Shown here: positions 1 through 64,000 of the stretch, piece after piece | Layout of the letters: every line of letters begins with the position of its first letter | How positions within the stretch are numbered: position 1 is the first letter of the stretch | Assembly (NCBI GenBank): GCA_037447605.1 | Contig: CM074811.1 | Coordinates: forward strand, 1,488,001 to 1,552,000 | From: Zygnema circumcarinatum SAG 698-1b | Lineage: Eukaryota; Plantae; Zygnematophyceae | Direction of reading: 5' to 3' | Length of the DNA stretch: 64,000 nt | Notes under the pieces: model-generated | Databases searched by the model: none | What the model saw: only the letters and a program-made list of their open reading frames with translations | What the model was told of the DNA's origin: nothing | Position numbers and translations under genes: made by a program

Positions 1-1
1 C

Positions 2-2617
2 ATCACCTTTCTTGATGATTGCTCAAGGAAAGTATGGGTGAAAACGCTCACCAAGAAATCGGAAGCTTTTCAGGCCTTCAAGGAGTGGCAGCTGCAGGCC
101 GAGAGGGAGACAGGGATGAAACTAAAAACTCTAAGGTCAGACAATGGTGGAGAGTACACTTCTCACCAGTTTAGAGATTACCTGAAGTCCCTCGGAGTGA
201 AACATGAGTTCACTGCCCCTTACTCTCCTCAAAGTAACGGAGCTGCTGAGAGGATGAATAGGACGCTAGGAGATATGGCAAGGACTATGCTGAATGAGTC
301 GCCATTTCCGCTATCGTTTTGGGCTGAGGCGATCACGGCGGCAGCGTATATTCGGAACAGGTGCCCTACATCTGTCTTGAAGGATAAAGTTCCGGAGGAA
401 GTGTGGACAGGCAAGAAGCCGACTGTTGAGCACTTTCGAGTTTGGGGCTCAAAGTGCTTTATTCACGTTCCAAAGCACAAGCAAGCGCAGAAGTTCAGTC
501 CTCGATCTGTGGAAGGATACTTCCTTGGCTACAATGAAGATAGCCAGACTTACCGGATCTGGAACCCAGTCACAAAGAAGGTGGAAAGGAGTCGTGACAT
601 AATTGTGCAAGAATTCCACAAGTATTCAGAGAAGCTGGATGGAGAGAAGGACGTGAACACGAGAAGGCTTGTGTTTCCATGGGTTCCAGAAGATTCAGGA
701 AGGGCTGAGGAAGCAGCATTACCACGGCCAGATATTCAGCATAGCCCACCGATGGAGCATGTCACTAATCCGCTAGATTCTGTACCTGAGGAGGGACCGC
801 TTGAGGAGGAAGCACCCGAGGAGGAGGAGCCATCAGCGGACTTGCAGGTGCAGCCAGCAAAGGAGTCAGGAGAGAGGCAAGGATTCACTCCAAACTATGA
901 GAACAGGAGTGATCGTCCAAGGAGGCAACCTGGTTGGTTGGCAGACTACCACCAACCACCATATTGGAAGGCAAAAAGGACGAAGAAGGTCAGAACACCT
1001 AGTGACTCAGCTGACTTTGCTGGCATTGCTGCGTGCATGATGGCTCATATTTCAGAACCTCAGAGTTATGCGGAAGCTTTGCAGGGTGAGGATGCTGAAA
1101 AGTGGAGGGCAGCAATAGATAGTGAGCTGAATAGTTTGAAAGTAAATGGAACCTGGAGATTGGAGGAGCTTCCTAAGGGTAGGAAGGCTATAGGCTGCAA
1201 ATGGGTGTTTAAGGTGAAGCGGAAGGCAGATGGGAGCGTAGATCGCTACAAGGCCAGGCTGGTTGCAAAGGGGTATAGCCAGAAAGAGGGCATTGATTAT
1301 TCGGAGACTTTTGCACCAGTGGTTAAGTTCAATTCCCTTAGATCACTCATTTCGATTGCAGCAGCGGAGAGAATGCATGTCCATCAACTTGATATAAAGA
1401 CTGCATTCCTCTATGGAGATCTAAGTGAGGAGATTTATATGGAGCAGCCGGAAGGCACAGTGGTGGAAGGACAAGAACATCTCGTATGCAGGCTGGTAAA
1501 GAGTCTTTACGGCCTCAAGCAAGCACCCCGGATTTGGTACCAGAAGATAGATGATCTTTTACGGAGGAATGGATACAAGCGGTTTGAGTCAGACCACTCC
1601 GTCTACAGTAAAGGTACCGGGAAGGAGCTGCTATACGTGGGCATTTACGTGGACGATCTGATCATTGTAAGTTCCTCCATGCAAAGCATTCAAAGTCTGA
1701 AGGATTTGATGAAGGAGAACTTCCAGATGACAGATTTAGGAGAGGCCCAATATCTGTTGGGAATTCAGCTCAAGAGGGGGCGAGATGGTAGTTTGTTCCT
1801 TTGCCAAGAGAAGTACGCTAAGGATGTCCTAGCGAAGTTCAGAATGGACAAGTGCACTCCATGCACAAGTCCCATGGATATGTCACAGAGGCTTTCAGAA
1901 TCCATGTCACCCCAGTCTCAAGAGGAGGCGAAGAAGATGGAGAATGTACCATACAGGTCTGCCATTGGAAGCCTGATGTACCTGATGATTGGCACGAGGC
2001 CAGATCTTGCTAAGGCGGTCAGCGCAGCCAGCAGGTACATGCAGTTCCCTGGGGAGCGGCATTGGGAGGCGGTGAAGAGAATATTCAGGTTTCTGAAGGG
2101 GACTGTGGACTATGGGATTAAGTTTGAGGCAGGGAGTGGAAGTCAAGTGTATGGTTATACGGATGCAGATTGGGGAGGGGATGTAGACACTGCTAGATCC
2201 ACCTCAGGATACGCATTTGTGAACAGCGGAGGAGTTGTGACTTGGAGCTCGAAGCTTCAAGATTCTGTGGCGCTTTCAAGCACTGAGGCGGAGTATATGG
2301 CAGCCTGCCATGCAGCCAAGGAGGCCGTCTGGCTGCAGCAATTCTTCGAAGAGTGTGAGCGGCCCCAACTCCCTTTGAGGCTGTTAACTGATAACCAGTC
2401 TTCTATGACTCTAATGCAGAATCCTGTTTTTCATAAGAGGTCAAAGCATATCAGGATTCAATATCACTTTGTCCGTGAACTTGTTGTTGAAGGAAGGATA
2501 GCTGTGGATTTTGTGCCTACAAAGGATCAAGCAGCTGACATGCTCACTAAGGGGGTCAATGGGGAGGCGCTGTGGAAGAACAGCATGCTTCTAGGATTGG
2601 GGCCTCTTAAGAACTAA
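2..2617 (+). CDS. Copia Pol polyprotein, C-terminal part, open with no stops
   Basis: The frame is open from base 2 (ITFLDDCSRKVW). It has the integrase motifs LDD, RSDNGGEY and NGAAERMNRTL, an SH3-like YFLGY...YRIWNP segment, RT motifs KARLVAKGY, LYGLKQAPR and YVDDL, and RNase H motifs YTDADW, STEAEY, DNQS and ADMLTK. Confidence 0.97.
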   Translation: MTFLDDCSRKVWVKTLTKKSEAFQAFKEWQLQAERETGMKLKTLRSDNGGEYTSHQFRDYLKSLGVKHEFTAPYSPQSNGAAERMNRTLGDMARTMLNESPFPLSFWAEAITAAAYIRNRCPTSVLKDKVPEEVWTGKKPTVEHFRVWGSKCFIHVPKHKQAQKFSPRSVEGYFLGYNEDSQTYRIWNPVTKKVERSRDIIVQEFHKYSEKLDGEKDVNTRRLVFPWVPEDSGRAEEAALPRPDIQHSPPMEHVTNPLDSVPEEGPLEEEAPEEEEPSADLQVQPAKESGERQGFTPNYENRSDRPRRQPGWLADYHQPPYWKAKRTKKVRTPSDSADFAGIAACMMAHISEPQSYAEALQGEDAEKWRAAIDSELNSLKVNGTWRLEELPKGRKAIGCKWVFKVKRKADGSVDRYKARLVAKGYSQKEGIDYSETFAPVVKFNSLRSLISIAAAERMHVHQLDIKTAFLYGDLSEEIYMEQPEGTVVEGQEHLVCRLVKSLYGLKQAPRIWYQKIDDLLRRNGYKRFESDHSVYSKGTGKELLYVGIYVDDLIIVSSSMQSIQSLKDLMKENFQMTDLGEAQYLLGIQLKRGRDGSLFLCQEKYAKDVLAKFRMDKCTPCTSPMDMSQRLSESMSPQSQEEAKKMENVPYRSAIGSLMYLMIGTRPDLAKAVSAASRYMQFPGERHWEAVKRIFRFLKGTVDYGIKFEAGSGSQVYGYTDADWGGDVDTARSTSGYAFVNSGGVVTWSSKLQDSVALSSTEAEYMAACHAAKEAVWLQQFFEECERPQLPLRLLTDNQSSMTLMQNPVFHKRSKHIRIQYHFVRELVVEGRIAVDFVPTKDQAADMLTKGVNGEALWKNSMLLGLGPLKN

Positions 2618-2633
2618 GTACCAAGAGGGGGAA

Positions 2634-3300
2634 TGTTAGTGAGTGGTACATAGTTCATGAAGAGCATGTAGTTGTTTCGGAGTCTAGTTCGCATGCTTGT
2701 CTAGGATCTACACATCAGGTGGAGCATGTGGCGCATTCCCTCGATTGGCCGTCGTGACAGCGCTGAGCGCCGGGTGGATTGGTCGTAGTTACGTGGCTGG
2801 AGGTGTGATTGTACGGACGGGGAGCTCCAGAAAACTCGCGGCGTTCCTTTTGCCGGAAAACTATTGGCTTGCAAGGCGCGCAGTGGCGTGACGTGACGGA
2901 GAGTGTTCCGGAAGTCACGTCACACTGTGACTAATAAATTACGATGCAAATGAGCGAGCTAAAACCCTTAGTGCAGGCTGCTAGGTGCAGAGTAGAGGCT
3001 TGCCAGTGTGTGGTGAAGCTTTACAGCATAAGGGGGACACTCTTGTAGTGGAGTAGAGAAGCGCAGGAGGGGCTCTTGTTGTGTTCTTGTACTCCGTTTT
3101 GAAGTTAAGAGTTTTTAGCATTTGTGCATTCTCTTATCTTCTGAATCTTCGATCTGTTCATTCATTCTTTGCTTGGGGCAGTCTGTGCTTTGTGAGTGTG
3201 ATTCTGTGTTTCCGCAAGGCTGGCGTCTCCTAGTCCAAGGAGTAGTGGGATGTCATCCTCGGAGGGATCTTCTACTAGGACCGGAGGCTCCACATCTACA
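2634..3300 (+). repeat. 3' LTR of the Copia element (about 667 bp, TG...CA)
   Basis: It starts with TG right after the polypurine tract and ends TCTACA at 3300, where the 27-bp array begins mid-unit. A 10-bp inverted repeat GTGACGTGAC/GTCACGTCAC lies at 2888-2923. The right end is inferred because the 5' LTR is outside the window. Confidence 0.75.
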
Positions 3301-3800
3301 CCGACCACTGAATCCAGGCGGGCAACCACCAGTTGTATGCAATGGCTGGCAACCGACCACTGAATTCAATGGCTGGCAACCACCGGTTGTCTGGAATGGC
3401 TGGCAACCAACCATAGAACCCAATGGCTGGCCATCAACCGTTGTAGGCAATGGCTGGCAACCGACCATTGAGTCCAATGGCTGGCAGTCAACCGTTTTAT
3501 GCTATGGCTGGCAACCGACCACTGAATCCAGGCGGGCAACCAACAGTTGTATGCAATGGCTGGCAACCGACCACTGAATCCAATGGCTGGCAACCACCGG
3601 TTGTATGCAATGGCTGGCAGCCGATTACTGAATCCAATGGCTGGCAACCACCGGTTGTTTGAAATGGCTGGCAACCGACCACTGAATCCAATGGCTGGTA
3701 ACTAACCATTTGTTCCAATGGCTGGCTTCCAACCATTGGTGCCAATTGCTGGACTTCAACCATCTGTTCCAATGGCTAGCAACTAACCATTGAAACCAAT
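3301..3800. repeat. 27-bp minisatellite, about 18.5 units, with an alternating 54-bp higher-order structure
   Basis: Units of AATGGCTGGCAACC plus 13 nt start at 3341, 3368, 3395, 3422, 3449, 3476, 3503, 3555, 3582, 3609, 3636, 3663, 3690, 3717, 3744 and 3771. Two 25-bp variants start at 3316 and 3530. Confidence 0.95.
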
Positions 3801-4629
3801 GCGCACCCCTCTCTGGAGGCGCGTGTCAGGTCACGTCACGCGCGTCAACCGTAAGGTCGGACTAGCCAATTAGAATCCACCAGGTGTCCCAGCAGCTGGC
3901 GGTCTCAGGACAGCCGTAAGCGGCCGTGCTGAAACGCCTGGCGGGAAACTTGTCGTTTGGGGCCAGGCGTCGCTGGCCCGGCTCGCCTCGGTCGGCGCCG
4001 GCCGGCGGAAAATATCGCCAGTAAATACCGATACGTATGCCCTATACGGCTATACAGTATGATTAGGGGGAGTCAGACCTTGACCATCGCCCGCGGAATT
4101 GCAAGATTTCGACCGCGGAATTGCAAGATTTCGACCGCGGAAAGGTATTGATTTCGATTTCCGAATTCGGATCGGAAACCACGGCTCCTCCCGAACCTGT
4201 CTGTCACGTCCGTACGGCGGAATAGGTTACAAAAATGCCCCCAAATTTCAGAATTCCGCGCTCCGAAACGGGGGGCCTCTGGAGGGCCCCCGTTTCGAAA
4301 TTCCAGCTTTCCGCCGATCAGGAATCGTGCCCCGCCTTGTCGCCATGCGCGTCACGCACGTGCGAGCGCCTCACCGCCGCCGCTCGGACGCCGCGACCCG
4401 CCGCAGCGCAGAGCAGCGTTTCAGGGCTGGCACAGCTATAGGGTTTCTCTTTCTCCCACCAACATCACCCACTTTGCGGCAACCACTTCCTCACGGACCT
4501 CATAAGCACCACGGGAGAGTGGTCAGCGAGAACGCGAAGTGACGACGGCGGAGTTGAGCAGCGGTAAGTCCTTGCCCTTGCACCTGCCCCTGCCTCCCTC
4601 GCCCTGGCCCATGCCTCCCTTGTCTCCCT

Positions 4630-4638
4630 TGCTGCTCT

Positions 4639-4675
<37 letters not shown>

Positions 4676-5055
4676 TTTTTTTTTGCTGCTTCTTTTTCTG
4701 CTGCTGTTGCTATTGCTGTGCTGCTGTTGCTCGTGCTGCTGTTGTTCCCCCTGCTGCTGTTGCTGCTACTGCTGCTGCTGGTGCTGGCTGCTGCTTCTGC
4801 TTCTGCTGTTGTTACTGCTGCTGCTTCTGCTGTTGCTACTGCTGCTGCTTCTTTTTCTGCTGCTGCTGCTACTACTGCTGTTGTTGTTGCTGTTGGTGGT
4901 GGTGCTGCTGCTACTACTGCTGTTGTTGTTGCTGTTGGTGCTGCTGCTGCTGCTGCTGCTTCTGCTTTTGCTGTTGCTCTTATTGTTCTGTTTTTTTTGC
5001 TGCTGCTTTTTCTACTGCTGTTGCTCCTATTGCTTCTGCTTCTTTTTCTGCTGCT
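4630..5055. repeat. (CTG/TTG)n trinucleotide low-complexity tract
   Basis: Directly visible. It explains the poly-Leu, poly-Ala and poly-Cys ORFs in the track. Confidence 0.95.
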
Positions 5056-5267
5056 GCATTCCGCATTCCCCATTCCGCATTTCCCATTCCGCATTCGGCA
5101 TTCCGCATTCCGCATTCTGCCTCCCTTGCACCTGCTCCAGCCTCCCTTGCCTTTGCCCCTTGTTGTGTTGCCCTTGCCTCTGTCTTCCTTGCCTTGTGCC
5201 CCTCGTTCCTTTGCTTATGCTTCTGTTGTGTGTATGATTGTATGTCATTCCTCCCTCTCCCTATTAA

Positions 5268-5338
5268 GTTGAAGTGGCGAATTGGTTACGCAACTGTTGC
5301 AAAACAGTAATAAAGGGGTTCAAATCCCCTCTTCAACT
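5268..5338 (+). tRNA. tRNA-Cys(GCA)-like cloverleaf, copy 1, with a non-canonical anticodon loop; function unproven
   Basis: Acceptor stem GTTGAAG/CTTCAAC is 7/7 paired. U8 is present. The D arm is GCG-AATTGGTTA-CGC, the anticodon arm ACTGT-TGCAAA-ACAGT, the variable loop AATAA, and the T arm AGGGG-TTCAAAT-CCCCT (5/5). The discriminator is T and T-runs follow downstream. Confidence 0.6.
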
Positions 5339-5710
5339 TGTAGTGTTTATTCACTTTTCTATTTTTATTTATTTAAACTTTTTGTGTTTTGGCTTCATAT
5401 GCCAAATATTTGTTGTTATTTTTTTTTAGTTGTTTTTATTCTATCTATCTATTCTTTATTCTATATTTTATCCTATCTGCTGCGGCTGTTGCTCTTGCTG
5501 CTGTTGCAGCATTCATTTTTTTTGTTTTTGATGCTGCATTTTGCAATACGCATTTTGCCTCCCTTGCACCTGCCCCAGCCTCCTTTGCCTTTGCCCCTTG
5601 TTGTGTTGCCCTTGCCTTTGTCTTCTTTGCCTTTGCTTGTGCCCCTCATTCCTTTGCTTATGCTATTGTTGTGTGTATGATTGTATGTCATTCCTCCCTC
5701 TCCCCATTAA

Positions 5711-5789
5711 GTCAAAGTGGCGAATTGGTTACGCAACTGTTGCAAAACATTGCAACAGTAATAAAGGGGTTCAAATCCCCACTTCAACT
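5711..5789 (+). tRNA. tRNA-like cloverleaf, copy 2, with an 8-nt longer anticodon arm (possible 9-nt intron) and a damaged acceptor stem
   Basis: GTCAAAG/CTTCAAC pairs 5/7. The D loop and T loop match copy 1. The anticodon arm ACTGTTGCAA-AACA-TTGCAACAGT forms a perfect 10-bp stem. Confidence 0.45.
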
Positions 5790-5968
5790 TGTAGTGTTTT
5801 TTTATTCTTGTATTTTTATTTATTTAAAGTTTTTGTGTTTTTGCTTTATATGCCAAACATTTGTTGGTATTTTTTTTAGTTGTTGTTATTGCTTTTTACC
5901 ATCTCCTTCAAAACTTTGAATTGGGTTGTTGTTGTAGCGCAATTTAGAACATTGGATACGCTTCTCCC

Positions 5969-6166
5969 ATGAATGTACACATGAAACACAAAGTAATGGC
6001 TTGTGTGGAATCTCAAGTGAAGATGCAACGACAAAGACTGGAGTGGGAGAAACAACAATGAGAGTTTACTGAGGCAAGGCGAATCCAAGATGAAGAAGAA
6101 GAACAAATATTACAAATATAAGATTCTCAAGAAGAACAAAGGTTACACATTATTGGAGCAGCGTAA
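5969..6166 (+). pseudogene. Decayed coiled-coil ORF fragment, possibly the C-terminus of a transposon accessory protein
   Basis: It reads MNVHMKHKVMACVESQVKMQRQRLEWEKQQ*EFTEARRIQDEEEEQILQI*DSQEEQRLHIIGAA*. The two internal stops (TGA, TAA) are each one C>T change from CGA and CAA. An acceptor-like GTTGTAG lies upstream at 5931-5937. Confidence 0.45.
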
Positions 6167-6499
6167 AAAATCTATTACTGTTAAAACATGATATTATTTG
6201 CATTTAGAATCGCTTAAAATAGAATACAGGAGTACTCATAAAAGTGTGTGCACAAAGAGAGGGAGGGAAGGAGGCCAGGGGGGGGTGTCTTAGTGACGCC
6301 AGTACTTACTAAATTGAGAATGAATGGCACAAGTTTTTATAACAAGACATGGTTTTTATTTTGTATACAAAAAGTATTTTTATATATGTTTGTGTGTATG
6401 TATATATGTGTATGAATTATTTGCGTTAATGTGTTTTTATAAGAACAAAGAAAGAGTAGTAGTTGTGTATGCTACAAGGAAGATTCAGAAACATTTATA

Positions 6500-6920
6500 C
6501 AATCTCATCAATTGAAACAAATAAAGGTAAAAAGCAAAAAAGACAACAAAAAAATAACAACAAATATTTGACATATGAAGCAAAAACACAAAAACTATAA
6601 ATGAATAAAAATAGAATAAACACTACAAGTCGAAGAGGGAATTTGAACCCTTTTATTACTGTTTCGCAATCGTTGCGTAACCAATCCACCACTTCAACTT
6701 AATTGGAAGGGGAGGAATAACATACACTCATACACAACACAAGCATAGGCAAAGGAACTGGAGGCGGTAGACTGAGGCAAGGGAGGCAAAATGCAGAATG
6801 CAGAATGCGGAATGCGGAATGCTGAATAGGGAATGCGGAATGCAGAATGTAGCAGCAAAAAAAAAAGCATGCTGCAACAGCAATAGCAGTTCAGCGATAG
6901 CAGCAATAGTTGTTTTTATA
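6500..6920 (-). repeat. Third, inverted and more diverged copy of the ~430-bp unit
   Basis: The reverse complement reproduces (GCATTCC)n, the CT-rich segment, the cloverleaf and the T-rich tail. Confidence 0.9.
6628..6698 (-). tRNA. tRNA-like cloverleaf, copy 3, degenerate
   Basis: The reverse complement reads GTTGAAG TG GTGGATTGGTTACGC A ACGATTGCGAAACAGT AATAA AAGGGTTCAAATTCCCT CTTCGAC T. Confidence 0.4.
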
Positions 6921-7002
6921 ACAAGAGAAAAACCTGTTTTTTTTTTTTTTTATGAGCGCGCGCGGATTCGTAGGGAGAGAGAGAGAGAGAGAGAGAGAGA
7001 GG

Positions 7003-9139
7003 AATATTTTGTCTGCCCGCCCCGCCGTGAAGCGATTTTTGAGTTCGAACTCGGGCGGAGAGTGAGATCAGCCCATGTGGACTCCACCGACAAATTCCAA
7101 AACGACAAGTAAATGTACAATCATTCGTACACATGTACCCGCGAGTTGCCCGAGCCAGCTGGCGCGTCCCCAGTGGTCGGTGTGGGATGGGGTAGGGGCC
7201 CTGAAATTTTCCCTGCCCGCCACTGGCATCCCCGGAGGGGCGACAATTCGGCCTGCGATTAGGGTTGGGAGGAGCTTTCTTCCCTCTCTCCCTCTGCCTC
7301 TTCCGCAGGCAGGCAGGCAGCCAGCCAGCCATGGCGCAGGCCTGCGCAAGTCTCCTTCGTCGCCGGGGATTTGAATTTGAATGGCATGTGTAGTAAGGAT
7401 GTTTTAGTTCAGGGTAGGGGGAAGAATGCAGAATATGTAGGATTGAGGCATGGAAAGGGGGAGTGGGAGTGGGAGATAGCGTTGGTGTGAGAGAGGAGTG
7501 GGTTTGGAGGGAAAGGGAAAGCAGAATGGCGTCGAGAGGCTCGGGAGTGGAGACTCTGAAGGAGAGGCGCGTGGAGGACATGGCTTCGAAGGAGGCTGCA
7601 GCGAAGTTCAACTCTGCTGCGGCTTTCGTGGAGTCGGGAGTGCAGGAGGTCTATGAAGATGCCTGCAGTATTTGTCTGGAAACGTTCACAGAAGAGGAGC
7701 CGCTCACTGTAAGTTCGAAGGTCCTTTTAGATAGCTACATGATGGGAGTGATTTGCTCGTAACATGTGGTCATCGTTTCTAGCGTATGAGTTAGTGGGTA
7801 CTGATGCTCTGGATAGTTATCTGGCTCAAGGGTTTGTGCAAGCAGGCGATAATGCTTCTTGGGTTGTGGAAACCTTATGGAATTGAGAAGTGTTTGGGCT
7901 TACGTGGGCGCCATGTTTGGCAGTCGGTGCTGATGCAAAATTAGTACAGTGACTCGGTTCAAACGCTTTTGAACGGAATTTTGGTTATGTCTAACATCTC
8001 TGAAAGGTCGTTCTCGCCACTTTTCGTTTCTTTGCAGCTGACGACTTGCAACCACGATTACCACCTACAATGCATTTTAGAATGGTGAGAGCAGCATATC
8101 TCTGGAGGGTTGTGCGTTGTTAGTATGTGTCCATGATTATTTTTTGGATTGATACTTTCGGAGGTTCTAGAAATTTATGCACCACGCATAAATTTCTTTC
8201 AATCATTATCACTGTCACTTCAGTTGTTCTTTTTTATTTCATTTCATATTGTTATGCTTACCTCATCTCAACGAGTCGACTTTAGCGGAAAGTAGACCCG
8301 CAGTTTCGAACTGGTTTGAACGGCGTACTGAGGGTGGGAGGTGGTCGGGAATGACCTTTTAATTTTTTATTTTGTGTGCCTGGTTTTGTATGCCATGGCG
8401 GTCGACCTACTGAACATATTCTAGCATCAGTAGAGACAGCATCAAGTAATGTTTGAAGGACAGAAATGCTAGCGTTTTTTTCTGCAGGCAGACGCTTGTT
8501 CTGCTGTGTACTGAAGTGTTTAGATTATCTACATCAATATAGCGAAAGGAATTGACTGGAAGGGAGTGTCATTACGCTTTACTGTATTGCATCGTGTACT
8601 TCTCGTGGTTAGGTAATGAAAGTGGGGCACCCCTAAAGACGTGGTCTGCATGACAAGGGTTAGCTGTGATTCTGGCGGCACTTCGCTGCTTCACATACTT
8701 CCTCGTTTGAAGCGTTATTCTTTTGCTTGTGGTGGATTTCAGGGCAAAGCGGGGACAGGAATGCCCTATGTGCTGGCAGCCCCTCAGTCTGAAGGACCCT
8801 GAGAGGTATGTTGAACTTGAACCTGCGCAGAATCAGTGCGTTTCTTTGTGGTGCAGAATTACGATGCAGCCATAGTTTGCGAGTCCAGACTGGTCAGACA
8901 TAACGAGCAATTCAGCGTTGTTGCTGTTGCAAAATCGGAGCAGTTCAAGCCATTCTTGTTCGTTCGCTTTATTATTTAGTTGACTGTGTCCCCATTTTTG
9001 TTTCGGCGTGTTTTTGCAGTCAAGAGCTACTCGCCGCTTGCTTCCAAGAGCAGGCCTTTCATGCAAGTTCTGTATATACACCTCCGTTTATGCGCTCGCC
9101 ATTTGAGGAGTTCGAGTTTCAGCCCAAAGTGCGATTCAA
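7003..9139 (+). repeat. Segmental duplicate of 10847-13052 (promoter and exons 1-4 of the RING-H2 gene)
   Basis: Exons and introns 1-3 are near-identical by eye. Similarity ends just after GTGCGATTCAAC in both copies. Confidence 0.95.
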
Positions 9140-9818
9140 CCGCTCTGAACCACCACCACCCTTGCCAAAGGTCATGGAAGATTTGGCGAGAAGGGAAGAT
9201 GCGAGAGCAGCGTCTCCCACAGAATCGGGGCAGTCTATGTCGCTTGTATCGGGCTCTACTGTCTCAGGCCCATTACCCTCAAAAAAGAAGATTCCCCGAG
9301 ACGCAGAATTCCAGGATCTAAGACGCAGAATTCCTCGAGTTTCGCCTCCGGATCCCACTCCATCTGTCCCAGAAGCGGCCGCTGACTCTACACCACAGTA
9401 CATCACTGTTGAGGAGGGGATTCGCCTCAACCGTAAGGTGAAGGAGCTGGAAGCAAAGGTCGAGGAGTTGGAGGTCGTGATCCGCTCCCAAGTGAGCAAG
9501 ATGGATCAGCTCGAACTCACTGTTCGGCGCATGGTAGACGAGCTGCAGGGGGGGTTTCAACAGGACGTTGTAGACGCAAGGAAGGAAGCAAAAGGTACGG
9601 CAGACGTGGGTGATTCAAAGGAAGAGCAGGAAGGACCCCCTCCGTTCCCAAAGCCCGAGGTGAAAGATTACCAGAAAAGGAAAAATTCTGCAACTTTCAG
9701 CCCCCAGCCACCTGCAAAGATGCAAAAGCTTACTCCGCAAGAGACAAAAAGGCTGCGAAAAGAAAATCGTTGTTTCCGATGCCAGCAAAGAGGTCATATA
9801 GCCAAGGATTGTAAATAA
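7526..9818 (+). CDS. Chimeric RING-H2 plus coiled-coil plus CCHC zinc-knuckle protein, 363 aa predicted; exons 7526-7708, 8038-8084, 8743-8805, 9020-9818
   Basis: Splice sites are GT-AG and identical to the parent gene. The C3H2C3 RING is complete (CSIC...CNHDYHLQC...CPMC). Exon 4 stays open through to KLTPQETKRLRKENRCFRCQQRGHIAKDCK*. Confidence 0.7.
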
Positions 9819-10800
9819 GCCTGGAAAGACCAAAAGGGCAAGGGGTCAGAAAATGGATCACCATTGGCAAGTTAAGAGTCACTGCGAGTAAGGAAGACAG
9901 ACTAAGGGTTAGGGCTGCTGCCATCATAAATAGAGGTTTTATTTTACTAAAGACTTTAGACACTGTAAAAATGATATGCAAACAAGTTGATGAGCACGAC
10001 ATGTTTCTGACTAGTCTTGCATATCTTGATTCGTGCCTATTCTCAACTGCCTTAATTGTGACTCCTGTATCTTTCTTGAATGTTGTGATGTATGGCAGCT
10101 GGGTTGTTTGGATCTTCAATCCCATGGTTGATGTCAATCTTGTTGAATGTACATTAGATGTTTTGCGTCTATTACGCACTTTTGGGAACATTGTTGCCTT
10201 GCATGTGTTGGTTCCCTAGTATGTTGCTATTACGACCTTTAGCCACATCAGGACAAGGGGACAAGGGGGTGTTGGTGGGGGGTGGGAGTACCTCACTTCC
10301 TATGACATCTCGCACTGGTAGGAACCCAATGTCGGGAAGTTGCTGCATGCTCGTCCTCATCTTCTGCTCCTCCTTGGTGTTCTCTTCAACTTTAAGGTCA
10401 CCACTACACATGACCTTTTGTGTGGAGGGATTCCATACCCGATATTTCAAGCTGTCGGTATTGTAGCCGAGGAAGTATTCGAACTCTCTTCCACAAAGTG
10501 TCGAAGCGGCTGTTGGGGTTGAACCCGAAGTGCCGCATGCGGGGGAGCCGCAGATTTCGACGGAAACGGTTCCAGTACACACACAACTGTTAGACGAGGA
10601 GAACTCAGTGGAGACAGTGTTGTTGCACAAACAGGAGTCTGGGGATTTGGAAATGGCGGAAAGGTCCCCTTTGCGACCAGTCGTCCTCCGTGGTTCCACA
10701 TCATGCTTTTGTCCATGTACATTTGATGGCCTTGCCATCGTGAGTTCAATGAAATTCCCTTTTCCACCCTCTTTCTTTTCTTTTTTTCATTAGTAGCCAT
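9140..10800. mobile_element. Mosaic of retroelement remnants between the two RING copies
   Basis: A Gypsy-Gag-like CX2CX4HX4C tail lies on the plus strand (9700-9818). The minus strand (about 10385-10480) encodes YFLGYNTDSLKYRVWNPSTQKVMCSGDLKVEE, homologous to YFLGYNEDSQTYRIWNPVTKKVERSRDIIVQE in the Copia Pol at the window start. Confidence 0.7.
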
Positions 10801-11478
10801 GGATCCACACTAAAGCGGATGTTTATGGATTTGTAAATATTATGAAAAATATTTTTTCTGCCCTCCCCTCCGTGAAGCGATTTGTTTTGTACTGTAATTG
10901 AGTTTCTCCGGCGGGGGCGAGAGCGGCCCACGTGGACTCCACCGACAGATTACAAGACGACAAGTAAATGAACAAAGCTCCGTACATGTGTACGGTGTCC
11001 GATGCCGGCGATGGCGGCTGCGGCCGAACATGACGCAACCGTACGGCCGTTGAAATCGTCACTTTTTTCGGGCAGGTCGAGTGAGCTCGAAGCTTCCTTG
11101 CGCTGCCCATGCCAGCTGGCGCGTCCCCAGTGGTCGGTGTGGGAGGGGGAACGAGCCCTGAAATTTTCCTTGCCCCCGTTGTCCCCCCGCCAAGATGGAA
11201 CAGGGGCGACATTTCGGTCTGCGATTAGGGTTGGCCGGTGCCTCTTTCTCCCTCGCCCACTTCCCGCAGGCAGGCAGGCAGCCATGGCGGAGGCCTGCGC
11301 CCGTCTCCTTCGTCGCCGAGGCTTTGAATGTGTATGGCATGTGGAGTAAGGATGTTTAAGTACAGGGTAGGGGGAAGAATGCAGAATATGGAGGATTGAG
11401 GCATGGAAAGGGGGAGTGGGAGTGGGAGATAGCGTTGGTGTGAGAGAGGAGTGGGTTTGGAGGGAAAGGGAAAGCAGA

Positions 11479-14400
11479 ATGGCGTCGACAGGCTCAGAAG
11501 TGCAGACTCCAAAGAAGGAGGGCCGCGTGGAGGACATGGCTTCGAAGGAGGCTGCAGCGAAGTTCAACTCTGCTGCGGCTTTCGTGGAGTCGGGAGTGCA
11601 GGAGGTCTATGAAGATGCCTGCAGTATTTGTCTGGAAACGTTCACAGAAGAAGAGCCGCTCACTGTAAGTTCGAAGGTCCTTTTAGATAGCTACATGATG
11701 GGAGTGATTTGCTCGTAACATGTGGTCATCGTTTCTAGCGTATGAGTTAGTGGGTACTGATGCTCTGGATAGTTATCTGGCTCAAGGGTTTGTGCAAGCA
11801 GGCGATAATGCTTCTTGGGTTGTGGAAACCTTATGGAATTGAGAAGTGTTTGGGCTTACGTGGGTGCCATGTTTGGCAGTCGGTGCTGATGCAAAATTAG
11901 TACAGTGACTCGGGTCAAACGCTTTTGAACGGAATTTGGTTATGTCTAACATCTCTGAAAGGCCGTTCTCGCCACTTTTCGTTTCCTTGCAGCTGACGAC
12001 TTGCAACCACGATTACCACCTACAATGCATTTTAGAATGGTGAGAGCAGCATATCTCTGTAGGGTTGTGCGTTGTTAGTATGTGTCCATGATTATTTTTT
12101 GGATTGATACTTTCGGAGGTTCTAGAAATTTATGCACCACGCATAAATTTCTTTCAATCATTATCACTGTCACTTCAGTTGTTCTTTTTTCTTTCATTTC
12201 ATATTGTCATGCTTACCTCGTCTCAACGAGTTGACTTTAGCGGAAAGTAGACCCGCAGTTTCGAACTGGTCTGAACGGCGTACTGAGGGTGGGAGGTGGT
12301 CGGGAATGACCTTCATTTTTTATTTTGTGTGCCTGGTTTTGTATGCCATGGCGGTCGACCTACTGAACATATTCTAACATCAGTAGAGACAGCATCAAGT
12401 AATGTTTGAAGGACAGAAATGCTAGTGTTTTTTTCTGCAGGCAGATACTTGTTCTGCTGTGTACTGAAGTGTTTAGATTATCTACATCAATATAGCGAAG
12501 GGAGTGTCAGTACGCTGTGGTTAGGTAGTGAATGAGAGGCACCCCTAAAGACGTGGTCTGCATGACAAGGGTTATCTGTGATTCTAGTGGCACTTCGCTG
12601 CTTCACAATACTTCCTCGTTTGAAGCGTTATTTTTTCGCTTGTGGTGGATTTCAGGGCACAGCGACGACAGGAATGCCCTATGTGCTGGCAGCCCCTCAG
12701 TCTGAAGGACCCTGAGAGGTATGTTGAACTTGAACCTGCGCAGAATCAGTGCGTTTCTTTGTGGTGCAGAATTACTATGCAGCCATAGTTTGCGGGTCAA
12801 GACTGGTCAGACATAACGAGCAATTCAGCGTTGTTGCTGTTGCAAAATCGGAGCAGTTTAGGGCATTCTTGTTCGTTCGCTTTACTGTCTAGTTGACCGC
12901 GTCCCCATTTTGTTTCGGCGTGTTTTTGCAGTCAAGAGCTACTCGCCGCTTGCTCCCAAGAGCAGGCCTTTCATGCAAGTTCTGTATATACACCTCCGTT
13001 TATGCGCTCGCCATTTGAGGAGTTCGAGTTTCAGCACAGAGTGCGATTCAACTTTATCCTTAGGGTGAAGCGGAGTGAAGAATTGATGAAGTCTAAAAGT
13101 AGCAATGTGTGATAGATGCTATTTGTCATACTTTGCGACTAGTGCATGCTTGCTATCTGCGATCTTTCTGTGACTTCCAAAGTTGGATTCCTTCCTGCAA
13201 ACTGTCACTCGTTTTCCAGGCCCTTTAGTCTCGTTTTCTTGTACGAGGCTGACCCGAATGTGGACCGTTGTTTTTCTTTTCTCAGCAGTATTCTTCATCT
13301 TATCCAGAAGAAGCCGACTTGGAACGTCGAATCATGCAACACTTAGCAGCTGCAGCAGCTGGGATGTCTCGAGCACGCCTTGTCAGTAGCAGCCGCTCCC
13401 CTGCAAGACATGGACAAAATTTAGGAGGACAACAGACGACCCTCATTCCTGCTGATCGATCGCTGCCAAGTCCTCGGATTACGAATACAGCAATTCAGAC
13501 TGGCACACTTGTGGTTGGAAGTGATAGCAGGATATCTTCCCCAGATTCAGGGAGCAGGGGAAGTACAACCAGCAGCTTATCTTCGATGCTGAGACCGTCT
13601 GCAAGTGTCCCTGTTGAGACTAGTGATGTGGGAGGCTCTGGCCAGCAGGGTGTGCAAGGGGAGGCCATTTTGCATGCTGTATCATCTCCCCCAATGTTAG
13701 GTGGTCTCAGCCGCACAGGCTCTCAAACAATGGCAATTGGACAGAGTGGGCCACTTTTTGGCTTGGCGAGAACATCTTCAGCAGGATCGGGATTTCAGAG
13801 CGTTAAAGCAGAGGCGGGTGGGAGCGGCAGCAGCAGTCAGAATCGAAGTCCAACTTTGGACAGCCGCGAGAGTAGCAGCACCCAGAGGTCAGTGGCTTTA
13901 GGCTTGGTCTCTAAGCTTCTTGTCTTGTTTTGGAAGTTGTAGTACTGGTCGAAAAGAGAAACATTTGGTTCATCCACTTCACTCGATTCTTTCTCATCGT
14001 CTCCGAGATGACCACTCTCCTCCCAAGTTGACCTATTTATAGATTATGTTGATGCATTGGCTGGCCAACGCAGTGAATCGGACCAACTCGCTAGACAGGC
14101 CTTAAGCTGAGGCGACCATTTATATATCACTAATTAGTGTTAGAGTTGGCTCGTCAGCAAAAAAGTGTATAAATTATGTATTCTGTACTGTATAGTTTCT
14201 AGGGGAGCCATGCTTGTCTCAATCGCTCCCAAACATCTGTTCAACGGCCCACAGGTCGCTTTTGGAACAATTATGTTGTTTGTACTCTGCACTTTGGAAC
14301 GACCTCAGACAAGGTATATTCAGTTTGTGCAAAGTTACAAGTTGAGGGGTCGATAGTAATAGCCTTATCATCTGGCTAGGGCTTGGCCGAGGGCTAACAT

Positions 14401-16604
14401 CAGCCATGCTCGATCATTTGATTGTTTACTTGTCGCCCTTCAAACCTTACGAAGGTGGATAGATAGCTCTCAACCTTGCATAGGGTACGTAAGGCGACGA
14501 GTTCAAGCGACCACGAGTTCCTACCAATGGATGCAGCGATACTTTTTTGGTGCTGCCCATCATGGATGGATTTTATGTGTTCAATAGCGCTACTGCCCAT
14601 CGTTTCTGACCAGAAATGTTTGGGATTGTCTTCTATAGGTCTGGAGAAAACTCGCAGTCTGGTATGGGTAGTGGTGAGCTTTCATCGTTGGGGGATGTCT
14701 TCAAGACTCGTTGGGCTGCTGCATCATCTCGGTAAGCTGTGACCTGTAAAAGCGCTTGTATTTTGCTGTATCTATAGTGGAACTGTCCAACAGAGTTAAA
14801 ATTCACACAGTAGAAAAGGCTCCTGGGGTCCTCATTATGGAAAGGCCAACTTGGGAAAGGGGTTATTCTCTGCTGACAACTTGTATGTATAGCTAGGCAA
14901 TCCAGTCAGGATTGTTTAAGTCCTTAACCGGCTCAAATGAACATTTCTTAAACTAAGGCCGGTGCTATCTAAGTCTATCAGAGGTTTGGGTCGTCATTAT
15001 TCCCAGTAACTGATGCTGTTAACTTGTACCAATTTCGATTTTTTCGCGCTGCACAGTGGATGACACCCAACTTGAGTGGTGATTTCCCTCTCTGCACTTA
15101 TTCTTAACGTGTCTTGTTGGCTTGACTCTCGCAGGTATCGAGAGACTCTAACTAAGGGGACACGTTCATTTAGAGACCGATTGCGGCTTCGCGGCGGTAG
15201 TGTTGCTGACATAAGCGCGAAAGCTCGAGAAGTGGGAGCTGGGGTTGTGCGAGCATTCGAAAGGATGTCGGACCCGGGTCCGAGCACGAGTGATAGGTGG
15301 GTCTTTCTTTGTTCTTGACAGCTGCTTAAAGCTGCTTGGGTTTATGTATTGCTCTGGGATTCACAAGGACATGTTAACTATATACAGTGCCGATGCTGCT
15401 GCTCTTGCTTCACTACCGACTGCTTGTTCTGTTAGTCTTAAGATTTAGATGGCGTAGTCCGTTTATTGACAATAAGACTATACATGCTTGCGAATGCGAA
15501 TATATGGTCAGGAGGAGTACGTTAGGATCAGCAAATGCTTGTTAGGTTTTGCCAACTAACTCATTTTGCTCGATCGCCCTGTTTTCGTCCGCGTAAGACC
15601 TCTTGCCATTTGGCATACTTGAAAACCATTGCACTTTCGATGATTTAACCCGGAGTTGTTGGAGGATACTTACTGTGTCCCATACTTATACCAGTGATTG
15701 CAGGTCTCACACGGAAAATCAAGCGGATGTCGTCCCTACTACAGGGGGGACGTCAACTTCAGCTTCAGCATCACCAGACAGAACAGAAACTTCAATTTGT
15801 AGCTCTGGAAGCCCTTCACCTGAACATGCAGTTTTTCAGATTGGTCGACAGAGTGGGCAAGAGCAGTCTTCTGGAGGAGTTTCTGCCCCTCTCTCGTCTG
15901 AAGGCTGCAGTCGTCGTCAGATTGCCCCACCTTCAGAGAGTGTTGAAAGGGGAGTGCAGGCCGGCAGTGTTTCTGCTTCCGGCCGATTTACCAGTGAGGA
16001 GCAGAATGACAAGGAGGAAGTTCTTTTCAAGGTATGTAAACCATATGTCACGAATAGGATTACTTTTCGAGAGGGTCCAATTCAAGCTCGTGGGTGAAGT
16101 GGCAGGAGTCTTGCTGTGGGCCGTTATTGGTGGCTTCGTTCAGAAGGTGGGAGAAGGGTGTGTGCTTGTTTGAACAGGGATATATGTAATTTAGAATGTG
16201 TTGCACGATCGCAGTTAGGTAGTATAGTTTTGCTTTGGAACACAGCCATTTATTTATTTATTGCTGTTTATGAAGTAGGAGCTTCGATTTAGACATGTAA
16301 ATATCTAGGGAAAGCATCCACCTTTGGAGCAGTCCATTCCAGAAGTTACAGTTTTCTTGGCTATTTCTAATTGCAGAGGTGTTGAAATGACTTGGCTAGA
16401 ACGAAGTCAAGTAAGGAAGTAAAGCTCTGCTACAAGGTAATGCGAATCTCTGTCAAGGTTAAGTCGTTGTGTCAGCATTAGTAGAGGAGAGGTGATTCGT
16501 ATTCTGCTACCTGATTGTTTGTATGTGGTGGGCTGCATGTGCAGACTGGATCGGATGCAAATTCTGTGACAGAACCGCATCAGACCTCTGCCCTCACAGC
16601 ATAG
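11479..16604 (+). CDS. RHF2A: RHF2A-like RING-H2 E3 ubiquitin ligase, 517 aa; exons 11479-11664, 11993-12039, 12656-12718, 12932-13040, 13289-13887, 15135-15296, 15704-16031, 16545-16604
   Basis: It has an N-terminal RING-H2 with WQPLSLKDPES, plus EEADLERRIMQHLAAAAAG and RYRETLTKGTRSFRDRL, which match the RHF1A/RHF2A family as I recall it. All exon phases are consistent. Confidence 0.85.
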
Positions 16605-18511
16605 ATCACAAAGATCAGCTTTTTGGATTGCTCCCAACAGTGACTTGGCTTTGATGATATTCCGTATTGGTTCACAAGCTGTTGTGAAGCTTGTGATCCG
16701 TGCGATCAAGGGAACTTTCGGAATGTTTCGGTTGTTGTTTCGAAACACGGCAGGGTTCAAAACTCGAAAACAATTACGACTGTCCTTTTGGGATCGGAAC
16801 TTCTTTGGAGAGGCACAAGGCAACAGAAGGGTTTGTGCAAAGCCAGAGCTGTAGTTCCGGTTATGTGTTATCGCTTCCTGCACAATGGTGCCTCCTTCAG
16901 TCAAAGCTTTTGATAGCTCCTTCCTTTCAGGCTGTAGGACGTAACCGTCGATTTGAAGGTGGATCCATTTTGTTGCTACTGCTGCTGGGCATGGAGACAC
17001 ACCAGCAGGTAGTTGGATCGGTGATGTTTTGAACTCTACCAGTAGACTACTCTGTATGATAAGTTGGGATTGGGGTGGTTCCCAGAAAGCTCATTTTAAA
17101 AAGATCCTGGCGCGCTAGGCTAGGCACGCTCCATGAACTGAATCTGCTGCCACTAGGAATGTTAGCAGTGTCGAGTATTATAGTGGGGGTGGGGATTTGG
17201 CAGAATGTTGTCTGGACAAACACAGACGGTGTGCTCTTTCTAAATAGAAGACTTCGCTGCCTCGGGTCTGTGAGTGTACCTGGTTTGAACATGCGCAGAC
17301 TGGCAGCCCCTGCGGACTGCGTACTGGCTTTCGTCATTTTGCCTTATGGGTCGCCGTTATGGGGATAGCATGCCCACCTGGTGTGGGCTGCTTGAGGGCA
17401 TGCATGCATGCATGCATGCATGCACAACAACAACAAAACCTTCTAACTAATGGTTGGTTGGTCCAGAACCCGAGTTGTCATCTCTGTCAGCATCAGCGCC
17501 GACTTCAGCTATCGCATTGCAACCATCCGATATTGCAATTCGGTCGACCATGGCCAACCATTGACGTGAGACACCTCGACTTTTCGCCAACCCTTGGCGA
17601 GCCAACGGTTGGCGTCGCCCAACGATCCGACCTGTGTTGCGCTGTCCCCGGCCGGTCCCCTGTACGGTCGTACGGCTCCGCTGCGAGGTCAAACTACCGC
17701 ACGTGTGGCCCCTCCTGCACTTGCGAGAGTGACGTTACGTGACGTGACCTGATGCGCCCGCCAGTGGCGCCGCACGATGACGCGCCCTCGCGCTGCCGTC
17801 GTGGCGGCCGCAATTCGTGGAGCCAATCAGAGGGTGCCGTGGGAAATGAAGCGGAAAAAAATTCAATGATTGCAATGGCGGAGCAGCAGCGGAGAGTTCC
17901 GTGCCCTCGTGCGCGCTCGAGGGTTCGAACCCGCGACGGGCCGCCCCCGCGCAACCGCAATCCAACCGTTGGCGCGGCCCGGACGTGGCGGCTCCTGGAC
18001 GCTCCCGCGCACGTGGCGGCACCTCCGCCGCCCGCCCTGCGCGCGCCGTGCTTGCGCTCCGTGCTGGCCCGAGGGAGGGCGGAAGAGAGGGAGAGAGAGG
18101 GAGAGAGAGGGAGAGGAAAGAAAGGAACGAGAAGTAAGGAGGAGGAGCGCTTTTGGTTCGGGCTGCAAGATTAGGGTTGAGTGGAAGGCAGGGCGCTCCG
18201 AGGCAGTCATAGGAGAGTTTTGCGCGGCAGGAAGGCATATCCTGTAGTTGTTTCGAAAGCTGAAAAAGAAACGAGTTTCGTGCATATTGTCGCAAGCTGA
18301 AGCTGCTGTTGTGCGCAAGAACCGTCCTGTTGCGGCTTGTTGCTTGAAGTTCCTAGTGTTGTTGCGCCATGCCTTGGAGGGACAGTCCCTCCGCAAACTT
18401 TCATCGGAATATCTGTCAAACAAACTTGCAAGTTCGGTGCTTGGATGCGGGAACGTTCTTCAACCTGCTCCTCCTCTAGCCGCCTCGTGAATGTCAGAGT
18501 AGAAGCCACCC

Positions 18512-21500
18512 ATGCCGGAACCTCCAAAGCAGGGGAGGCGGAGGCGGTTAAGATTCTTTCTTTGCTGCTTTCGGCCTCAGGTCAAAGATGACATCAAGGA
18601 GCAGCCAGAAGAGCCTCCGCCACCGCCTCCCCCGCCTCGCCCTCCTCCTCCGCCTCCTCCTCCGCGACCACCCGGCCCTCCTCCCCCACCCAAGGGAGGA
18701 GGGCCGCCGCCACCCCCCGTGAAGAAGTTAAATGTGCGGCATTTGCAGTGGAAGGGCCTTAAGGACGCCGATCAAGACAGCCTATGGGCTCGGGACGCCT
18801 TGTATGCTCGTTTCCTTCTGCTATGTTTTTTTATTAAGAGAGTATGACAGGAAGTGTATCAATCTTTTTTGACTGAGGTCATGGCAAATCATTTTGTTCC
18901 GATGTTACTGCCGTTGGGACTTCGTTTGTCTCTGGAACAGGAAGGGGAATAGAGGAGACCATGTGTGCTGCGTAAGGGGTAGAATTATTCACATTGTGTA
19001 CAATTTTAGGCATTAGTGGTGCATCATGTCTTCCGCCACTCTAAATATTACAGGACTCTGATGGTTGAAGCGAAAGTTGTAGGGGGGCAGTGAAGGATAC
19101 ATAGCACGTGATCCCTTCCTAACGACAACGAGGCAGCGTTGTTTGTTTATGCCTCCTTTATGCCTGTTTATTGCTTGCCTTTGACACAATTTCGTTCACA
19201 ATACGGATTTAGAGACTATCGCCTATCCATGTTCTCTCACAGGGCAGGTCGTCGCCTATCTAGTTATCTAGTGCCAGCGTGAGTGAAGAGACTTGACTGT
19301 TCAAGAAAGGGTTTCGTTCGTTGTCCTCAGTGTTTTAGCTGTATTCATGCTATTGTGGCTTGAAGAGTCTCAAACACTCTATCGACGACCAAATTTGCCT
19401 TTTATTAGAAAAAGTTAATATGTGAAGTATGGAAGAGCGGTTATTGAAGCTGAGCCGTAGAAGGGAAACCTCACCTGACGGCTTGATTATGTGCTTGTCT
19501 GAGGAGCCAGGGATCTTGACCTGGATGAGGAGGAATTGCTTGACGTTTTCGGGACTAAAGTAGCTCCTAAGCCAGTTCAAACAAAGACTGCAAAACCTAA
19601 AAAGACGGTGGTCCGCTTGGTAAGCCGTGCAAAGCTTTAATCGTCAGTTCGTAATGGTTGTTCCTTTCTTTAGTGTTCTTACTTGGAAAAATGCTACTTG
19701 TTTGGCTTGCGAAGCCTGCAGCCGGGGTAGAATTGTTTGTGGTTGTTTACTTGTTAGTAATGGCAATCTTTCAAACTATTGTTAAGGCAGAACGAGGCAG
19801 CTGTTTCTCTTTCCGCAACAAGCTGTTATTACAAAAAGCCACCTTCACATGCCCTTTGTGCACCACACTACTGCATTAGTTGGCCAGAACCTTGTTTTGG
19901 CCTACTATACTGAATTGCTGGCCCTGTCAGACTTGTGAATGCTTTAAGCTATTCATTCGCATGACTTTTGTAGCTCGTTATGTGTACGCCGACCTGACAG
20001 AAAATATGTGGAACCTCAGCACTCTTTGAGTTGGGCTTGAAGGACAGTAAAATCCCGAATTTAGTACAGGAACACATCATTGGGCTGTCGAAAGTTGCTG
20101 TCTTGCCAGAAGTTTTTACTGCCTGACACAATTCGTCGTTAAATGCAGCTCGAGTCGAAGAAGGCGCAAAATTTGGAAATTGCGACGAAGTCATTAAAAC
20201 TAGAGCCTGCAGAGCTGGTGGTATGTTGCACAGGCGTCAACTCTAACCATCTAATCAGCGTTTATCGGATGAGAACTCAATTGGAGCTGAAGGCTTTCGC
20301 TAGAGATTTTGGCACTGTATGGACAAATGTAGACACAGTATTCTGCTTGTAGCTCTGTTAAGAAGAATGCACAAATGTAGATTTCAAAGAAATGCTGGGT
20401 TTTTTTGTCGTTTATTGTGTTTCCAGCTGATAGCATGGATCCATCAAATCGTTGTTGTACTTTACTTAAGTTCCTACAGGTTGTGTAGCTTGTTACTGGG
20501 GCAGAAGAGTATGCTTCTACGGGAGGCATGCTGGTCTCATGCCAATGAAAGCTTGGGCAGGTTGCTATCTTGAGAGTCGACACAACGATTCTGGGAGAGT
20601 TGTCGGAGAGTCTGGTTGATGCGCTTCTGAAATACAGCCCTTCAAAAGACGAGGCTGCAAAACTGAAGGTGTGTCATTTACTGAGACTTTGACTTATATT
20701 AAGTTCTTCAAACGGGGCAAGGCATTGTGCATCACCGCGTTGGGTTGGGCTTGTCGTCTATGAAACCATGTGGATATACTGCCGAGGTGGAGGAATCCCT
20801 CATGAAATTGATCTCAGAAATGTCTTCCGAAATCCATTATGGCAACAGTTAACTATAGCGTATTGGCTTTGGCTTAAGTTCAAGACAATTCGACTGTAAC
20901 TCACTCAGGATAACTATTGCTTAGCTCAGAATCTAGCTCGTCTTTGCAAGTTTTCCTACTTTTGATCCTGCAAGACTTGGTTGGAGCCTACAATCTGCAG
21001 ACTTCCCCGTTGATGCCTTCGGCGTTCATACAATGCACCTTAAATGCTGATGCCGCTGTATGAGCAGGATTAGCTGTCGACATGTATGACATTTAAATTG
21101 ATGTTTTTTTCTTGAGAAAGAACCTGTACTTAAGAGCTTACACCTCTCGCCGAGTTGGGAGCAGGAGTACAAAGGTCCTTTTGAAGAGCTTGGGCCTGCC
21201 GAGCAGGTGAGGTCATTTCGTTGCTTTTTCATATACACACTATGTAAGCACTCTTGGCAGTCGCACGCTACACGAACAAAGCGAGTCTCAGTCATTCTTT
21301 GAAGCAATTGCCTTGTAGCAACTGCTTTCGGTAAACTTGTGTAGAATACTTTGTTCCAGAACAGTCAGTACTTGGCAGAATCGAAAAGAGACTCATCAGT
21401 CACCTACAGCCTGGGTTTCTAATTCCTTGCTGAGAACTCCTCCTTTACCGGTTCTCCAGTCGTATACTTTGCCTGCATGATAACTTGTCTTTGCGTTTGT

Positions 21501-24500
21501 CTCTATCAGCAAAGGTAAATCAGAGTATTTGTGTGTACGTGGTGCTTTAGACGGTCGAGGTCTTACGAACTCAGTGTCTTTGTCTTAGCAGAATTCACAT
21601 ACTTTATTGTTGTGTTTGCAGCTATGGCTTTCCTTAATTCCTGTGGTGCGGCTTGAGAAGAAGCTCCGTGTGCTTCGTTTCCGAAGTTTCTTGGCTGAAC
21701 GGGTGAGGACGTTTCTCGTATTGCAATTGTGTTTCGCCGAGGTTATGAGCTCTCTTCTGCAGATACTTCGGTATCGAATTAACTTTGAATAATGCGCAAA
21801 TATCTTCAGCTAGAGCAGTTTCTTGTAATGATGGTTGTCACCTACGTGGTAATGGGGCATGCGTCACTACGGGCCGGTGCAGTTTCGCCGTTGAATTGCG
21901 GATTAATGATGATGATGTTGCTTCTAATATTTGTGCTTTTGGATTGCTTTTGATTGGCGACAGGCTCGTCCTGTAGAGGACAAGATCAAGTTCGTGATTT
22001 CCATGTCTCAAAAGGTATGTGGCTACATCACTGCAGTGATCGTTTCCAGACGTGAGCATGCTTTCAGAGCCTCTTTAGAATTGTAAAATCACCAAGTCTC
22101 AATCGAGTATAGTTGTCCTAACTTGTCGAAATGGGCCATATTCTCGGTCACAAGTACGCGTCACATCCTTTCTGGTGATTTTTTTGCATATTATTTAGCC
22201 TTCACCACTCCATACTAGACACGATTTAAAGCATATTTGATGGAAGCCCTCAAGCACTTTTGTGGCGGTTCAGTCATACCTGCAAGCCTTCAAATAGCTT
22301 GCTAACTGAAAGGATTCCTAGCTGAAAATGCTTTTAAGCATGCAATTTGTGGCGTATTTCATCGTCGGCTATATAAATTCTGCCTGCATGAGCATATAGA
22401 CCTTCTTGCTTCATGCATACGATAGATTTGCAAGCTTAGTCTGGTCTCTCTTGCGTTGATCTTCCTCAGTTGTGTCAGCCTGATGGGCTTATTGCGAGAG
22501 ACTACTGTGAGTGAGAATCTCTTCTCAACTAGCATGCTCATCTGCTTGGAAGTTATCTGATCAGCCCCCTCGCTTCTTTGCAGGTGCAAGGCTCCCAGAA
22601 GTTGCCGGCAGTTCTTCGCGTGGTTCTTGCTATCGGCAACAAGCTGAATCAGGGAACAAACAGAGGTTTGCCTCCAAGCAACCGGTAGTGTGTTTCAGGC
22701 TTGCCTGCGTACAATGGGGAGGGGGGAAAGGAAGGGGGAGGGAGGTGTTGTAAGGGGGGCTGGGGGGGAGGGTGGAGAGAGAGGATAAGGACGAATGGCT
22801 GAGACTGTTACATGAGTTACACGAGTATCATGTGTTACATGATACTGAGTTGCATGCCGAGTTTTCCATAGCTGGCCCTTTGTCGTCCAAAAGTTGCCCT
22901 CTAAGTATGTCTGCTTATGCAGCAGATTAGAGCCAGACCAAAGGCAGGGAATTCGTTTTAAATGCAGTTCTGCCCCTAATTTGTGAGCCGGTTTTGACAT
23001 ACTGCATCTCGTTCAGTACTAGGACCTCTGTCCGTCTGCATGTAGTTTTTTCTTTTTGGGATTTGTTCCTTTCCGTCGTTTTTCTGACAATTTTCAATGG
23101 ATGGTTCGTCGTGACCCATTTTTTACTTTGGGATTGATGGTTCATGGGATAACAGCGAAGGCAAAAGGTATCACCCCAGAAGACCTCATCATTGCCGGCC
23201 GCACTAAAGGCTTCATGCAGTACCTTTGTAAGGTGCGTACGACAGATGCTGGAGAGCCTTATCATTTCTTCTTTAGAAGCTCACAAGGGGAAGTCGACAG
23301 GCTGTAGAAGCCATAAAGGTCTTACTTCTGTTCTTCTATGCATGTTTTCCACAATTGCGTGGAAGTGTTCAACTGATGTGGACTGCTTCTGATCCATTGT
23401 ATGCTATCATTCTCCGTCATGAATTGAAACAAGCTTCTGAAATGCAAAACAGCACTGCTAGGCTTTCGGCCTTAGGCCGCTGAAGGTGCCATTGATCACA
23501 AGATGCTGACGTCATTATGTGTCATGTCATGCATGTTTCTGCTCTGATGGGTCGCATCGCAACAGGTTGTGGCGGAGCGGCGGTCGGAACTGCTCGATTT
23601 TTGGGAAGAGTTTGTGGACGAGGGGAGAAATCTGCTGGCGGACACATTGAAGGTGGGCTTTCCCCTTGATGGTAGAATTCACCATATCGTTTGTTTGGGT
23701 TCGAGTGTGTGTGGTCTTGACTCGGATTAGAAAGCACGTCCGTTCAAAGCTGTTGTTTGAACTTGTGACCCTATTGAAGGACAGACGAAGGTTAGTGTCA
23801 AGAAATAGAGGGAATTACTTTTTGCAGAGCATCTGCACGATGGTTTCCACCTTCGCTTAGGCAATATCTAGGAGATTTTTTTGTGGTGGATTGTCGTTGT
23901 GCCTTAGTGAGGTTTTTGGATGGTTGTAGACAGTGCAGGGATGATTTTGCAAGCCTGCCTTTTTTTTTTCAGCGTGTGCAATATTGCTGCCATCTCGTGG
24001 GCAGGTTGACAGAGATGGCCTTGAATCGCAAGTGAAGGAATTGGAGAAGGGTATGGTGGAGGTAGTGGAGGAGTTAGGGAAGCTGAAGGAGGAAAAGGAG
24101 GCAGATGATGTTGAATTTGCTTCTAGAGAGAGAGAAAAGATGACTTGTGAGGATGAGAATGGAAAGCGACGTAGACAGGAAGAGGATTTGAGGAAGGCTG
24201 CTGAGACTGAAAAGATGCTGGTAGAGGATATGCGGGTGAAGAAGGAGAGGGCAGAAGAGCAGGCGAGGCAAGGTAAGGAGAGAGCAGCGATGGAATGGGA
24301 AGATAATGAAGGTCGGAAGAGGTTGGAAGGGGATTGGCTCAAAAGGAGGAAAGAAACAGCGTTCATGTTCTTAGAAGATCGGGAAGTCGAAAGGGAGAGG
24401 GTGTCTCTGCTTTTTCTGGAAAAAGTGGAAAAGAGGAGGCAGGAACATGAGGAGATGTTGAGGAGATTGGAGGAGGCTGCTAGGGAAGAGGCGGAACGGC

Positions 24501-27500
24501 TGGAAAGAGAGAGATTGGAAAGGGAGAGGATGGAGCAAGAAGAGAAGGAAAGGAAGGAGGAGGAGGAAAGGGTGAGGAGAGTGAGGCTGGAAGAGGAGGA
24601 AAGGGAGAGGAAGGAGAAGGAAGAAAGGGACAGACGTGAAAAGGAGGAGAAAGAAAGGCAAGAGAGGGAGGAGGAGGAGAGACTTGAAAAGGAGAGAGAG
24701 GAAGCGAAGAGGTTGGAGGAGGAGTTGAGGGAGAAGGAAGAAAGGGATAGGTTAGAACGAGAGGAAGAAGAAAGGAAGCAACTGGAAGAAAAAGAGAGAT
24801 TAGACAGAGAAGAAAGAGATGGAGCTTTGGCACTCCTTCAGCAAAAGTTGAAAAGTGGAGAAATTAAGGTTATGCAAGATAGGGACAGCAGCCAAGATAC
24901 AAAAGGCAAAGCCAAACTTGTTGATATTAGCTTAGAAAAGGAGACAATGATAGACATGGATTTTAGCCCGGAGATGGAGGAATGGGGGGAAACTAACTAT
25001 GAATTGGCCCGAACCGGCAATAAAAACCAGAATATAGTGGCTCAGAGCTTGGCCGTTTGGCTGAATGGTCAATACAAGGAAGTGGACGACGAATCTGTCC
25101 CTCCCCATGAGGGACAGTTTGAGACCAAAAAATGTGACGTGATTTCGGACGGGTTACAGGATGTGAGCGGGGAAGTTCGAATGCAGCCTATGAACGGTTT
25201 GGAGCTCTCGTTTTCAAGCTTTATTGAGCAGAATGGAGATCATAAAAAGGACTCGGCTGTAGAATTGGCCGGAAAAGGGGAACAGCATGTCGAGGCACTT
25301 GAAAGAAGTTCAGGGGATTTGAATGGGCATAGTCAGCGGGAGGCAAAAGTCGAAGGAGAGAGTATTAGGGGCGAAAGCACAGCGACTTTTCTGGAAGGTA
25401 TGAAGGTTGAAGAGGTTAGCTCCGGTGTACCAGAAAATAATGGAACCGAACGTGGACAAGGTTCTGCTCAGATTCCTGATGGTGGAGTGCAAATGCAAGC
25501 TGTGACAGGGAATGGTGGGGGTCAGCACAGAGAGGAGGCCGTGACCAGTAATGGAGGTAGTGCAGAAGGTATAGAGAAAGCAAAAGAAGAAGTGGTAGAG
25601 GAAGAGGAGACTGTGGAGCAGAGGAATGCAAGGCAGGAAAGAGAGTGGCAAGAAGAGGCAGAGCGGGAGAGGAAAGAGGCAGAAGAGAGGCATGAACGGG
25701 AGAATGCTAACAGAGAACAGCGTGCCAAGGAGAGGCAGGAACGCATGGAGAAGGCAAGGAAAGAGGCTGAGGAACGTGCAAAGCAAGAGAAGTTAGAGCA
25801 AGAGCTGAGCATTGTAAGGGAATGGAAGCGCCATAGAGCAGACGTGGATTCTCGGGCCGAGACATTTTGGGTGAGTCTGTCGATTGCTTTTTACCAGAAA
25901 ACGGTATTATTCTTTGCACCTTTTCCATTCACGAGGTCTGTCTGATTTCGGCCCCGGCTGACTTTACCACACTTTATCGCATTCACGGTAAAGTTTGCCT
26001 TTGAAAGCTGATTGTGCTCTGTATGGGTGCATGCTCCTTTTATCTTTTTGTGAATGCAGGCGGTGGAAGCGTTTTATCTGCAGGAAGTTGAACCGACAGT
26101 GAATCATCTCCGGCAAGTCATGGGTCATTTGGTGAGATGTTCTCAGAGTGCTCTGTTTCTAACGTCGCATGCGTTACAACGTGACATTGTCTAGGACAGG
26201 TCAACATCTGGTAGAGAGGGGAGGCTTTGATGCTATCAAATTTTCTTGCCATTCATTTGAGAAAAAGGGGAGAGTCAGCGGCTCTCGAAAGTTTAGCTTT
26301 TAAATTTCAAAGAGGTTTGGCCTCCGTTTGCTCTTCTGGGCAGGGTGAAACTTCAAATGCGCTGGCAAAGTACTTTGGAGTGGACCCGAAGACTCCTTGT
26401 ACTGAAAGTGAGCACTTTCCTTTCCTATGAACTTCAGATTGGAATAGTTCGGGCTGGACCAGTGCGTCTGACTGCAAGTGAAGTTCGTTCTCTAGTCCAA
26501 TTGTTATACGTGAGGCGGCTCACACAATAAAACTGCTGGGGATACAATAGCATTTCAAAGCACATTTAGAGGGAGGCGATCCTTATCAGACTTGACACGC
26601 ATGTGAAGAAGTTGGATGGTTGGAGCTGGTGCATTGCGAGATTGCAAGTGATGAAAAAGCAAAGTGTTATTTGATTCTCGTGTTAACGAGTGTGTGTCTG
26701 TGTTTTTCCTGATTGAGCAGTTTTCAATGTCCTATACGACTTCATTGAACTGTTTAAGAAGGCTAAAATTGAGAACGAGAATCGAAAGAAGGCAGAAGCG
26801 GAGAAGACACGGAAGCAGGCGGAATTGGAGGCTCGGAGAAAGCGGGCAGAGGAGAATAAAAAGAAGCTTCAAGAGCAGGAGCTGAGACGGAAGAGGTCAG
26901 TGGACATTGGAAGAGAGAGTATGCTTAAGGATAACGCGGAGAGAAGAGACATGTCTCCGTCTCCTATCAGTATACCCAGTAGGAGCCCTTCACCGTCCAT
27001 CTTCTCCCCCATCACGACGCCCGGAGGTGATACACCCTCCACACACTCCACCTATTCACCTTTCGCTTCTTTGTCCCCCATTGGCTCTCCTATGCTCCGA
27101 AGCCCATCTCAGACACCCCCTCATACATCTCCCAGGGGTTCGGTAGCAATGTCGGCATCCTATCCATGGTCAATTGATGCTCTCGGAAGTGTTCCCTCAG
27201 CTCCGTCCTCTTCGGGATCTGTAGCCTCTCCTGCAGGAACCCCTTCTCCAAACTCCCTTCTTTTGTCCAGTCCTGCCTTAGACAAATTCAGGAAGCGGGC
27301 TATGTCGAAGGAATCGGACTCATCGGACGACGACTTTGATGAGGAGAGGCCCAGAAAGGCTCGTCTCCATGTGGGGCTTCGCGTGAACGGCAGCGTGCAA
27401 ACTATAACACCCCCTCATTTGGACCACTCTTTGAGTGCCCCTGGGCGGGTGGAAGAGTTCAAGAAGGCACGAGTCAGACATGCTCTGAACGGCAAGGCTA

Positions 27501-27931
27501 ACGGCATCTTGCATTCACAGCTCGCTGGAAAGGGAGAGGGTTACAGTCTTCTCCGTGCAGTGGTTATGCAAGAGACCAGGACGATTAGAGCGGAGGACTC
27601 TCCACAGGGGCCGTCACAGACGTCACTGTTAGTTGCCTATTGCCTTTGTATATACTGGCTGGTAAGCCCTACTTTCTTCAAACGAGCAAGAAAACGACTG
27701 GCGTCCAGGAAAGTCCTGGAATTTGGTCAACAGCTGTCCTTGTCTGAGAGGCCCTCTGCTGCTTATGATACGGCTTCAAGCAGCAGCTCTTTACCGGTTT
27801 CTTCCCACTCCCCTTCTGCGCCTTTCCTCCCCATCCAGCCTTCAGTGTCTCGGAAATCAAGACTTTCGAGGAGCGTCAGCTACGCAGAGGATTTGGAAGA
27901 GGAGGGCGACATGAGTGATGCTGCCAGCTAG
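18512..27931 (+). CDS. Formin (FH1-FH2), 1403 aa, 14 exons: 18512-18801, 19511-19619, 20149-20220, 20561-20668, 21165-21206, 21622-21702, 21964-22014, 22584-22665, 23156-23232, 23566-23652, 24005-25870, 26060-26131, 26344-26407, 26721-27931
   Basis: A polyproline FH1 is followed by FH2 motifs LQWK...SLW, KKAQNLEI, PSKDEAAKLKEYKG...LGPAEQ, VLAIGNKLNQGT, MQYLCK, YFGVDP and LYDFIELFKKAKIEN. All junctions are GT-AG and in phase. Confidence 0.9.
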
Positions 27932-28509
27932 GCCTCAAGAGATGAGAAGAAGAGAAGAAAGAAGGGAAGAGAAGAAGGGAAGAAGATGAAGAGATGAGTG
28001 GTTTGTTCTCTGCAGGAGAGCGGTTGGAGGTGGGTGGGAGGGAGGGAGGAGCGGGAATTAGTTTAGTGTTCAGCTATAACCAAGCTGTAGAATTGATGAT
28101 GTATTTTTGTTGCTTAAGTATCCTGTTTATTATTGAGGCAACTTCCATTATTAATAAGATTCTTGACGGCTTATTCGTCTTCTGGAGCACCGCTTGTAAG
28201 ACGTCTGGAATAGATCTTGGGAGGAAGGGCTCCTCTGGTCCTTGTCTCAAAAGAACGAGTGAAAATTTGTTAGAGCGAGAGAAGAGAAGGACTTTGGATC
28301 ATTGTATGGGCAGCACTCCATGAATAGCGCAGCGAGGATGAGGTTCAATGCGGCCCTTTTTCACTGTCAACATTTCATCATGTTTTCTCATGTCTTTTTT
28401 CCCCTTTTTTTGTTCGTCGAACTTTCCGAGTGGTTTTTTACAGAAGCTCTATGTTTCCCTCCCCACCCCCACTCTCCCCCGCCTCGCCCTCGTCGGCTTC
28501 TTTACAGTA

Positions 28510-28641
28510 GGGGGTGCCAGACTTAACAAAATCTTATGAACGAACAAGTTTCGGAGGTACTCCGCCGCAGCAAAACCGCGATGTCACCGAGTACTCGTTC
28601 TGGTCTCAAACTTCTGAATGGTTTCTAAGCCTGACTCCCCC
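28510..28641. mobile_element. 132-bp MITE, Tourist/PIF-Harbinger-like
   Basis: The 16-bp TIRs GGGGGTGCCAGACTTA and TAAGCCTGACTCCCCC match at 13/16. The flanks are GTA and TTA, consistent with a TTA target-site duplication with one mismatch. Confidence 0.7.
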
Positions 28642-29749
28642 TTAGTAGCAGGGTGCCTTCCTGTGTAGGCCCACTTTCCTGCTATAATTCGCCCATACCC
28701 CGAATGAACAGGTGCCAAATATGTCAAACCAAGGTCGTTACTCTCTCTCTCTCTGCTTCCCACAACCTTCTTTCAAGAACGATAGAAAGTCACGGTGAGT
28801 GGTGGGAGGCGCCGGTCTGTAGCTGCGCAATTTCTGCCTCACTCCTTCCTCCTTTTCTCTGCATGCTCCATTTCTCCTCGTGCATGTGCGTGCATGGCAG
28901 CCACGCCTGCCGGCGGCAAAGCGCCGAGTGCAGGGACTGATGGCGGCCGTCTTCCCTTCCCGCACGTCATTTTCCCCAAAGGCCGCGCAGTGCACATTGC
29001 GATAGGCTGTCACATCATCAAGAGAAAAAAAAAAATCACGATGGGGCCATGCATTCTATAGTGAGGAACGGTTTTGGTTATTTTTAGGCCCAGCGCGAAA
29101 GGGCCACAGGCCAATCGTACGGTCGAAAATCTTCATCTCCTTGGTAATCGAAGCTAAAGTTAAGCATAAAGGATTTCGATAAAGTACGATCTTCGATAAA
29201 GTCAAAAACATGTTCCATGTCATGTCCATTAGTCTGCCACGTGGCGTTCTTGCGAGTCTCCAATATTTCCACGTAGTTCTAAAGTTCTTTTCTTTCGGAC
29301 TCGAATTCCCAATTTCCAAATTTAATGTCGGTGCTAGTCCACGTGGCGACACACTATTGGTGGTTTTGTCCACATGGCGGCCTCTTATTGCGCCCGTGCT
29401 TACAGAAAAAAAACGCTCGGCTGCTACCTGTGATTTGTCGTTTTGCGGAATCGTACAGGGAAGTATCTCCATGACATCAGCCACTAAAAGTCGAAACGTC
29501 ACTCGTTGCCACGTGTCGCCTACTCGTCACGTCATCGCAAGCCTAATCAGATCGACGGTCGACCGCGTTCTACGTCGATTTTGTTTTTTGTCGGTGTGCT
29601 GCCCGCGGGCAGGAAGGGATCCGGCGGTTTACCGGCGTCGGTGTGGATCAGGACAAAACATTTCTGACGGGCAGAAGAAAAAATTATTTAATGGGCCGAC
29701 AGAGCGCTCCTGCCCTGCGCTGCGCTCTCCTGAAGGAAAGCGAAGCGCC

Positions 29750-30232
29750 CTTGGGAGGGAGGGGGGAAGGGAGAGGGGAGGGAGAGGGAGAGGAAGGGAG
29801 AGGGGAGGGAGAGGGAGAGGAAGGGAGGGANNNNNNNNNNGGGAGGGGGAGGGAGGGAGGGGGGAGGGAGAGGGGAGGGAGAGAGAGGGAGAGAGGGAGG
29901 GAGGGCGGGAGCGGAGGGGGAGGGAGAGGGAGGGAGGGAAGGCGGGAGGGGTGGAGGGGGAGGGAGAGGGGGAGGGAGGGAGAGAGGGGAGGTAGAGAGG
30001 GCTGGAAATTGGGGAAGGGAGAGGGATAAGGGGACGGAGGGAGAGAGGGAGGGAGAGGGGGACGGAGGGAGAGGGAGGGAGGGCGGGAGAGCAGGAAAAG
30101 GGGAGGGAGAGGGGGACGGAGGGATATTGGGAGGGGGGGGCGGGAGAGCGGGGAAGGGGGAGGGAGAGGGGGAGGGAAAGAGGGAGGGAGTGCGGGAGGG
30201 GGGGGAGGGGGAAAGGGGCGGGGGAGAGGAAA
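29750..30232. repeat. Polypurine (GGGAGA-like) tract containing a 10-N assembly gap at 29831-29840
   Basis: Directly visible. Confidence 0.95.
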
Positions 30233-30295
30233 ATTTCGCAATGCAGGAATGCAGGAATGCGTGCTGAAAGGGGAGGCGGAGGCAGCCCGGACGCC

Positions 30296-33030
30296 ATGGC
30301 TCCAAGCTCGCGGTTTGCGGTTGTGTTTGACAATGCTTCTTTCTCGGACAGAGTGCTGAGTTGGAGGACTTGCCTTTCGGAAGCAGAGGGGGAAGGAGGT
30401 AAGGCTTTGCTTCTGCGGAAACCCTTTTGTGCTGAAAAAAAACAAGAGGAAATGCTCTTGCAGCTGCTGCGTGTTTTTCTTAATTTTAACTCGGTAAGAT
30501 ATTGGGTTTGACATCGAACAAGCTTTTAAGTGATAAACACAGCGGAAGGAAGTGCTGCATCACTTGATTTGGTCTACATGGGCCGTGGAAAAGTGTGGAA
30601 TTAGTGCTCTCTTTGTGGTTTCCTTGCATACAGATTATGGAATTGAAGCTTCCAGACTCATTTTGGGTGGCCATGGCGGTCCCATACATGTCAGCCGAGC
30701 CGTGCTGGCTGCTGCCTCTCCCTACTTTGAAAAGCTCTTTTCGTGCGGCATGAAGGAGTCCTGCTCCGATGATGGGGAGATCACCCTCGTAGTCTCTCCC
30801 GAAGGTTAGTCGAATTTTGTTATTTGAATTTCCTTTTTGTCGGAAGCGGCTAGGTTGATCACTCACTGGCCATTCCGAAAGATTGGAATATTGGAGGCTA
30901 GGCGGAGGAGAGAGGACTAGCAAATACTAGTAAGAAGAGTAAAAGGGTGAAAATGGATGGAGGGAGAGGAGAGGGAGAGGGGAGAGGAGAGGGGAGGGAG
31001 GGAGAGGGGAGAGGGAGAGGGAGAGGGAGAGGGGAGAGGGGAGAGGGGAGAGGGGAGGGGAGAGGGGAGAGAGGGGAGAGGGGAGAGGGAGAGGGAGAGG
31101 GGAGAGGGGAGAGGGGAGAGGGGAGAGGGGAGAGGGGAGAGGGGAGAGAGGGGAGAGGGAGAGGGGAGAGGGGAGAGGAGGAGGAGAGGGGAGGAGAGGG
31201 GAGAGGGGAGAGGGGAGAGGGGAGAGGGAGAGGGAGAGGGGAGGAGGGGAGAGGGAGAGGGGAGAGGGAGAGGGGAGAGGGGAGAGGGAGGAGGGGAGAG
31301 GGAGAGGGAGAGGGAGAGGGGAGAGGGGAGAGGGGAGAGGGGAGAGGGGAGAGGGAGAGGGAGGGAGAGGGAGAGGGAGAGGGAGAGGGAGAGGGGAGAG
31401 GAGAGGAGGAGGGAGAGGAGAGGGAGGAGGGGAGAGGGGAGAGGGAGAGGGAGAGGGGAGAGGGAGAGGGAGAGGGGAGAGGGGAGAGGGGAGAGGGAGA
31501 GGGGAGAGGGGAGAGGGAGAGGGAGGAGGGGAGAGGGGAGGAGGGGAGAGGGGAGGAGGGGAGAGGGAGAGGGAGAGGGAAGCGGTCAAGAGGGGAAGCG
31601 GTCAAGAGGGGAAGCGGTCAAGAGGGGAAGCGGTCAAGAGGGGAAGCGGTCAAGAGGGGAAGCGGTCAAGAGGGGAAGCGGTCAAGAGGGGAAGCGTTCA
31701 AGAGGGGAAGCGATCAAGAGGGGAAGCGGTCAAGAGGGGAAGCGGTCAAGAGGGAGAATGGAGGGAGAGGGGATTTTTTTCGAGAGAGGCGAGGGGCGGG
31801 AGCATGACATGCATGTCGACAGGATGACTTACTTGCAACTGTGCATTATATCGATGCAGCTTGAGTTATGAATTCCGGAAGGTCGAGCTGTGCCGACTGC
31901 TCGAAATTAATCGATGTTTGCTTGATTGGGGGGCTTTCACAGAGGGTGAGCAGATGAGAACGTTTTTATTCTTTTGCTATACAGAAACGTTGCCGTCCAG
32001 GCTGAGTCAGGACGCGCTTTTAAGTCTGTTGTCTTTGGGCAACAGATTTGAGGTGCCTCTGTGTGTACACTGCAGCTGCTCCAAACTGTTACCGTTGAGG
32101 CTGGACATAGCGCAGAGCTTGGCTCTCTTGAATATGGGAGAGTCGCTCTGTCATCACGAGTGTTTCAACGACTTGCTTGATTCAGACTGCATGGCGGCTG
32201 ACCTTTGGGACTTTGAAAGCTTTAGTAAGTCACGAGCTTTTTTGGACCTAAATTCGAGTGGAGTGGCACAATACCTTCAAAGAAAAGCGATTGTTGTTGA
32301 ATCGGAGCAGGATGTATTCAAGGCAGTGGTGACCTGGGCCGATCGTAAATGTGTCGACGCACTGCATCGACAAGAGCTGCTGAGGAAACTGCTCCCGTTT
32401 GTGCACTTTCCTGCAATGGACGGCGAATTTTTGCAGTCTAGTGTTGCCGTTTTGCCAGAAATGAGGACTTTGGAGGGAATGACTTTGCTGGTAGAAGCAC
32501 TCGCTTACAAGAGCAGCAACTTACAGAGGCAGAGGGAGATAGCCTCAGGAGGTGTACGAGATGCAGCCTGGTATAGGGAAAGGATTAGCAGGAAACCATC
32601 TGCACAAGTGGTCAGTTTGCCTGATGACATTGATGCGACGGCGTACGGTTTACCTGGACACTATTACATGATGGTGAGGTTCAGAAAAGCTCAATTGGAG
32701 GCTTTGGGACAAGAGGGGAAAGTTACCTCGAAGTGGTGCAGCATCTGCGGAGTGGAGTTCAGTCTTGAGGTTTGGCGGCAGAAGTCATTCTTTCACTGGA
32801 GTTTGAAGGGGAGGTATCTTCAAGGGAAAGACTCGTTGAAAACTGTGAAGGCTTCTCTGGCTGCAAGGAATCTGATGTCAGCTCAACAGTTGATGACATT
32901 TGAAAACAAAGCAGAGAATGAGATGAACTTTCCTGACTTCTTCCTCGGCAGTGTAGAAGATATACTCCGGTCAACCCGAATGTTCAACAGTGGTGTGCTG
33001 CTAGTGATTGCCAACTTAGAAATCAGGTAG
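30296..33030 (+). CDS. BTB/POZ-BACK protein, divergent LRB/POB1-like CUL3 adaptor, 453 aa; exons 30296-30398, 30634-30804, 31943-33030
   Basis: BTB: [11 protein letters not shown] and [30 protein letters not shown]: [15 protein letters not shown]...[10 protein letters not shown]. Phases are consistent. Confidence 0.85.
30955..31575. repeat. (GGGGAGA/GGGAGA)n polypurine satellite in BTB intron 2
   Basis: About 620 bp containing only G and A. Confidence 0.97.
31575..31752. repeat. 16-bp minisatellite (AGGGGAAGCGGTCAAG) x about 11
   Basis: Directly visible. The 16-aa period in the ORF track equals three units. Confidence 0.95.
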
Positions 33031-33843
33031 AAATTCAAATTTTTGTATCGATTAGAGAGTACTGTGGTGCTCGGAGTCCTTTGGTGAGGTTCCTTTCATT
33101 GGCAAACCGAAGGTTATAAATGTTCCTTCATTGTAAACTTTTGGAGACATTTTCAGAACTAGCTTCATCCCTTTGTCCAGATGAGAAATGAGTGGAGCCT
33201 GTTTCCGTTTACTCAAGACAATTCCCTGCCGTTCAGTAATACAATTTTGCTGACACGTGTCTTTCTTTCAAGCATACGGAGTCTTGCAAATCCTTAATTT
33301 GCATGAGCCATAGCAGCTTGGCTTGAAGCTGCCAGAGAAATTGCTGTTTCCAAAGCAGCCACTCAAACCCCACAATCTAAACCACATCAAACCCATCCCA
33401 CTGTTGGAGAATCGCAAATCTCTTAAATATATATATTTTACACATATATGCGAGCTGGTGACATCAACAGCATTATGAAAGTTTTCACCTTACACTGTTA
33501 CTGTTGCAAAAGACAAAGCCCATGTTAAAAACACAGGAAATTTAAAGCATTCTCGTTATAATGATAGACCTCCACAGTCCTAAAATATCAAATTTTCTGC
33601 TGTACTGCCGTCTAAGACGCAACATTGCTGTTGAGATGATTGGCTTTTACGTCCATGTTTTCAATAAGTAGTGAGTAACTAAGGCTTTCATTAAATATAG
33701 AGTCTGATTATACTTCACACTACCACACGAAGGGGTTCAAGGACTTATGCAAGAATTTGAAGACGTCTATTATGCTTCAACCCCTCGACAGTTTCAGGAT
33801 TCGAAGGCTCAGGGTGGCTTAAGGGTTTCACACAGGTCAAGTC

Positions 33844-34105
33844 TTCAGAGTTTTAGGGTTAAGGGATAGCAGGGTATCAAAGTTTGATAGAGTTCTGGAC
33901 CTAAAAAAAAATTAGCGGTTTAGGGTTGAGGGGCTGCAGAGTAGTAGAAACAGTTATAGGCTTTAGGCTTCAGCAGGGTGCAAGGTATTAGAGTTTGAAA
34001 AACTTGTAGGCTTTACGGTTCAGAGTTTTTAGGGTTAAGGCATTGCAGTGTGTTAGAGTTTGAAAGAGTTTTGGGCTGTCGGGTTTAGCGGGTTAGCTTT
34101 AGGGC
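33844..34105. repeat. Degenerate telomere-like (TTTAGGG) cluster with a ~175-bp internal duplication
   Basis: TTTAGGG occurs at 33852, 33919, 34028 and 34098, plus variants. 33844-33895 resembles 34019-34070. Confidence 0.6.
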
Positions 34106-34637
34106 TCCTCTCTCCGTTGCCCTCCCTCCCTCTCTCTTCCCTCCCACCTCCTGCCCTCCCCTCCCTCCCTGCTCTCTTTCTCCCCGCCGACAACACCCTC
34201 CCACCTTTATCCGGACGGCGTTTGCAGGTCGCGCCAGGTGGAGGGCTCAGGGACGCCCACGTGGCGGCTTGGTGCGACTTCCAGCAGGTGCAAGCTCCGC
34301 GCGGCCGCCATAGTTCAAGTGGATACCCACCCTGCTCGACGCTCCTCACAGAAGCACGTTTATCCGAGCGGGGGAAGCGGCGAGAGCGGGCGGGAGAGAG
34401 GGCGAGGACTGGGAGGGAGGGAAAGGGGGCTATGGGCTCTGGGAGTTGAGAGATGGGGGGACAAAGCAATAGCAGCAGCAAGATGGGTGTTGAGCAGTGC
34501 AAGGTCTGAGTGAAGAGGGAGCGCGCTATGAAAGCACAAGCTCGTCCTCTTCTCTTCCCTCCTTCGATTCCGCCACTCGCCTTCTCTTGAGTAGCCGTCT
34601 AGCGAGACCTAGCAGCAGCAAGGGAGACTGTTTCGCC

Positions 34638-36304
34638 ATGGAAGAGGATAACAGTGAGCTGATGCTAGAAGCGGAGCTCAGCAGCGCTACTCTCGCAGCA
34701 CTGCGGGAGTTTCAGGCAGCAAATTCCGCAGCTGCTGATGAGGCTGGCGATGAGAGAAGCAGTGATCCGTTTGCTGAAGATTGGAGGATGAGCCAGTTCT
34801 GGTATGACAGCACAACAGCGCAGCTCCTGGGAGAGGTGGTGATGGAGCTCAGTGACAACGGACGTCTCCGGATAGCCTGCGTTGCATGCCCTTCACTGTT
34901 CCGCGAGCTTAAGGTGTGAAATGTATGTACTCTATGAGACAAGCATGGCTGAAACTCAAGTTCAAATGCAAATGAACTGTGGTGGAGGAGGTTGGTGGCA
35001 AAAATGTATCTGTAGTGGACGTTTTGCCCCTTGTAATCACGGCTGGATTGCTGATACTCTGATCGTCACGACTGCTTAGAGCCCGCATATTTCGATTTAG
35101 TCATTTTTGTACCTTTTGGGCATTTTTCACAGACTAATCATCCGGAGGCGAATGTGCAATTACTGGAATATGATCAACGCTTTGCCTTCTTTGAAGGTCA
35201 ATTCACGTTTTACGATTATAACGAGCCATTGGCTGTGCCGGAGGCTCTAGTGCATTCCTTTGAAGTCGTTGTGGCGGACCCGCCATACTTGGTACAGCCT
35301 TTTTCTCCATATGCTTCATTACTTCCATGGACGCAGTTCCTTGCATCGCCATTATCTGCGGCTATGCACCTGAAATTCATTCTCAACTGTGAACATAAAA
35401 TGTTAACAACACCAACATGTAATATTTAAGATCAAATTGTCCTGTTTACTTCTGAGTCTATTGAAGTGATGACCTGGAGAAGCCAGGAAAACGATGGCAG
35501 AAGCAGCCTTTGCAAAGTTGATGACTTTTGTATAAACCGCTCTTGTTCTGCCAAGAAATACTTGAACTTAAACTTGGTGATGTCCTCTCTTGACTCGGTA
35601 TGAAGAATGATGCTGCCTGAAGCTTGAAGCTTCCATCAACAAGCGCATTTATCAGGGACTGTGTTGTACCATTCCAGTGAAATTCAAAGCGTTTGAAATA
35701 TGCAGCGTCCTGCCATCCCGTACAAGCTGGAGAATATTTTGTAACTTTGTGGCTAAGATCCGGGGGCCTGTGACAGAGTGAAGAGTGTTTGGAGAAAACT
35801 GCAGAGACCATGAAACTGCTCTCCAGACTGCCGAAGAGTTCCCCTTTGATTCTGCTCACAGGTGAGCACAGACTCCCTTTCAGATGCTTCATGTATGACA
35901 ACAGTTTTGCGAGTGAGGACAATCTAACTAACAACTAGAAACGGGACTTGAAAGGAAGACAATAATGGAATATTATTAGGTTTTTGGCGTTGTTCTGCTC
36001 TCTTCAGTCTTTACTTACATTGCGAGCAAGTGAAAGAAGGGGAGGATTCCAGGTGTGAGATTCACTGATAGACTTGCAGCCAAGATTTCCTGATAGACTG
36101 AAGGGGTGCATAAATTGTGCTCAATGGTCAGGTGCTGTGCAAAACGAGAGAGCTCAGAAACATTTAGGACTCCGGCCATGCAAGTTCCGCCCGCAGCATA
36201 CAAGAAAGCTGGGCAATGAATTTAGGGTCTTTACGAATTTTGAGTCAAAACGGTTGGGAGGATGGGACGATGAGGAGGAGGAGGAGCAGGAAGTCAAGGA
36301 CTGA
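34638..36304 (+). CDS. EEF1AKMT1: eEF1A lysine methyltransferase 1 (N6AMT2/Efm5 family), 230 aa; exons 34638-34913, 35133-35291, 35777-35861, 36132-36304
   Basis: Motifs include [67 protein letters not shown] and [19 protein letters not shown]. Confidence 0.92.
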
Positions 36305-36920
36305 GCTTTCATTTTTTTTTTTTTTCAAAATTTTTGTTTTACTTCATCATGTGCTGAAACGCCCGGGTCTAATAGCTGCCCCGTCTGCCTATATCAACAT
36401 TTTTTGTGACTATCTTCGCTGTGGCAGCTGCACTTCCGAACGTTGAAACTTTTTTTCTCTAGAACCTTTTTTTTTTTTTTTCTACCTGCTGATAGTGAGG
36501 AGGTTGTGAGAGAGCCATATCAGGCAGATACAGGCAGGGAAGGAGGGGACAAGATGGGAGGGGAGAGGAGGAGAGAGGAGACTAAGGGCTTGAAGGAGAA
36601 GATAGGTACAAAGGAAAGAGAGACCTGCTGTAAACATCTGCCCCAATTTCCAATTGACCGATCGTATGATCCAGAAGGTGTGAATTGGAATTTGGTGGAG
36701 CTGCCTCTCTCGTCTCCATGTGTGTGTTTGAGCCTGTTACAGCGTGTAGTTCGTCTTTAGACGACATAGAACAGCCTGGTTCATTGCTAACAGTTTCAAT
36801 TTTTCAAGTGCCCGTGTTTGCCTGCCTGAAGTGCCACGGCAACTGCAAACGGCCTTGCCAATTCCCCAGCAATGCATGCATTTCATTCAGACAGCCTTTC
36901 CATAAGAAATTTGCTCGTGA

Positions 36921-37145
36921 TGGTCCCTCTCCCTCCCCTCCCCCTCCCCCTCCCCCTCCCCCTCCCCCTCCCCCTCCCCCATCCCCCCTCCCCCTCCCCC
37001 TCCCCCTCCCCCTCCCCTTCCCCCTCCCCCTCCCCCCTCCCCCTCCCCTTCCCCCTCCCCCTCCCCCCTCCCCCTCCCCCTCCCCTCCCCCTCCCCCTCC
37101 CCCTCCCCCCTCCCCTCCCCTTCCCCTCTCCCTTTCCCTCTCCCC
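36921..37145. repeat. (CCCCTC)n polypyrimidine tract
   Basis: Directly visible. Confidence 0.95.
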
Positions 37146-37379
37146 TAGGTCATCATCATACTCCCCTTCCCATCTCACAAAGCTTTTGGCCAATACATGG
37201 CAAGCCGAAAACAAGGGCGGACAAAAATAAAGAAGCGCGCCCTTCCTATGGATCGACCCCGGAACCTCCTTCGCCCGTCTGCATGCACATGGCAACCTCC
37301 TTTGGCCCGTCTCCATGCACATGCCAGTTCGACTGTTGCCCTCATTCGCCGTTAAACTGTCCAAACTGCCGCATAGCGA

Positions 37380-37920
37380 CCATGGCCACGTCAGCAGATC
37401 CTAAAGGTCAACCCGAGAGCTCTGACTGGTCCGTGCCTCCTCGGGCAGCCACTGAAAATTTTCCACGTTTCAGCACGATCACCACGTGGCGCCATCCCAT
37501 TGGTCTATCTTCCGAGTGGAAGGGCCGCGGCGGCCGGAGCTCCTCCCCGCCGGAGGGGCCGCCCGCTATCATCATTTTTGTCCGTACCCAAAAGGACAAT
37601 ACCAACCCTCCGTTCGTACGCTCAACCTTGCCACCGTGGCTTTTTTTTACAGGAACGTCGCGCCTCTTTGTACGGTCACCTTTGCCATGTGGCGCCCTCT
37701 CACGGGTCCACGTCAGCGACCTTCTCCGACCTCAAATGTCGCCCCGCCCGCGCGGCGCGCTGGCGGCCCAAGCCCGCCTCAGGGGCCAACCGCCGGGCGC
37801 CACGTGGCTCCGCGGATCGCGGGGCCAACACGTGCGGGCGCCCCTTTGTCCCCCGGCGGGGCAGTGGTGGGCGGCGCTTTGCGGGGCGGGGGGACGCGCG
37901 GGCCCCAAGCGACACGTGGT
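37380..37920 (+). promoter_or_regulatory. G-box/ACGT cluster upstream of nitrate reductase
   Basis: CACGTG occurs at 37483, 37801, 37829 and 37913. CCACGTCAGC occurs twice, at 37386 and 37708. The context is GC- and CpG-rich. Confidence 0.5.
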
Positions 37921-38000
37921 GTAGGGGGCTCGCCGGGCTGGGGCATAAGGGAGAGGGAGGTAAAGAGGGAGAGAGATAGCGAGAAGCAGAGAGAGAGAGA

Positions 38001-41000
38001 ATGGCTCCCATTGCAGGGCTCGGGGCGACAGTGGCGAGGGTGGAGGACGGCGCAGGGCTGGGAATGCAGCTTGAAAGGAAAGGCATGGCGCAAGGCAAGG
38101 AGAATGGGGTCTGGAGGACGACCAGAGAGGAGGAGAAGGCGGTTGAGGAGGAGGAGGAGGAGGAGGAGGGAGAGGAAGAGAGGTACGAGGATTTGCTGAA
38201 GAGATGGAAAATTTCGCACGTGGAAGTGAGCCACGTGGACCCGCGGGACGTCGGCACGCCTGACACGTGGGTGCGACGACACCCGGAGTTGGTGCGGCTT
38301 ACGGGGCGGCACCCCTTCAACTGCGAGCCCCCCCTTGCGCGGCTCGTGCAGGCGGGCTTCATCACGCCCACCGCGCTGCACTTCGTGCGGAACCACGGGG
38401 CGGTGCCGCAGGTGGCGGAGCGGGAGGGCGACAACTGGACGGTGGAGATCAAGGGCCTGCTCAAGCGGCCGCAAATCCTGACCGTCGCGCAGCTGAAGGC
38501 CATGCCGGCGAGGAGCCTCCCTGTGACTTTGGTGTGTGCGGGGAACCGGCGGAAGGAGGAGAACATGATCAAGCAGACGATAGGGTTCAGCTGGGGGGCC
38601 GCGGCAGTGAGCACTACTGTGTGGAGGGGTGTGCGCCTGAGCGACGTGCTCAAGCACTGCGGCATTATGTCCTGGAAGAAGGGGGCGAGGCATGTGTGCT
38701 TTGAAGGGGCCGAGACTTTACCGGGAGGGGGAGGGAGTAAGTATGGGACGAGCATACGCAGGGAGTTGGCTATGGAAGAAGCTAACGATATTCTGCTCGC
38801 GTATGAGCAGAACGGGAGGCCGCTTACTCCTGATCATGGGTTTCCGATCCGCATGATTATTCCCGGCTTTATTGGAGGGCGCATGGTGAAGTGGTTGAAG
38901 ACGATTGAAGTGAAGGATGTGGAGTCCAGCAGCCACTACCATTACAATGACAATCGCGTGCTGCCCTCGCACGTGGACGCAGAGAAAGCCACTGCTGAAG
39001 GTAAATTCTGCAGACTATCTGCTGCTTTTACCTGGAATGGTGGAGTTTATGTCGATTAGCAGACTGAAATTGGCACGGCCACGGCAGGTTGCTTGTTCTT
39101 GTTCTTCGCTGTGACCTTAAAGTCTATGAAATTAAACCCAAAATTGTCAATTTGACACCAAATTTACGTTCTTCCTCCTAGTTGCGACTCTGAAGGCTGG
39201 TGAAGCTGGCCCTACAAGAGTCGGCTTGACGCTAAATTTGCACGTTCTTTACTGGCAATGAGTGCTGAAAGTATGATCGCGGTGTGCAGGGTGGTGGTAC
39301 AAGCCCGAGTACATCATCACGGAGCTGAACATCAACTCCTGCATCACCAGTCCGAGCCACGGAGAGGTGCTGCCCATCACAGCGCACAATGCAGCAGAGC
39401 CTTACATCATGAAGGGCTATGCCTACACAGGTGAGCCTCTTCATCCCACCTCCACGGGCTTCAATTAAAACCTCAACTCGAAATCTAATTCAATAATTAA
39501 TCAATCATTAATCAGTTGATTAATTAATCACTCTACTTTTTTGGAATTAGCTCTTGAAAACCAAACTAAACGAAGCTTAAAAGATGGCTGTTCTGAATCT
39601 GCTGCAATTGTTGAACTTGCAGGCGGAGGCCGTAAAGTGATCCGTGTGGAGGTTTCCCTCGATCACGGAGTCACGTGGCGACTTACCAACATCACGTACA
39701 ACGAGCAGCCGACTCCCCATGGAAGATGGTGGTGCTGGGTGTTTTGGTCTCTCCCTGTGGACGTCATGGAGCTCATGCAGGCCAAGGAACTCGTTGTCAG
39801 AGCATGGGACGCGGGCATGAACACGCAGCCGCAGCACCTCACATGGAACGTCATGGTGAGTTAGGGTCAGGGTTAGGGGTAGGGGTAGGGTTGAGTTTCT
39901 TCAGAACTCTGCTCTCACATGGCACGGGGGAGTATGGGTTGGTGCTGCTGCTGTTGTCTCGTGAGCTATGAGATGAGAGAGAGAGAGAAAGTGAGTGAAA
40001 AGTGGGCAGAATGTGACTTGTGGGGGGTTCGGATTCTGCAGGGAATGATGAATAACTGTTGGTTCCGAGTGAAAATTCAACCCACTCGCCCTAAGGAAGG
40101 AGGGCTTGGACTGTCGTTTGAGCATCCAACTCGGCCTGGAAACGAGAGCGGAGGGTGGATGGTGAAGAACGAGGAGGAGAAGGCTGAGGTGAAGGCCAAG
40201 CCTATGAGCAAGAGTGTTTCCTCCCCCGGATTGTCCGTAGGCGCTCGCAATATCACCATGGATGAGCTCAAAAAGCACGACTCTGAAGAGTCTCCTTGGA
40301 TTGCTATTCACGGGAAGGTGTATGACTGCACGAAGTATTTGGAGGACCATCCTGGTGGCGCAGAGAGCATCATCATCAACGCAGGGACGGATGCAACGGA
40401 AGAGTTTGATGCCATACATTCGAGCAAGGCGAAGGCTCTGTTGGAAGATTTCTTCATCGGATATCTGATCATGCCGGAGACCATGACTCCTGATAACTCT
40501 GTGAGGGGAGGGTCCCTATTCAGACCACCTTCACTGGCGACTATAACGGAGAAAGTTGAGACTCTCGCAGTGGAGCAGAAGCTGATTGCGTTGAATCCGA
40601 GACAAAGAATTCCCTTTAAGCTCATAGAGAAGCACGTTCTGAGTCACGATACGCGGCGATTCAGGTTCGCTTTGCAGAGTCCGGAGCATGTTCTTGGACT
40701 GCCCGTTGGCAAGCACATGTTTCTCTCAGCCACTATTGATGGGAAGTTTGTGATGAGGGCCTACACACCCACGAGTTCCGACGACGAAATCGGCTACTTT
40801 GACCTTGTTGTGAAGGTTTACTTCAAGGGAGTAGTGGAGCAGTTCCCTCTTGGAGGCCTAATGTCGCAGCATTTGGACTCTCTCGCTATCGGAGAGACCA
40901 TAGATGTGAAGGGCCCCACAGGGCACATTCACTACACAGGGAGAGGGAACTTCACTGTCAACGGAAAACCTAAATTCTGCAGGAAGATGGCGATGATGGC

Positions 41001-41370
41001 GGGAGGTACAGGTATCACTCCCATGTATCAGATCATCCAAGCAATTGTGAAGGACCCGGAGGACGAAACAGAGGTTTGGCTCATCTTTGCGAACAGAACC
41101 CACAAGGACATTTTGTTGCAGGAAGACTTGGATGAGTGGGCGAATAACCATAAAAACATTCACATTTGGTATACAATTGAGTCGCCGGGCCCTGCGGGGT
41201 GGCAGTATAGCACGGGTCGCATGTGCGAGCAGATGTTGAGAGAGCACCTCCCTGCAGGAGGGGAGGAAGCGTACGCTTTCATGTGCGGGCCGCCGGGAAT
41301 GATCAAGTTTGCATGCATACCGAATTTGGAGATTATGGGGTATCCGGCAGACCATATGCTCACGTTTTAA
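38001..41370 (+). CDS. NIA: Assimilatory nitrate reductase, 900 aa; exons 38001-39000, 39290-39430, 39623-39855, 40042-41370
   Basis: Moco domain: [29 protein letters not shown]. Dimerisation domain: WCWVFW. Cytochrome b5: [21 protein letters not shown]: [17 protein letters not shown]. Phases are consistent. Confidence 0.98.
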
Positions 41371-42943
41371 AAGAGGGGAGCTTGTGAAGGAGAGTACGCT
41401 AATGGGGACTAGTAGTGGGGGGAAGAAGGCGACTGCAAAGCGCAGTCGCCAGAATTTTTTCTTTAATTTGTATTTTATAAGGAATGCAGTGGGGTAGTAT
41501 CTAGCCATAAAAGCCGTCGGCAGCAATTTTTTTGTTTTTTTTTTTTCCCAGTTTGTTTTGTACACCGTTCTGGGTGCTAGCACGGGCTGCTGCTGCTGCC
41601 GGTAGGAAGGTCCTTCTCTGAGCCGTTTTACAAATGTACAGCCGCAACCTTTCGTAACTTAATGCGAATGTTGATTTGCGGATGCGGAGAGTTGTGATGC
41701 TGACTGGGCCCACGTGGCAGGCCATGCATGCATGCATGGGATGGGGATTTCATGTTGATTGGTCGAAGTGCGTCTCTGGAAGCTGAACATGCTGCAAAAC
41801 ACACATTCAATTTACCTGCCTGGAGGAGAGAGGGAGAGGGAGAGGGTATCGCAAGAAGACATTAGATAAGGACGGAGGCGAAGCGGTACTGAGGCTGCAT
41901 CCGAGCGTTGCTGTCTGATGTTTTCAATATCAAGACTTAGTTAATAATGCTAATTGCTTCCCAGATACTCAATCCCACAAGCCCTTCCAGGCAGCTAAGG
42001 AAATGCCTGTTGCTGTGGACTTGAACGAATGGAAAGGCAGAGAGTTCATTGCTCAAAAGTGAAATGTGGCCATTGCTATACATGTATGCATGTATGGGTG
42101 TACTGCGATGTATGCACATGTACGTGTATATCCCGATGCTGTCTAAGCCCGACCTTTAAGGTCTTAAGAGAGGGATCGACAGCAGGCACTGCACAGCGTA
42201 CATGTGCGCACGCGCATGGGCATAGACTGCACAAGCACGGCATGCGACTGCACATGGCCGTCATGCATGCACATGCATGCATGCCGACGCCAAGTTGATT
42301 CGATCATCGCAACCCGTCGCATGGAGACAGGAATGAAATTGACATGAGAAGCGAATTGGAATTGAATTTATCTCAGAACGGCGACGCCATCCCATGGCCA
42401 TGGGAACCCATGCGGAACGGCCACAAAGGAGAAAGGACCCATGAAACGAAAGGAAGAAAGAAAGCCCAAAGCCCTTTTCCTTCGTTCTAAGGTCCTCTGT
42501 GAGCACTTCCTCGTGGGTCCCCATGTTGTCGTTGTTCTTCGTTTGTCCTAGAAGAAAGAAAGCCCATGAGCGGAACTCTTCCCTCCTGGCAAACATTAGT
42601 CTCGCGGTGGCATGAAAACTTGTTGTTGTTGAAAACAAGAAAGGAAAGAAGCCCACTAGCGCAGTCACATATCGTAGCGTGGACAGAACAGGAACTGAGC
42701 GACTACATGGAACGGCCAGTTCTGACTGGACTGCGACATAGAACCGTGATTCTGCCTGTCGAACTGGACGGCATGTAGCGGGAGAGGGGCGAGGGAGGGA
42801 GGGCTTCTAGGGTTGCAGGGGACGCACCCCGGCCATGGCTGCCGCGCCAGGGGGAGGTCTGCCAGAGGAGGGGGACCTGCTTCAGCGGGGGAGGTTCTGA
42901 CGCGGCAGTGAGGTAGGCGGGGAGTGAGCGGTAGGGTCCGCCC

Positions 42944-45900
42944 ATGAGCAGCTCAAAGAGGTCGAGAGCTCACTCCAAAGGGTGGCTGGAGGAGGAGGGC
43001 GGGGAGGGGGGAGGCAGCAAGGCTCGATCTTCAAGGAAGGGATTAGAGGGGAGCAGTCACAAAACAAAGCGGGGAGAAGGTGAGAAGAGGTCTCCCAAAG
43101 AAAGCAACGATGACAGAGAGGGAAGGCTGCATGGAGGTGACGATTCACCACACCATGGCGGGAGCAAGGGGCGGTCGTCTAGGAAAGCGGTGGAAGGGAG
43201 TGGTAGTAAGCATAAGCGTGCAGAGCATGAGAGGAAGTCTCCCAGAGACAGCGATGATGAGAAAGATGTAAAGCATCACGGACCCGATGATTCGCCTTAT
43301 TATACTCGCAAGCTCCCACAGGAGCTTCCAAGAAAGGCAGAAGGAACGAATTCTAGCACTCACCATAGACAACCGCATGCAGTGGAGTTAGAAAAGAGCC
43401 TTGGGAAAAGTGGAAGCAGAAAAGGTGCAGCCAAAAGTAGCAAACGGCGGCATGAAGAGGCTGGAAACGAGGCGCATGACGATGCTCCGGCTGTGCCTCA
43501 CAAGTCATCCAAGCGAAGTCGAGCTGGAGAGGACAGGCAGCGGTCAACTGCCACGGCAGACCCTGAGGAGGATCGGTGGGCCGTGGGACAGCCTGGCGAA
43601 AATACCTTAGTAGCAGCAGACAATAGAGATGTGGAGGAAGATGCAGGTAATGTTCTGAAACGATTCTTATGTCTTGTATATACGAGTAGAGCGGGAACGA
43701 GTCACTCGGGTCACAGTCACCAGCCTGCCTTTGCGGGATGGAAGGAGACACTTTAGGGGAATGCAGGGGTATAGTCACAGGTCAACTAGGTCATGGGCTG
43801 ACCGCTATCCACTGTGAGCCAAAGTTGTAGCACACAGCGAAGGCTGCATTTTGATGAGTGCCATTTTGCAAGTGTTAAACCGTTTAGGCAAAACTGTACT
43901 CAAGGTCCTCATCACTTGATGGGTACGTCTCGGACAAAGTGACGGGTATTTTGAACTCGTCGGGTATTCTTTAAAGCAATTCCCGTGATAGCTGACCATT
44001 CGTTGAATCGTACCTTACCTTTGGGCTGAAGAATGCCCGTCCTTTCTGAATCAGCATCAAAGTGCATTATTTGCATTTGAGTATAGGAATTGATTTATGC
44101 AAACCTCTCTCCCACTCGACCTTCACCGGCTTTCGTAGTTGAATTCCTTCGTCGGCCTGCAGGCTGTCATGACCTGCATAGATTTTTTTTTTGTCAATCC
44201 CTCTCAACACGGAACCAGGAGTCGAATCTGCTGGTGTCCAACATCATTGTCTCTTCTCCCTTTAAGACATTTGTCCTCCTGCCTTACTGCTTTCTGCCCC
44301 TTTCTCTCTCAGTATATCCACTATTTTGTTTTGTAGTCGACTTGGCCAGCTGTTTGTAAATGGAGATTTTGTAGCAATCTATTTATTTTTCTTTATCAGC
44401 ATTGTCATGATTAAAACCGCGTCGCTGATGTGCTAACTGTCTTACCTTCTTTCCATACTGTTTTACTCCTAGAGTTCCTTGGCGTGCCTTAGTGTTCATA
44501 CGCGTTGGAGAATGTACAAATTATAGGGTGAGGAGAAAAGCAGCTTTTCCTAAACGTTTTTAAGGAGATGATATTAAATGACCTCCGTTAAAGAGCCTTC
44601 TTTGAAAGGTCAAAGGCAAGTCCATAGGGAATAATGGCAGCTAGGTATTCGTGAACAGCAGAGACAGTATTAGAAAGAATTGTAAAAACTAAATAGTTTC
44701 TTGACTTCCATGATTAAGCGAGAATGCCGATCTTCAATAAATTCTGTCCCGCGAACTAGCTTTATGAGTTGTGCAAAGGCGGACCTTTTGCAAAAGCACG
44801 TGCAGAAGAAGGATAGGATGCATATATGGTTTGTAATAGGAGTGGCCTCGTTTCTCAGGAAGTTGGCTAAGCATTGGCCAAGCAACAAACGTATAAGATG
44901 TCTTTTTTTGGATTGGTGGGATGTGAAACTGGCTGGCACACGAGGATATGTTGACTGATGTGCTGCTGCTTAGTTCCCGCAAGGAGGTTTGTAGTTACCT
45001 TAAGGTGAAAAAACTTGATGATTTCTGCAGTTTTCTTTGTTCATGTTCATAGAGATAGTAGAACTTGCTCAGCATCGTTTCAGATTGATGCTTCTTGTTT
45101 TTCCCCTTGGTGAAGTAGCTACAAGTACCGTGCCGAGCCACCAACACACAAGATTTAGCTCAAATTAGTAGCAAATACGGGGTGCCATCCGTATTCCTCT
45201 GTTGGTTTCAATACGTAAAGTATGTGAATGCTGAATTTATGAAAGTTCTCTGTTCCAGTAAACACAACTGGCTGCATTTATTTGTGCAGCAATGTGAGCT
45301 TTAGGCATATACCACCTGACCACCTTACGTTATTGTCGTTGATTTTTGAGAGCAGCAAAGCCGGATATACCGAATGAGAATCGGAATGAGGACCTCGAGC
45401 GAGAGCTTGCAATGCGAAACAAAGGCAGACACCGTGATGAAGGTGGGCGCGAAAATGAAAGAAGTCGACGTGGACGCGAACAGGGTCGGGGGGAGCGTCA
45501 TCGAAGAGGTTTGTCTCATAAAGATCGTGACTTTCAGGATGATAAAGCTAGTAAAGAAGAGTTGGACGAACGGATGAAGGAAAGTAAAGGTAAAGGGGAT
45601 GAGGAGCGAAACGTGCGACCACGAGAAGGAAGGGGAAAGGGGGATGATGTGCGGGACGAGCAGTTGCACGATGTGAGAGGGCGAGGAGATGGGGACCGGG
45701 ATGAACGGTCACGAGATGGGAAGTGGAAAGGAGATGAAGGACGGGATGGACGGACAAAGGAAGGAAAACTTAGAGCAGTTGACGAACCCGAAAGGGTAGG
45801 AGACGGGAAAGGGAGAGGGACTGAAGAACAGAGCGAGCAAATTCGAGGAGGGAAAGGGAGAGGGGATGATGATCGAGATGAACGAGCGAGAGAGGCGAAA

Positions 45901-48900
45901 GTGAGGGAGGACGACGAACGGGAAAAGCGGATGCGTGAATGGAGGGAGGACGAGCAGGAAGAACGCAGGCGAGCCGGAAGGCAGAGAGGAGATGAAGGAC
46001 GGGATGACAAGCTTCGGGAAATGGTGAGCATAGGAGATGAACGTGAACCTGGCCGAGTAGAGAAATTGGTTGACGATGAGATGGCTGGAAAGTTGCATGC
46101 TGATGAACGCACGATTCGCAAACGGGGCAGCAGATACGATGGAAGAAAAGGAGACATTGATGAAAGGCGAAAAGGGAAACTTCACGAAGATGGAAAGGAT
46201 GATGATAAGGAAATTGCCATAGCTCTGACTGGCCGAGAACGTGAAGAACAGAAAGAACGTGAAAAAAGAGACGATACTAGAGGAGATTGGGAGGATAGGC
46301 AGCAAGCGAAGTTTCCAAGCAGGGGTTGGGAGCCTGTAGAGGATTTCCCAGAGCCGATAGAGGCAGATATGGGTAGAGACTATGATCCTGAAATTGTTCG
46401 TCCACGAGATTACAATCATGAAGAATTTAGCGCTCGGGAAAATGTTAGAGATCGCAGGGAGAAGCCGCCATGGGGAGGCCTCCAAGAAGGTCATGATTCA
46501 CGTGTTGGTACGGATGGTGAGCATGGGAGAGGCAGGGGACCAAGCCCGGAAAATGGCCCGAAATCATGGAGAGGTCGCCGCACCTATGATGAGGAGGAAA
46601 CCGAGCTGTCTAGAGATGGAGGACATCGGCGTCGGAGGTCAAAGGAACACAAGGTTGACGAGGATAGAGAAGTGACAAGGTGAAGCATTTTGACCCAATG
46701 CCCTTTCAAGAGCAAGATGGTGTATCTATGGCAATTCCTGATCTAGCAATGTGACTGAGATGAATGCTTACTATCTCCTCATTTTTGGGTTTCTTCTTTG
46801 TCGCGCATTCGAGTTATGGGCTGAAGTTTTATGATGGAAGGAGTTCTTTCCATCTGTAGCTTGCTTATTAGTGTCTTGATACTTCTCATCGGGTCACATC
46901 CCGTCTTCAACAATTTTATATCAGGTTGACACACACCATGTTGTAAGTGTCTAGAAGAAGTATTGACATTTTTTTGTGTGTTTTGATAGAGCTTGTCCAG
47001 TTGTGTGTGGCTATTTTTTTATGTGCGGTATGGTCTTGCATGAGTCATGCAGGCATCGCATGGATTTTGAAGAGCCGCGGGGTAGAGATGTTGACCGGGG
47101 ACGAGATAGGTATCCGAACAAGGATTGGGATTATCACGATGAAGGGCAGCCGCGACATGGGGATGCTCATGAGCGGGAAAGAGCTCGTGAGGGTCATTTT
47201 AGAGAAGAAGATGAATGGGGCCATGGCCGTAAAGGACCCAATTACGACTGGCATGAGCAATCTCACGATCGTCTAGAGGATTCTCGAGATCACAAAAGAC
47301 GAGGATATCGCCAATCTGCAAGAGATGAACCCCCATCTCCTGGTCGAAGGTCCATGCGCCGATCCATGTCCCCTTCTCTCCCTATGGAGGGAGGACATCG
47401 CTTTTCTCGGAATCGTCCACCACGTAGTGATGGGATGGAGCCCAGCATTAGTGGCAGTTCTGGAGGCCCAAGACGAGGAATGGGGGGGGGCTATCCCCCC
47501 TATGACAGAGCAGGTGATCAGAGACGCAAGCGACCATCCGGTGGGGCAATGGAGGATGATGTCCGCAGTGAAGCTGTGGAGAATGGCAACTACATGGCAC
47601 CCAGGAGGGGGCAGCCACATGGAGGTCGACCTGATGAGTCTATGAGTCCTCCTTGGAGAGGAGGAGGGCCACCTACTGGAGGAGGTCCTGGATTCTCCTC
47701 CGCGGGTTATGGGCCTGAGGGGGGAGGGTGGGCACCGGCACCCCCTCGGGTATCAAAATCAAAAGGCAGGAAAGATGAGAGACGTCGTACTGCAGGCTTG
47801 CCGGCTGGAGAAGGTGAAGGAGAGGCGACGGGGGCGGGCGAATTTATGCGGTCAGAGGAGACTTTAGAGGAGGATCGTAGTGGGGATCGCATGCAAAGCC
47901 CCTCTCAAATGGGTAGAACTGCAGCAGGAGGAAGCCCATTGCTGCATCCTCAAATGGCCCCCATGCCTCCGCCTTTGGGAGCCCCTCAACCTCCACTATT
48001 CAGACCTGGTCCGGATAGCTCGGTTGGGGTAGGGTCCCAATTTGATGATGGTAATGATCAGGTTCGGGGAAATCGTAAAGTGGGTCCTCCTCCGAATCGG
48101 AGAGGTGAACCTGCTCAAGGTATGATGCCTCAGGGGGGGCTGCCGGGGGACCATTGGAGGGGGGCTCCGCCGGTCATGGGGGGATGGCAGCCAATGGGAG
48201 GTCCTCCTATGGGCCCTGATGGAGTTTTCCCTCCCTACAGGGGATTCGGCCCTGTTCCTATGCCTAACAGCTTCCAAAACATGGGCCAACCAATGCCGCC
48301 TCCTATGATGTTTGGTCCTGGAAGGGGAGGTCCCATGGATATGCCGTATGGTGGGAGGGGGTTTAAGGGTCCGGGAAGGGGAATGGGAGAGGCTGGGGAT
48401 AGGTTTGGGGGTCGCAACAATAGAGGACTTGGACCTGGGTGGAGAGGCCCTGGGAGGGGGCAGCTAGAGGCCGGACCTGGCCCTCCTGGTATGTTGAGAC
48501 CATCCCCCCCTATGGAAGGTTGGAGTCAGCCTGACATGCAGAGGGGCAGGGGAGAGTGGGAGAGGCCCATGGGTGGGAGAGGATGGGAGGGCATGCCATG
48601 GGATGGGCGAGGAAGGGGCATGCCAGAACATGGAGGTTCAGGACCTGGGCCAGGGATGGGTCCTCCTGGGGGAATGTTCAAAGGGTGGGATGGAGGTATG
48701 GGAGGAGGGGGGTGGGCCCCACCTGGGGATCCTGTAAGGGATGGGGTTGAAAGGACTCCTCCAATGGAGAAGAAGCAAGGGACAGATATGCCACCAGGTG
48801 TTCCTCTATTGGAGCAAAGGAGTGGTGAGAGTGTTGGAATTGACATAACGCAACGACCTGGGAAGTCTGCTGGAAGAGGGCCTCTAGGGAGAGGTGAAGG

Positions 48901-51746
48901 AGGAGTTGCTGTTGAGGCATCAAGACCAAGCAAGCTCGCCATAGCTGCACTACATTCTCTGATTGCGCAGATTCCGGTCTCTGCAGAACTCGCAGGGATG
49001 GAACTCTACAAACAGTTTGTGGCCGTTTTGCCACCCTCCGCACAGATAGAGTCTATGTCGAATATGGGTGGAGAGCAGGCTGTGGCCAGCACTGAGGTAG
49101 ATGTGGAAGAGAGGGAGGAGCAGGAGGGTGTGAAGAAGAGAGAAGCGCACATCGCTGCTGCAGAGGTGAGCCTCGTCTTGTTCGAAGTTAACTTTTGTGC
49201 AGCACTTCCGCATAGCGGATCACATCGCAAGAATGTGTCGTGGATGCAGATGATTGTTTGTACAGAAGCCATCGTGAGCATTTTAGCTATTGTTGAACTG
49301 CCAGCAATTTTAGTTCCATTAGCCTACACGCTGTAGGTCTTTCACAAAACGTCATGATGAAGAGTATGTCATAGAATGACTTTCAATCTTTGACCAGTGT
49401 AACTCAGGCTCGTGGTTTTGTGGCCAGCAACTATGGCTAGTTGACATAACCTGAAGTCGGTCTAAATTGACCTGCGTGGTTGTCAGAGAGGATGCTGAGG
49501 ATCAGCCAAACGTCATGAGTCCTCAATTGAAGTCAGCACCTTTCGTTTTTATGGATAATATGCATGAGCATTTCATATTTTGGCTGCCACTTCTTTTTCC
49601 ATTTGATGGAAGGTGCAGTGATTTTGCGTAGTGGATGGAACAAATCTGACTCACTGTTCGAAAAAAAACATCTCCTTTGGCTAATCGTTGTTATTGAATC
49701 TTTTGTGTCAAGCGTTCCTTCTGATTTTGTAAAAGCATCACCTATTTGAATATTGCATTTCATACTCTATGACCACTTCAATCCTTTTGCTCTTTGCCTG
49801 CCGCGTTTTTCTTCGCAGGTTGCATTGGAAAAACTGCGACTTCAGGCAGAGCCGCCTGTTGCCCTACTACCGACTCTCCCTGAAAGGGTCGTTGAGGTAT
49901 GGCTGCTTCTTACTCATCTTGTGATATTATTTTTTCATCGATCGGAATCTCGCATTTTACTGTAGCTGCTTAACGTGGTCATCGTCGTCGCATTCTTACT
50001 CCCAGATAACAAAAGATTGTTATTGACGATTTCAGGGTTATCCCGGAGTTCTAAAGAAAGATGCTTGTGTTTCTGTACGCATGTTCTGCCATATTGCAGG
50101 CTGCACTTGCTGCGTATCGCAGGCCATTGACCGACGGGTCGAAGAGGTTGCTAAAGTCGGCTGTTGGTTCCTTTCTTCTCCCCTTTGAACCTCCCATAAT
50201 CAACTCCATGCCTGTTTTCCAGCCTTTACAGCCGTCGGAAACCAAGAGCCTGTCCCTGCCTGTATCAACATCAGTTGAGAATCGAAGGGAGGATGAAGTT
50301 CCAACAGAGAGTGATCTTGCGTGTAGGATGGGAGTAGGTACATTCGTGGGTTTCAGCATGATGGGGGAGGCAGCTGAGAATCCAAATTGTGAAGATGCAG
50401 AAGTTGGTCAAGCAGGGAACGCAGAGGAGACGGTCGGAGGAGGAAAGAAAGGAAATGACGGCAATGAAGTTCAGGAAGATAAAAAACGCAGAAGCCAAGG
50501 TCCCCCAGTGCATGGGAGGGGAGATGCGAGGTCTCAATGGGCCCCTGAAGAAGAAGATGCATATCAGGATGCAGTGGACTATGAACCGGCTCCGGGTGAG
50601 GATGAATTTTACGCTGCAGGACATGCAGATTCCGTGCGAGCTGCAACAGTTCAGCAAGATTCTGCTACTGAGCTTGGATGGAACGTTGCGGAATCACAGG
50701 AATGGCCGGTGGGGGGGGTTCAGATGACCCAATCGGAGGTCATTGTAGGACAAAGGGAAGAAGGTGCAGGAAAGGAAACCAATGGTGGCTCTGCAGGAGC
50801 TGTAGGAGGGCAATGGCCAGCAGATGCAGAGCAGATGGAACAAGTTTCTTCTGTGAAGGTGGAAACACAGGAGATACTTGCGGAAAGAGCAGCTTTAGGG
50901 GCTGAAGACCATCCACTAGATTCTCATCCTGCAGAAGATGCTCCTGTAGCAGAGCTGGCAGGAGGCGATGTACTGGACATTGGGGAGGATATTGCTAAGG
51001 GTGAAGGAGAAGTAGAGTCTGTGGAGAAACTGGAGGGGCAGTTGGAGCAGGACATGAAGTCATTGGAAGCTGCAGCAGGAGCAGCCGGTCTTTCGACTGG
51101 TGGTGCACAGTGGGAAGATTCTTCAGTCGAACAGTGGACGATCAGAGCAGGCACAGGGTTAGCTTTTGCAGAGAATGGCATGAACACGATGGTCGATAGG
51201 GAATCTCCCCACGAAGAGGGCTCGAAGATTGACACAGTATTCGCTTCGGAGGTAGGGTTGGACTTGGGATTGGGTGCAGGAGGAGGAGAAAGTCAGTCCG
51301 TGGTACACTCACAGTCGTACTTGTCTGCAGATGTGTCGTGGTCTGCGGAAGCCGTTGAGGTGCCAATCTTTGCTCAGGGCTACAATGGAGGAACAGACTT
51401 TCCTGCAGATAATAGGGCAGACGAGGCAACAGGGAGAGAAGATGAGACACTGGAGTCCCTCCAAGTGCTGGACAGATTAGGAATAGGAGATCAAGATGTA
51501 GCGGAAGGGACTGAAGCTGAACAGCAGGTGCAGTGGAATGGGAAAGAAGTGAATCCTGTGCAGGAAGGAGTTGGAAAACGAGGCAAGAAGAACAAAAAAG
51601 AGCCGGTGAAACCTAGAACTGGAAGCCGTCGACGAGGAGGCAAAGCTGCACCTGTAGATGAAACTCCCCCTCCTCCTGCTGTTGTAGAAGTGCCTGAAGT
51701 TAGGAAGCGCGTTACCCGGAGCAGCATACGGAACATGTCCTGCTAG
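42944..51746 (+). CDS. Large low-complexity nuclear-type protein, 1954 aa, tentatively HIZ2/FLACC (ZC3H13-like m6A writer subunit); exons 42944-43646, 45356-46679, 47053-49165, 49819-49896, 50100-51746
   Basis: The five-exon model is in phase. It has R/D/E-rich and then G/P/M/W-rich regions. A short ordered block (IAQIPVSAELAGMELYKQFVAVL...LLPTLPERVVEAALAAYRR) resembles the conserved block of plant HIZ2-like proteins from memory; no search was run. Confidence 0.6.
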
Positions 51747-52915
51747 ACTTACCTTCAAAGTGCCCTTTGGGGTATTCCGGGTGAACGAGGGCGCATAAGG
51801 AACAGCGACCTGGCTGGGGATACAGCGCGCTTGGGAGGCCAAGGCAGCACGTCGAGAGGCAAAGTGCAGAGGCTTTGTATGAGGCGTCTAAGGACTGTCA
51901 TTTTAGGAGACTATTTGATGTGGGAGTCCCCTCCTGCTGTCGTGAAGGTTGCATAATTTGTTCTGCATTGTCCACCAACGCGACTGGTGCAGTCCTGCGT
52001 GGGTGCCTGAGTTTGCGGGGCGTAGCGGGACAGCAATAACTGAAAAATAGAACTTGTGGAGCTGCACGTGGTTGGTTCTGCCTGTGAGCGGGAGCGTGGG
52101 GCTGTGGCCGACCTCGGGGCAGTGTAGCAGCTGCTGACTTGTGCATGCGTGCCTCCACCTCTGCCTCTCGCTCCAACCAACCAATGGACCAACCATTGTG
52201 TGGAGCTCTGCTTCTGCCGCCAATGCAACACCAGGCTGCACTGCCACCCCCTCGCCCGCTTGCCCTCGCTTGTTGGGTCTGCTCGCTGTCCTCCAGAACG
52301 CTAGGCAATTGGTTTGTGGTAAGGTATCCGTTTGTCAATATGGTTCATGTGTTGAGGTGGCGGGGCGCTCTGCTCCAACTGCTACTGTGAACCTGCCCAA
52401 TTAGCTCTTGTGCTGTAGCGAGTCTGGCAGCAGCAGCAGGAGAGAATAAGGACACCTCGGAGGTGACAGCTCGCCTTCAGAATGTGAAAGTGGTGTATGT
52501 GAAGCAGGGACAGGCTTAGTCCCATGGTGGTCGTGTCAAATATGGCGTCTGACATCGGACAAATTCGATCAGCAGACCCTTGTTGGCACCTTTAAAGGTC
52601 CGGTTCCTGTACAGAGGGCAGCGCTGCTTTCCTTCAGCTCTGCTTCCTCAATTGGCCCTTCTGCGATCACAATCGACGGCAGTCGTGCGCCGGCGAGCCA
52701 CCACCGTCGGATGCAGCACGCTCGCTAAAGTCACGAAACAGCCTTTCGTGATTCATCCCCTCTTTAAAGTCACGAAGGTGTTTCCAGAATTACACTTATC
52801 GAGACTCCCACATGACTTTACGGTTTATTAACTTTATTTTTTACTTTGCATTTGAAGCTTTCCAAAAGAGACGCAGCAGCAGGTGGAGCAGGGCAGTGCT
52901 CGGGCTCGACAGGCC

Positions 52916-54739
52916 ATGGCGGTCTCGGAGGTTGACCCGCCGAGCGAAGCCGACTGTTTGCGCAGCCTTCACCTCCGCAGCACCGCTTCCCTGCGCTCGT
53001 TTCTGCAGCGCGCGCTGGAGTCCGCTGCTCTGTCGGGAGAAGAACAGCGTGTTATCAAAGCATACACGGAAACACAAGATGGCGATCCAATTCGCTACCA
53101 GCTTCTTAGAATCTGCTCGACGAGGCTCCGTGAGCGGGGAGAAGGGGAGGCGGTCTGGCTCCACGAATCTGTCACAGGAAGCGATGCGGTCCTTTTGAAA
53201 CCGAAGGCTCCAGAAAAGGTGAATGCGCCGACCAACAGGCTGCAGGCTGCTAGGATGCAAGGCTGCTGCTTCTGGAAAATTGTGAAACTCTGTAATGTTT
53301 GCAACCTGAAATGATTTGCGCCGTTTTAATGATGCAAAGTCATTTACAACGACCAAACAGCTTTAGAGAGCTGGTGTGTTGTCCAACTTCGCCACAGCGG
53401 TCCATGAATTAACTTTTTGAAAAAGAAGACATTGGAATTTATATGGGTATTTGACCTACCACCAGAGAAAAGGAAGATGCTTTTTTTTAAGTCTTGCGCC
53501 GCATTATCGAAAATACCACACACAAATACTTCATATGGATGATGATGTTGCTACCCTTAGAAGTCCGCTACTTGAGAAAGTGCTTTTCTTGGATGCTGCG
53601 GATAGCAATGCTTAACGTCGCGCTAAATTGCACACTTGCGGAACATCTGCAATTGAGGCTGCAAAGAAAATTTGCAAGTTTGAACTCATGGATGTTGAGC
53701 CTTTTATGGATGCAACTTGTTTCCTCGAGTTTCCAGACTTAAATCCCCCTACAATATATCCCGGTATATAGCACTTGAATTCTTAACCTTCTGTTGTTGT
53801 CAAGTATTTCGCCTTGATCTGAGCGCACAAAGTGAGGGGGTGCAGCCTTGGAGTGGGTGCAGAGTGAGGAGCTCAAGGCGAGGCTGGCTCAGCTGCAAGA
53901 GGAGGTCGATAGGAAAGAGTATGCGGAGCTGGTGAAGGATGTAACAAGAGGTGACAGGCGGCAGAAAGACAGAGTATTTATCGGATCTTATCGCGAGCAG
54001 CTGGGTTTCGGTAAGTTGCAGTGGCCCACCCTATCCTTGCATGCAACTTCTGCATGTATTTCAAATTCTTTCATGATACCGTCATTCACCTTCACCCTAC
54101 GTCCTCACGTCAGCTCATTCCTAATCTAGTCAGGCTCACTGGAGAGTTCTGGCCGAGGCTTTAGAGGAGTGTTGCCTTGCGGCTGTGGAGAGAGCAGCTC
54201 TGCTCTACCTACAAAAGCAGCATTTTGTGACTTATTTTTTTTGCGCGCGCCTCTGCAGGTTTACATGTTGCTGCCATTATGTTCACAGGCTTCGTCTTTG
54301 GCTACACCGTGTTTCGCTCACAGTTCCCAGACCAGCCAGTGCTGGTGAGGCATCGGCACTTTTCTTCACAGATCTTCCACATGCTGCTGCCAGTTCAAGC
54401 TTACAGATTGTCTTGCTCTCAAGCTATCGTTCAATCCAGCACCCACAGTTGTTACTGATTGACCCGTTTACTGTTTGCTTGCCATGGTTGAATTCTGTCA
54501 ATTGGTTACAGCACGCGGCAGGAGGCACTGTCGGGCTCATCATCGGAATGTTTGTTGAAGTCATTCTCTTCATGATCCGGGCAGCGCGGGTTGACGATGA
54601 AAATGAGAAGGCCAGTAAAAGGAGGAGAGAGGTACAGGCAGGAAGGAGAGGCCCTGCCGTTGCTGGCAGCTCAGCAAGCACATCTCCACCCATAGATAGT
54701 GGGATTCAAGTGCAGCCATCCAAGCGAAAATTTCTCTGA
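52916..54739 (+). CDS. VMA12: V-ATPase assembly factor Vma12/TMEM199, 254 aa; exons 52916-53218, 53863-54010, 54259-54344, 54512-54739
   Basis: SEELKARLAQLQEEVDRKEYAELVKDV is followed by two TM helices (GLHVAAIMFTGFVFGY; GGTVGLIIGMFVEVILFMIR). The C-terminal KRKFL fits a KxKxx ER-retrieval signal. Confidence 0.88.
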
Positions 54740-55374
54740 AAGAAATGGAGCACTGTGGCTCTATTGGTGACACCCAGCTCAGAAACTGAGGAACTTGTGA
54801 AAACTGTGCTATGTGGACTCTTGACTAAGAGCTTGTATGCAAGTGGCCGTGTAATACTCATTCTTGTGAAATTGCCCATGTGTTGGGTTTTGTAAGGTGC
54901 TTAGCAATGCATGAAGGTTGCTGTGGATTATGTTCCTAAAAGTGCTGTTTGTGAAAGAATAGGACAATGCGACATGTGACCCATGTCCTTTGAATTAACT
55001 TATGAATGGGAAAGTGCAGCCTGTTGTATGATATGGTAAACTGAGGTAGCTCAAGGGGCAGTTATCACCTCTACATTGCTTTGCTTTCAGATTTGAGTCC
55101 AACATCAAGTAGAAAAAAAGGAACATTGAATGCCATAAGGCTACTCCCATACCATACTTTAACAAGAGCCAATGCCTGCGCCTGACATAGCTTGAAGACC
55201 ACTAGGAAGTGCGCGCCTATTGGAAAACATTCATTTTTGGATAACCTCCAAGTGGAAGTTAATTTGCGGTAACCTCCTGCTTAAGTGCTTCAGCTTCTAA
55301 CCTACGCTCCCTCTTAGTACCCCTCCCTCCCGCTCCTTCCATAAATCAGTTTTGAGCTTTCTTTCGTGAAGTCA

Positions 55375-58300
55375 TCAACCCATTTTGTTCTGTATTTGCC
55401 GGTGGACGTAAACAAGGAACTCCACATATGACATGCCGCTGAGCCCCCTGTCCTCCACCAGCTGCTGCAAAAACAAGGTCTCTGCGCCCTCTCACAAGCC
55501 AACACGGGGCAAGATCAGTCGCCAGCCTCTCTCCCTCCCCCCTCCACTCTCTCGCTCCCTCTCTCCCTCACTCGCCAACGACGCTATTGGGCCCATGAAC
55601 AGACCAGCTGACCTCAACATGGCAAGCTAGAGCTGTGCTCAGCATCCCAGTGGTGTATGGAGAAAAAGGGAACGCGGGAAAAAGGAACATGGACATTAAG
55701 ATTATCATTCTATAACCGTGAACATGAACGCCTTTCCATTACCGGTGCTTGTTACTTGCTTCCTTATTCTCTATTTCCTAATGCACATTCGACTTCAACT
55801 GGGCAATGGGTCAACAACAAGCCCTTTCTAAGGCAGAAGGGTGGAACCACCGCATATAAGAAACAAATTCCAACAGAACAAGCCTTCTAGCATAGACGAC
55901 GTCTCAAAGGGCCGGGCAGGTAAGGAGCAACTTGAAACCCACCTGATGGATCGCCTCTTTTCAGTACGCGCAACCTGCAAACGACCAGAACCCGAGCCCC
56001 ACCCCATTCGACACGTGATTTGCCAGTCATAACATCTTTCACAAAAGAATCTTCACACTCGCAAGACTGACAGGCCGGACTCAGATGGGGCCACTTCCTC
56101 AATCATGCTCCATCAGAGAATCTCTGACATGTCACCTCAATCAAATTGTCAGAATTCTAGCAACCTATAAAACGAGAGGCAGACCTGAATGGTAGCTTTG
56201 GACATAGTTCTCTACACACTTTATAAGATAAAAAGAGTTCAGTTCAACGATAGAGGGGAAGTTTTGAGGCTGACCGCAGATACGAGCAGCGCTGGCCCCG
56301 GATGGTGTTCAATATCGAATTCAGCGTCTTGGATGCAGGGTTGTCATACTCTTGCAGAACATACTGCCATTCAAAGCAGTAATTCAGTAAGGGCCATTCT
56401 TCTGAACTGAACCATTAGTCTTCTCCTTGCCGGATAGTGACAAGTCACCATGGAAAAAAGGCAATTTCACAATCAAAGCATCTCTACAAGTGCAAAAGCT
56501 ATTTGAAAGATCACGAGTATCAAGGAGTAAAGTACGCCCGATTCTTGAGTATGAAGGCAGAAGCTCTGGGCTTACTGGGCCGGGTACAACTGCCTCAATT
56601 GAAGGGACTCCCAATATCTGTTGAATGAGCTCCGGTGGCGAAGCTTTTCCCACTAAAAGAAGTGCATCTTCACCGTTCTCTAGCAAAAAAATGCCCTCCT
56701 GCTCCAGTTTTTCACTGGAGAGGCTGACTGTCGGAGGCAAACCCTCTGCTGATAACTCAAAGGCAGCGTTCTGCCCATCCTGCACACACTAATTCACATG
56801 ACAGGATCAAGACCTTCTAGAAGCACTGTTGGAACAATTTTGAACTGACATCCGAACAATAAGTATTTTGGCAAGCAACCATAAGTCAAAAGCAAACAAT
56901 GGATTTACCTGTGCAAGCAAAGCATGCAGTGCGAACATTCTCGGATAGACGAGAGGCACCGCCAAAGAGACCAGTAAAGAGTGGGCCCTCGCCAGCCAGT
57001 AAGCTCTCTCATCAATCTTTGCTTCATTTCTGAGACCGCCACTTTTATTCAGAGCTGCATGCATCACACAATTCTAAGTCAGATCACAGCAGGAGGGTTA
57101 GCCATGACTATCATGCCGGATGGATAATATCTCTGAAGCCATGTGCGTCTATGCTTCAAGTTTCAACTTTGCAAAAGTCTTGCTAAGACCGAGTCTACAG
57201 ATAACATCATCATTACTCTTTTATTCTCACAACTAGGACTAAATAATCATGCGACCCTGCTAACTACCAGGTAATGTGAAGCTTGACGTACAATAACACA
57301 CATTTACAACGACAAAAAACGTAAACATCGACAGACAAAGAAAAGAAATGCATCATCTACGTCTGAACCAACCCTCTCCACACACACACAAGAACAGGGC
57401 CTTTCCAATCCAATCCTGTCTTTCAACTCTCAGAGCGCTATGTACCCTCCCTCATTTCAGTCATGTGCAGAGCCTACCGAGCGTGTAGAGAGGGAGCAGC
57501 TTCAGGGCTTCAGGCAGAATCAGTTGTCCACTAGAGCTGGCAGTAGCACAGAACTTGCGATACGCATAGAGAATGTTGACACACTGTTGAACGGAACTGT
57601 CGCGCACAGATAACAAAGGCTGCTGTGGGGCCTCTATGGCAGCTGCAAGCAAGTCCAATTACCATCCTCTTCAGTCAGAAACAGAAATTTCCTCTTCTTT
57701 ACAGCAGCAGTGATTAGGACAGCTCTCGTTCAGTGGACCCTCCTTAAGTTAGTTAAACAAGGTAAGGCTGCATTTCTGCAAACCACGGACTGAGAGACTG
57801 TCAGAACCCAATGGGCGAAGGCTGCACAAATCTCCTTTGGAATGAATGGTAAGAAGAGCTTCAAACAACTACCACACAGAGCGATAATTTCTCAATTGTG
57901 CTTTGCAAAAGAAAGGCAAGCTCATCCAAGGAGGGAGAAAAAAGAGGTGCAGCTTGCAAGTGCAGAGTTTATATGTTTGAGACTCTTGCTAAGTCAGCGC
58001 AGAAAACAGGGGATGCAGAGCAAGCACATGCCAGTAAAGGCCTGTGTCTTAGGACTTACAGTGTCTCAAAAAATAAGAGAATTGGGCGTCCAGATCAGCT
58101 CCCCTGAAGAGGTTAGAGAGGACCGTGGTAGTGGGCAGGGAGAGAGTGTGGACTCGAACTCTCCGCTCCCCAGTGAGAGTGGTGTACAAGATGGCACTCT
58201 GCAGCCCCCACCAGCGCTCACCGCTTCAGCAGAAGAGACATGCGTGACGGAGACTGATTCGAAAATTTCAGAGTAAAAATCGAGAGCAAGGAGCATCCTA

Positions 58301-61300
58301 TTTTAGTGCGGGCAGATAAGACTTTGGGTGTAAGCGGCTAAACATTAAAATCGTTGTACTCAGGAAAGAAAGAGAGCGAAGACTGCAAAAAATAGCATTC
58401 AACAAACAGGCCTCGTTCTGAGCATGCTATGCTGACTCCACTGGACATGCAATATAGGCCTAAATTAGGCCTAGGATAGGGGGGGGCAAAGAAAGGCATA
58501 GCAACAGCACCTGGAAGCAGGCTTCTGTGTTGTCCTGCAGCTTGTCATCGTGCTTAAAAGTCACCATCACGCTCTTATCGCAGTCTACAGAGGGGAAGTA
58601 TATTTCTGCCGGAATTCTCCGATGAAAGTTACCAAAGTAGTCCAACACTGACAGGCCCTGCAGTACTCATCCTCCCCAACTGCATCCGAAATTAGAAAAA
58701 AGGCCTGTGGCAGGTATGAACTGGCAGAGAGCAGGAATATATGCGTATATACATATACATATACATATACACTGTAAGGAAAATAATCCATATAATCACT
58801 GAAGCATGACATAGAAGATCTGTGAAGAGGATAGTACAAAGTTGAAAGAGACTATTGTGCAGGATAGTCTCACCGTGCTGCAGCGGACTTTCATTACTGC
58901 TTCAAGTCCGGTCGGACGAATCACATTCCAGCGAAGATCGTTATACAGCTTCGCACTGTCGAACTGGGCACTGAAGGGCAGATAGAAGTAGAGCTGTAAC
59001 GCAGTCCCAACCTCTCCTTGGAGTTACAACACAGGGCTTCTCTCTCATGGCATGACGAGAAGCAATACAGCACAGTTTCGCCAGCCTGACTCCACTTCCA
59101 TGTCTTCTATTGCCTTTGTGTTTTTAATTTCTTTTGCTATCTACCTTCTTCCATATAATAGATTACCATGAAGTTTGGTAGAGTTGCCACATCACATTAG
59201 GTTCATTACATTGCAGTTTCCATCAAATCTGCAGCATAGCACGAGGCAAAAGCCTATCCTCCTTCAGAGAGTGAGCCCCACCTCTCCACCCGTGACTCGG
59301 GGAATGACTGCCAAAGATGCCACGTCCACATAGCTCTGTGCAGTAAGGAAAATATCCACTGAGACCTGCACAAAAGAACAGGGGAGCGCCCCACTTGGTT
59401 AGATCGCGTTCACTTCCCTCGAAACATAAATGGTCCACACAATGACCTCAAGATACACCTTCATGACATTTGATAGCTGCTCTTTGGCGGCTGAAGGAAG
59501 CCAAGTCTCACCTGAAAGTCCGCAAACTCTGCAGCCATAGTTTTCAAGGACTTGTCTGCAGGCTGCAAAAGCTTCTGGGCATCCTGCACAACCGCACCCT
59601 CCAACACAAACTCATCACTATGAATAACACAACGAGAAGTAACGAGCAAGAAAAGTAGCCATATCTCCCATTTCAGCTCCTTCCGCCTTTCATTTCATGC
59701 ACAGATACAAGCCCTTCCATGGAGACATCAACCTAGAAAACACTTCGCCAGCAGTGGCTTTATGTGTGTGCCTTAAAGGGGCCGCACCTTTTCATTGACG
59801 GGAGTTCCGGACCGGCCCTGCGCTTCCCGCGAGGCGAGGGAGCTCGCACCAAGGGATGGAAGAACTGCGAATGGCTATGAGGAAGGTAAAGCTCTCATAC
59901 AGAATTGAAGGAATTGAACATTCGTGAACAAGGAGGCTGGCAATGATGCTTTGAGCGGCATGTTGTTAAAAACTAGCTAAAAACCAATTTTTCAAAAGCA
60001 GAAAAAGCAGCGAAGAGACTTGTCACCAAGTCACCAGTCAAATAGGTCACACTTTGCCATAACGAGATTGACAACCTAGGAGAGTAATCCATACCTGATT
60101 GGAAGGCCAAGATCTTCCCGCCTGTTGATTTCATCGCCAGATACGCACCCTGTACAGAGGAGAGGAAGGGGGAAGGAGAGAGAGAGAGTGAGAGCAGGAG
60201 CGAGGGCGACGAGGGGAGCGTTTGGGAAGAAGAGAGGGAGAGGGAGCAGGAGAGCGAGCGGGGAACGAGTGGATGGGGGGGGAGGGGCGAGCAAGCGGCG
60301 GAGCGAAATGGCAAAGGTGGAAGAGGAGAGGGAGGAAGGAACGAGACAAAGGGTAAAGAAAAGGGCAGCGAAAGAGCGAGAGGTCTTGGAAAGACAGAAA
60401 TAGCAGGTCATGAAAATGTACACGTGAAAGAGTGCGTTCAGACCTTGAGAGCAGCCAGGAATGCAGAGTCCGCAACTCGCGTGCTCTGAAACATGGTCGG
60501 AACGCTCTCTATAAGCTGCTCAAGCCTCTCCTTCGCCTGCAAGCTCCTTCGGCAGAGACATTGGCATCAGAAAAGGGAAACAAACATCTGGACATGATGC
60601 TAGAACGAGGGTGCAAGCATGCATGCGTGCTTCCTAACCAAGATTGTAAACCATTTCTCGAGAACTTCCAGTATGTTCCCCAATTCCTATCACTGTTCGA
60701 CTAATATTCTCTGCTGTCCTTCTCTAGCTTTGAGCTACAATAATTGTCCAGTGTTTAAAATTCGTGGGCACATCTTCGACTCTTGCAACTCCAGGTAGGG
60801 TAAACGCCGAAATTCGCATGTTATGAAGAATCAACCTTTGGGCAGACTGGTCCTAATGTCCCACTCACCTCCGACAGTTTTACTACGAGATCGGATGGCA
60901 GGGGAGTGTACACGTCTTGAACATCAGGCACCACCAACATGGTTGGCTGCACATCACAACAAGGAACCACAAAATACCCTGTCGACTTTTAGCCTCCCGA
61001 TCACAACAGCGAGTTGACAAGCAAATTCCAGCTACTACAAACGCCATCAGTTACGGAAGCATTTTCGGAGTGAGCTGACTATACCTGCTGAAGGCGAGGA
61101 TTGAGGCTGTAGAACTGAATGGTGGAGTTGTAAGTGGCAAAGCCTACATAGGTCTCCTCTCCTGACTGTTCCAACCCCCCCTCTCAGATCAGATCATGCG
61201 AGCCTCATATAAATCCCCCGTGAGGGCACTTCGCTCAACATTAATGCAAGTGAAGATGGTGAGGAAAAATGCCAGTTCCTGAACTATCACCACAGAAACA

Positions 61301-63426
61301 AGAAAAGACAGTGGCAAGGAGAACAACAACAAAAAAAAAATCCAAACCATAAAAGGTCATCGCATGTGCACAGTCCCAAAAGCAAACAGTTTCAGTTTCA
61401 GTTCCAAATCTGATTATGCGGTTGGGAATGCGAGGAAATGACTGTTAAGAGTGCACAGACGACCAAATACGTGTCTATCTTTGCTGCCCTTTCTGCTGCG
61501 ATGAATCCCAGCTCACTCACTGGCAGTTCACTCAGAACGCGCTGAATGGCGCTGCATGCTGCTGCTGCCGCCCCAGTAGACACCGCGTTGACCGAGACAT
61601 CGACCAAGAAGAAGTACACCGCCGGCATGGGTGGACGTACCTGCGTCAAAAGTCACAGCACACATACACAGAGGAGCAATCAGCAAGCACCATGAAATGA
61701 CTGTTGCTTCGTGAACCAGAGAGAAAAAGCATTACACATGCACGCTCCATGCTAAACATGCCTTGTAGTCAGCTTTCTCCTGCTTCCTTCCTGCATTGTC
61801 GGCAAGTTGCGTTCTGAGGCTTCTGGTGAAGTTAACAGCATTGATAATACTGCAGCTGACAGTTATGACACCTGCAAGGTCCGGGAGTTCTCCCTCACCA
61901 TGTACTCATTCGGAGCTACAAACTCGACCGTGCCTCGTGAGAGTTCCGGCCGCTCGTCCGCATCTCGCCTCCGCCCGTCCGGCCCCAAGTTGCAGAGGTA
62001 GTCTGGGGGGGTCTCATTGGTGAAGGCTGGGCACCCCATCTCCCAGCAGCCGGTTAGCTAAAGAAGTAGGCATACATCAGACACAAACACCATAGTACTG
62101 TAAGTTTTTACCTACAATCCTTCAGCGGGCTTATCAAACAGTATTCAGCAGCTTGTGGCTTTAAAACAGAAGCAAAGATGGTGTCCTTTGTTTTTTAGAC
62201 GGGGTGTTGCTAAAGTACCACAAAGGTTGCAGATGAACCGCCGTCCTTGGTCAACAAACTTCATAAAGGGGTTGATATACGCCTTACACCGGCCACACCG
62301 AACAGGTCCCGACTCCTTGAAGTCCACTACCTGCGACTCAGGCGTGCCTTGCAGCCTTAAAAATCCTTTCATGTGTGAGAGAGCCTCCAAGAAAACACTC
62401 ACATCCCAATGTGTAGCCACATCACTCTTTTATCCTACTTCTCAACAGGGAAGATGTTTACCATTCACTGTCTGCCTCCTCAAACCCATATGCACAAATC
62501 TTCCATTGGTGCAGAAAACCTGCAGTAATATCTGCCATCCTTATCTCTACTACCCTCCATAACTCCCTCACCTGGATGGGCTCCTCTGAGGGGTCCTGCA
62601 ACGCTAGGGGCTGCACCATCAGCGCAAAAGGCATTGCTGACGTGTTGAGAAGGTCTCCCGAGCATGGAATCTGCCTCCTCCACAACAGACAGCATGAGCT
62701 GGTCAGCGTCGTCAGAGGCCAATATTGAAGAAGAGACCTTAAAGCCAGGAAATGATAGAACTGAGGGGATCATCTTTCAGCAGCATCTCGCTTATTCAGC
62801 ATATTCGTGTCCGTGACGACATTTTTCCAACGGCGAGCCGGAGCTATCACAACAAGGAACAATATTCCGAACAGTACAGATGTATTTTCATTCCACAGTA
62901 TACATGCCACTCCTCATATTCTTCCATTGAAAGAAAAGAGTTAAAATGTTTTTCTCTAGCTATTCTTTGCTTCACCTGGTTGAGAGTGCAGCGCATGAAG
63001 CGTGGGCTGCAGTTTCCCGTGTCTTTGACCAGAAACTGTGAGGTCGCTGGCTGATGATCCCATCCCAAAAATGCCACCCCAAATTCCAACACTCAGACCA
63101 AAAGTCAAACACGCATTCCAAGCGAGGGAAGGAGTCAACATCTCCACCTCAGTCTCATTCCCAAAATGACGGAAGCAAACAAGCAGAAAGGCAGCACTTA
63201 CCGGTGGAAGGTTGGCTGTTCCATCCACTCGCGTTTCGAATGTCCGCGCTAAGGAAGGCGCCTGTGGACGCGGAATTTGATTTGGGTCGATTCGAGAGGA
63301 GGGAGGCTGTTGGGGCATGGGGGCCTGCATGGTCCCCGGAAGGATGGGCGGAGCCGGGGGCACTCCTGCAGTAGGGAGAGAGGCCGCATTTCCAATGGGA
63401 GGGAGAGGAGGGGCAAGTCCAGTGGC
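55375..63426 (-). CDS. SEC24: COPII cargo adaptor Sec24 (SEC24C/D, CEF-like), multi-exon, 5' end not found in the window
   Basis: Traced exons encode SRIDPNQIPRP, GNCSPRFMRCTLNQ, the Zn finger RCGRCKAYINPF...CNLC, PAVYFFLVDVS, GGKILAFQS, LKLLPLYTL, LLENGED and the terminal LVEDRGLSGMSYVEFLVYVHRQIQNKMG* (stop at 55375-55377). Confidence 0.95.
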
Positions 63427-64000
63427 CTGCAAAGAAGGCGAAGCATAAGTTGGGTGACCTTGCAGCAGCAGGACAGGAGCCCAACAAGATCTGTATAGTT
63501 GCTTTGTACTTAACAGCAAAAGATTACACTGCCGCCCAGCTAAAAGGTCCCCACTCTGCCTGCCAGATGGGCGAATTTCTACAAGAAATAGCCATTCAAT
63601 ATTATTACAGCATCAATTGAAACAAAAACACGGGAAGGAGACACATAAACATGAAAAGACAGAGGGGAAGTGTGCTGGCCCATTAAGCAGCTACACATGG
63701 GTTCCATAATATGCATGCCCATAGTTTTTGTCAGCATTCCTCTAAATAAGAATAACCACTGACATGATTATTCATTCATTTGCATATGGGCCAGTCAAAG
63801 CCCTGGTTGCACTTTCTCTGGCATTGCGGATTGCAGCATAATTCCAACTAGCATTGACACGTATTAGGCTTAGGCCTATGCCTTTCCTGCACCATTTGGC
63901 CGAAGTTAAGGTTGGGGTTGGGATTGGTAGCTTTTGATCGGCCTAAGATATTTAAATTGCACGTAACAAGATAAGCTCGTTCCCACACAGAATCAGCTCG

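Follow-up and report, generated by a model that had tools for sequence, protein, structure and literature searches.

The three tRNA-Cys-like sequences in the window, which is the whole 64-kb stretch of DNA that was analysed, are probably amplified tRNA relics within a composite repeat, a family that is unable to decode and whose copies are drifting neutrally. The original prediction, which is supported, was that a repeat carries an amplified tRNA-Cys-like cloverleaf in the middle of its unit rather than at the 5' end. The ~440-bp unit consists of (TGC)n and (GCATTCC)n tracts, a CT-rich block, the tRNA-like module, and a T-rich tail. Three units are present, two in tandem and one inverted, and the window holds only these three copies of the module. 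The units make up a foldback-like block (4571-6946), with a Ty1/copia element on one side and a RING gene promoter on the other. Its parts are the following:

4571-4632, + strand: left edge of the repeat block, an incomplete CT-rich module (86% over 36 nt to 5123-5158)
4630-5055, + strand: (TGC)n-type microsatellite tract (TRF period 3, 116 copies; derived periods 12 and 15; families D1 and D2)
5056-5117, + strand: (GCATTCC)n 7-mer array of unit 1 (TRF period 7, 8.9 copies; inverted partner 6786-6849)
5118-5267, + strand: CT-rich module of unit 1 (substitutions 5.3% vs copy 2 and 17.8% vs copy 3)
5268-5338, + strand: tRNA-Cys-like module copy 1, the best preserved, with the anticodon arm one base short (Rfam and ARAGORN)
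5339-5437, + strand: tail of unit 1, T-rich (contains a small hairpin, 5388-5406, that is conserved; T4 runs begin 16 nt past the module)
5438-5555, + strand: linker joining units 1 and 2, of degenerate TGC / 7-mer sequence (alignment; inverted match I18 to 6858-6882)
5556-5710, + strand: CT-rich module of unit 2 (repeat alignments)
5711-5789, + strand: tRNA-Cys-like module copy 2 (Rfam, fold, and pair counts)
5790-5900, + strand: tail of unit 2, T-rich (unit 2 matches unit 1 at 88.5% identity across 356 nt)
5901-6535, no strand: central spacer separating the two arms, itself of moderate copy number in the genome (DNA word depth 240-620)
6536-6627, - strand: tail of unit 3, T-rich and inverted (89% complementary in the inverted repeats I3 and I4)
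6628-6698, - strand: tRNA-Cys-like module copy 3, anticodon GCG (Rfam, fold, and pair counts)
6699-6785, - strand: CT-rich module of unit 3 (56 nt internal deletion vs copy 1, by alignment)
6786-6849, - strand: 7-mer array of unit 3, of the GCATTCC type in reverse complement (TRF period 7, 9.1 copies)
6850-6946, - strand: short TGC-type tract and T-run at the right edge of the repeated block (depth drop)

The direct copies lie 438-451 nt apart and are 89-93% identical, and the inverted arm matches, of 81-105 nt each, are 88-89% complementary. The inverted arms as a whole are long (5001-5437 against 6536-6905, in segments that are 85-89% complementary) and are made of tandem sub-repeats in variable number, namely (TGC)n, (GCATTCC)n, and CT-rich repeats; the left arm has two units and the right arm one. 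The right edge, ~6946, is marked by a drop in DNA word depth (215 before it, 15 after it) and by a fall to 0 in the RNA-type runs. The left edge is blurred, with sequence left of 4571 also present in paralogues, where 4548-4570 abuts the CT-rich module directly, as shown by a loose end at 5561. In paralogous contigs the tail of copy 3 continues into 6179-6536. The spacer (5901-6535) has no significant likeness to the unit in local alignment, and a degenerate third unit considered at 5900-5960 was rejected, its alignment score of 17 falling within those of shuffled sequences (mean 14.5, maximum 24).

The unit is a multi-copy family of the algal genome. When contigs from sequencing runs were compared over 5120-7720, the (TGC)n tract and left 7-mer array (4630-5117) being left out, 760 contigs of the DNA run X1 matched at a likeness of at least 80%, most of them 90-95% alike. 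Word depth over the module in this run is 2,790-3,730, compared with 63-95 in most single-copy flank bins (~40 times), and it reaches 54,886 on the 7-mer array at 6786-6849. An ORF-based homologue search for further copies of the family, with 5282-5677 as the query, gave no match. Contig joints between "opposite strands" were considered as evidence of hairpin RNA and rejected; they link the + left arm to the - right arm, which is one unit orientation, and are therefore tandem junctions of paralogues.

Three further runs (X15, X6, and X26) are RNA-like: 6947-7207 has a depth of 0, the RING exon is deeply covered, and a spliced loose end is seen at 7708. The module occurs in them only inside contigs of 116-783 nt, and assembled contigs of this kind can reveal neither a tRNA-sized Pol III transcript nor the ends of an RNA. 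RNA depth does not track DNA copy number: the 7-mer array has ~15 times the depth of the module in DNA, and the two are about equal in X15. That the block might be an intron in the 5'-UTR of the RING gene (GTAAGT at 4566, AG at 7524) was considered and rejected because an RNA contig is unbroken over 7322-7708 and the stretch 6947-7207 has no RNA depth.

The presence of three tRNA-shaped sequences in the repeat was confirmed. Copy 1 scores 51.7 bits against the Rfam tRNA model RF00005 (E 3.3e-8 for the whole 64-kb window), with every position of its cloverleaf aligned to the model; in a permissive scan copy 2 scores 31.6 bits and copy 3 scores 24.9 bits, the latter under the gathering score of 29. 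ARAGORN finds copy 1, which it reports as tRNA-??? with the four-base anticodon gcaa. The features first listed for copy 1 are all present in the sequence, including a perfect 7-bp acceptor stem and 5-bp T stem, U8, A14, the D-loop GG (G18G19), the T loop TTCAAAT, a GCA triplet, U73, T15/A48, and a D stem of only 3-bp; A13/A22 are unpaired. The minimum-energy fold of this copy from RNAfold is cloverleaf-like, with z = -3.5. The GCA anticodon and U73 can be seen in the sequence of copies 1 and 2; the anticodon of copy 3 is GCG. Copies 2 and 3 are cloverleaves in part only: two acceptor pairs and one T-stem pair are broken in copy 2, while the minimum-energy fold of copy 3 has no cloverleaf and its anticodon and T stems are broken. 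The module appears unlike cytosolic tRNA-Cys in build, judged by the general features of eukaryotic tRNA-Cys.

The anticodon arm is one base short in all three copies, at 16 nt instead of the usual 17, and therefore normal decoding is impossible for any of them. Infernal alignments of copies 1 and 3 place a one-base deletion in the 5' strand of the arm; the arm of copy 2 is masked in its alignment by an insertion of its own. The arm predicted by RNAfold has a 6-bp stem and a 4-nt loop with GCA inside, and the combination of a 5-bp stem with a 7-nt loop is absent. The insertion in copy 2 consists of 8 nt (5746-5753), is private to that copy, and forms a perfect 10-bp palindromic hairpin. For these reasons the intron once proposed for copy 2 is rejected in favor of a private palindromic insertion. 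Removing 9 nt from this copy was said to leave a canonical loop; a 7-nt loop does result, but its stem is only 4-bp.

In the three copies compared, the divergence of the module is close to that of its flanks. Substitutions in the module and in the flanks are 4.2 vs 7.7%, 11.3 vs 13.7%, and 15.5 vs 16.6% in the pairwise comparisons, so that the nominal value for the module is slightly lower each time (Fisher p 0.43 to 1.0). No compensatory change was found among 20 pairs, six of 60 cells are unpaired, and stems vary at least as often as loops, although these tests of covariation and rate rest on three aligned copies and have little power. The original prediction would have been abandoned if mutations were as frequent in stems as in flanks and no transcript were detected. 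Stems do mutate as often as flanks; transcripts exist, yet only as longer RNAs.

It is unlikely that the modules are kept as internal Pol III promoters or TFIIIC sites, whether for SINE-like transcription of the tRNA with a trailer or as ETC-type insulator or boundary sites distributed by the repeat. The consensus match is 10/11 for the A box and 10/11 for the B box in copies 1 and 2, but copy 3 is down to 9/11 in both. A T-run (T4-T7) begins 7-16 nt downstream of each copy, although such runs are expected regardless at 30%-GC. The D loop and T loop are identical in copies 1 and 2, where all three differences are in stems, yet the divergence of the module is not significantly below that of the flanks. 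The block lies ~400-2,000 nt upstream of the transcribed RING gene, but the RNA contigs that bear the module exceed the length of a Pol III unit. With near-intact A and B boxes and downstream T-runs, the modules may nonetheless bind Pol III or TFIIIC. The well-kept boxes and T loop of copies 1 and 2 also fit selection for a Pol III promoter. If recruitment of TFIIIC or Pol III did occur, then a boundary or promoter module would have been spread across the genome.

It is improbable that this nuclear repeat family of a streptophyte alga captured a tRNA-Cys of organellar or bacterial type and keeps its acceptor/T-arm along with the A and B boxes, either for TFIIIC/Pol III recruitment or for excision by RNase P/RNase Z from long transcripts of the repeat, with a small tRNA-like RNA as the product. 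If this reading were true, the nucleus would have gained, from a tRNA of organelle type, a mobile element with a regulatory or processing role. There is very little likelihood that the fold is a processing signal, by which RNase P and RNase Z would excise the module from long Pol II transcripts in a mascRNA-like manner and so set transcript ends or release a small tRNA-like RNA. The acceptor/T-arm minihelix that these enzymes recognize is perfect in copy 1, but the acceptor stem of copy 2 is broken; the module does lie within longer RNA contigs, but these pass through it with no cleavage visible, and contigs cannot show ends in any case.

Helenus elements (TRIMp3) are miniature LTR retrotransposons of plants, fungi, and animals with a tRNA-like sequence in their LTRs (PMC10886601). 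The units could be compared to the LTRs, or to the LTR and internal region, of such an element in Cassandra-like tandem arrays, since two direct units ~440 nt apart each contain a tRNA-like module. This explanation is hardly credible, however, and was rejected for want of a PBS: no initiator tRNA-Met PBS is present in 4400-7400 at up to 2 mismatches. The unit bounds have neither a polypurine tract nor TG..CA ends, the linker (5438-5555) is a pyrimidine-rich microsatellite, and, in further contrast to Helenus, the third unit is inverted and microsatellites of variable length are found within and between units.

A search pattern built on the D arm, YTGCAAA, and B box of the module matched more than 120 loci in prokaryotes and also more than 120 contigs of viruses, and every match examined is a tRNA-Cys gene. 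The bacterial style first noted for the module is supported for its D arm, anticodon loop, and T loop. Features shared with the bacterial and phage genes are the 3-bp D stem, unpaired 13/22, a D loop of equal length, YUGCAAA, the GGUUCRANUCC T arm, and U73. In contrast to the module, those genes have a 17-nt anticodon arm and belong to ordinary tRNA arrays, and none is near enough to be the donor. The best matches are true tRNA-Cys genes in phage tRNA arrays, with up to 55/72 identical bases, a count that includes 31 positions fixed by the search pattern. The suggestion of a recent foreign capture was not borne out, as scans of phage, plasmid, viral-contig, metagenome, and prokaryote sequences gave no near-identical tRNA. 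A phage or plasmid donor was rejected with a best blastn E of 0.06 and partial matches only. The exact D-arm 20-mer was found in two JGI metagenome contigs, both of them bacterial coding sequence without a tRNA, and the exact D-arm 17-mer was found in 24 viral contigs, none with a tRNA there; the T-arm plus acceptor word had zero matches among viral contigs. It is extremely unlikely that the modules are a family of functional tRNA genes, taken up recently from a bacterial, organellar, or viral source and encoding either an odd tRNA-Cys or, with an 8-nt loop, a quadruplet decoder: the perfect acceptor and T stems, GCA, and U73 of copy 1, its four-base anticodon in ARAGORN, and the bacterial-type architecture would suit such a family, but the anticodon arm is short in every copy and places GCA in the 4-nt loop of a stable fold, copies 2 and 3 are broken with uncompensated stem mutations, divergence is flank-like, identity to the bacterial and phage tRNA-Cys genes found is limited as described, the exact D-arm and T-arm scans gave chance matches in coding sequence or none, and hundreds of decaying copies are unlike a family of decoding tRNA genes.

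The modules are better explained as amplified relics. One tRNA-derived module would have become fixed inside the composite unit, with the three cloverleaves as its copies, and the unit would multiply both tandemly and in inverted orientation. The founder is proposed to have been a tRNA-Cys of bacterial or organellar architecture from which one base of the anticodon arm had already been lost; the whole family would therefore be unable to decode. Neutral drift of the copies would then account for stem pairs that break uncompensated, one palindromic insertion, and one change of anticodon to GCG. Residual activity, if any, would come from the near-intact A and B boxes through putative binding of TFIIIC or Pol III. 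We infer that the amplification was by a non-autonomous foldback or tandem-repeat element and that the source of the tRNA was organellar, not foreign.

This is no new principle, since tRNA-derived repeats are common. There is a practical consequence for annotation: gene finders will call the module a tRNA or an odd "quadruplet" tRNA at hundreds of sites in the genome, and it should be masked as a repeat. If the donor were the mitochondrial or plastid trnC of the alga, then the family would clearly exemplify a nuclear repeat that originated from organelle DNA. A unit that is built from microsatellites and grows in tandem and inverted orientation would widen the range of elements with Pol III promoter-like cassettes, because it fits neither SINEs nor TRIMp3. 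Since the block lies directly upstream of the RING gene, it might conceivably have a local effect on chromatin or transcription.

Among known kinds, the closest resemblance is to foldback or tandem-repeat elements, and the element does not fit a SINE or a Helenus-type TRIM. Neither termini, target-site duplications, nor a transposase could be recognized; for the duplications this refers to a reading of the unit and block borders, which are themselves uncertain. Helitron-type ends (TC...CTRR with a 3' hairpin) were rejected, as the hairpin at 5388-5406 has no CTRR after it. Like tRNA-derived SINEs, the family is a many-copy tRNA-derived sequence that matches the A-box and B-box consensus but has ceased to encode a functional tRNA. 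In SINEs, however, the tRNA-derived head is at the 5' end, while here 150-230 nt of conserved sequence precedes the module, with the CT-rich and 7-mer modules standing before the tRNA-like part in all three units. The tail of the algal unit is T-rich rather than A-rich, with no sign of a poly(A) or LINE-type tail, and the units are tandem and inverted. SINE heads usually derive from cytosolic tRNAs, whereas the tRNA here is of bacterial or organellar type.

The tRNA-Cys cluster on chromosome 5 of Arabidopsis thaliana, whose 0.4-kb repeating units overlap Helitron annotations, has several features in common with the algal repeat, including a tRNA-Cys(GCA)-type sequence in a ~0.4-kb tandem unit, transposon-like sequence, a variable number of units, and pseudogene copies (PMC10701932). 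The Arabidopsis genes are mostly expressed, with 11 of 13 sequence variants positive by RNA-seq, and form one small local cluster (PMC10701932); the algal modules are defective, derive from another type of tRNA, and are dispersed at high copy number with inverted copies.

Foldback and MITE elements have terminal inverted-repeat ends and target duplications, neither of which could be defined in the algal element. To our knowledge, a tRNA-like core has not been reported for foldback elements. For the tandem-repeat-containing MITE DTC84 of the clam Donax trunculus, the published abstract likewise describes no such core (PMC3879986). Foldback elements and MITEs such as DTC84 resemble the algal element in being non-coding composites with tandem sub-repeats in their arms or core, a variable number of repeats, many copies, and inverted arms that are able to fold back.

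The locus is probably an amplified tRNA relic within a composite repeat, and its three tRNA-Cys-like modules form a decay series. Across the 64 kb of the window ARAGORN called a single tRNA-like gene (5267-5339, +), of undetermined type and with a four-base anticodon (gcaa), and the Rfam tRNA model matched 5268-5338 end to end (51.7 bits, window-wide E 3.3e-8). In a permissive scan of 5000-7000 with the same model, copy 2 reached 31.6 bits and copy 3 reached 24.9 bits, which is below the gathering score of 29. The cloverleaf claimed in the original prediction is therefore real, far beyond chance. The modules and the larger parts of the repeated block are as follows.

4571-4632: partial CT-rich module, left side
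4630-5055: long (TGC)n expansion, left side
5268-5338 (+): copy 1 of the tRNA-like module
5711-5789 (+): copy 2
5901-6535: spacer between the inverted arms, 635 nt
6628-6698 (-): copy 3

Copy 1 has a perfect acceptor stem of 7 bp and a perfect T stem of 5 bp, a D stem of 3 bp with A13 and A22 unpaired, U8, A14, GG in the D loop, a TTCAAAT T loop, a GCA triplet, and a discriminator U; the features previously listed for it were borne out by the sequence, the Rfam alignment, and the copy alignment. Its anticodon arm is one nucleotide short (16 nt, against the usual 17), with a one-base deletion in the 5' stem strand (Infernal), and RNAfold favors a 6-bp stem with a 4-nt loop containing GCA. The shortened arm is common to all three copies in the alignment and so was already present in the family founder. 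In copy 2, two acceptor pairs and one T-stem pair are broken, and an insertion of 8 nt (5746-5753) turns the arm into a perfect 10-bp palindrome in the predicted fold. Since this insertion is palindromic and, among the three copies, private to copy 2, it is a local palindromic insertion; the amplified tRNA of the original interpretation stands, but the intron proposed for copy 2 is rejected. Copy 3 reads GCG at the anticodon; two pairs of its anticodon stem and one of its T stem are broken, and the cloverleaf is lost from its minimum-energy fold.

Compensatory changes were found in none of the 20 pairs of the three-copy alignment, three pairs showed G-U variation through single transitions, and 6 of the 60 cells were unpaired. 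Substitution in the module was compared by Fisher test with that in the flank, defined as the CT-rich block plus the tail.

Substitutions in module and flank, by pair of copies
Copy 1 and copy 2: module 4.2%, flank 7.7%, p 0.43
Copy 1 and copy 3: module 11.3%, flank 13.7%, p 0.68
Copy 2 and copy 3: module 15.5%, flank 16.6%, p 1.0

Changes within the module were at least as frequent in stems as in the rest of it (3 vs 0 and 6 vs 2). These rate and pair data from three sequences argue weakly against a maintained RNA structure. The original prediction had named stem mutations as frequent as those of the flank, together with an absence of transcripts, as evidence against itself; the former is seen, weakly, in the three copies, but the latter is not, as RNA contigs carry the module.

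Repeat finding, alignment of the three copies, and a blastn search of the window agreed on one unit of about 440 nt. In order, it comprises a (TGC)n-type tract, an array of (GCATTCC)n 7-mers, about 150 nt of CT-rich sequence, the tRNA-like module, and a T-rich tail that is about 100 nt long and contains a small conserved hairpin. Units 1 and 2 lie in tandem (spacing 438-451 nt, 88.5% identity over 356 nt) and unit 3 is in inverted orientation, with arm segments 85-89% complementary; blastn found no further unit in the 64-kb window. A loose end at 5561 shows 4548-4570 abutting the CT-rich module in paralogues, so the family extends left of 4571. The GC-rich stretch 3801-4570 closes with a segment that resembles an exon and carries a GTAAGT donor at 4566. 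In paralogues this segment, with GTGAGT, runs straight into the CT-rich module, and it is present in an RNA contig; 3801-4570 may be a promoter and first exon of the repeat family.

Contigs of four public runs were aligned at a likeness of at least 80% to 5120-7720, a span that starts to the right of the long (TGC)n expansion and of the 7-mer array on the left side. The DNA run (X1) gave 760 contigs, mostly 90-95% alike, with a summed word depth of 2,790-3,730 over the module compared with 63-95 in most single-copy flank bins; the spacer is likewise repeated (240-620), and word depth places the right end of the repeated block at about 6946. Although depths are not copy numbers, these show many diverged family copies. 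Over the 7-mer array at 6773-6859 (GCAGAAT / GCGGAAT), DNA word depth sums to about 54,900, some 800 times that of the flank, and the 7-mer is evidently one of the genome's major satellites.

The other three runs (X15, X6, and X26) behave as RNA, since depth is zero on 6947-7207 and high on the RING gene exon, and the loose end at 7708 runs on with sequence at 8040, a splice. They carry the module within contigs of 116-783 nt, with depths that do not track DNA copy number; in DNA the 7-mer array is about 15 times as deep as the module, and in X15 the two are about equal. The family is therefore transcribed, and is seen only within longer RNAs in contigs that are unstranded and blind to tRNA-sized RNA. 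Copies 1 and 2 retain 10/11 of the A box and 10/11 of the B box, and a T4-T7 run begins 7-16 nt 3' of each copy, so Pol III transcription or TFIIIC binding at the modules would be possible, though we consider it unlikely. Release of the module from the long transcripts by RNase P and RNase Z would be a further, very unlikely, possibility.

The RING gene mRNA starts near 7322 in the contig data, which makes the repeat block upstream intergenic DNA; a 5' intron of that gene was rejected on the same grounds. Over the RING first exon (7322-7720), RNA and DNA contigs disagree with the window at some 3-5% of positions and carry a 3-nt insertion at 7556; either the strains sequenced are not identical to the assembly, or there is a close paralogue. 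Sequence 5' of the gene (7003-7298) is duplicated about 3.8 kb downstream, past the gene end (10848-11264, 75-77% identity). On the other side, 1-3300 is the 3' part of a Ty1/copia retrotransposon, with an open pol frame (38-2617: integrase core, SH3-like, and RVT_2 domains, the last at 271 bits), a purine tract, and a probable 3' LTR, which spans roughly 2634 (TG...) to 3300 (...CA); because the frame is intact, the element may be young. Directly adjoining this LTR is a tandem array (3300-3801) of about nine copies at 74-81% identity, in which the motif CAATGGCTGGCAACC... recurs every 54 nt or so.

Searches of 50,697 phage records and 72,556 plasmid records gave no significant match to the module. 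A structured pattern derived from it (D arm, YTGCAAA, and T arm; 31 fixed positions) matched at least 120 prokaryote loci and at least 120 viral contigs; among the matches listed, the prokaryote loci were largely Proteobacteria, and identity to copy 1 was 37-55 of 72 after extraction and alignment. The five best-matching loci scanned were ordinary tRNA-Cys genes in phage tRNA arrays, so the module is built like a bacterial-type tRNA-Cys. In eukaryotic cytosolic tRNA-Cys the D stem is 4 bp long and of the GCUC/GAGC type, a build that we take to be unlike that of the module. Four phage contigs (L140, L234, L227, and L127) have arrays of 7-9 tRNA genes, with a tmRNA in addition in L234, and share a distinctive tRNA-Cys beginning GUG that is nearest to the algal module among the matches listed. 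No donor can be named; the best match listed shares 24 of 41 bases outside the fixed positions, and exact D-arm and T-arm words gave chance matches in coding sequence or nothing. The most economical guess is the alga's own mitochondrial or plastid trnC, since organelle tRNAs have a bacterial build and the module and tail are AT-rich.

As to class, the element does not qualify as a strict SINE: the module does not stand at the 5' end, and there is no A-rich tail and no visible target duplication. A Helenus-type TRIM (PMC10886601) was rejected, since 4400-7400 holds no initiator tRNA-Met PBS at up to 2 mismatches, PPT and LTR ends are absent, and one unit is inverted. The best fit appears to be a foldback-like or tandem-repeat-containing non-autonomous element, because the inverted arms are long and made of sub-repeats of variable number, the copies are many, and there is no coding capacity. 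No defined termini or flanking duplications were recognized at the block. The tRNA-Cys cluster on Arabidopsis thaliana chromosome 5 (PMC10701932) differs in consisting mostly of expressed genes and in being one small local array.

Follow-up and report, generated by a model that had tools for sequence, protein, structure and literature searches.

TRIM5alpha and TRIMCyp are composed of a RING domain, a B-box, a coiled coil and a capsid binder, and TRIMCyp arose through CypA retroposition. Chimeric genes of an origin comparable to the one considered here are known from Drosophila, jingwei and Sdic being examples. To our knowledge, there is no precedent for a RING-H2 domain joined to a Gag nucleocapsid, and a literature search found none for a RING-gag chimera. 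Gene fragments captured by plant LTR elements have been described (PMC3726574), and the functions of two Arabidopsis RING-H2 E3 ligases, RHF1a and RHF2a, have been reported (PMC2651519, PMC3410867).

Here we present a chimeric open reading frame (ORF) from Zygnema circumcarinatum SAG 698-1b, located in a stretch of 64,000 nucleotides that is referred to below as the window. Alignment within the window revealed that positions 7003-9140 are a tandem copy of positions 10848-13052, with 77-99% identity by segment, and that the 3' breakpoint of the copy abuts 1.7 kb of filler, which includes the 3' end of a Ty3/gypsy gag on the plus strand and a piece of a copia integrase on the minus strand. The chimeric ORF is real, young and associated with transposable elements (TEs), and it is most likely a neutral by-product. 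We put at roughly 55% the probability that the locus is a young, lineage-specific partial tandem duplicate whose TE-associated chimeric ORF is a neutral by-product, a proto-gene or pseudogene as opposed to an established gene. The features on which the comparison is based are as follows.

7003-7525, plus strand: duplicated DNA upstream of the copy's ATG, a putative promoter plus 5' UTR, aligning to parent 10848-11478 (7003-7312, 77% identity with many gaps; 7313-7525, 94% identity)
7526-7708, plus strand: copy exon 1, 61 codons, with the ATG, the first RING ligand pair CSIC and an intact gtaagt donor (95.6% identity to the parent; following intron 1, 98.8%)
8038-8084, plus strand: copy exon 2, with RING ligands C3, H4, H5 and C6, translation LTTCNHDYHLQCILE (100% identity; following intron 2, 96.6%)
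8743-8805, plus strand: copy exon 3, with RING ligands C7 and C8 (CPMC), translation AKRGQECPMCWQPLSLKDPE against AQRRQE... in the parent (95% identity; following intron 3, 95%)
9020-9128, plus strand: copy exon 4, ending in phase 0, with three nonsynonymous differences from the parent (97% identity)
9129-9140, plus strand: start of the old intron 4, gtgcgattcaac, including the unchanged GT donor; 12 of 12 bases match parent 13041-13052; last duplicated stretch
9141-9683, plus strand: orphan coding-like stretch in the exon-4 frame, a P/S-rich low-confidence part followed by a long helix
9408-9596, plus strand: predicted long helix, a coiled-coil candidate of six heptads (AlphaFold2 in single-sequence mode, and heptads read from the translation)
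9684-9815, plus strand: Ty3/gypsy Gag C-terminal tail, with one CCHC zinc knuckle at 9768-9815
9816-9818, plus strand: TAA stop, one codon past the knuckle
9819-10171: filler of no recognisable content, with stops in the three forward frames and no similarity elsewhere in the window
10172-10738, minus strand: Ty1/copia-type integrase C-terminal fragment, a minus-strand ORF (Pfam PF25597, SH3_retrovirus, E 3.8e-7)
10848-13052, plus strand: parent unit, with exons at 11479-11664, 11993-12039, 12656-12718 and 12932-13040
13286-13888, plus strand: parent exon 5, absent from the copy, 200 codons free of stops, containing ERRIMQHLAAAAAG

Besides ~520 nt of upstream DNA with the putative promoter, the copy carries the start codon, exons 1-4 with the three introns between them intact, and the eight RING-H2 ligands; the anatomy described in the initial annotation was confirmed by the alignment and the exon translations. 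Its four exons (183+47+63+109 nt) amount to 134 codons and end in phase 0, and every GT and AG of its splice sites is intact. In both copy and parent, the ligands translate as C-x2-C-x14-C-x-H-x2-H-x2-C-x10-C-x2-C (eight of eight); the string CSIC, 14 residues, C-N-H-DY-H-LQ-C, 10 residues, CPMC fits the RING-H2 (C3H2C3) pattern, which was taken as C-x2-C-x(9-39)-C-x(1-3)-H-x(2-3)-H-x2-C-x(4-48)-C-x2-C. Submitted to Pfam on its own, exon 1 gave a sub-threshold match to zf-RING_11 (E 0.0088, 16.2 bits against a cut-off of 27), the domain being split over three exons.

RHF1a and RHF2a share with the copy an N-terminal RING-H2 domain of the same ligand spacing. The copy differs from them in retaining only the first 134 codons and in lacking the C-terminal part, including the QHLAAAAA region. 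We take the parent to resemble the RHF1a/RHF2a group, since the motifs AAAFVE...CSICLE, HLQCILEW and CPMCWQ..SLKDP, together with QHLAAAAA in exon 5, presumably match those of the RHF proteins. A word search with the parent exon-5 ORF gave no match among candidates that were confined to proteins of 123-392 aa, a range that probably excludes full-length relatives.

The event amounts to a local tandem duplication in which the filler derives from TEs, and the gene fragment lies outside any recognisable TE. As in other chimeric genes, a 5' gene fragment with its introns and upstream DNA has been joined to unrelated sequence that provides a new 3' coding end and stop. Unlike captured gene fragments, the fragment does not sit within a recognisable element, and neither terminal inverted repeats nor LTRs were found flanking 7003-10847; with no such flanks and with the introns kept, a Pack-MULE, a Helitron and an LTR element were each rejected as its carrier.

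At the 3' end, copy and parent are identical through 9140 (parent 13052), 12 nt into parent intron 4, and are unrelated beyond. The exon-4 frame runs uninterrupted from 8904 to the TAA at 9816-9818, which gives 229 codons past exon 4 and 225 past the breakpoint; thus the initial annotation was correct in having the frame cross 12 nt of old intron and continue for 225 codons with no stop, and the peptides that it quoted are present in the translation. An ORF of this size (242 codons at ~52% GC) is unlikely by chance, and the codon log-likelihood is positive only in the ORF frame (+0.15 bit/codon, compared with -0.21 and -0.32 for the remaining frames). In the sequence of events that we propose, a plant-type RING-H2 E3 ligase gene would have had its 5' module, consisting of ~520 nt of upstream DNA and exons 1-4, duplicated in tandem, and the 3' end of the duplicate, 12 nt inside intron 4, would have become joined to retrotransposon debris. 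The filler would begin with sequence that codes for protein or did so until recently, and the join would be in frame by chance, for which the probability is only ~1 in 3 to 1 in 5. Because the join is in frame and the start of the filler is coding-like, exon 4 would be readable through the 229 further codons. The resulting protein is hypothetical and, as read from the translation, would comprise 363 residues in the order RING-H2, disordered linker, six-heptad helix, basic linker and single CCHC knuckle, and would lack the entire C-terminal part of the parent.

The first 170 residues of the 225-codon stretch found no relative among 1.84 billion representative proteins (HMMER), and the orphan stretch has neither a Pfam family nor a second copy in the window. 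A word search with the 242-aa ORF gave no match among proteins of 133-423 aa, and megablast of 9141-9818 against plasmids, as expected, none either. Near the start of the stretch, the minus strand at 9143-9155 resembles a tRNA-iMet primer-binding site minus one base, in a position that fits no element, and was taken as a coincidence. For the piece 9021-9815, AlphaFold2 predicted one helix and low-confidence segments, with no globular domain. The helix occupies residues 130-192 of the piece (~60 residues) with a pLDDT of 85-98 over most of its length, being 97-98 at residues 131-170 and falling to 58 by 191-200, and the residues at the a and d positions of its heptads are L V L V L I Q M L V M L. 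The "Gag-like coiled coil" of the initial annotation holds in its second part as a coiled-coil-like helix, for which the AlphaFold2 model and the heptads argue; the qualifier "Gag-like" does not, as the segment has no relative, Gag or otherwise, and we regard the full label as inferred.

The end of the ORF is of a different kind. Its zinc knuckle matches Pfam PF00098 (zf-CCHC) with an E-value of 1.3e-5, above the gathering score, and HMMER against the 1.84 billion proteins returned 27 matches, none of which extends beyond the last 20-55 residues. Alignment to Gag tails of the form KLTPEER.RL..E.RCFRC...GH...DC covers the last 44-55 residues at 46-55% identity, and hhalign against a profile of the Gag relatives gave a probability of 98.7% and an E-value of 1.7e-16 for residues 182-225 only. 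Those relatives with continuous matches that were scanned are Gag proteins with Retrotrans_gag and Ty3_capsid domains, one of which adjoins a pol ORF; on this basis, a LINE ORF1 was rejected as the source of the tail. A sequence search of the PDB yielded only marginal matches to retroviral nucleocapsid knuckles (E ~0.05). Taken together, the Pfam, HMMER and hhalign results and the domains of the relatives bear out a Ty3/gypsy nucleocapsid-type end with no capsid, as had been proposed.

The likeness to Ty3/gypsy (Metaviridae-type) Gag extends to the stop just past the knuckle: in the relative L002, gag ends 8 codons past its knuckle, in a region shared with the beginning of pol, and the TAA at 9816-9818 is probably the gag fragment's own stop. 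In other respects the fusion departs from such a Gag, having no Retrotrans_gag or Ty3_capsid domain, downstream pol or LTRs, and 170 residues with no relative ahead of the tail. For the capsid, Pfam gave neither Retrotrans_gag (PF03732) nor Ty3_capsid (PF19259), and hhalign aligned the tail only. With at least nine Gag relatives as queries, tblastn gave no match upstream of 9621 in any frame, barring a single weak alignment at 25% identity, starting at 9384, of P0003, which has eight knuckle-type matches; on this result we rejected the idea that a degenerate capsid with frameshifts precedes the knuckle. Downstream of the stop, tblastn detected no pol homology, which led us to reject a pol following the gag fragment, and no LTR-like direct repeats were found around the fragment.

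The collections searched do not contain this genome, the best nitrate reductase relative in them being 81% identical. Within that scope, an exact-product look-up of the ORF returned no record, and the 29-mer spanning the junction was absent from metagenome contigs. Between copy and parent, the exons have diverged by 3.5% and the introns by 3.1%. The shared exons give a dN/dS of 0.89 over 132 codons (11.5 nonsynonymous and 3.5 synonymous changes), a value derived from 15 substitutions with no outgroup, so few that moderate constraint could easily escape notice; no constraint is evident in these exons. Exon 1 carries eight substitutions and one codon indel relative to the parent, and seven of the eight substitutions fall within its first 15 codons, a clustering that a weakly constrained N-terminus could explain. 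The status of new gene originally given to the locus was not sustained, since no transcript, homologue or orthologue in these collections, and no selection signal, was found.

These results bear directly on whether the locus functions as a new chimeric E3 ligase: transcription would start at the duplicated promoter and read through the old donor, the RING would recruit E2, the helix would oligomerise and the knuckle would bind RNA or retrotransposon particles, making the product a TRIM-like restriction factor or decoy. The ATG, splice sites, RING ligands and 363-codon frame are all intact, the helix is predicted with high confidence and has regular heptads, the knuckle is a bona fide Ty3/gypsy-type CCHC, the codon statistics are coding-like, and the sequence past the donor is exon-like in composition with no acceptor nearby. 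Nevertheless, we consider this reading doubtful: no transcript, protein or orthologue is on record in the collections described above, dN/dS is ~0.9 in the shared exons, and an open frame, if it came from a recent gag fragment, is explicable with no appeal to selection. As to the proposed activity, the product has neither a capsid-binding nor a B-box module, and a single nucleocapsid knuckle alone binds RNA weakly and unspecifically. The likeness to TRIM5alpha and TRIMCyp is one of analogy, in that an N-terminal RING and a coiled-coil-like helix are combined with a retroelement-related C-terminal module acquired by genomic accident. In contrast to those proteins, the RING is of the H2 type (C3H2C3) and not C3HC4, a single nucleocapsid knuckle stands where they have a capsid-binding domain, and any antiviral or anti-TE activity would be hypothetical. 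The TRIM (RBCC) order does not apply either, as no B-box was found in a Pfam scan of 9090-9815 or in the exon translations. A restriction-factor role is speculation, and we judge it very improbable that the locus encodes an expressed, selected, lineage-born E3 ligase whose knuckle and coiled coil bring RING-H2 to retrotransposon RNA or Gag assemblies, as a plant or algal counterpart to TRIM5/TRIMCyp or Fv1-type restriction for which the target itself had supplied the gag.

The initial annotation implied that the copy had lost the old donor; in fact GTGCGA is identical to the parent donor, positions +1 to +12 are unchanged, and the differences are restricted to two exon positions, -5 (A>C, 9124) and -2 (G>A, 9127). 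Since the donor is intact, readthrough is an assumption, and splicing from 9129 might still occur, joining exon 4 (ending at 9128) either to the parent exon 5 acceptor at 13285/13288, so that the copy would serve as an alternative 5' module, or to a cryptic acceptor (e.g. 9700, 10396 or 10793), for a short truncated product lacking the knuckle. Besides the conserved gtgcga, the G>A change at -2 brings the site nearer to AG|GT, the usual consensus, the phases of copy exon 4 and parent exon 5 are compatible (phase 0, with either choice at the tandem exon-5 acceptor), and candidate acceptors are available downstream at 10396 and 10793/10796. We regard continued use of the donor as unlikely, however, because splicing to exon 5 needs an intron of ~4.1 kb spanning a second promoter and four exons, when the five measured introns of the gene are 214-750 nt long, and because plant-type intron recognition disfavours T-poor, exon-like sequence such as that past 9129, where T is 0.18 compared with 0.34 in the introns. 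No acceptor with a pyrimidine tract was found between 9160 and 10390, so that ~1.2 kb of exon-like sequence follows with no good acceptor, and readthrough would be plausible if the locus is transcribed from the duplicated promoter.

Finally, an assembly artefact, with the tandem copy or the 9140/9141 junction absent from the genome, might be suspected in a window rich in repeats and TEs but is very unlikely, as the copies differ by 1-23% by segment with several indels and are no collapsed or doubled identical repeat, the only N run (29831-29840) is ~20 kb away, and neither flank of the junction recurs elsewhere in the window.

A partial tandem duplicate with a neutral chimeric ORF is therefore the reading that we prefer, "neutral by-product" being the default state that we infer for such a locus. 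Two observations run counter to it: the intact RING ligands, splice sites and 363-codon frame are as would be seen in a functional young gene, and a clean heptad helix followed by a knuckle forms a coherent architecture.

As it stands, the locus is a clearly delimited structural variant that can serve as a marker and is a candidate to be checked at the RNA level; it is not evidence of a new function. If expressed, it would represent gene birth caught in the act, in a lineage poorly covered by public data, with retrotransposon debris having supplied a partial duplicate with a new C-terminus, a stop codon and a module that binds nucleic acid; expression would also suggest that, outside animals too, hosts have co-opted gag against retroelements.

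In direct-repeat and pairwise analyses the segment 7003-9140 proved to be a tandem duplicate of 10848-13052, and our own exon models of the two units are as follows:

7526-7708, 8038-8084, 8743-8805 and 9020-9128, plus strand: exons 1-4 of the copy
11479-11664, 11993-12039, 12656-12718 and 12932-13040, plus strand: exons 1-4 of the parent

All modelled introns have GT/AG ends, with phases identical between copy and parent, and separate translation of each exon showed that neither unit lacks any RING-H2 ligand (CSIC, 14 residues, C-N-H-DY-H-LQ-C, 10 residues, CPMC). The alignment is perfect up to 9140 (13052 in the parent), 12 nt inside parent intron 4, beyond which the sequences are unrelated. 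Exon 4 of the copy ends in phase 0, and its reading frame is uninterrupted between 8904 and the TAA at 9816-9818; the readthrough model, summed from exon lengths with the exons left unjoined, amounts to 134 + 229 = 363 codons. The anatomy described in the initial annotation is thus real, both as to the partial duplicate with intact introns and all eight RING ligands and as to the frame that continues past the breakpoint. Parent intron 4 has a tandem acceptor, cagcag, at 13284-13288, and both choices are in frame, differing by one glutamine. Just upstream of the duplicated unit lies a short tandem array with a 7-nt unit, GGAATGC or AGAATGC (6781-6850, plus strand). The (GA)n run that comes next, at 6966-7001, borders directly on the 5' limit of the duplication. 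Long ORFs of 231 and 205 aa on the minus strand (6916-7611 and 10950-11567) run antisense to exon 1 and the DNA upstream of it in copy and parent, respectively; the G-richness of the plus strand probably accounts for them through base composition.

The 3' end of the ORF is, by homology, a fragment of a Ty3/gypsy Gag and not a Gag. Every search was run on single exons or on unspliced stretches. Pfam detected only a CCHC zinc knuckle in the part after the breakpoint (PF00098, E 1.3e-5), and a word search with this ORF found no match among proteins of 133-423 aa. An exhaustive HMMER search against 1.84 billion representatives yielded 27 matches, all confined to the last 20-55 residues; the continuous matches over approximately residues 170-225 that were scanned proved to be retrotransposon Gag, with Retrotrans_gag and Ty3_capsid followed by the knuckle. 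A profile of nine Gag relatives aligned only to residues 182-225 after the breakpoint (9684-9815), with a probability of 98.7%, and tblastn with the Gag relatives found neither capsid homology upstream of the knuckle, in any frame, nor homology downstream to their pol ORFs. These results bear out the earlier description of a nucleocapsid-type end with no recognisable capsid. In one relative, P0009, which lies directly upstream of a protease-RT-RNaseH-integrase ORF, the gag stop falls 8 codons past the knuckle and overlaps the pol start; the stop that directly follows the knuckle here was probably inherited with the gag fragment.

Residues 1-170 past the breakpoint (9141-9650) form an orphan stretch whose openness is not due to chance: no other frame has a positive codon log-likelihood, and the value here is similar to those of other coding ORFs in the window. 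In the AlphaFold2 prediction for the piece encoded by 9021-9815, residues 130-192 (window 9408-9596) form a single long helix, between low-confidence P/S-rich segments, with pLDDT in ten-residue blocks of 97-98 over 131-170, then 90 and 85, and 58 over 191-200. In the translation the heptads are regular, with L, V, L, V, L, I, Q, M, L, V, M and L at the a/d positions. Of the proposed "Gag-like coiled coil", the coiled coil is upheld as a prediction, but its Gag origin is not matched by similarity, since neither HMMER against the 1.84 billion representatives nor the Gag-profile alignment related the orphan stretch to Gag. The N-terminal segments ahead of the capsid in two of the Gag relatives (P0010 and P0027) read as helical and alanine/glutamine-rich, so that an internally deleted gag would be a reasonable source.

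Beyond the ORF, 9819-10171 has stops in all forward frames, and the family scan placed the following fragment in the remaining filler between the two units:

10172-10738, minus strand: copia-type integrase SH3-like fragment

No terminal inverted repeats or LTRs were found flanking the duplicated unit or the filler, and the window holds no second copy of the filler. Most simply, the locus is described as a local tandem duplication with a junction that either arose within mixed retrotransposon debris or was filled by it. Right at the breakpoint, the minus strand of 9143-9155 reads TGGTTCAGAGCG, which we take to differ from the tRNA-iMet primer-binding site usual in plant LTR elements by the lack of a single base. 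Its location agrees with no element in this region, and it may be fortuitous or a relic of the way the rearrangement happened.

The window also contains:

38-2614, plus strand: Ty1/copia pol ORF, 859 aa (integrase core, SH3-like, RVT_2), running off the left window end
5267-5339, plus strand: tRNA-like sequence (Rfam tRNA, 51.7 bits; ARAGORN, undetermined type, four-base anticodon gcaa)
23984-27931 and 45346-51746, plus strand: several very long ORFs, 368-786 aa, E/R/K- or G/P/M-rich
30957-33030, plus strand: BACK-domain ORF (PF07707, E 1e-11)
about 38001-41370, plus strand: plant/algal-type nitrate reductase gene of at least two large exons (domain and protein comparison)

The copia pol ORF and the copia fragment at 10172-10738 are not similar at the nucleotide level. 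The tRNA-like sequence, adjoined by inverted repeats at 5805-5900 and 6526-6619, may be TE-derived or degenerate. The very long ORFs lie in regions of strong G-over-C skew, match no Pfam family, and perhaps represent large exons of genes for low-complexity nuclear proteins. The BACK-domain ORF is probably part of a BTB-BACK gene, and a 10-N run (29831-29840) lies just upstream of it. The nitrate reductase comprises a Mo-cofactor part (38001-39059) and Cyt-b5, FAD and NAD domains (39919-41367); it is 40-57% identical to named land-plant and algal proteins, and the closest public fragment, a Logan transcript contig from run SRR8128902, is only 81% identical. These identities place the source in a thinly sampled part of the green lineage, and the nitrate reductase, the copia pol sequences and the spliced RING-H2 gene set the window apart from human DNA.

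We favour the reading that the locus is a neutral by-product, with a probability of about 0.55. Copy and parent differ by 14 substitutions in 402 nt of exon (3.5%), plus one codon indel, and by 36 in 1156 nt of intron (3.1%). Nei-Gojobori counting over codons wholly inside exons gave 11.5 nonsynonymous and 3.5 synonymous changes (dN 0.038, dS 0.042, dN/dS 0.89), a pattern as neutrality predicts, although 15 changes make a weak test that does not distinguish which copy changed. Identity is uneven: it is 77% at the 5' edge and 94% just ahead of the ATG, falls to about 82% in the opening 45 nt of exon 1, reaches 99% over 7571-8084 and is 95% around exon 3. This pattern hints at a tract of later gene conversion, a two-step history or faster decay of the upstream part; the putative promoter is the least conserved portion of the copy. 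An expressed, functional chimera is unlikely. With a prior of about 1 in 3 to 1 in 5, the in-frame join calls for no selective explanation, and an ORF newly derived from a gag fragment remains open for a while even in the absence of selection. The searches recovered no transcript, protein or orthologue of the fusion, which is uninformative because the collections covered lack this genome.

Continued use of the old donor is an outcome we consider improbable. The initial annotation implied that this donor had been lost; it is in fact intact (AGA|gtgcga in the parent, AAA|gtgcga in the copy), with all 12 intronic bases identical and differences only at exon positions -5 and -2. Since no sequence feature inactivates it, readthrough across the first 12 nt of the old intron is assumed. 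Both exon 4 of the copy and exon 5 of the parent are in phase 0, so a long transcript spliced from 9128 to 13286/13289 could encode a protein of normal length from an alternative 5' module, but the intron of about 4.1 kb would far exceed the 214-750 nt of those seen here. Readthrough is favoured by the absence from the copy of the parent acceptor and the remainder of parent intron 4, by the lack of an acceptor between 9160 and 10390 in a simple pyrimidine-tract scan, and by the exon-like composition of 9129-9818 (T 0.18, GC 0.52, against 0.32-0.36 and 0.42-0.45 in the gene's five measured introns). That the arrangement is a misassembly we regard as very improbable.

The product is not a TRIM protein, the RING being H2-type and the B-box and a capsid binder both lacking, and the suggested role as a restriction factor is speculative. 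The parent motifs presumably resemble the RHF1a/RHF2a RING-H2 group of plants; a word search with the parent exon-5 ORF, which covered proteins of 123-392 aa, gave no match. The function of the RHF1a/RHF2a proteins has been described (PMC2651519, PMC3410867). A literature search found no precedent for the combination of a RING-H2 domain with a nucleocapsid. As a process, the locus falls among the chimeric duplicates whose 3' end was acquired anew from sequence that is unrelated or TE-derived.

Follow-up and report, generated by a model that had tools for sequence, protein, structure and literature searches.

The FH2 domain of formins is regarded as a compact and universally conserved ring in which known natural variation is small. 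For the history of plant formin classes, sampling among algae related to land plants is poor. The topology of the domain comprises a knob, a helical bundle and a post (PMC6056239, PMC2948019). In DAAM1, an alternatively spliced neuronal microexon lengthens the FH2 linker region, as described in PMC12056172. Single alpha-helix (SAH) domains are described as spacers and constant-force springs in PMC4183817, PMC5378345 and PMC4571873. The nearest FH2 relatives found for the gene presented here are plant class II formins (e.g., moss For2A, Arabidopsis FH13 and FH14), which combine a PTEN-like domain, FH1 and FH2. The six best matches after its ortholog carry both PF10409 and PF02181, and by sequence comparison its FH2 domain is closest to the plant class II type.

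Within the window, i.e., the whole stretch of 64,000 nucleotides analysed, this gene is a real, transcribed, single formin gene whose FH2 domain is split by a very large charged insert. A literature search found no paper on such an FH2 insert. Its features are the following.

18512-18801 (+), exon 1 (3' end approximate): start codon, N-terminus, FH1 and start of the FH2 lasso
19512-22014 (+), six FH2 exons covering lasso, linker, knob and bundle helix 1; coding pieces approximately 19512-19634, 20149-20230, 20567-20668, 21168-21209, 21619-21702 and 21961-22014, the 3' end at 22014 being the loose end of an RNA contig
22584-22665 (+), FH2 exon with the GNKLNQGTNR motif (RNA joint, Pfam FH2, plant FH2 profile)
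23156-23232 (+), FH2 post exon, AKAKGITPEDLIIAGRTKGFMQYLCK (RNA joints and alignments)
23566-23652 (+), FH2 exon, VVAERRSELLDFWEEF...TLK, start of the second bundle helix (RNA joints; 81% identity to the ortholog P0001)
24005-25870 (+), large exon, unbroken in the contigs of 4/4 runs
26060-26131 (+), FH2 exon, AVEAFYLQEVEPTVNHLRQVMGHL, third bundle helix (RNA joints)
26344-26407 (+), FH2 exon, GETSNALAKYFGVDPKTPCTE (RNA joints; 71% identity to P0001, whose corresponding stretch is matched by FMNL3 4eah)
26721-27931 (+), last coding exon: final FH2 helix FNVLYDFIELFKKAKIENENRKK, tail and stop codon at 27929-27931 (RNA; 51% identity to P0001)
27932-28330 (+), 3' untranslated region, up to the end of contig X1

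Contigs from four runs belonging to two studies were compared with positions 22400-28350, exon bounds being given after cut correction. All the introns seen in RNA contigs (6/6) are of the GT..AG type; therefore, the contigs come from spliced RNA. One contig of 5035 nt (X1, record 1) links all seven RNA-joined exons, from 22584-22665 to 26721 onward in the list above. The locus thus encodes one formin and not two, because both halves lie on this single mRNA contig. The large exon of 1866 nt begins with VDRDGLESQVKELEKGMVEVVEEL, ends with AETFW and offers an open frame of 622 codons with phase 0 at both ends. Its inclusion in the mRNA, proposed in the original prediction from the DNA letters, is borne out by the contigs of the four runs, where it stands whole in the same transcript as the flanking FH2 exons. 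A transcript lacking most of 24100-25800 was looked for in the contigs and not found, no joint within 24005-25870 being seen in any of the four runs, and the search for halves belonging to separate genes likewise found none. The insert is constitutive in every contig seen, on the understanding that contigs may conceal minor isoforms with part of the exon spliced out.

Neighbouring introns are retained in some low-depth contigs. Such contigs would suit an artefact, namely an intron left in the transcript, a chimeric assembly or part of a separate gene caught between two formin fragments, as would the lack of an RNA label in the records of the runs and the loss of rare variants from contigs. This explanation is nevertheless extremely improbable and already largely refuted by the canonical joints, by the concordance of four independent assemblies from two studies, by the frame kept at both ends of an exon without any stop, and by an independent transcript contig of another species that encodes the same continuous protein.

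That protein, P0001, is the one real relative found when 1.84 billion representative proteins were searched, and the gene is restricted to a narrow lineage. The search for orthologs recommended with the original prediction thus yielded a transcript-derived protein of another species, colinear with every exon of the window and carrying the same insert at the identical place (614 vs 622 residues, about 50% identity). The large exon aligns with P0001 residues 277-890 (E 3e-122). Synonymous sites are saturated between the two sequences (pS 0.70-0.99), with pN ranging from 0.16 to 0.50; the length of the insert and its conserved islands are maintained despite this saturation.

The Pfam FH2 model (PF02181, curated cut-off 34.8 bits) matches P0001 at residues 13-311 (149.9 bits, E 1.4e-43; 7-310 of the 372 model positions), whereas the window exons scanned singly stay below the cut-off, the best being 22584-22665 with 27.1 bits. 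The window exons follow P0001 colinearly, with identities of 41-89%; in tblastn, the six FH2 exons at 19512-22014 are colinear with it at 41-79% identity. The window's own exons also match the plant FH2 profile in colinear order on both sides of the large exon, the six exons at profile positions 56 to 193, 22584-22665 at 204-235 and the segment 26720-26899 at 413-468. The homology to FH2 ends about 28-35 residues into the large exon, the Pfam alignment stopping at ortholog residue 311 (exon residue 35). It is taken up again in the following exon, at P0001 residue 891. Residues 891-965 share 33% identity with class II FH2 ends (E 5e-7, in a small database), and residues 918-961 align with residues 343-387 of FMNL3 (4eah, E 0.003). 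Of the two partial FH2 matches that had been expected, the N-terminal one is thus found by Pfam in P0001, whereas the short C-terminal one is not reported by Pfam alone and is found by the plant FH2 profile and the class II alignment. The motifs AVEAFYLQEV, YFGVDP and LYDFIELFKKAKIEN, announced downstream of the insert, are located in the three following exons.

The split of the FH2 domain is therefore real. With about 17 residues at this site in plant class II formins, the net insert measures 575-587 residues (about 585), slightly above the approximately 560 first proposed. It sits, as anticipated, at a turn of the helical region, between helices 2 and 3 of the bundle, and chain topology would place this turn at the knob end of the bundle.

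Two lasso Trp residues are needed for FH2 dimerisation. Both are kept, as W22 and W34 of P0001 fall in invariant columns (alignment A1) and the window reads LQWKGL...SLWA. The Ile of the knob (Bni1p Ile1431, mDia1 Ile845), whose role is known from PMC2948019, is also retained, in agreement with the original prediction: AQNLEI, near 20170, aligns with AQNLSI of mDia1. The GNxLN motif is kept as well, with GNKLNQGTNR here and GNALNQGTARG in class II. The post segment that follows was predicted to be altered and shortened, and the alignments show a divergent segment that lacks six residues compared with relatives, with GF replaced by GI or AI and a Pro introduced into the helix. The post has pLDDT values below 50 in the AlphaFold2 model of the ortholog. 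At the position of the post Lys (Bni1p Lys1601), a Lys (AGRTK) stands opposite DTR/DVK in the MAFFT alignment, whereas the HMMER alignment has a gap there. Given this divergent segment, normal actin assembly is not assured.

Outside FH2, exon 1 encodes an N-terminus of about 30 residues with a basic patch and a Cys-Cys pair (MPEPPKQGRRRRLRFFLCCFRP), as well as an FH1 poly-proline tract with 33 Pro in 70 residues. In both species the protein begins with MP(E/D)PPK, which leads straight into FH1; ahead of this N-terminus, an in-frame stop is present in the ortholog transcript. PF10409, the PTEN-like domain, has no match in P0001, no domain match was found in upstream window ORFs, and no known regulatory N-terminal domain was found by either route. 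The tail of about 370 residues is Ser/Pro-rich, with a conserved hydrophobic 19-mer at 27623-27679 according to hydropathy.

The large exon divides into five parts.

24005-24088 (+), exon residues 1-28: last part of FH2 bundle helix 2 (VDRDGLESQVKELEKGMVEVVEELGKL), 79% identity to the ortholog
24089-24820 (+), exon residues 29-272: charged arm 1, with an E/R/K core at residues 141-272 (24425-24820)
24821-25579 (+), exon residues 273-525: central acidic/polar region of about 250 residues, predicted to be disordered
25580-25819 (+), exon residues 526-605: E/R/K arm 2, 80 residues
25820-25870 (+), exon residues 606-622: EWKRHRADVDSRAETFW, lead-in to the third FH2 bundle helix

The charged composition announced for the insert is confirmed, whereas the picture of an E/R/K helix plus an acidic linker has to be refined into a tripartite one, with a helical arm, a disordered middle bearing islands and a second helical arm. 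In arm 1, the E+R+K fraction is 0.68-0.88 over exon residues 141-260, and opposite charges are densely paired from i to i+4. The salt-bridge density peaks at 0.46-0.63. Heptad a/d positions are hydrophobic in a proportion of 0.1-0.4 across arm 1 and 0.1-0.3 within the E/R/K stretches. Pfam and the ESM Atlas yield no match for the central region, in which no domain or known motif is recognisable. In the pairwise alignment, this region contains conserved islands: ALALLQQKLKSGEIK, EWGExNYELAR...AQSLAVWLxGQY (24968-25075) and MNGxELSFS. Arm 2 is the best conserved of the charged parts, with 66% identity to the ortholog (75% over residues 561-600) and pN 0.16.

Similar E/R/K tracts occur in unrelated proteins. 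The insert could be a tolerated expansion with little function, purine-rich low-complexity sequence having grown harmlessly in a permissive surface turn of FH2. This turn varies in length among formins (from about 17 residues between aligned parts in class II to about 39 in FMNL3), the E/R/K core contains weak, degenerate tandem DNA repeats, identity between the two species is as low as 22-35% at residues 361-525 (pN 0.50), and the occurrence of comparable tracts elsewhere points the same way. Such an origin with little function is however unlikely: the total length is kept (622 vs 614) at saturated synonymous sites, arm 2 is conserved, the islands are not repetitive, and the repeats are old and degenerate rather than the product of recent slippage.

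AlphaFold2 models of the window exon contain helices at residues 3-283 and 537-621, the latter with pLDDT 91-95. For P0001, they contain a helix of 221 residues (pLDDT 80-90) and one of 107 residues, H805-911, in which arm 2 passes without a break into the third FH2 bundle helix. The central region of the window exon has pLDDT values mostly of 31-39, rising to 46-58 at its start and near two short helices at 324-355. At the junction of arm 1 with the second FH2 helix, a low-confidence break appears at P0001 residues 304-335, whereas no break appears in the window-exon model. The pTM values are low (0.23-0.30), and AlphaFold2 tends toward long helices for E/R/K-rich sequences. On the heptad pattern and these models, the favoured reading is that both charged arms are single alpha-helices rather than a coiled coil; the arms would then be expected to behave as SAH domains in solution.

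The insert could alternatively regulate or gate FH2 itself. Its acidic loop would then block or tune actin binding, or act as an autoinhibitor in place of DID/DAD or PTEN, or the insert would mark a non-nucleating scaffold or capper. The insertion point, at the knob end by chain topology, would lie beside the actin-binding site of the knob; the insert is net acidic, the protein is devoid of known regulatory N-terminal domains, and the post is divergent and shortened. Such a gate remains improbable, considering that the activity and dimerisation residues checked are kept (the lasso Trp pair, the knob Ile and, in MAFFT, a basic residue at the DTK position) and that long, stiff helices of the E/R/K type usually belong to spacers rather than plugs.

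The preferred reading, to which a probability of about 50% is given, is that of a working FH2 core carrying the insert as a semi-rigid, closed-loop spacer or tether arm. The core would most likely still dimerise and cap barbed ends, with its actin-assembly activity retained, while each subunit would hold the insert outward. The ends of the insert are anchored side by side; therefore, the arm would form a closed loop through its disordered middle. Arm 1 would span about 33-40 nm if straight, and arm 2 would lengthen bundle helix 3 by about 11 nm in the outward direction. The arm may thereby present the conserved central motifs to a partner located tens of nanometres from the filament end. The proposed spacer or lever role agrees with the conservation of both charged arms and with their SAH-like character. 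A free lever is ruled out, both ends of the insert being anchored side by side. Going further, the insert might be a mechanical element, in which E/R/K helices acting as constant-force springs and the disordered loop couple the barbed-end-tracking ring, via the central motifs, to a membrane, an organelle or another partner, the load entering the FH2 bundle beside the knob and tuning gating. This extension is very unlikely; if true, it would be a naturally force-coupled formin without known counterpart.

A conserved and expressed insert of about 585 residues indicates that the turn between bundle helices 2 and 3 can hold very large cargo. This bears on how FH2 at the barbed end copes with load and with steric bulk, and makes the turn a possible site for engineered probes. 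The gene also extends the formin architectures of algae related to land plants by one that has neither PTEN nor a transmembrane N-terminus nor a GBD.

Compared with plant class II formins, the N-terminal 300 residues show 28-30% identity and the last 50-75 or so 27-33%. The motifs GNxLNQGTxRG, YLCK and ELLDF are common to both, as is an FH1 directly upstream. Unlike them, this formin has no PTEN-like domain and an N-terminus of about 30 residues, and it displays 575-587 extra residues, a six-residue deletion with substitutions in the post, and a Ser/Pro-rich tail with a hydrophobic stretch. Solved FH2 domains (mDia1 1v9d/9b3d, DAAM1 2z6e, FMNL3 4eah, INF2 9az4) are significantly similar in sequence throughout the knob, the bundle and the post (E 7e-16 to 1e-8), the last helix being matched by that of FMNL3. 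In these structures the turn is short, with about 39 residues between the aligned parts in FMNL3 vs about 624 in P0001. As with the DAAM1 microexon, which according to PMC12056172 alters properties without abolishing the fold, additional residues are encoded inside the FH2 region; here, however, they number about 585, lie at the turn of bundle helices 2 and 3, and are constitutive in the contigs seen. The arms resemble E/R/K SAH domains (myosin VI and X, INCENP, drebrin, the KER region of CAF-1) in their very high E/R/K content, their i-to-i+4 pairs, the absence of a heptad hydrophobic seam and their long isolated helices, which are predicted here; this likeness is one of composition only, without sequence homology. 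Whereas known SAH domains join two separate domains in series, two SAH-like arms lie here within one folded domain, a rare instance of such segments being nested in a domain and not placed between domains.

The formin gene occupies about 18.5 to 28.3 kb on the plus strand. Its first exon and seven exons further downstream, the latter taken from spliced contigs with corrected cuts, are:

From ATG at 18512, plus strand: exon 1, MPEPPKQGRRRRLRFFLCCFRP leading into a poly-proline FH1 and the start of the FH2 lasso
22584-22665, plus strand: exon
23156-23232, plus strand: exon
23566-23652, plus strand: exon
24005-25870, plus strand: big exon
26060-26131, plus strand: short exon
26344-26407, plus strand: exon
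26721 onward, plus strand: last exon

The FH1 region is dense in proline (33 Pro per 70 residues). The big exon stays open through 622 codons with 0 stops; its translation opens with VDRDGLESQVKELEKGMVEVVEEL and closes with AETFW. The FH2 motifs that the original prediction named beyond the insert, AVEAFYLQEV, YFGVDP and LYDFIELFKKAKIEN, are found in the next three exons.

Most single exons are too short to be scored by Pfam, and only two weak FH2 matches were obtained. This search was replaced by an exon-wise profile and by a scan of a natural ortholog from a second species (P0001), used as a proxy for the spliced protein in domain search and folding. The claim that the exon splits FH2 is borne out by the plant FH2 profile, positions 56 to 235 of which are colinear before the insert and positions 413-468 after it, the latter in 26720-26899, with no match of this profile inside the big exon. 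In the ortholog, residues 13-311 match Pfam FH2 (model positions 7-310 of 372, 149.9 bits, cut-off 34.8), and residues 7-306 align with the solved FH2 domains of mDia1, DAAM1, FMNL3 and INF2. Beyond the insert, residues 343-387 of FMNL3 (4eah) align with ortholog residues 918-961 (E 0.003). When the ortholog is aligned with plant class II formins, its N-terminal part stops at residue 299 and its C-terminal part resumes at 891; as class II formins span this interval with about 17 residues, the net insert amounts to 575-587 residues.

An FH2 subunit consists of a knob and a post linked via a three-helix bundle (PMC6056239; PMC2948019). The chain runs through lasso, linker, knob, first bundle helix, post (GNxxN...), second and third bundle helices and last helix, and the insert is located after the second helix (ELLDFWEEF...VDRDGLESQVKELEKGM) and before the third (TFWAVEAF...). 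Chain topology would place the insert-bearing turn at the bundle's knob end.

The split FH2 could be an artefact, a reading that transcript evidence makes highly improbable. In one search, 81-89% of sampled words of 23900-27950 were present in five runs from two studies. Six introns, all GT..AG, are spliced in contigs from four of the five runs (region 22400-28350); because these joints are canonical, the contigs are taken as spliced transcripts, though no RNA label is attached to the records of these runs. A single contig of 5035 nt (X1, record 1) links all seven exons and extends 1175 nt further upstream, and the outcome of two separate genes, looked for as a refutation, was not found. Nor do the contigs, where minor isoforms may hide, show most of the exon being removed by splicing, the other such outcome: in each run, 24003-25869 is covered by a contig without gap, difference or internal joint. 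Loose contig ends at 24662 and 25666 were rejected as splice joints, as they belong to other contigs with the same purine-rich low complexity. Introns 23653-24004 and 26408-26720 are kept in low-depth contigs, which suggests pre-mRNA or intron retention; these contigs look like pre-mRNA. One-base indels occur at 23959 and 26553, in single contigs. Expression of the gene and the anatomy of the insert are near certain.

By composition, the insert comprises three segments:

Exon residues 29-272, plus strand: charged segment
Exon residues 273-525, plus strand: acidic or polar, non-repetitive segment
Exon residues 526-605, plus strand: second E/R/K-rich segment

In the core of the first (141-272), the E+R+K fraction is 0.68-0.88, and i-to-i+4 pairs of opposite charge are dense. 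At heptad a/d positions, the E/R/K parts have a hydrophobic occupancy of 0.1-0.3, against 0.7 for the flanking FH2 helix, which favours single alpha-helices over coiled coil. AlphaFold2, run on ortholog residues 1-965, and a model of the window exon, for which the ortholog served as alignment, predict the following:

Ortholog 253-303: second bundle helix
Ortholog 304-335: low-confidence break
Ortholog 336-556: single helix of 221 residues, pLDDT 80-90
Ortholog 557-804: disorder, with a short helix at 615-626
Ortholog 805-911: helix of 107 residues, unbroken into the third FH2 helix
Ortholog after 911: last FH2 helices
Window exon 3-283: helix
Window exon 324-355: short helices
Window exon 356-536: disorder
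Window exon 537-621: helix, pLDDT 91-95

Taking 0.15 nm per residue, the arms would measure roughly 33-40 nm and 11 nm. Since both ends are anchored side by side, the insert must close as a loop via its disordered middle. Two MAFFT alignments of FH2 relatives (A1 and A2) were rejected for folding, because they placed the relatives' FH2 C-terminal parts within the insert or over the N-terminal part. A third (A3), holding N-terminal rows only, was used, so that the C-terminal helices of the model are without alignment depth. In a Foldseek search, no PDB entry matched the exon model, the expected result for a helix combined with disorder.

Among 1.84 billion representative proteins scored, the exon translation has one real relative, the ortholog (1352 aa, E 3e-122), whose residues 277-890 align with exon residues 1-622. 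Its source is a transcript contig of 5181 nt from another run, and it is the sole member of its cluster. By tblastn it is colinear with the window exons, the FH2 parts being 41-89% identical; no separate alignment was obtained for the short exon 26060-26131. Sixteen further weak matches (E above 1e-7), all confined to the charged or central part, were rejected as relatives. Pfam was run on ten of them: in seven it identified unrelated domains (response regulator, DEP, SNase, sulfatase-modifying enzyme and others) and in three no domain, so that they look like cases of shared E/R/K composition only. A word search that compared the exon with proteins of 342-1088 residues found nothing; in the ESM Atlas, the whole ortholog returned generic FH2 clusters only and the central island had no match.

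The insert might also be a tolerated low-complexity expansion. The occurrence of similar E/R/K tracts in unrelated proteins fits this reading, which conservation between the two species renders unlikely. The inserts of the two species (622 and 614 residues) are 49-51% identical, distributed as follows:

Exon residues 1-40: identity 75%
Around ALALLQQKLKSGEIK: identity 65%
Around EWGExNYELAR...AQSLAVWLxGQY: identity 62%
Arm 2: identity 60-75%
Exon residues 361-520: identity 22-35%

As dS is saturated, dN/dS was dropped and only pN and pS are given. Synonymous differences are saturated (pS 0.70-0.99) with pN at 0.16-0.50, and the insert has therefore been held under constraint through long divergence. 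Tandem repeats in the DNA of the E/R/K core are weak and degenerate, and an origin from a recent microsatellite was rejected on this ground.

As originally predicted, the knob Ile is kept (AQNLEI vs mDia1 AQNLSI), and the post segment is altered and shortened, AKAK(G/A)ITP(E/D)DLIIAGRTKG replacing SAVGFRLDSLLKLSDTRSRNNKMT with six residues absent. The lasso Trp residues and the class II type GNxLNQGT motif are also kept. In both species the post is unusual, model confidence is low there, and the DTK position is a Lys in one alignment and a gap in the other. Actin assembly is likely, though not assured, to be retained. It is doubtful that the insert acts instead as a gate next to the knob, regulatory or steric, or that the formin has become a scaffold; the altered post would suit this alternative and the retained knob Ile and lasso a working formin. 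The preferred reading, with a probability of about 0.5, is a working formin whose FH2 bundle would bear a conserved, semi-rigid projecting loop, which would serve its conserved central motifs as a spacer or tether.

The C-terminal tail has features of its own. Ser/Pro-rich islands shared with the ortholog lie at 26900-27250 (SPSPSIFSPITTPG, DTPSTHST, SPFASLSPIGSP), followed further along by an acidic SDSSDDDFDEERPRKAR and a terminal SRKSRLSRSVSY; these motifs look phospho-regulated. At 27623-27679, a conserved hydrophobic 19-mer, SLLVAYCLCIYWLVSPTFF, precedes KRARKR. This possible membrane segment has a Kyte-Doolittle mean of 1.74 in the window and 2.09 in the ortholog. Downstream, a purine-rich tract at 29700-30500 holds low-complexity ORFs in several frames, Gly/Arg/Glu-rich on the plus strand and Pro/Ser/Leu-rich on the minus strand, and, at 29831-29840, an assembly gap of 10 N; across 30001-32000 the GC skew is as high as 0.64.

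In the open-access literature, no description was found of a large insert, or of a single alpha-helix, within FH2; one phylogenetic study notes, giving no details, that individual formin sequences have long insertions (PMC5628938). By FH2 sequence, plant class II formins come closest, with 28-30% identity. Whereas these have a PTEN-like domain, the window formin and its ortholog have none, and a Pfam scan of upstream ORFs at 14467-18244 gave no N-terminal domain. An in-frame stop lies upstream of the N-terminus in the ortholog transcript. Both proteins open, immediately before FH1, with a peptide of about 30 residues bearing a basic patch and Cys-Cys (18512-18592, MPEPPKQGRRRRLRFFLCCFRPQVKDD; conserved ortholog counterpart MPDPPKRRWRRRFLCCLRPQVKDD). 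This peptide is a candidate lipid anchor that could stand in for the modules, PTEN or transmembrane, that other plant formins have.
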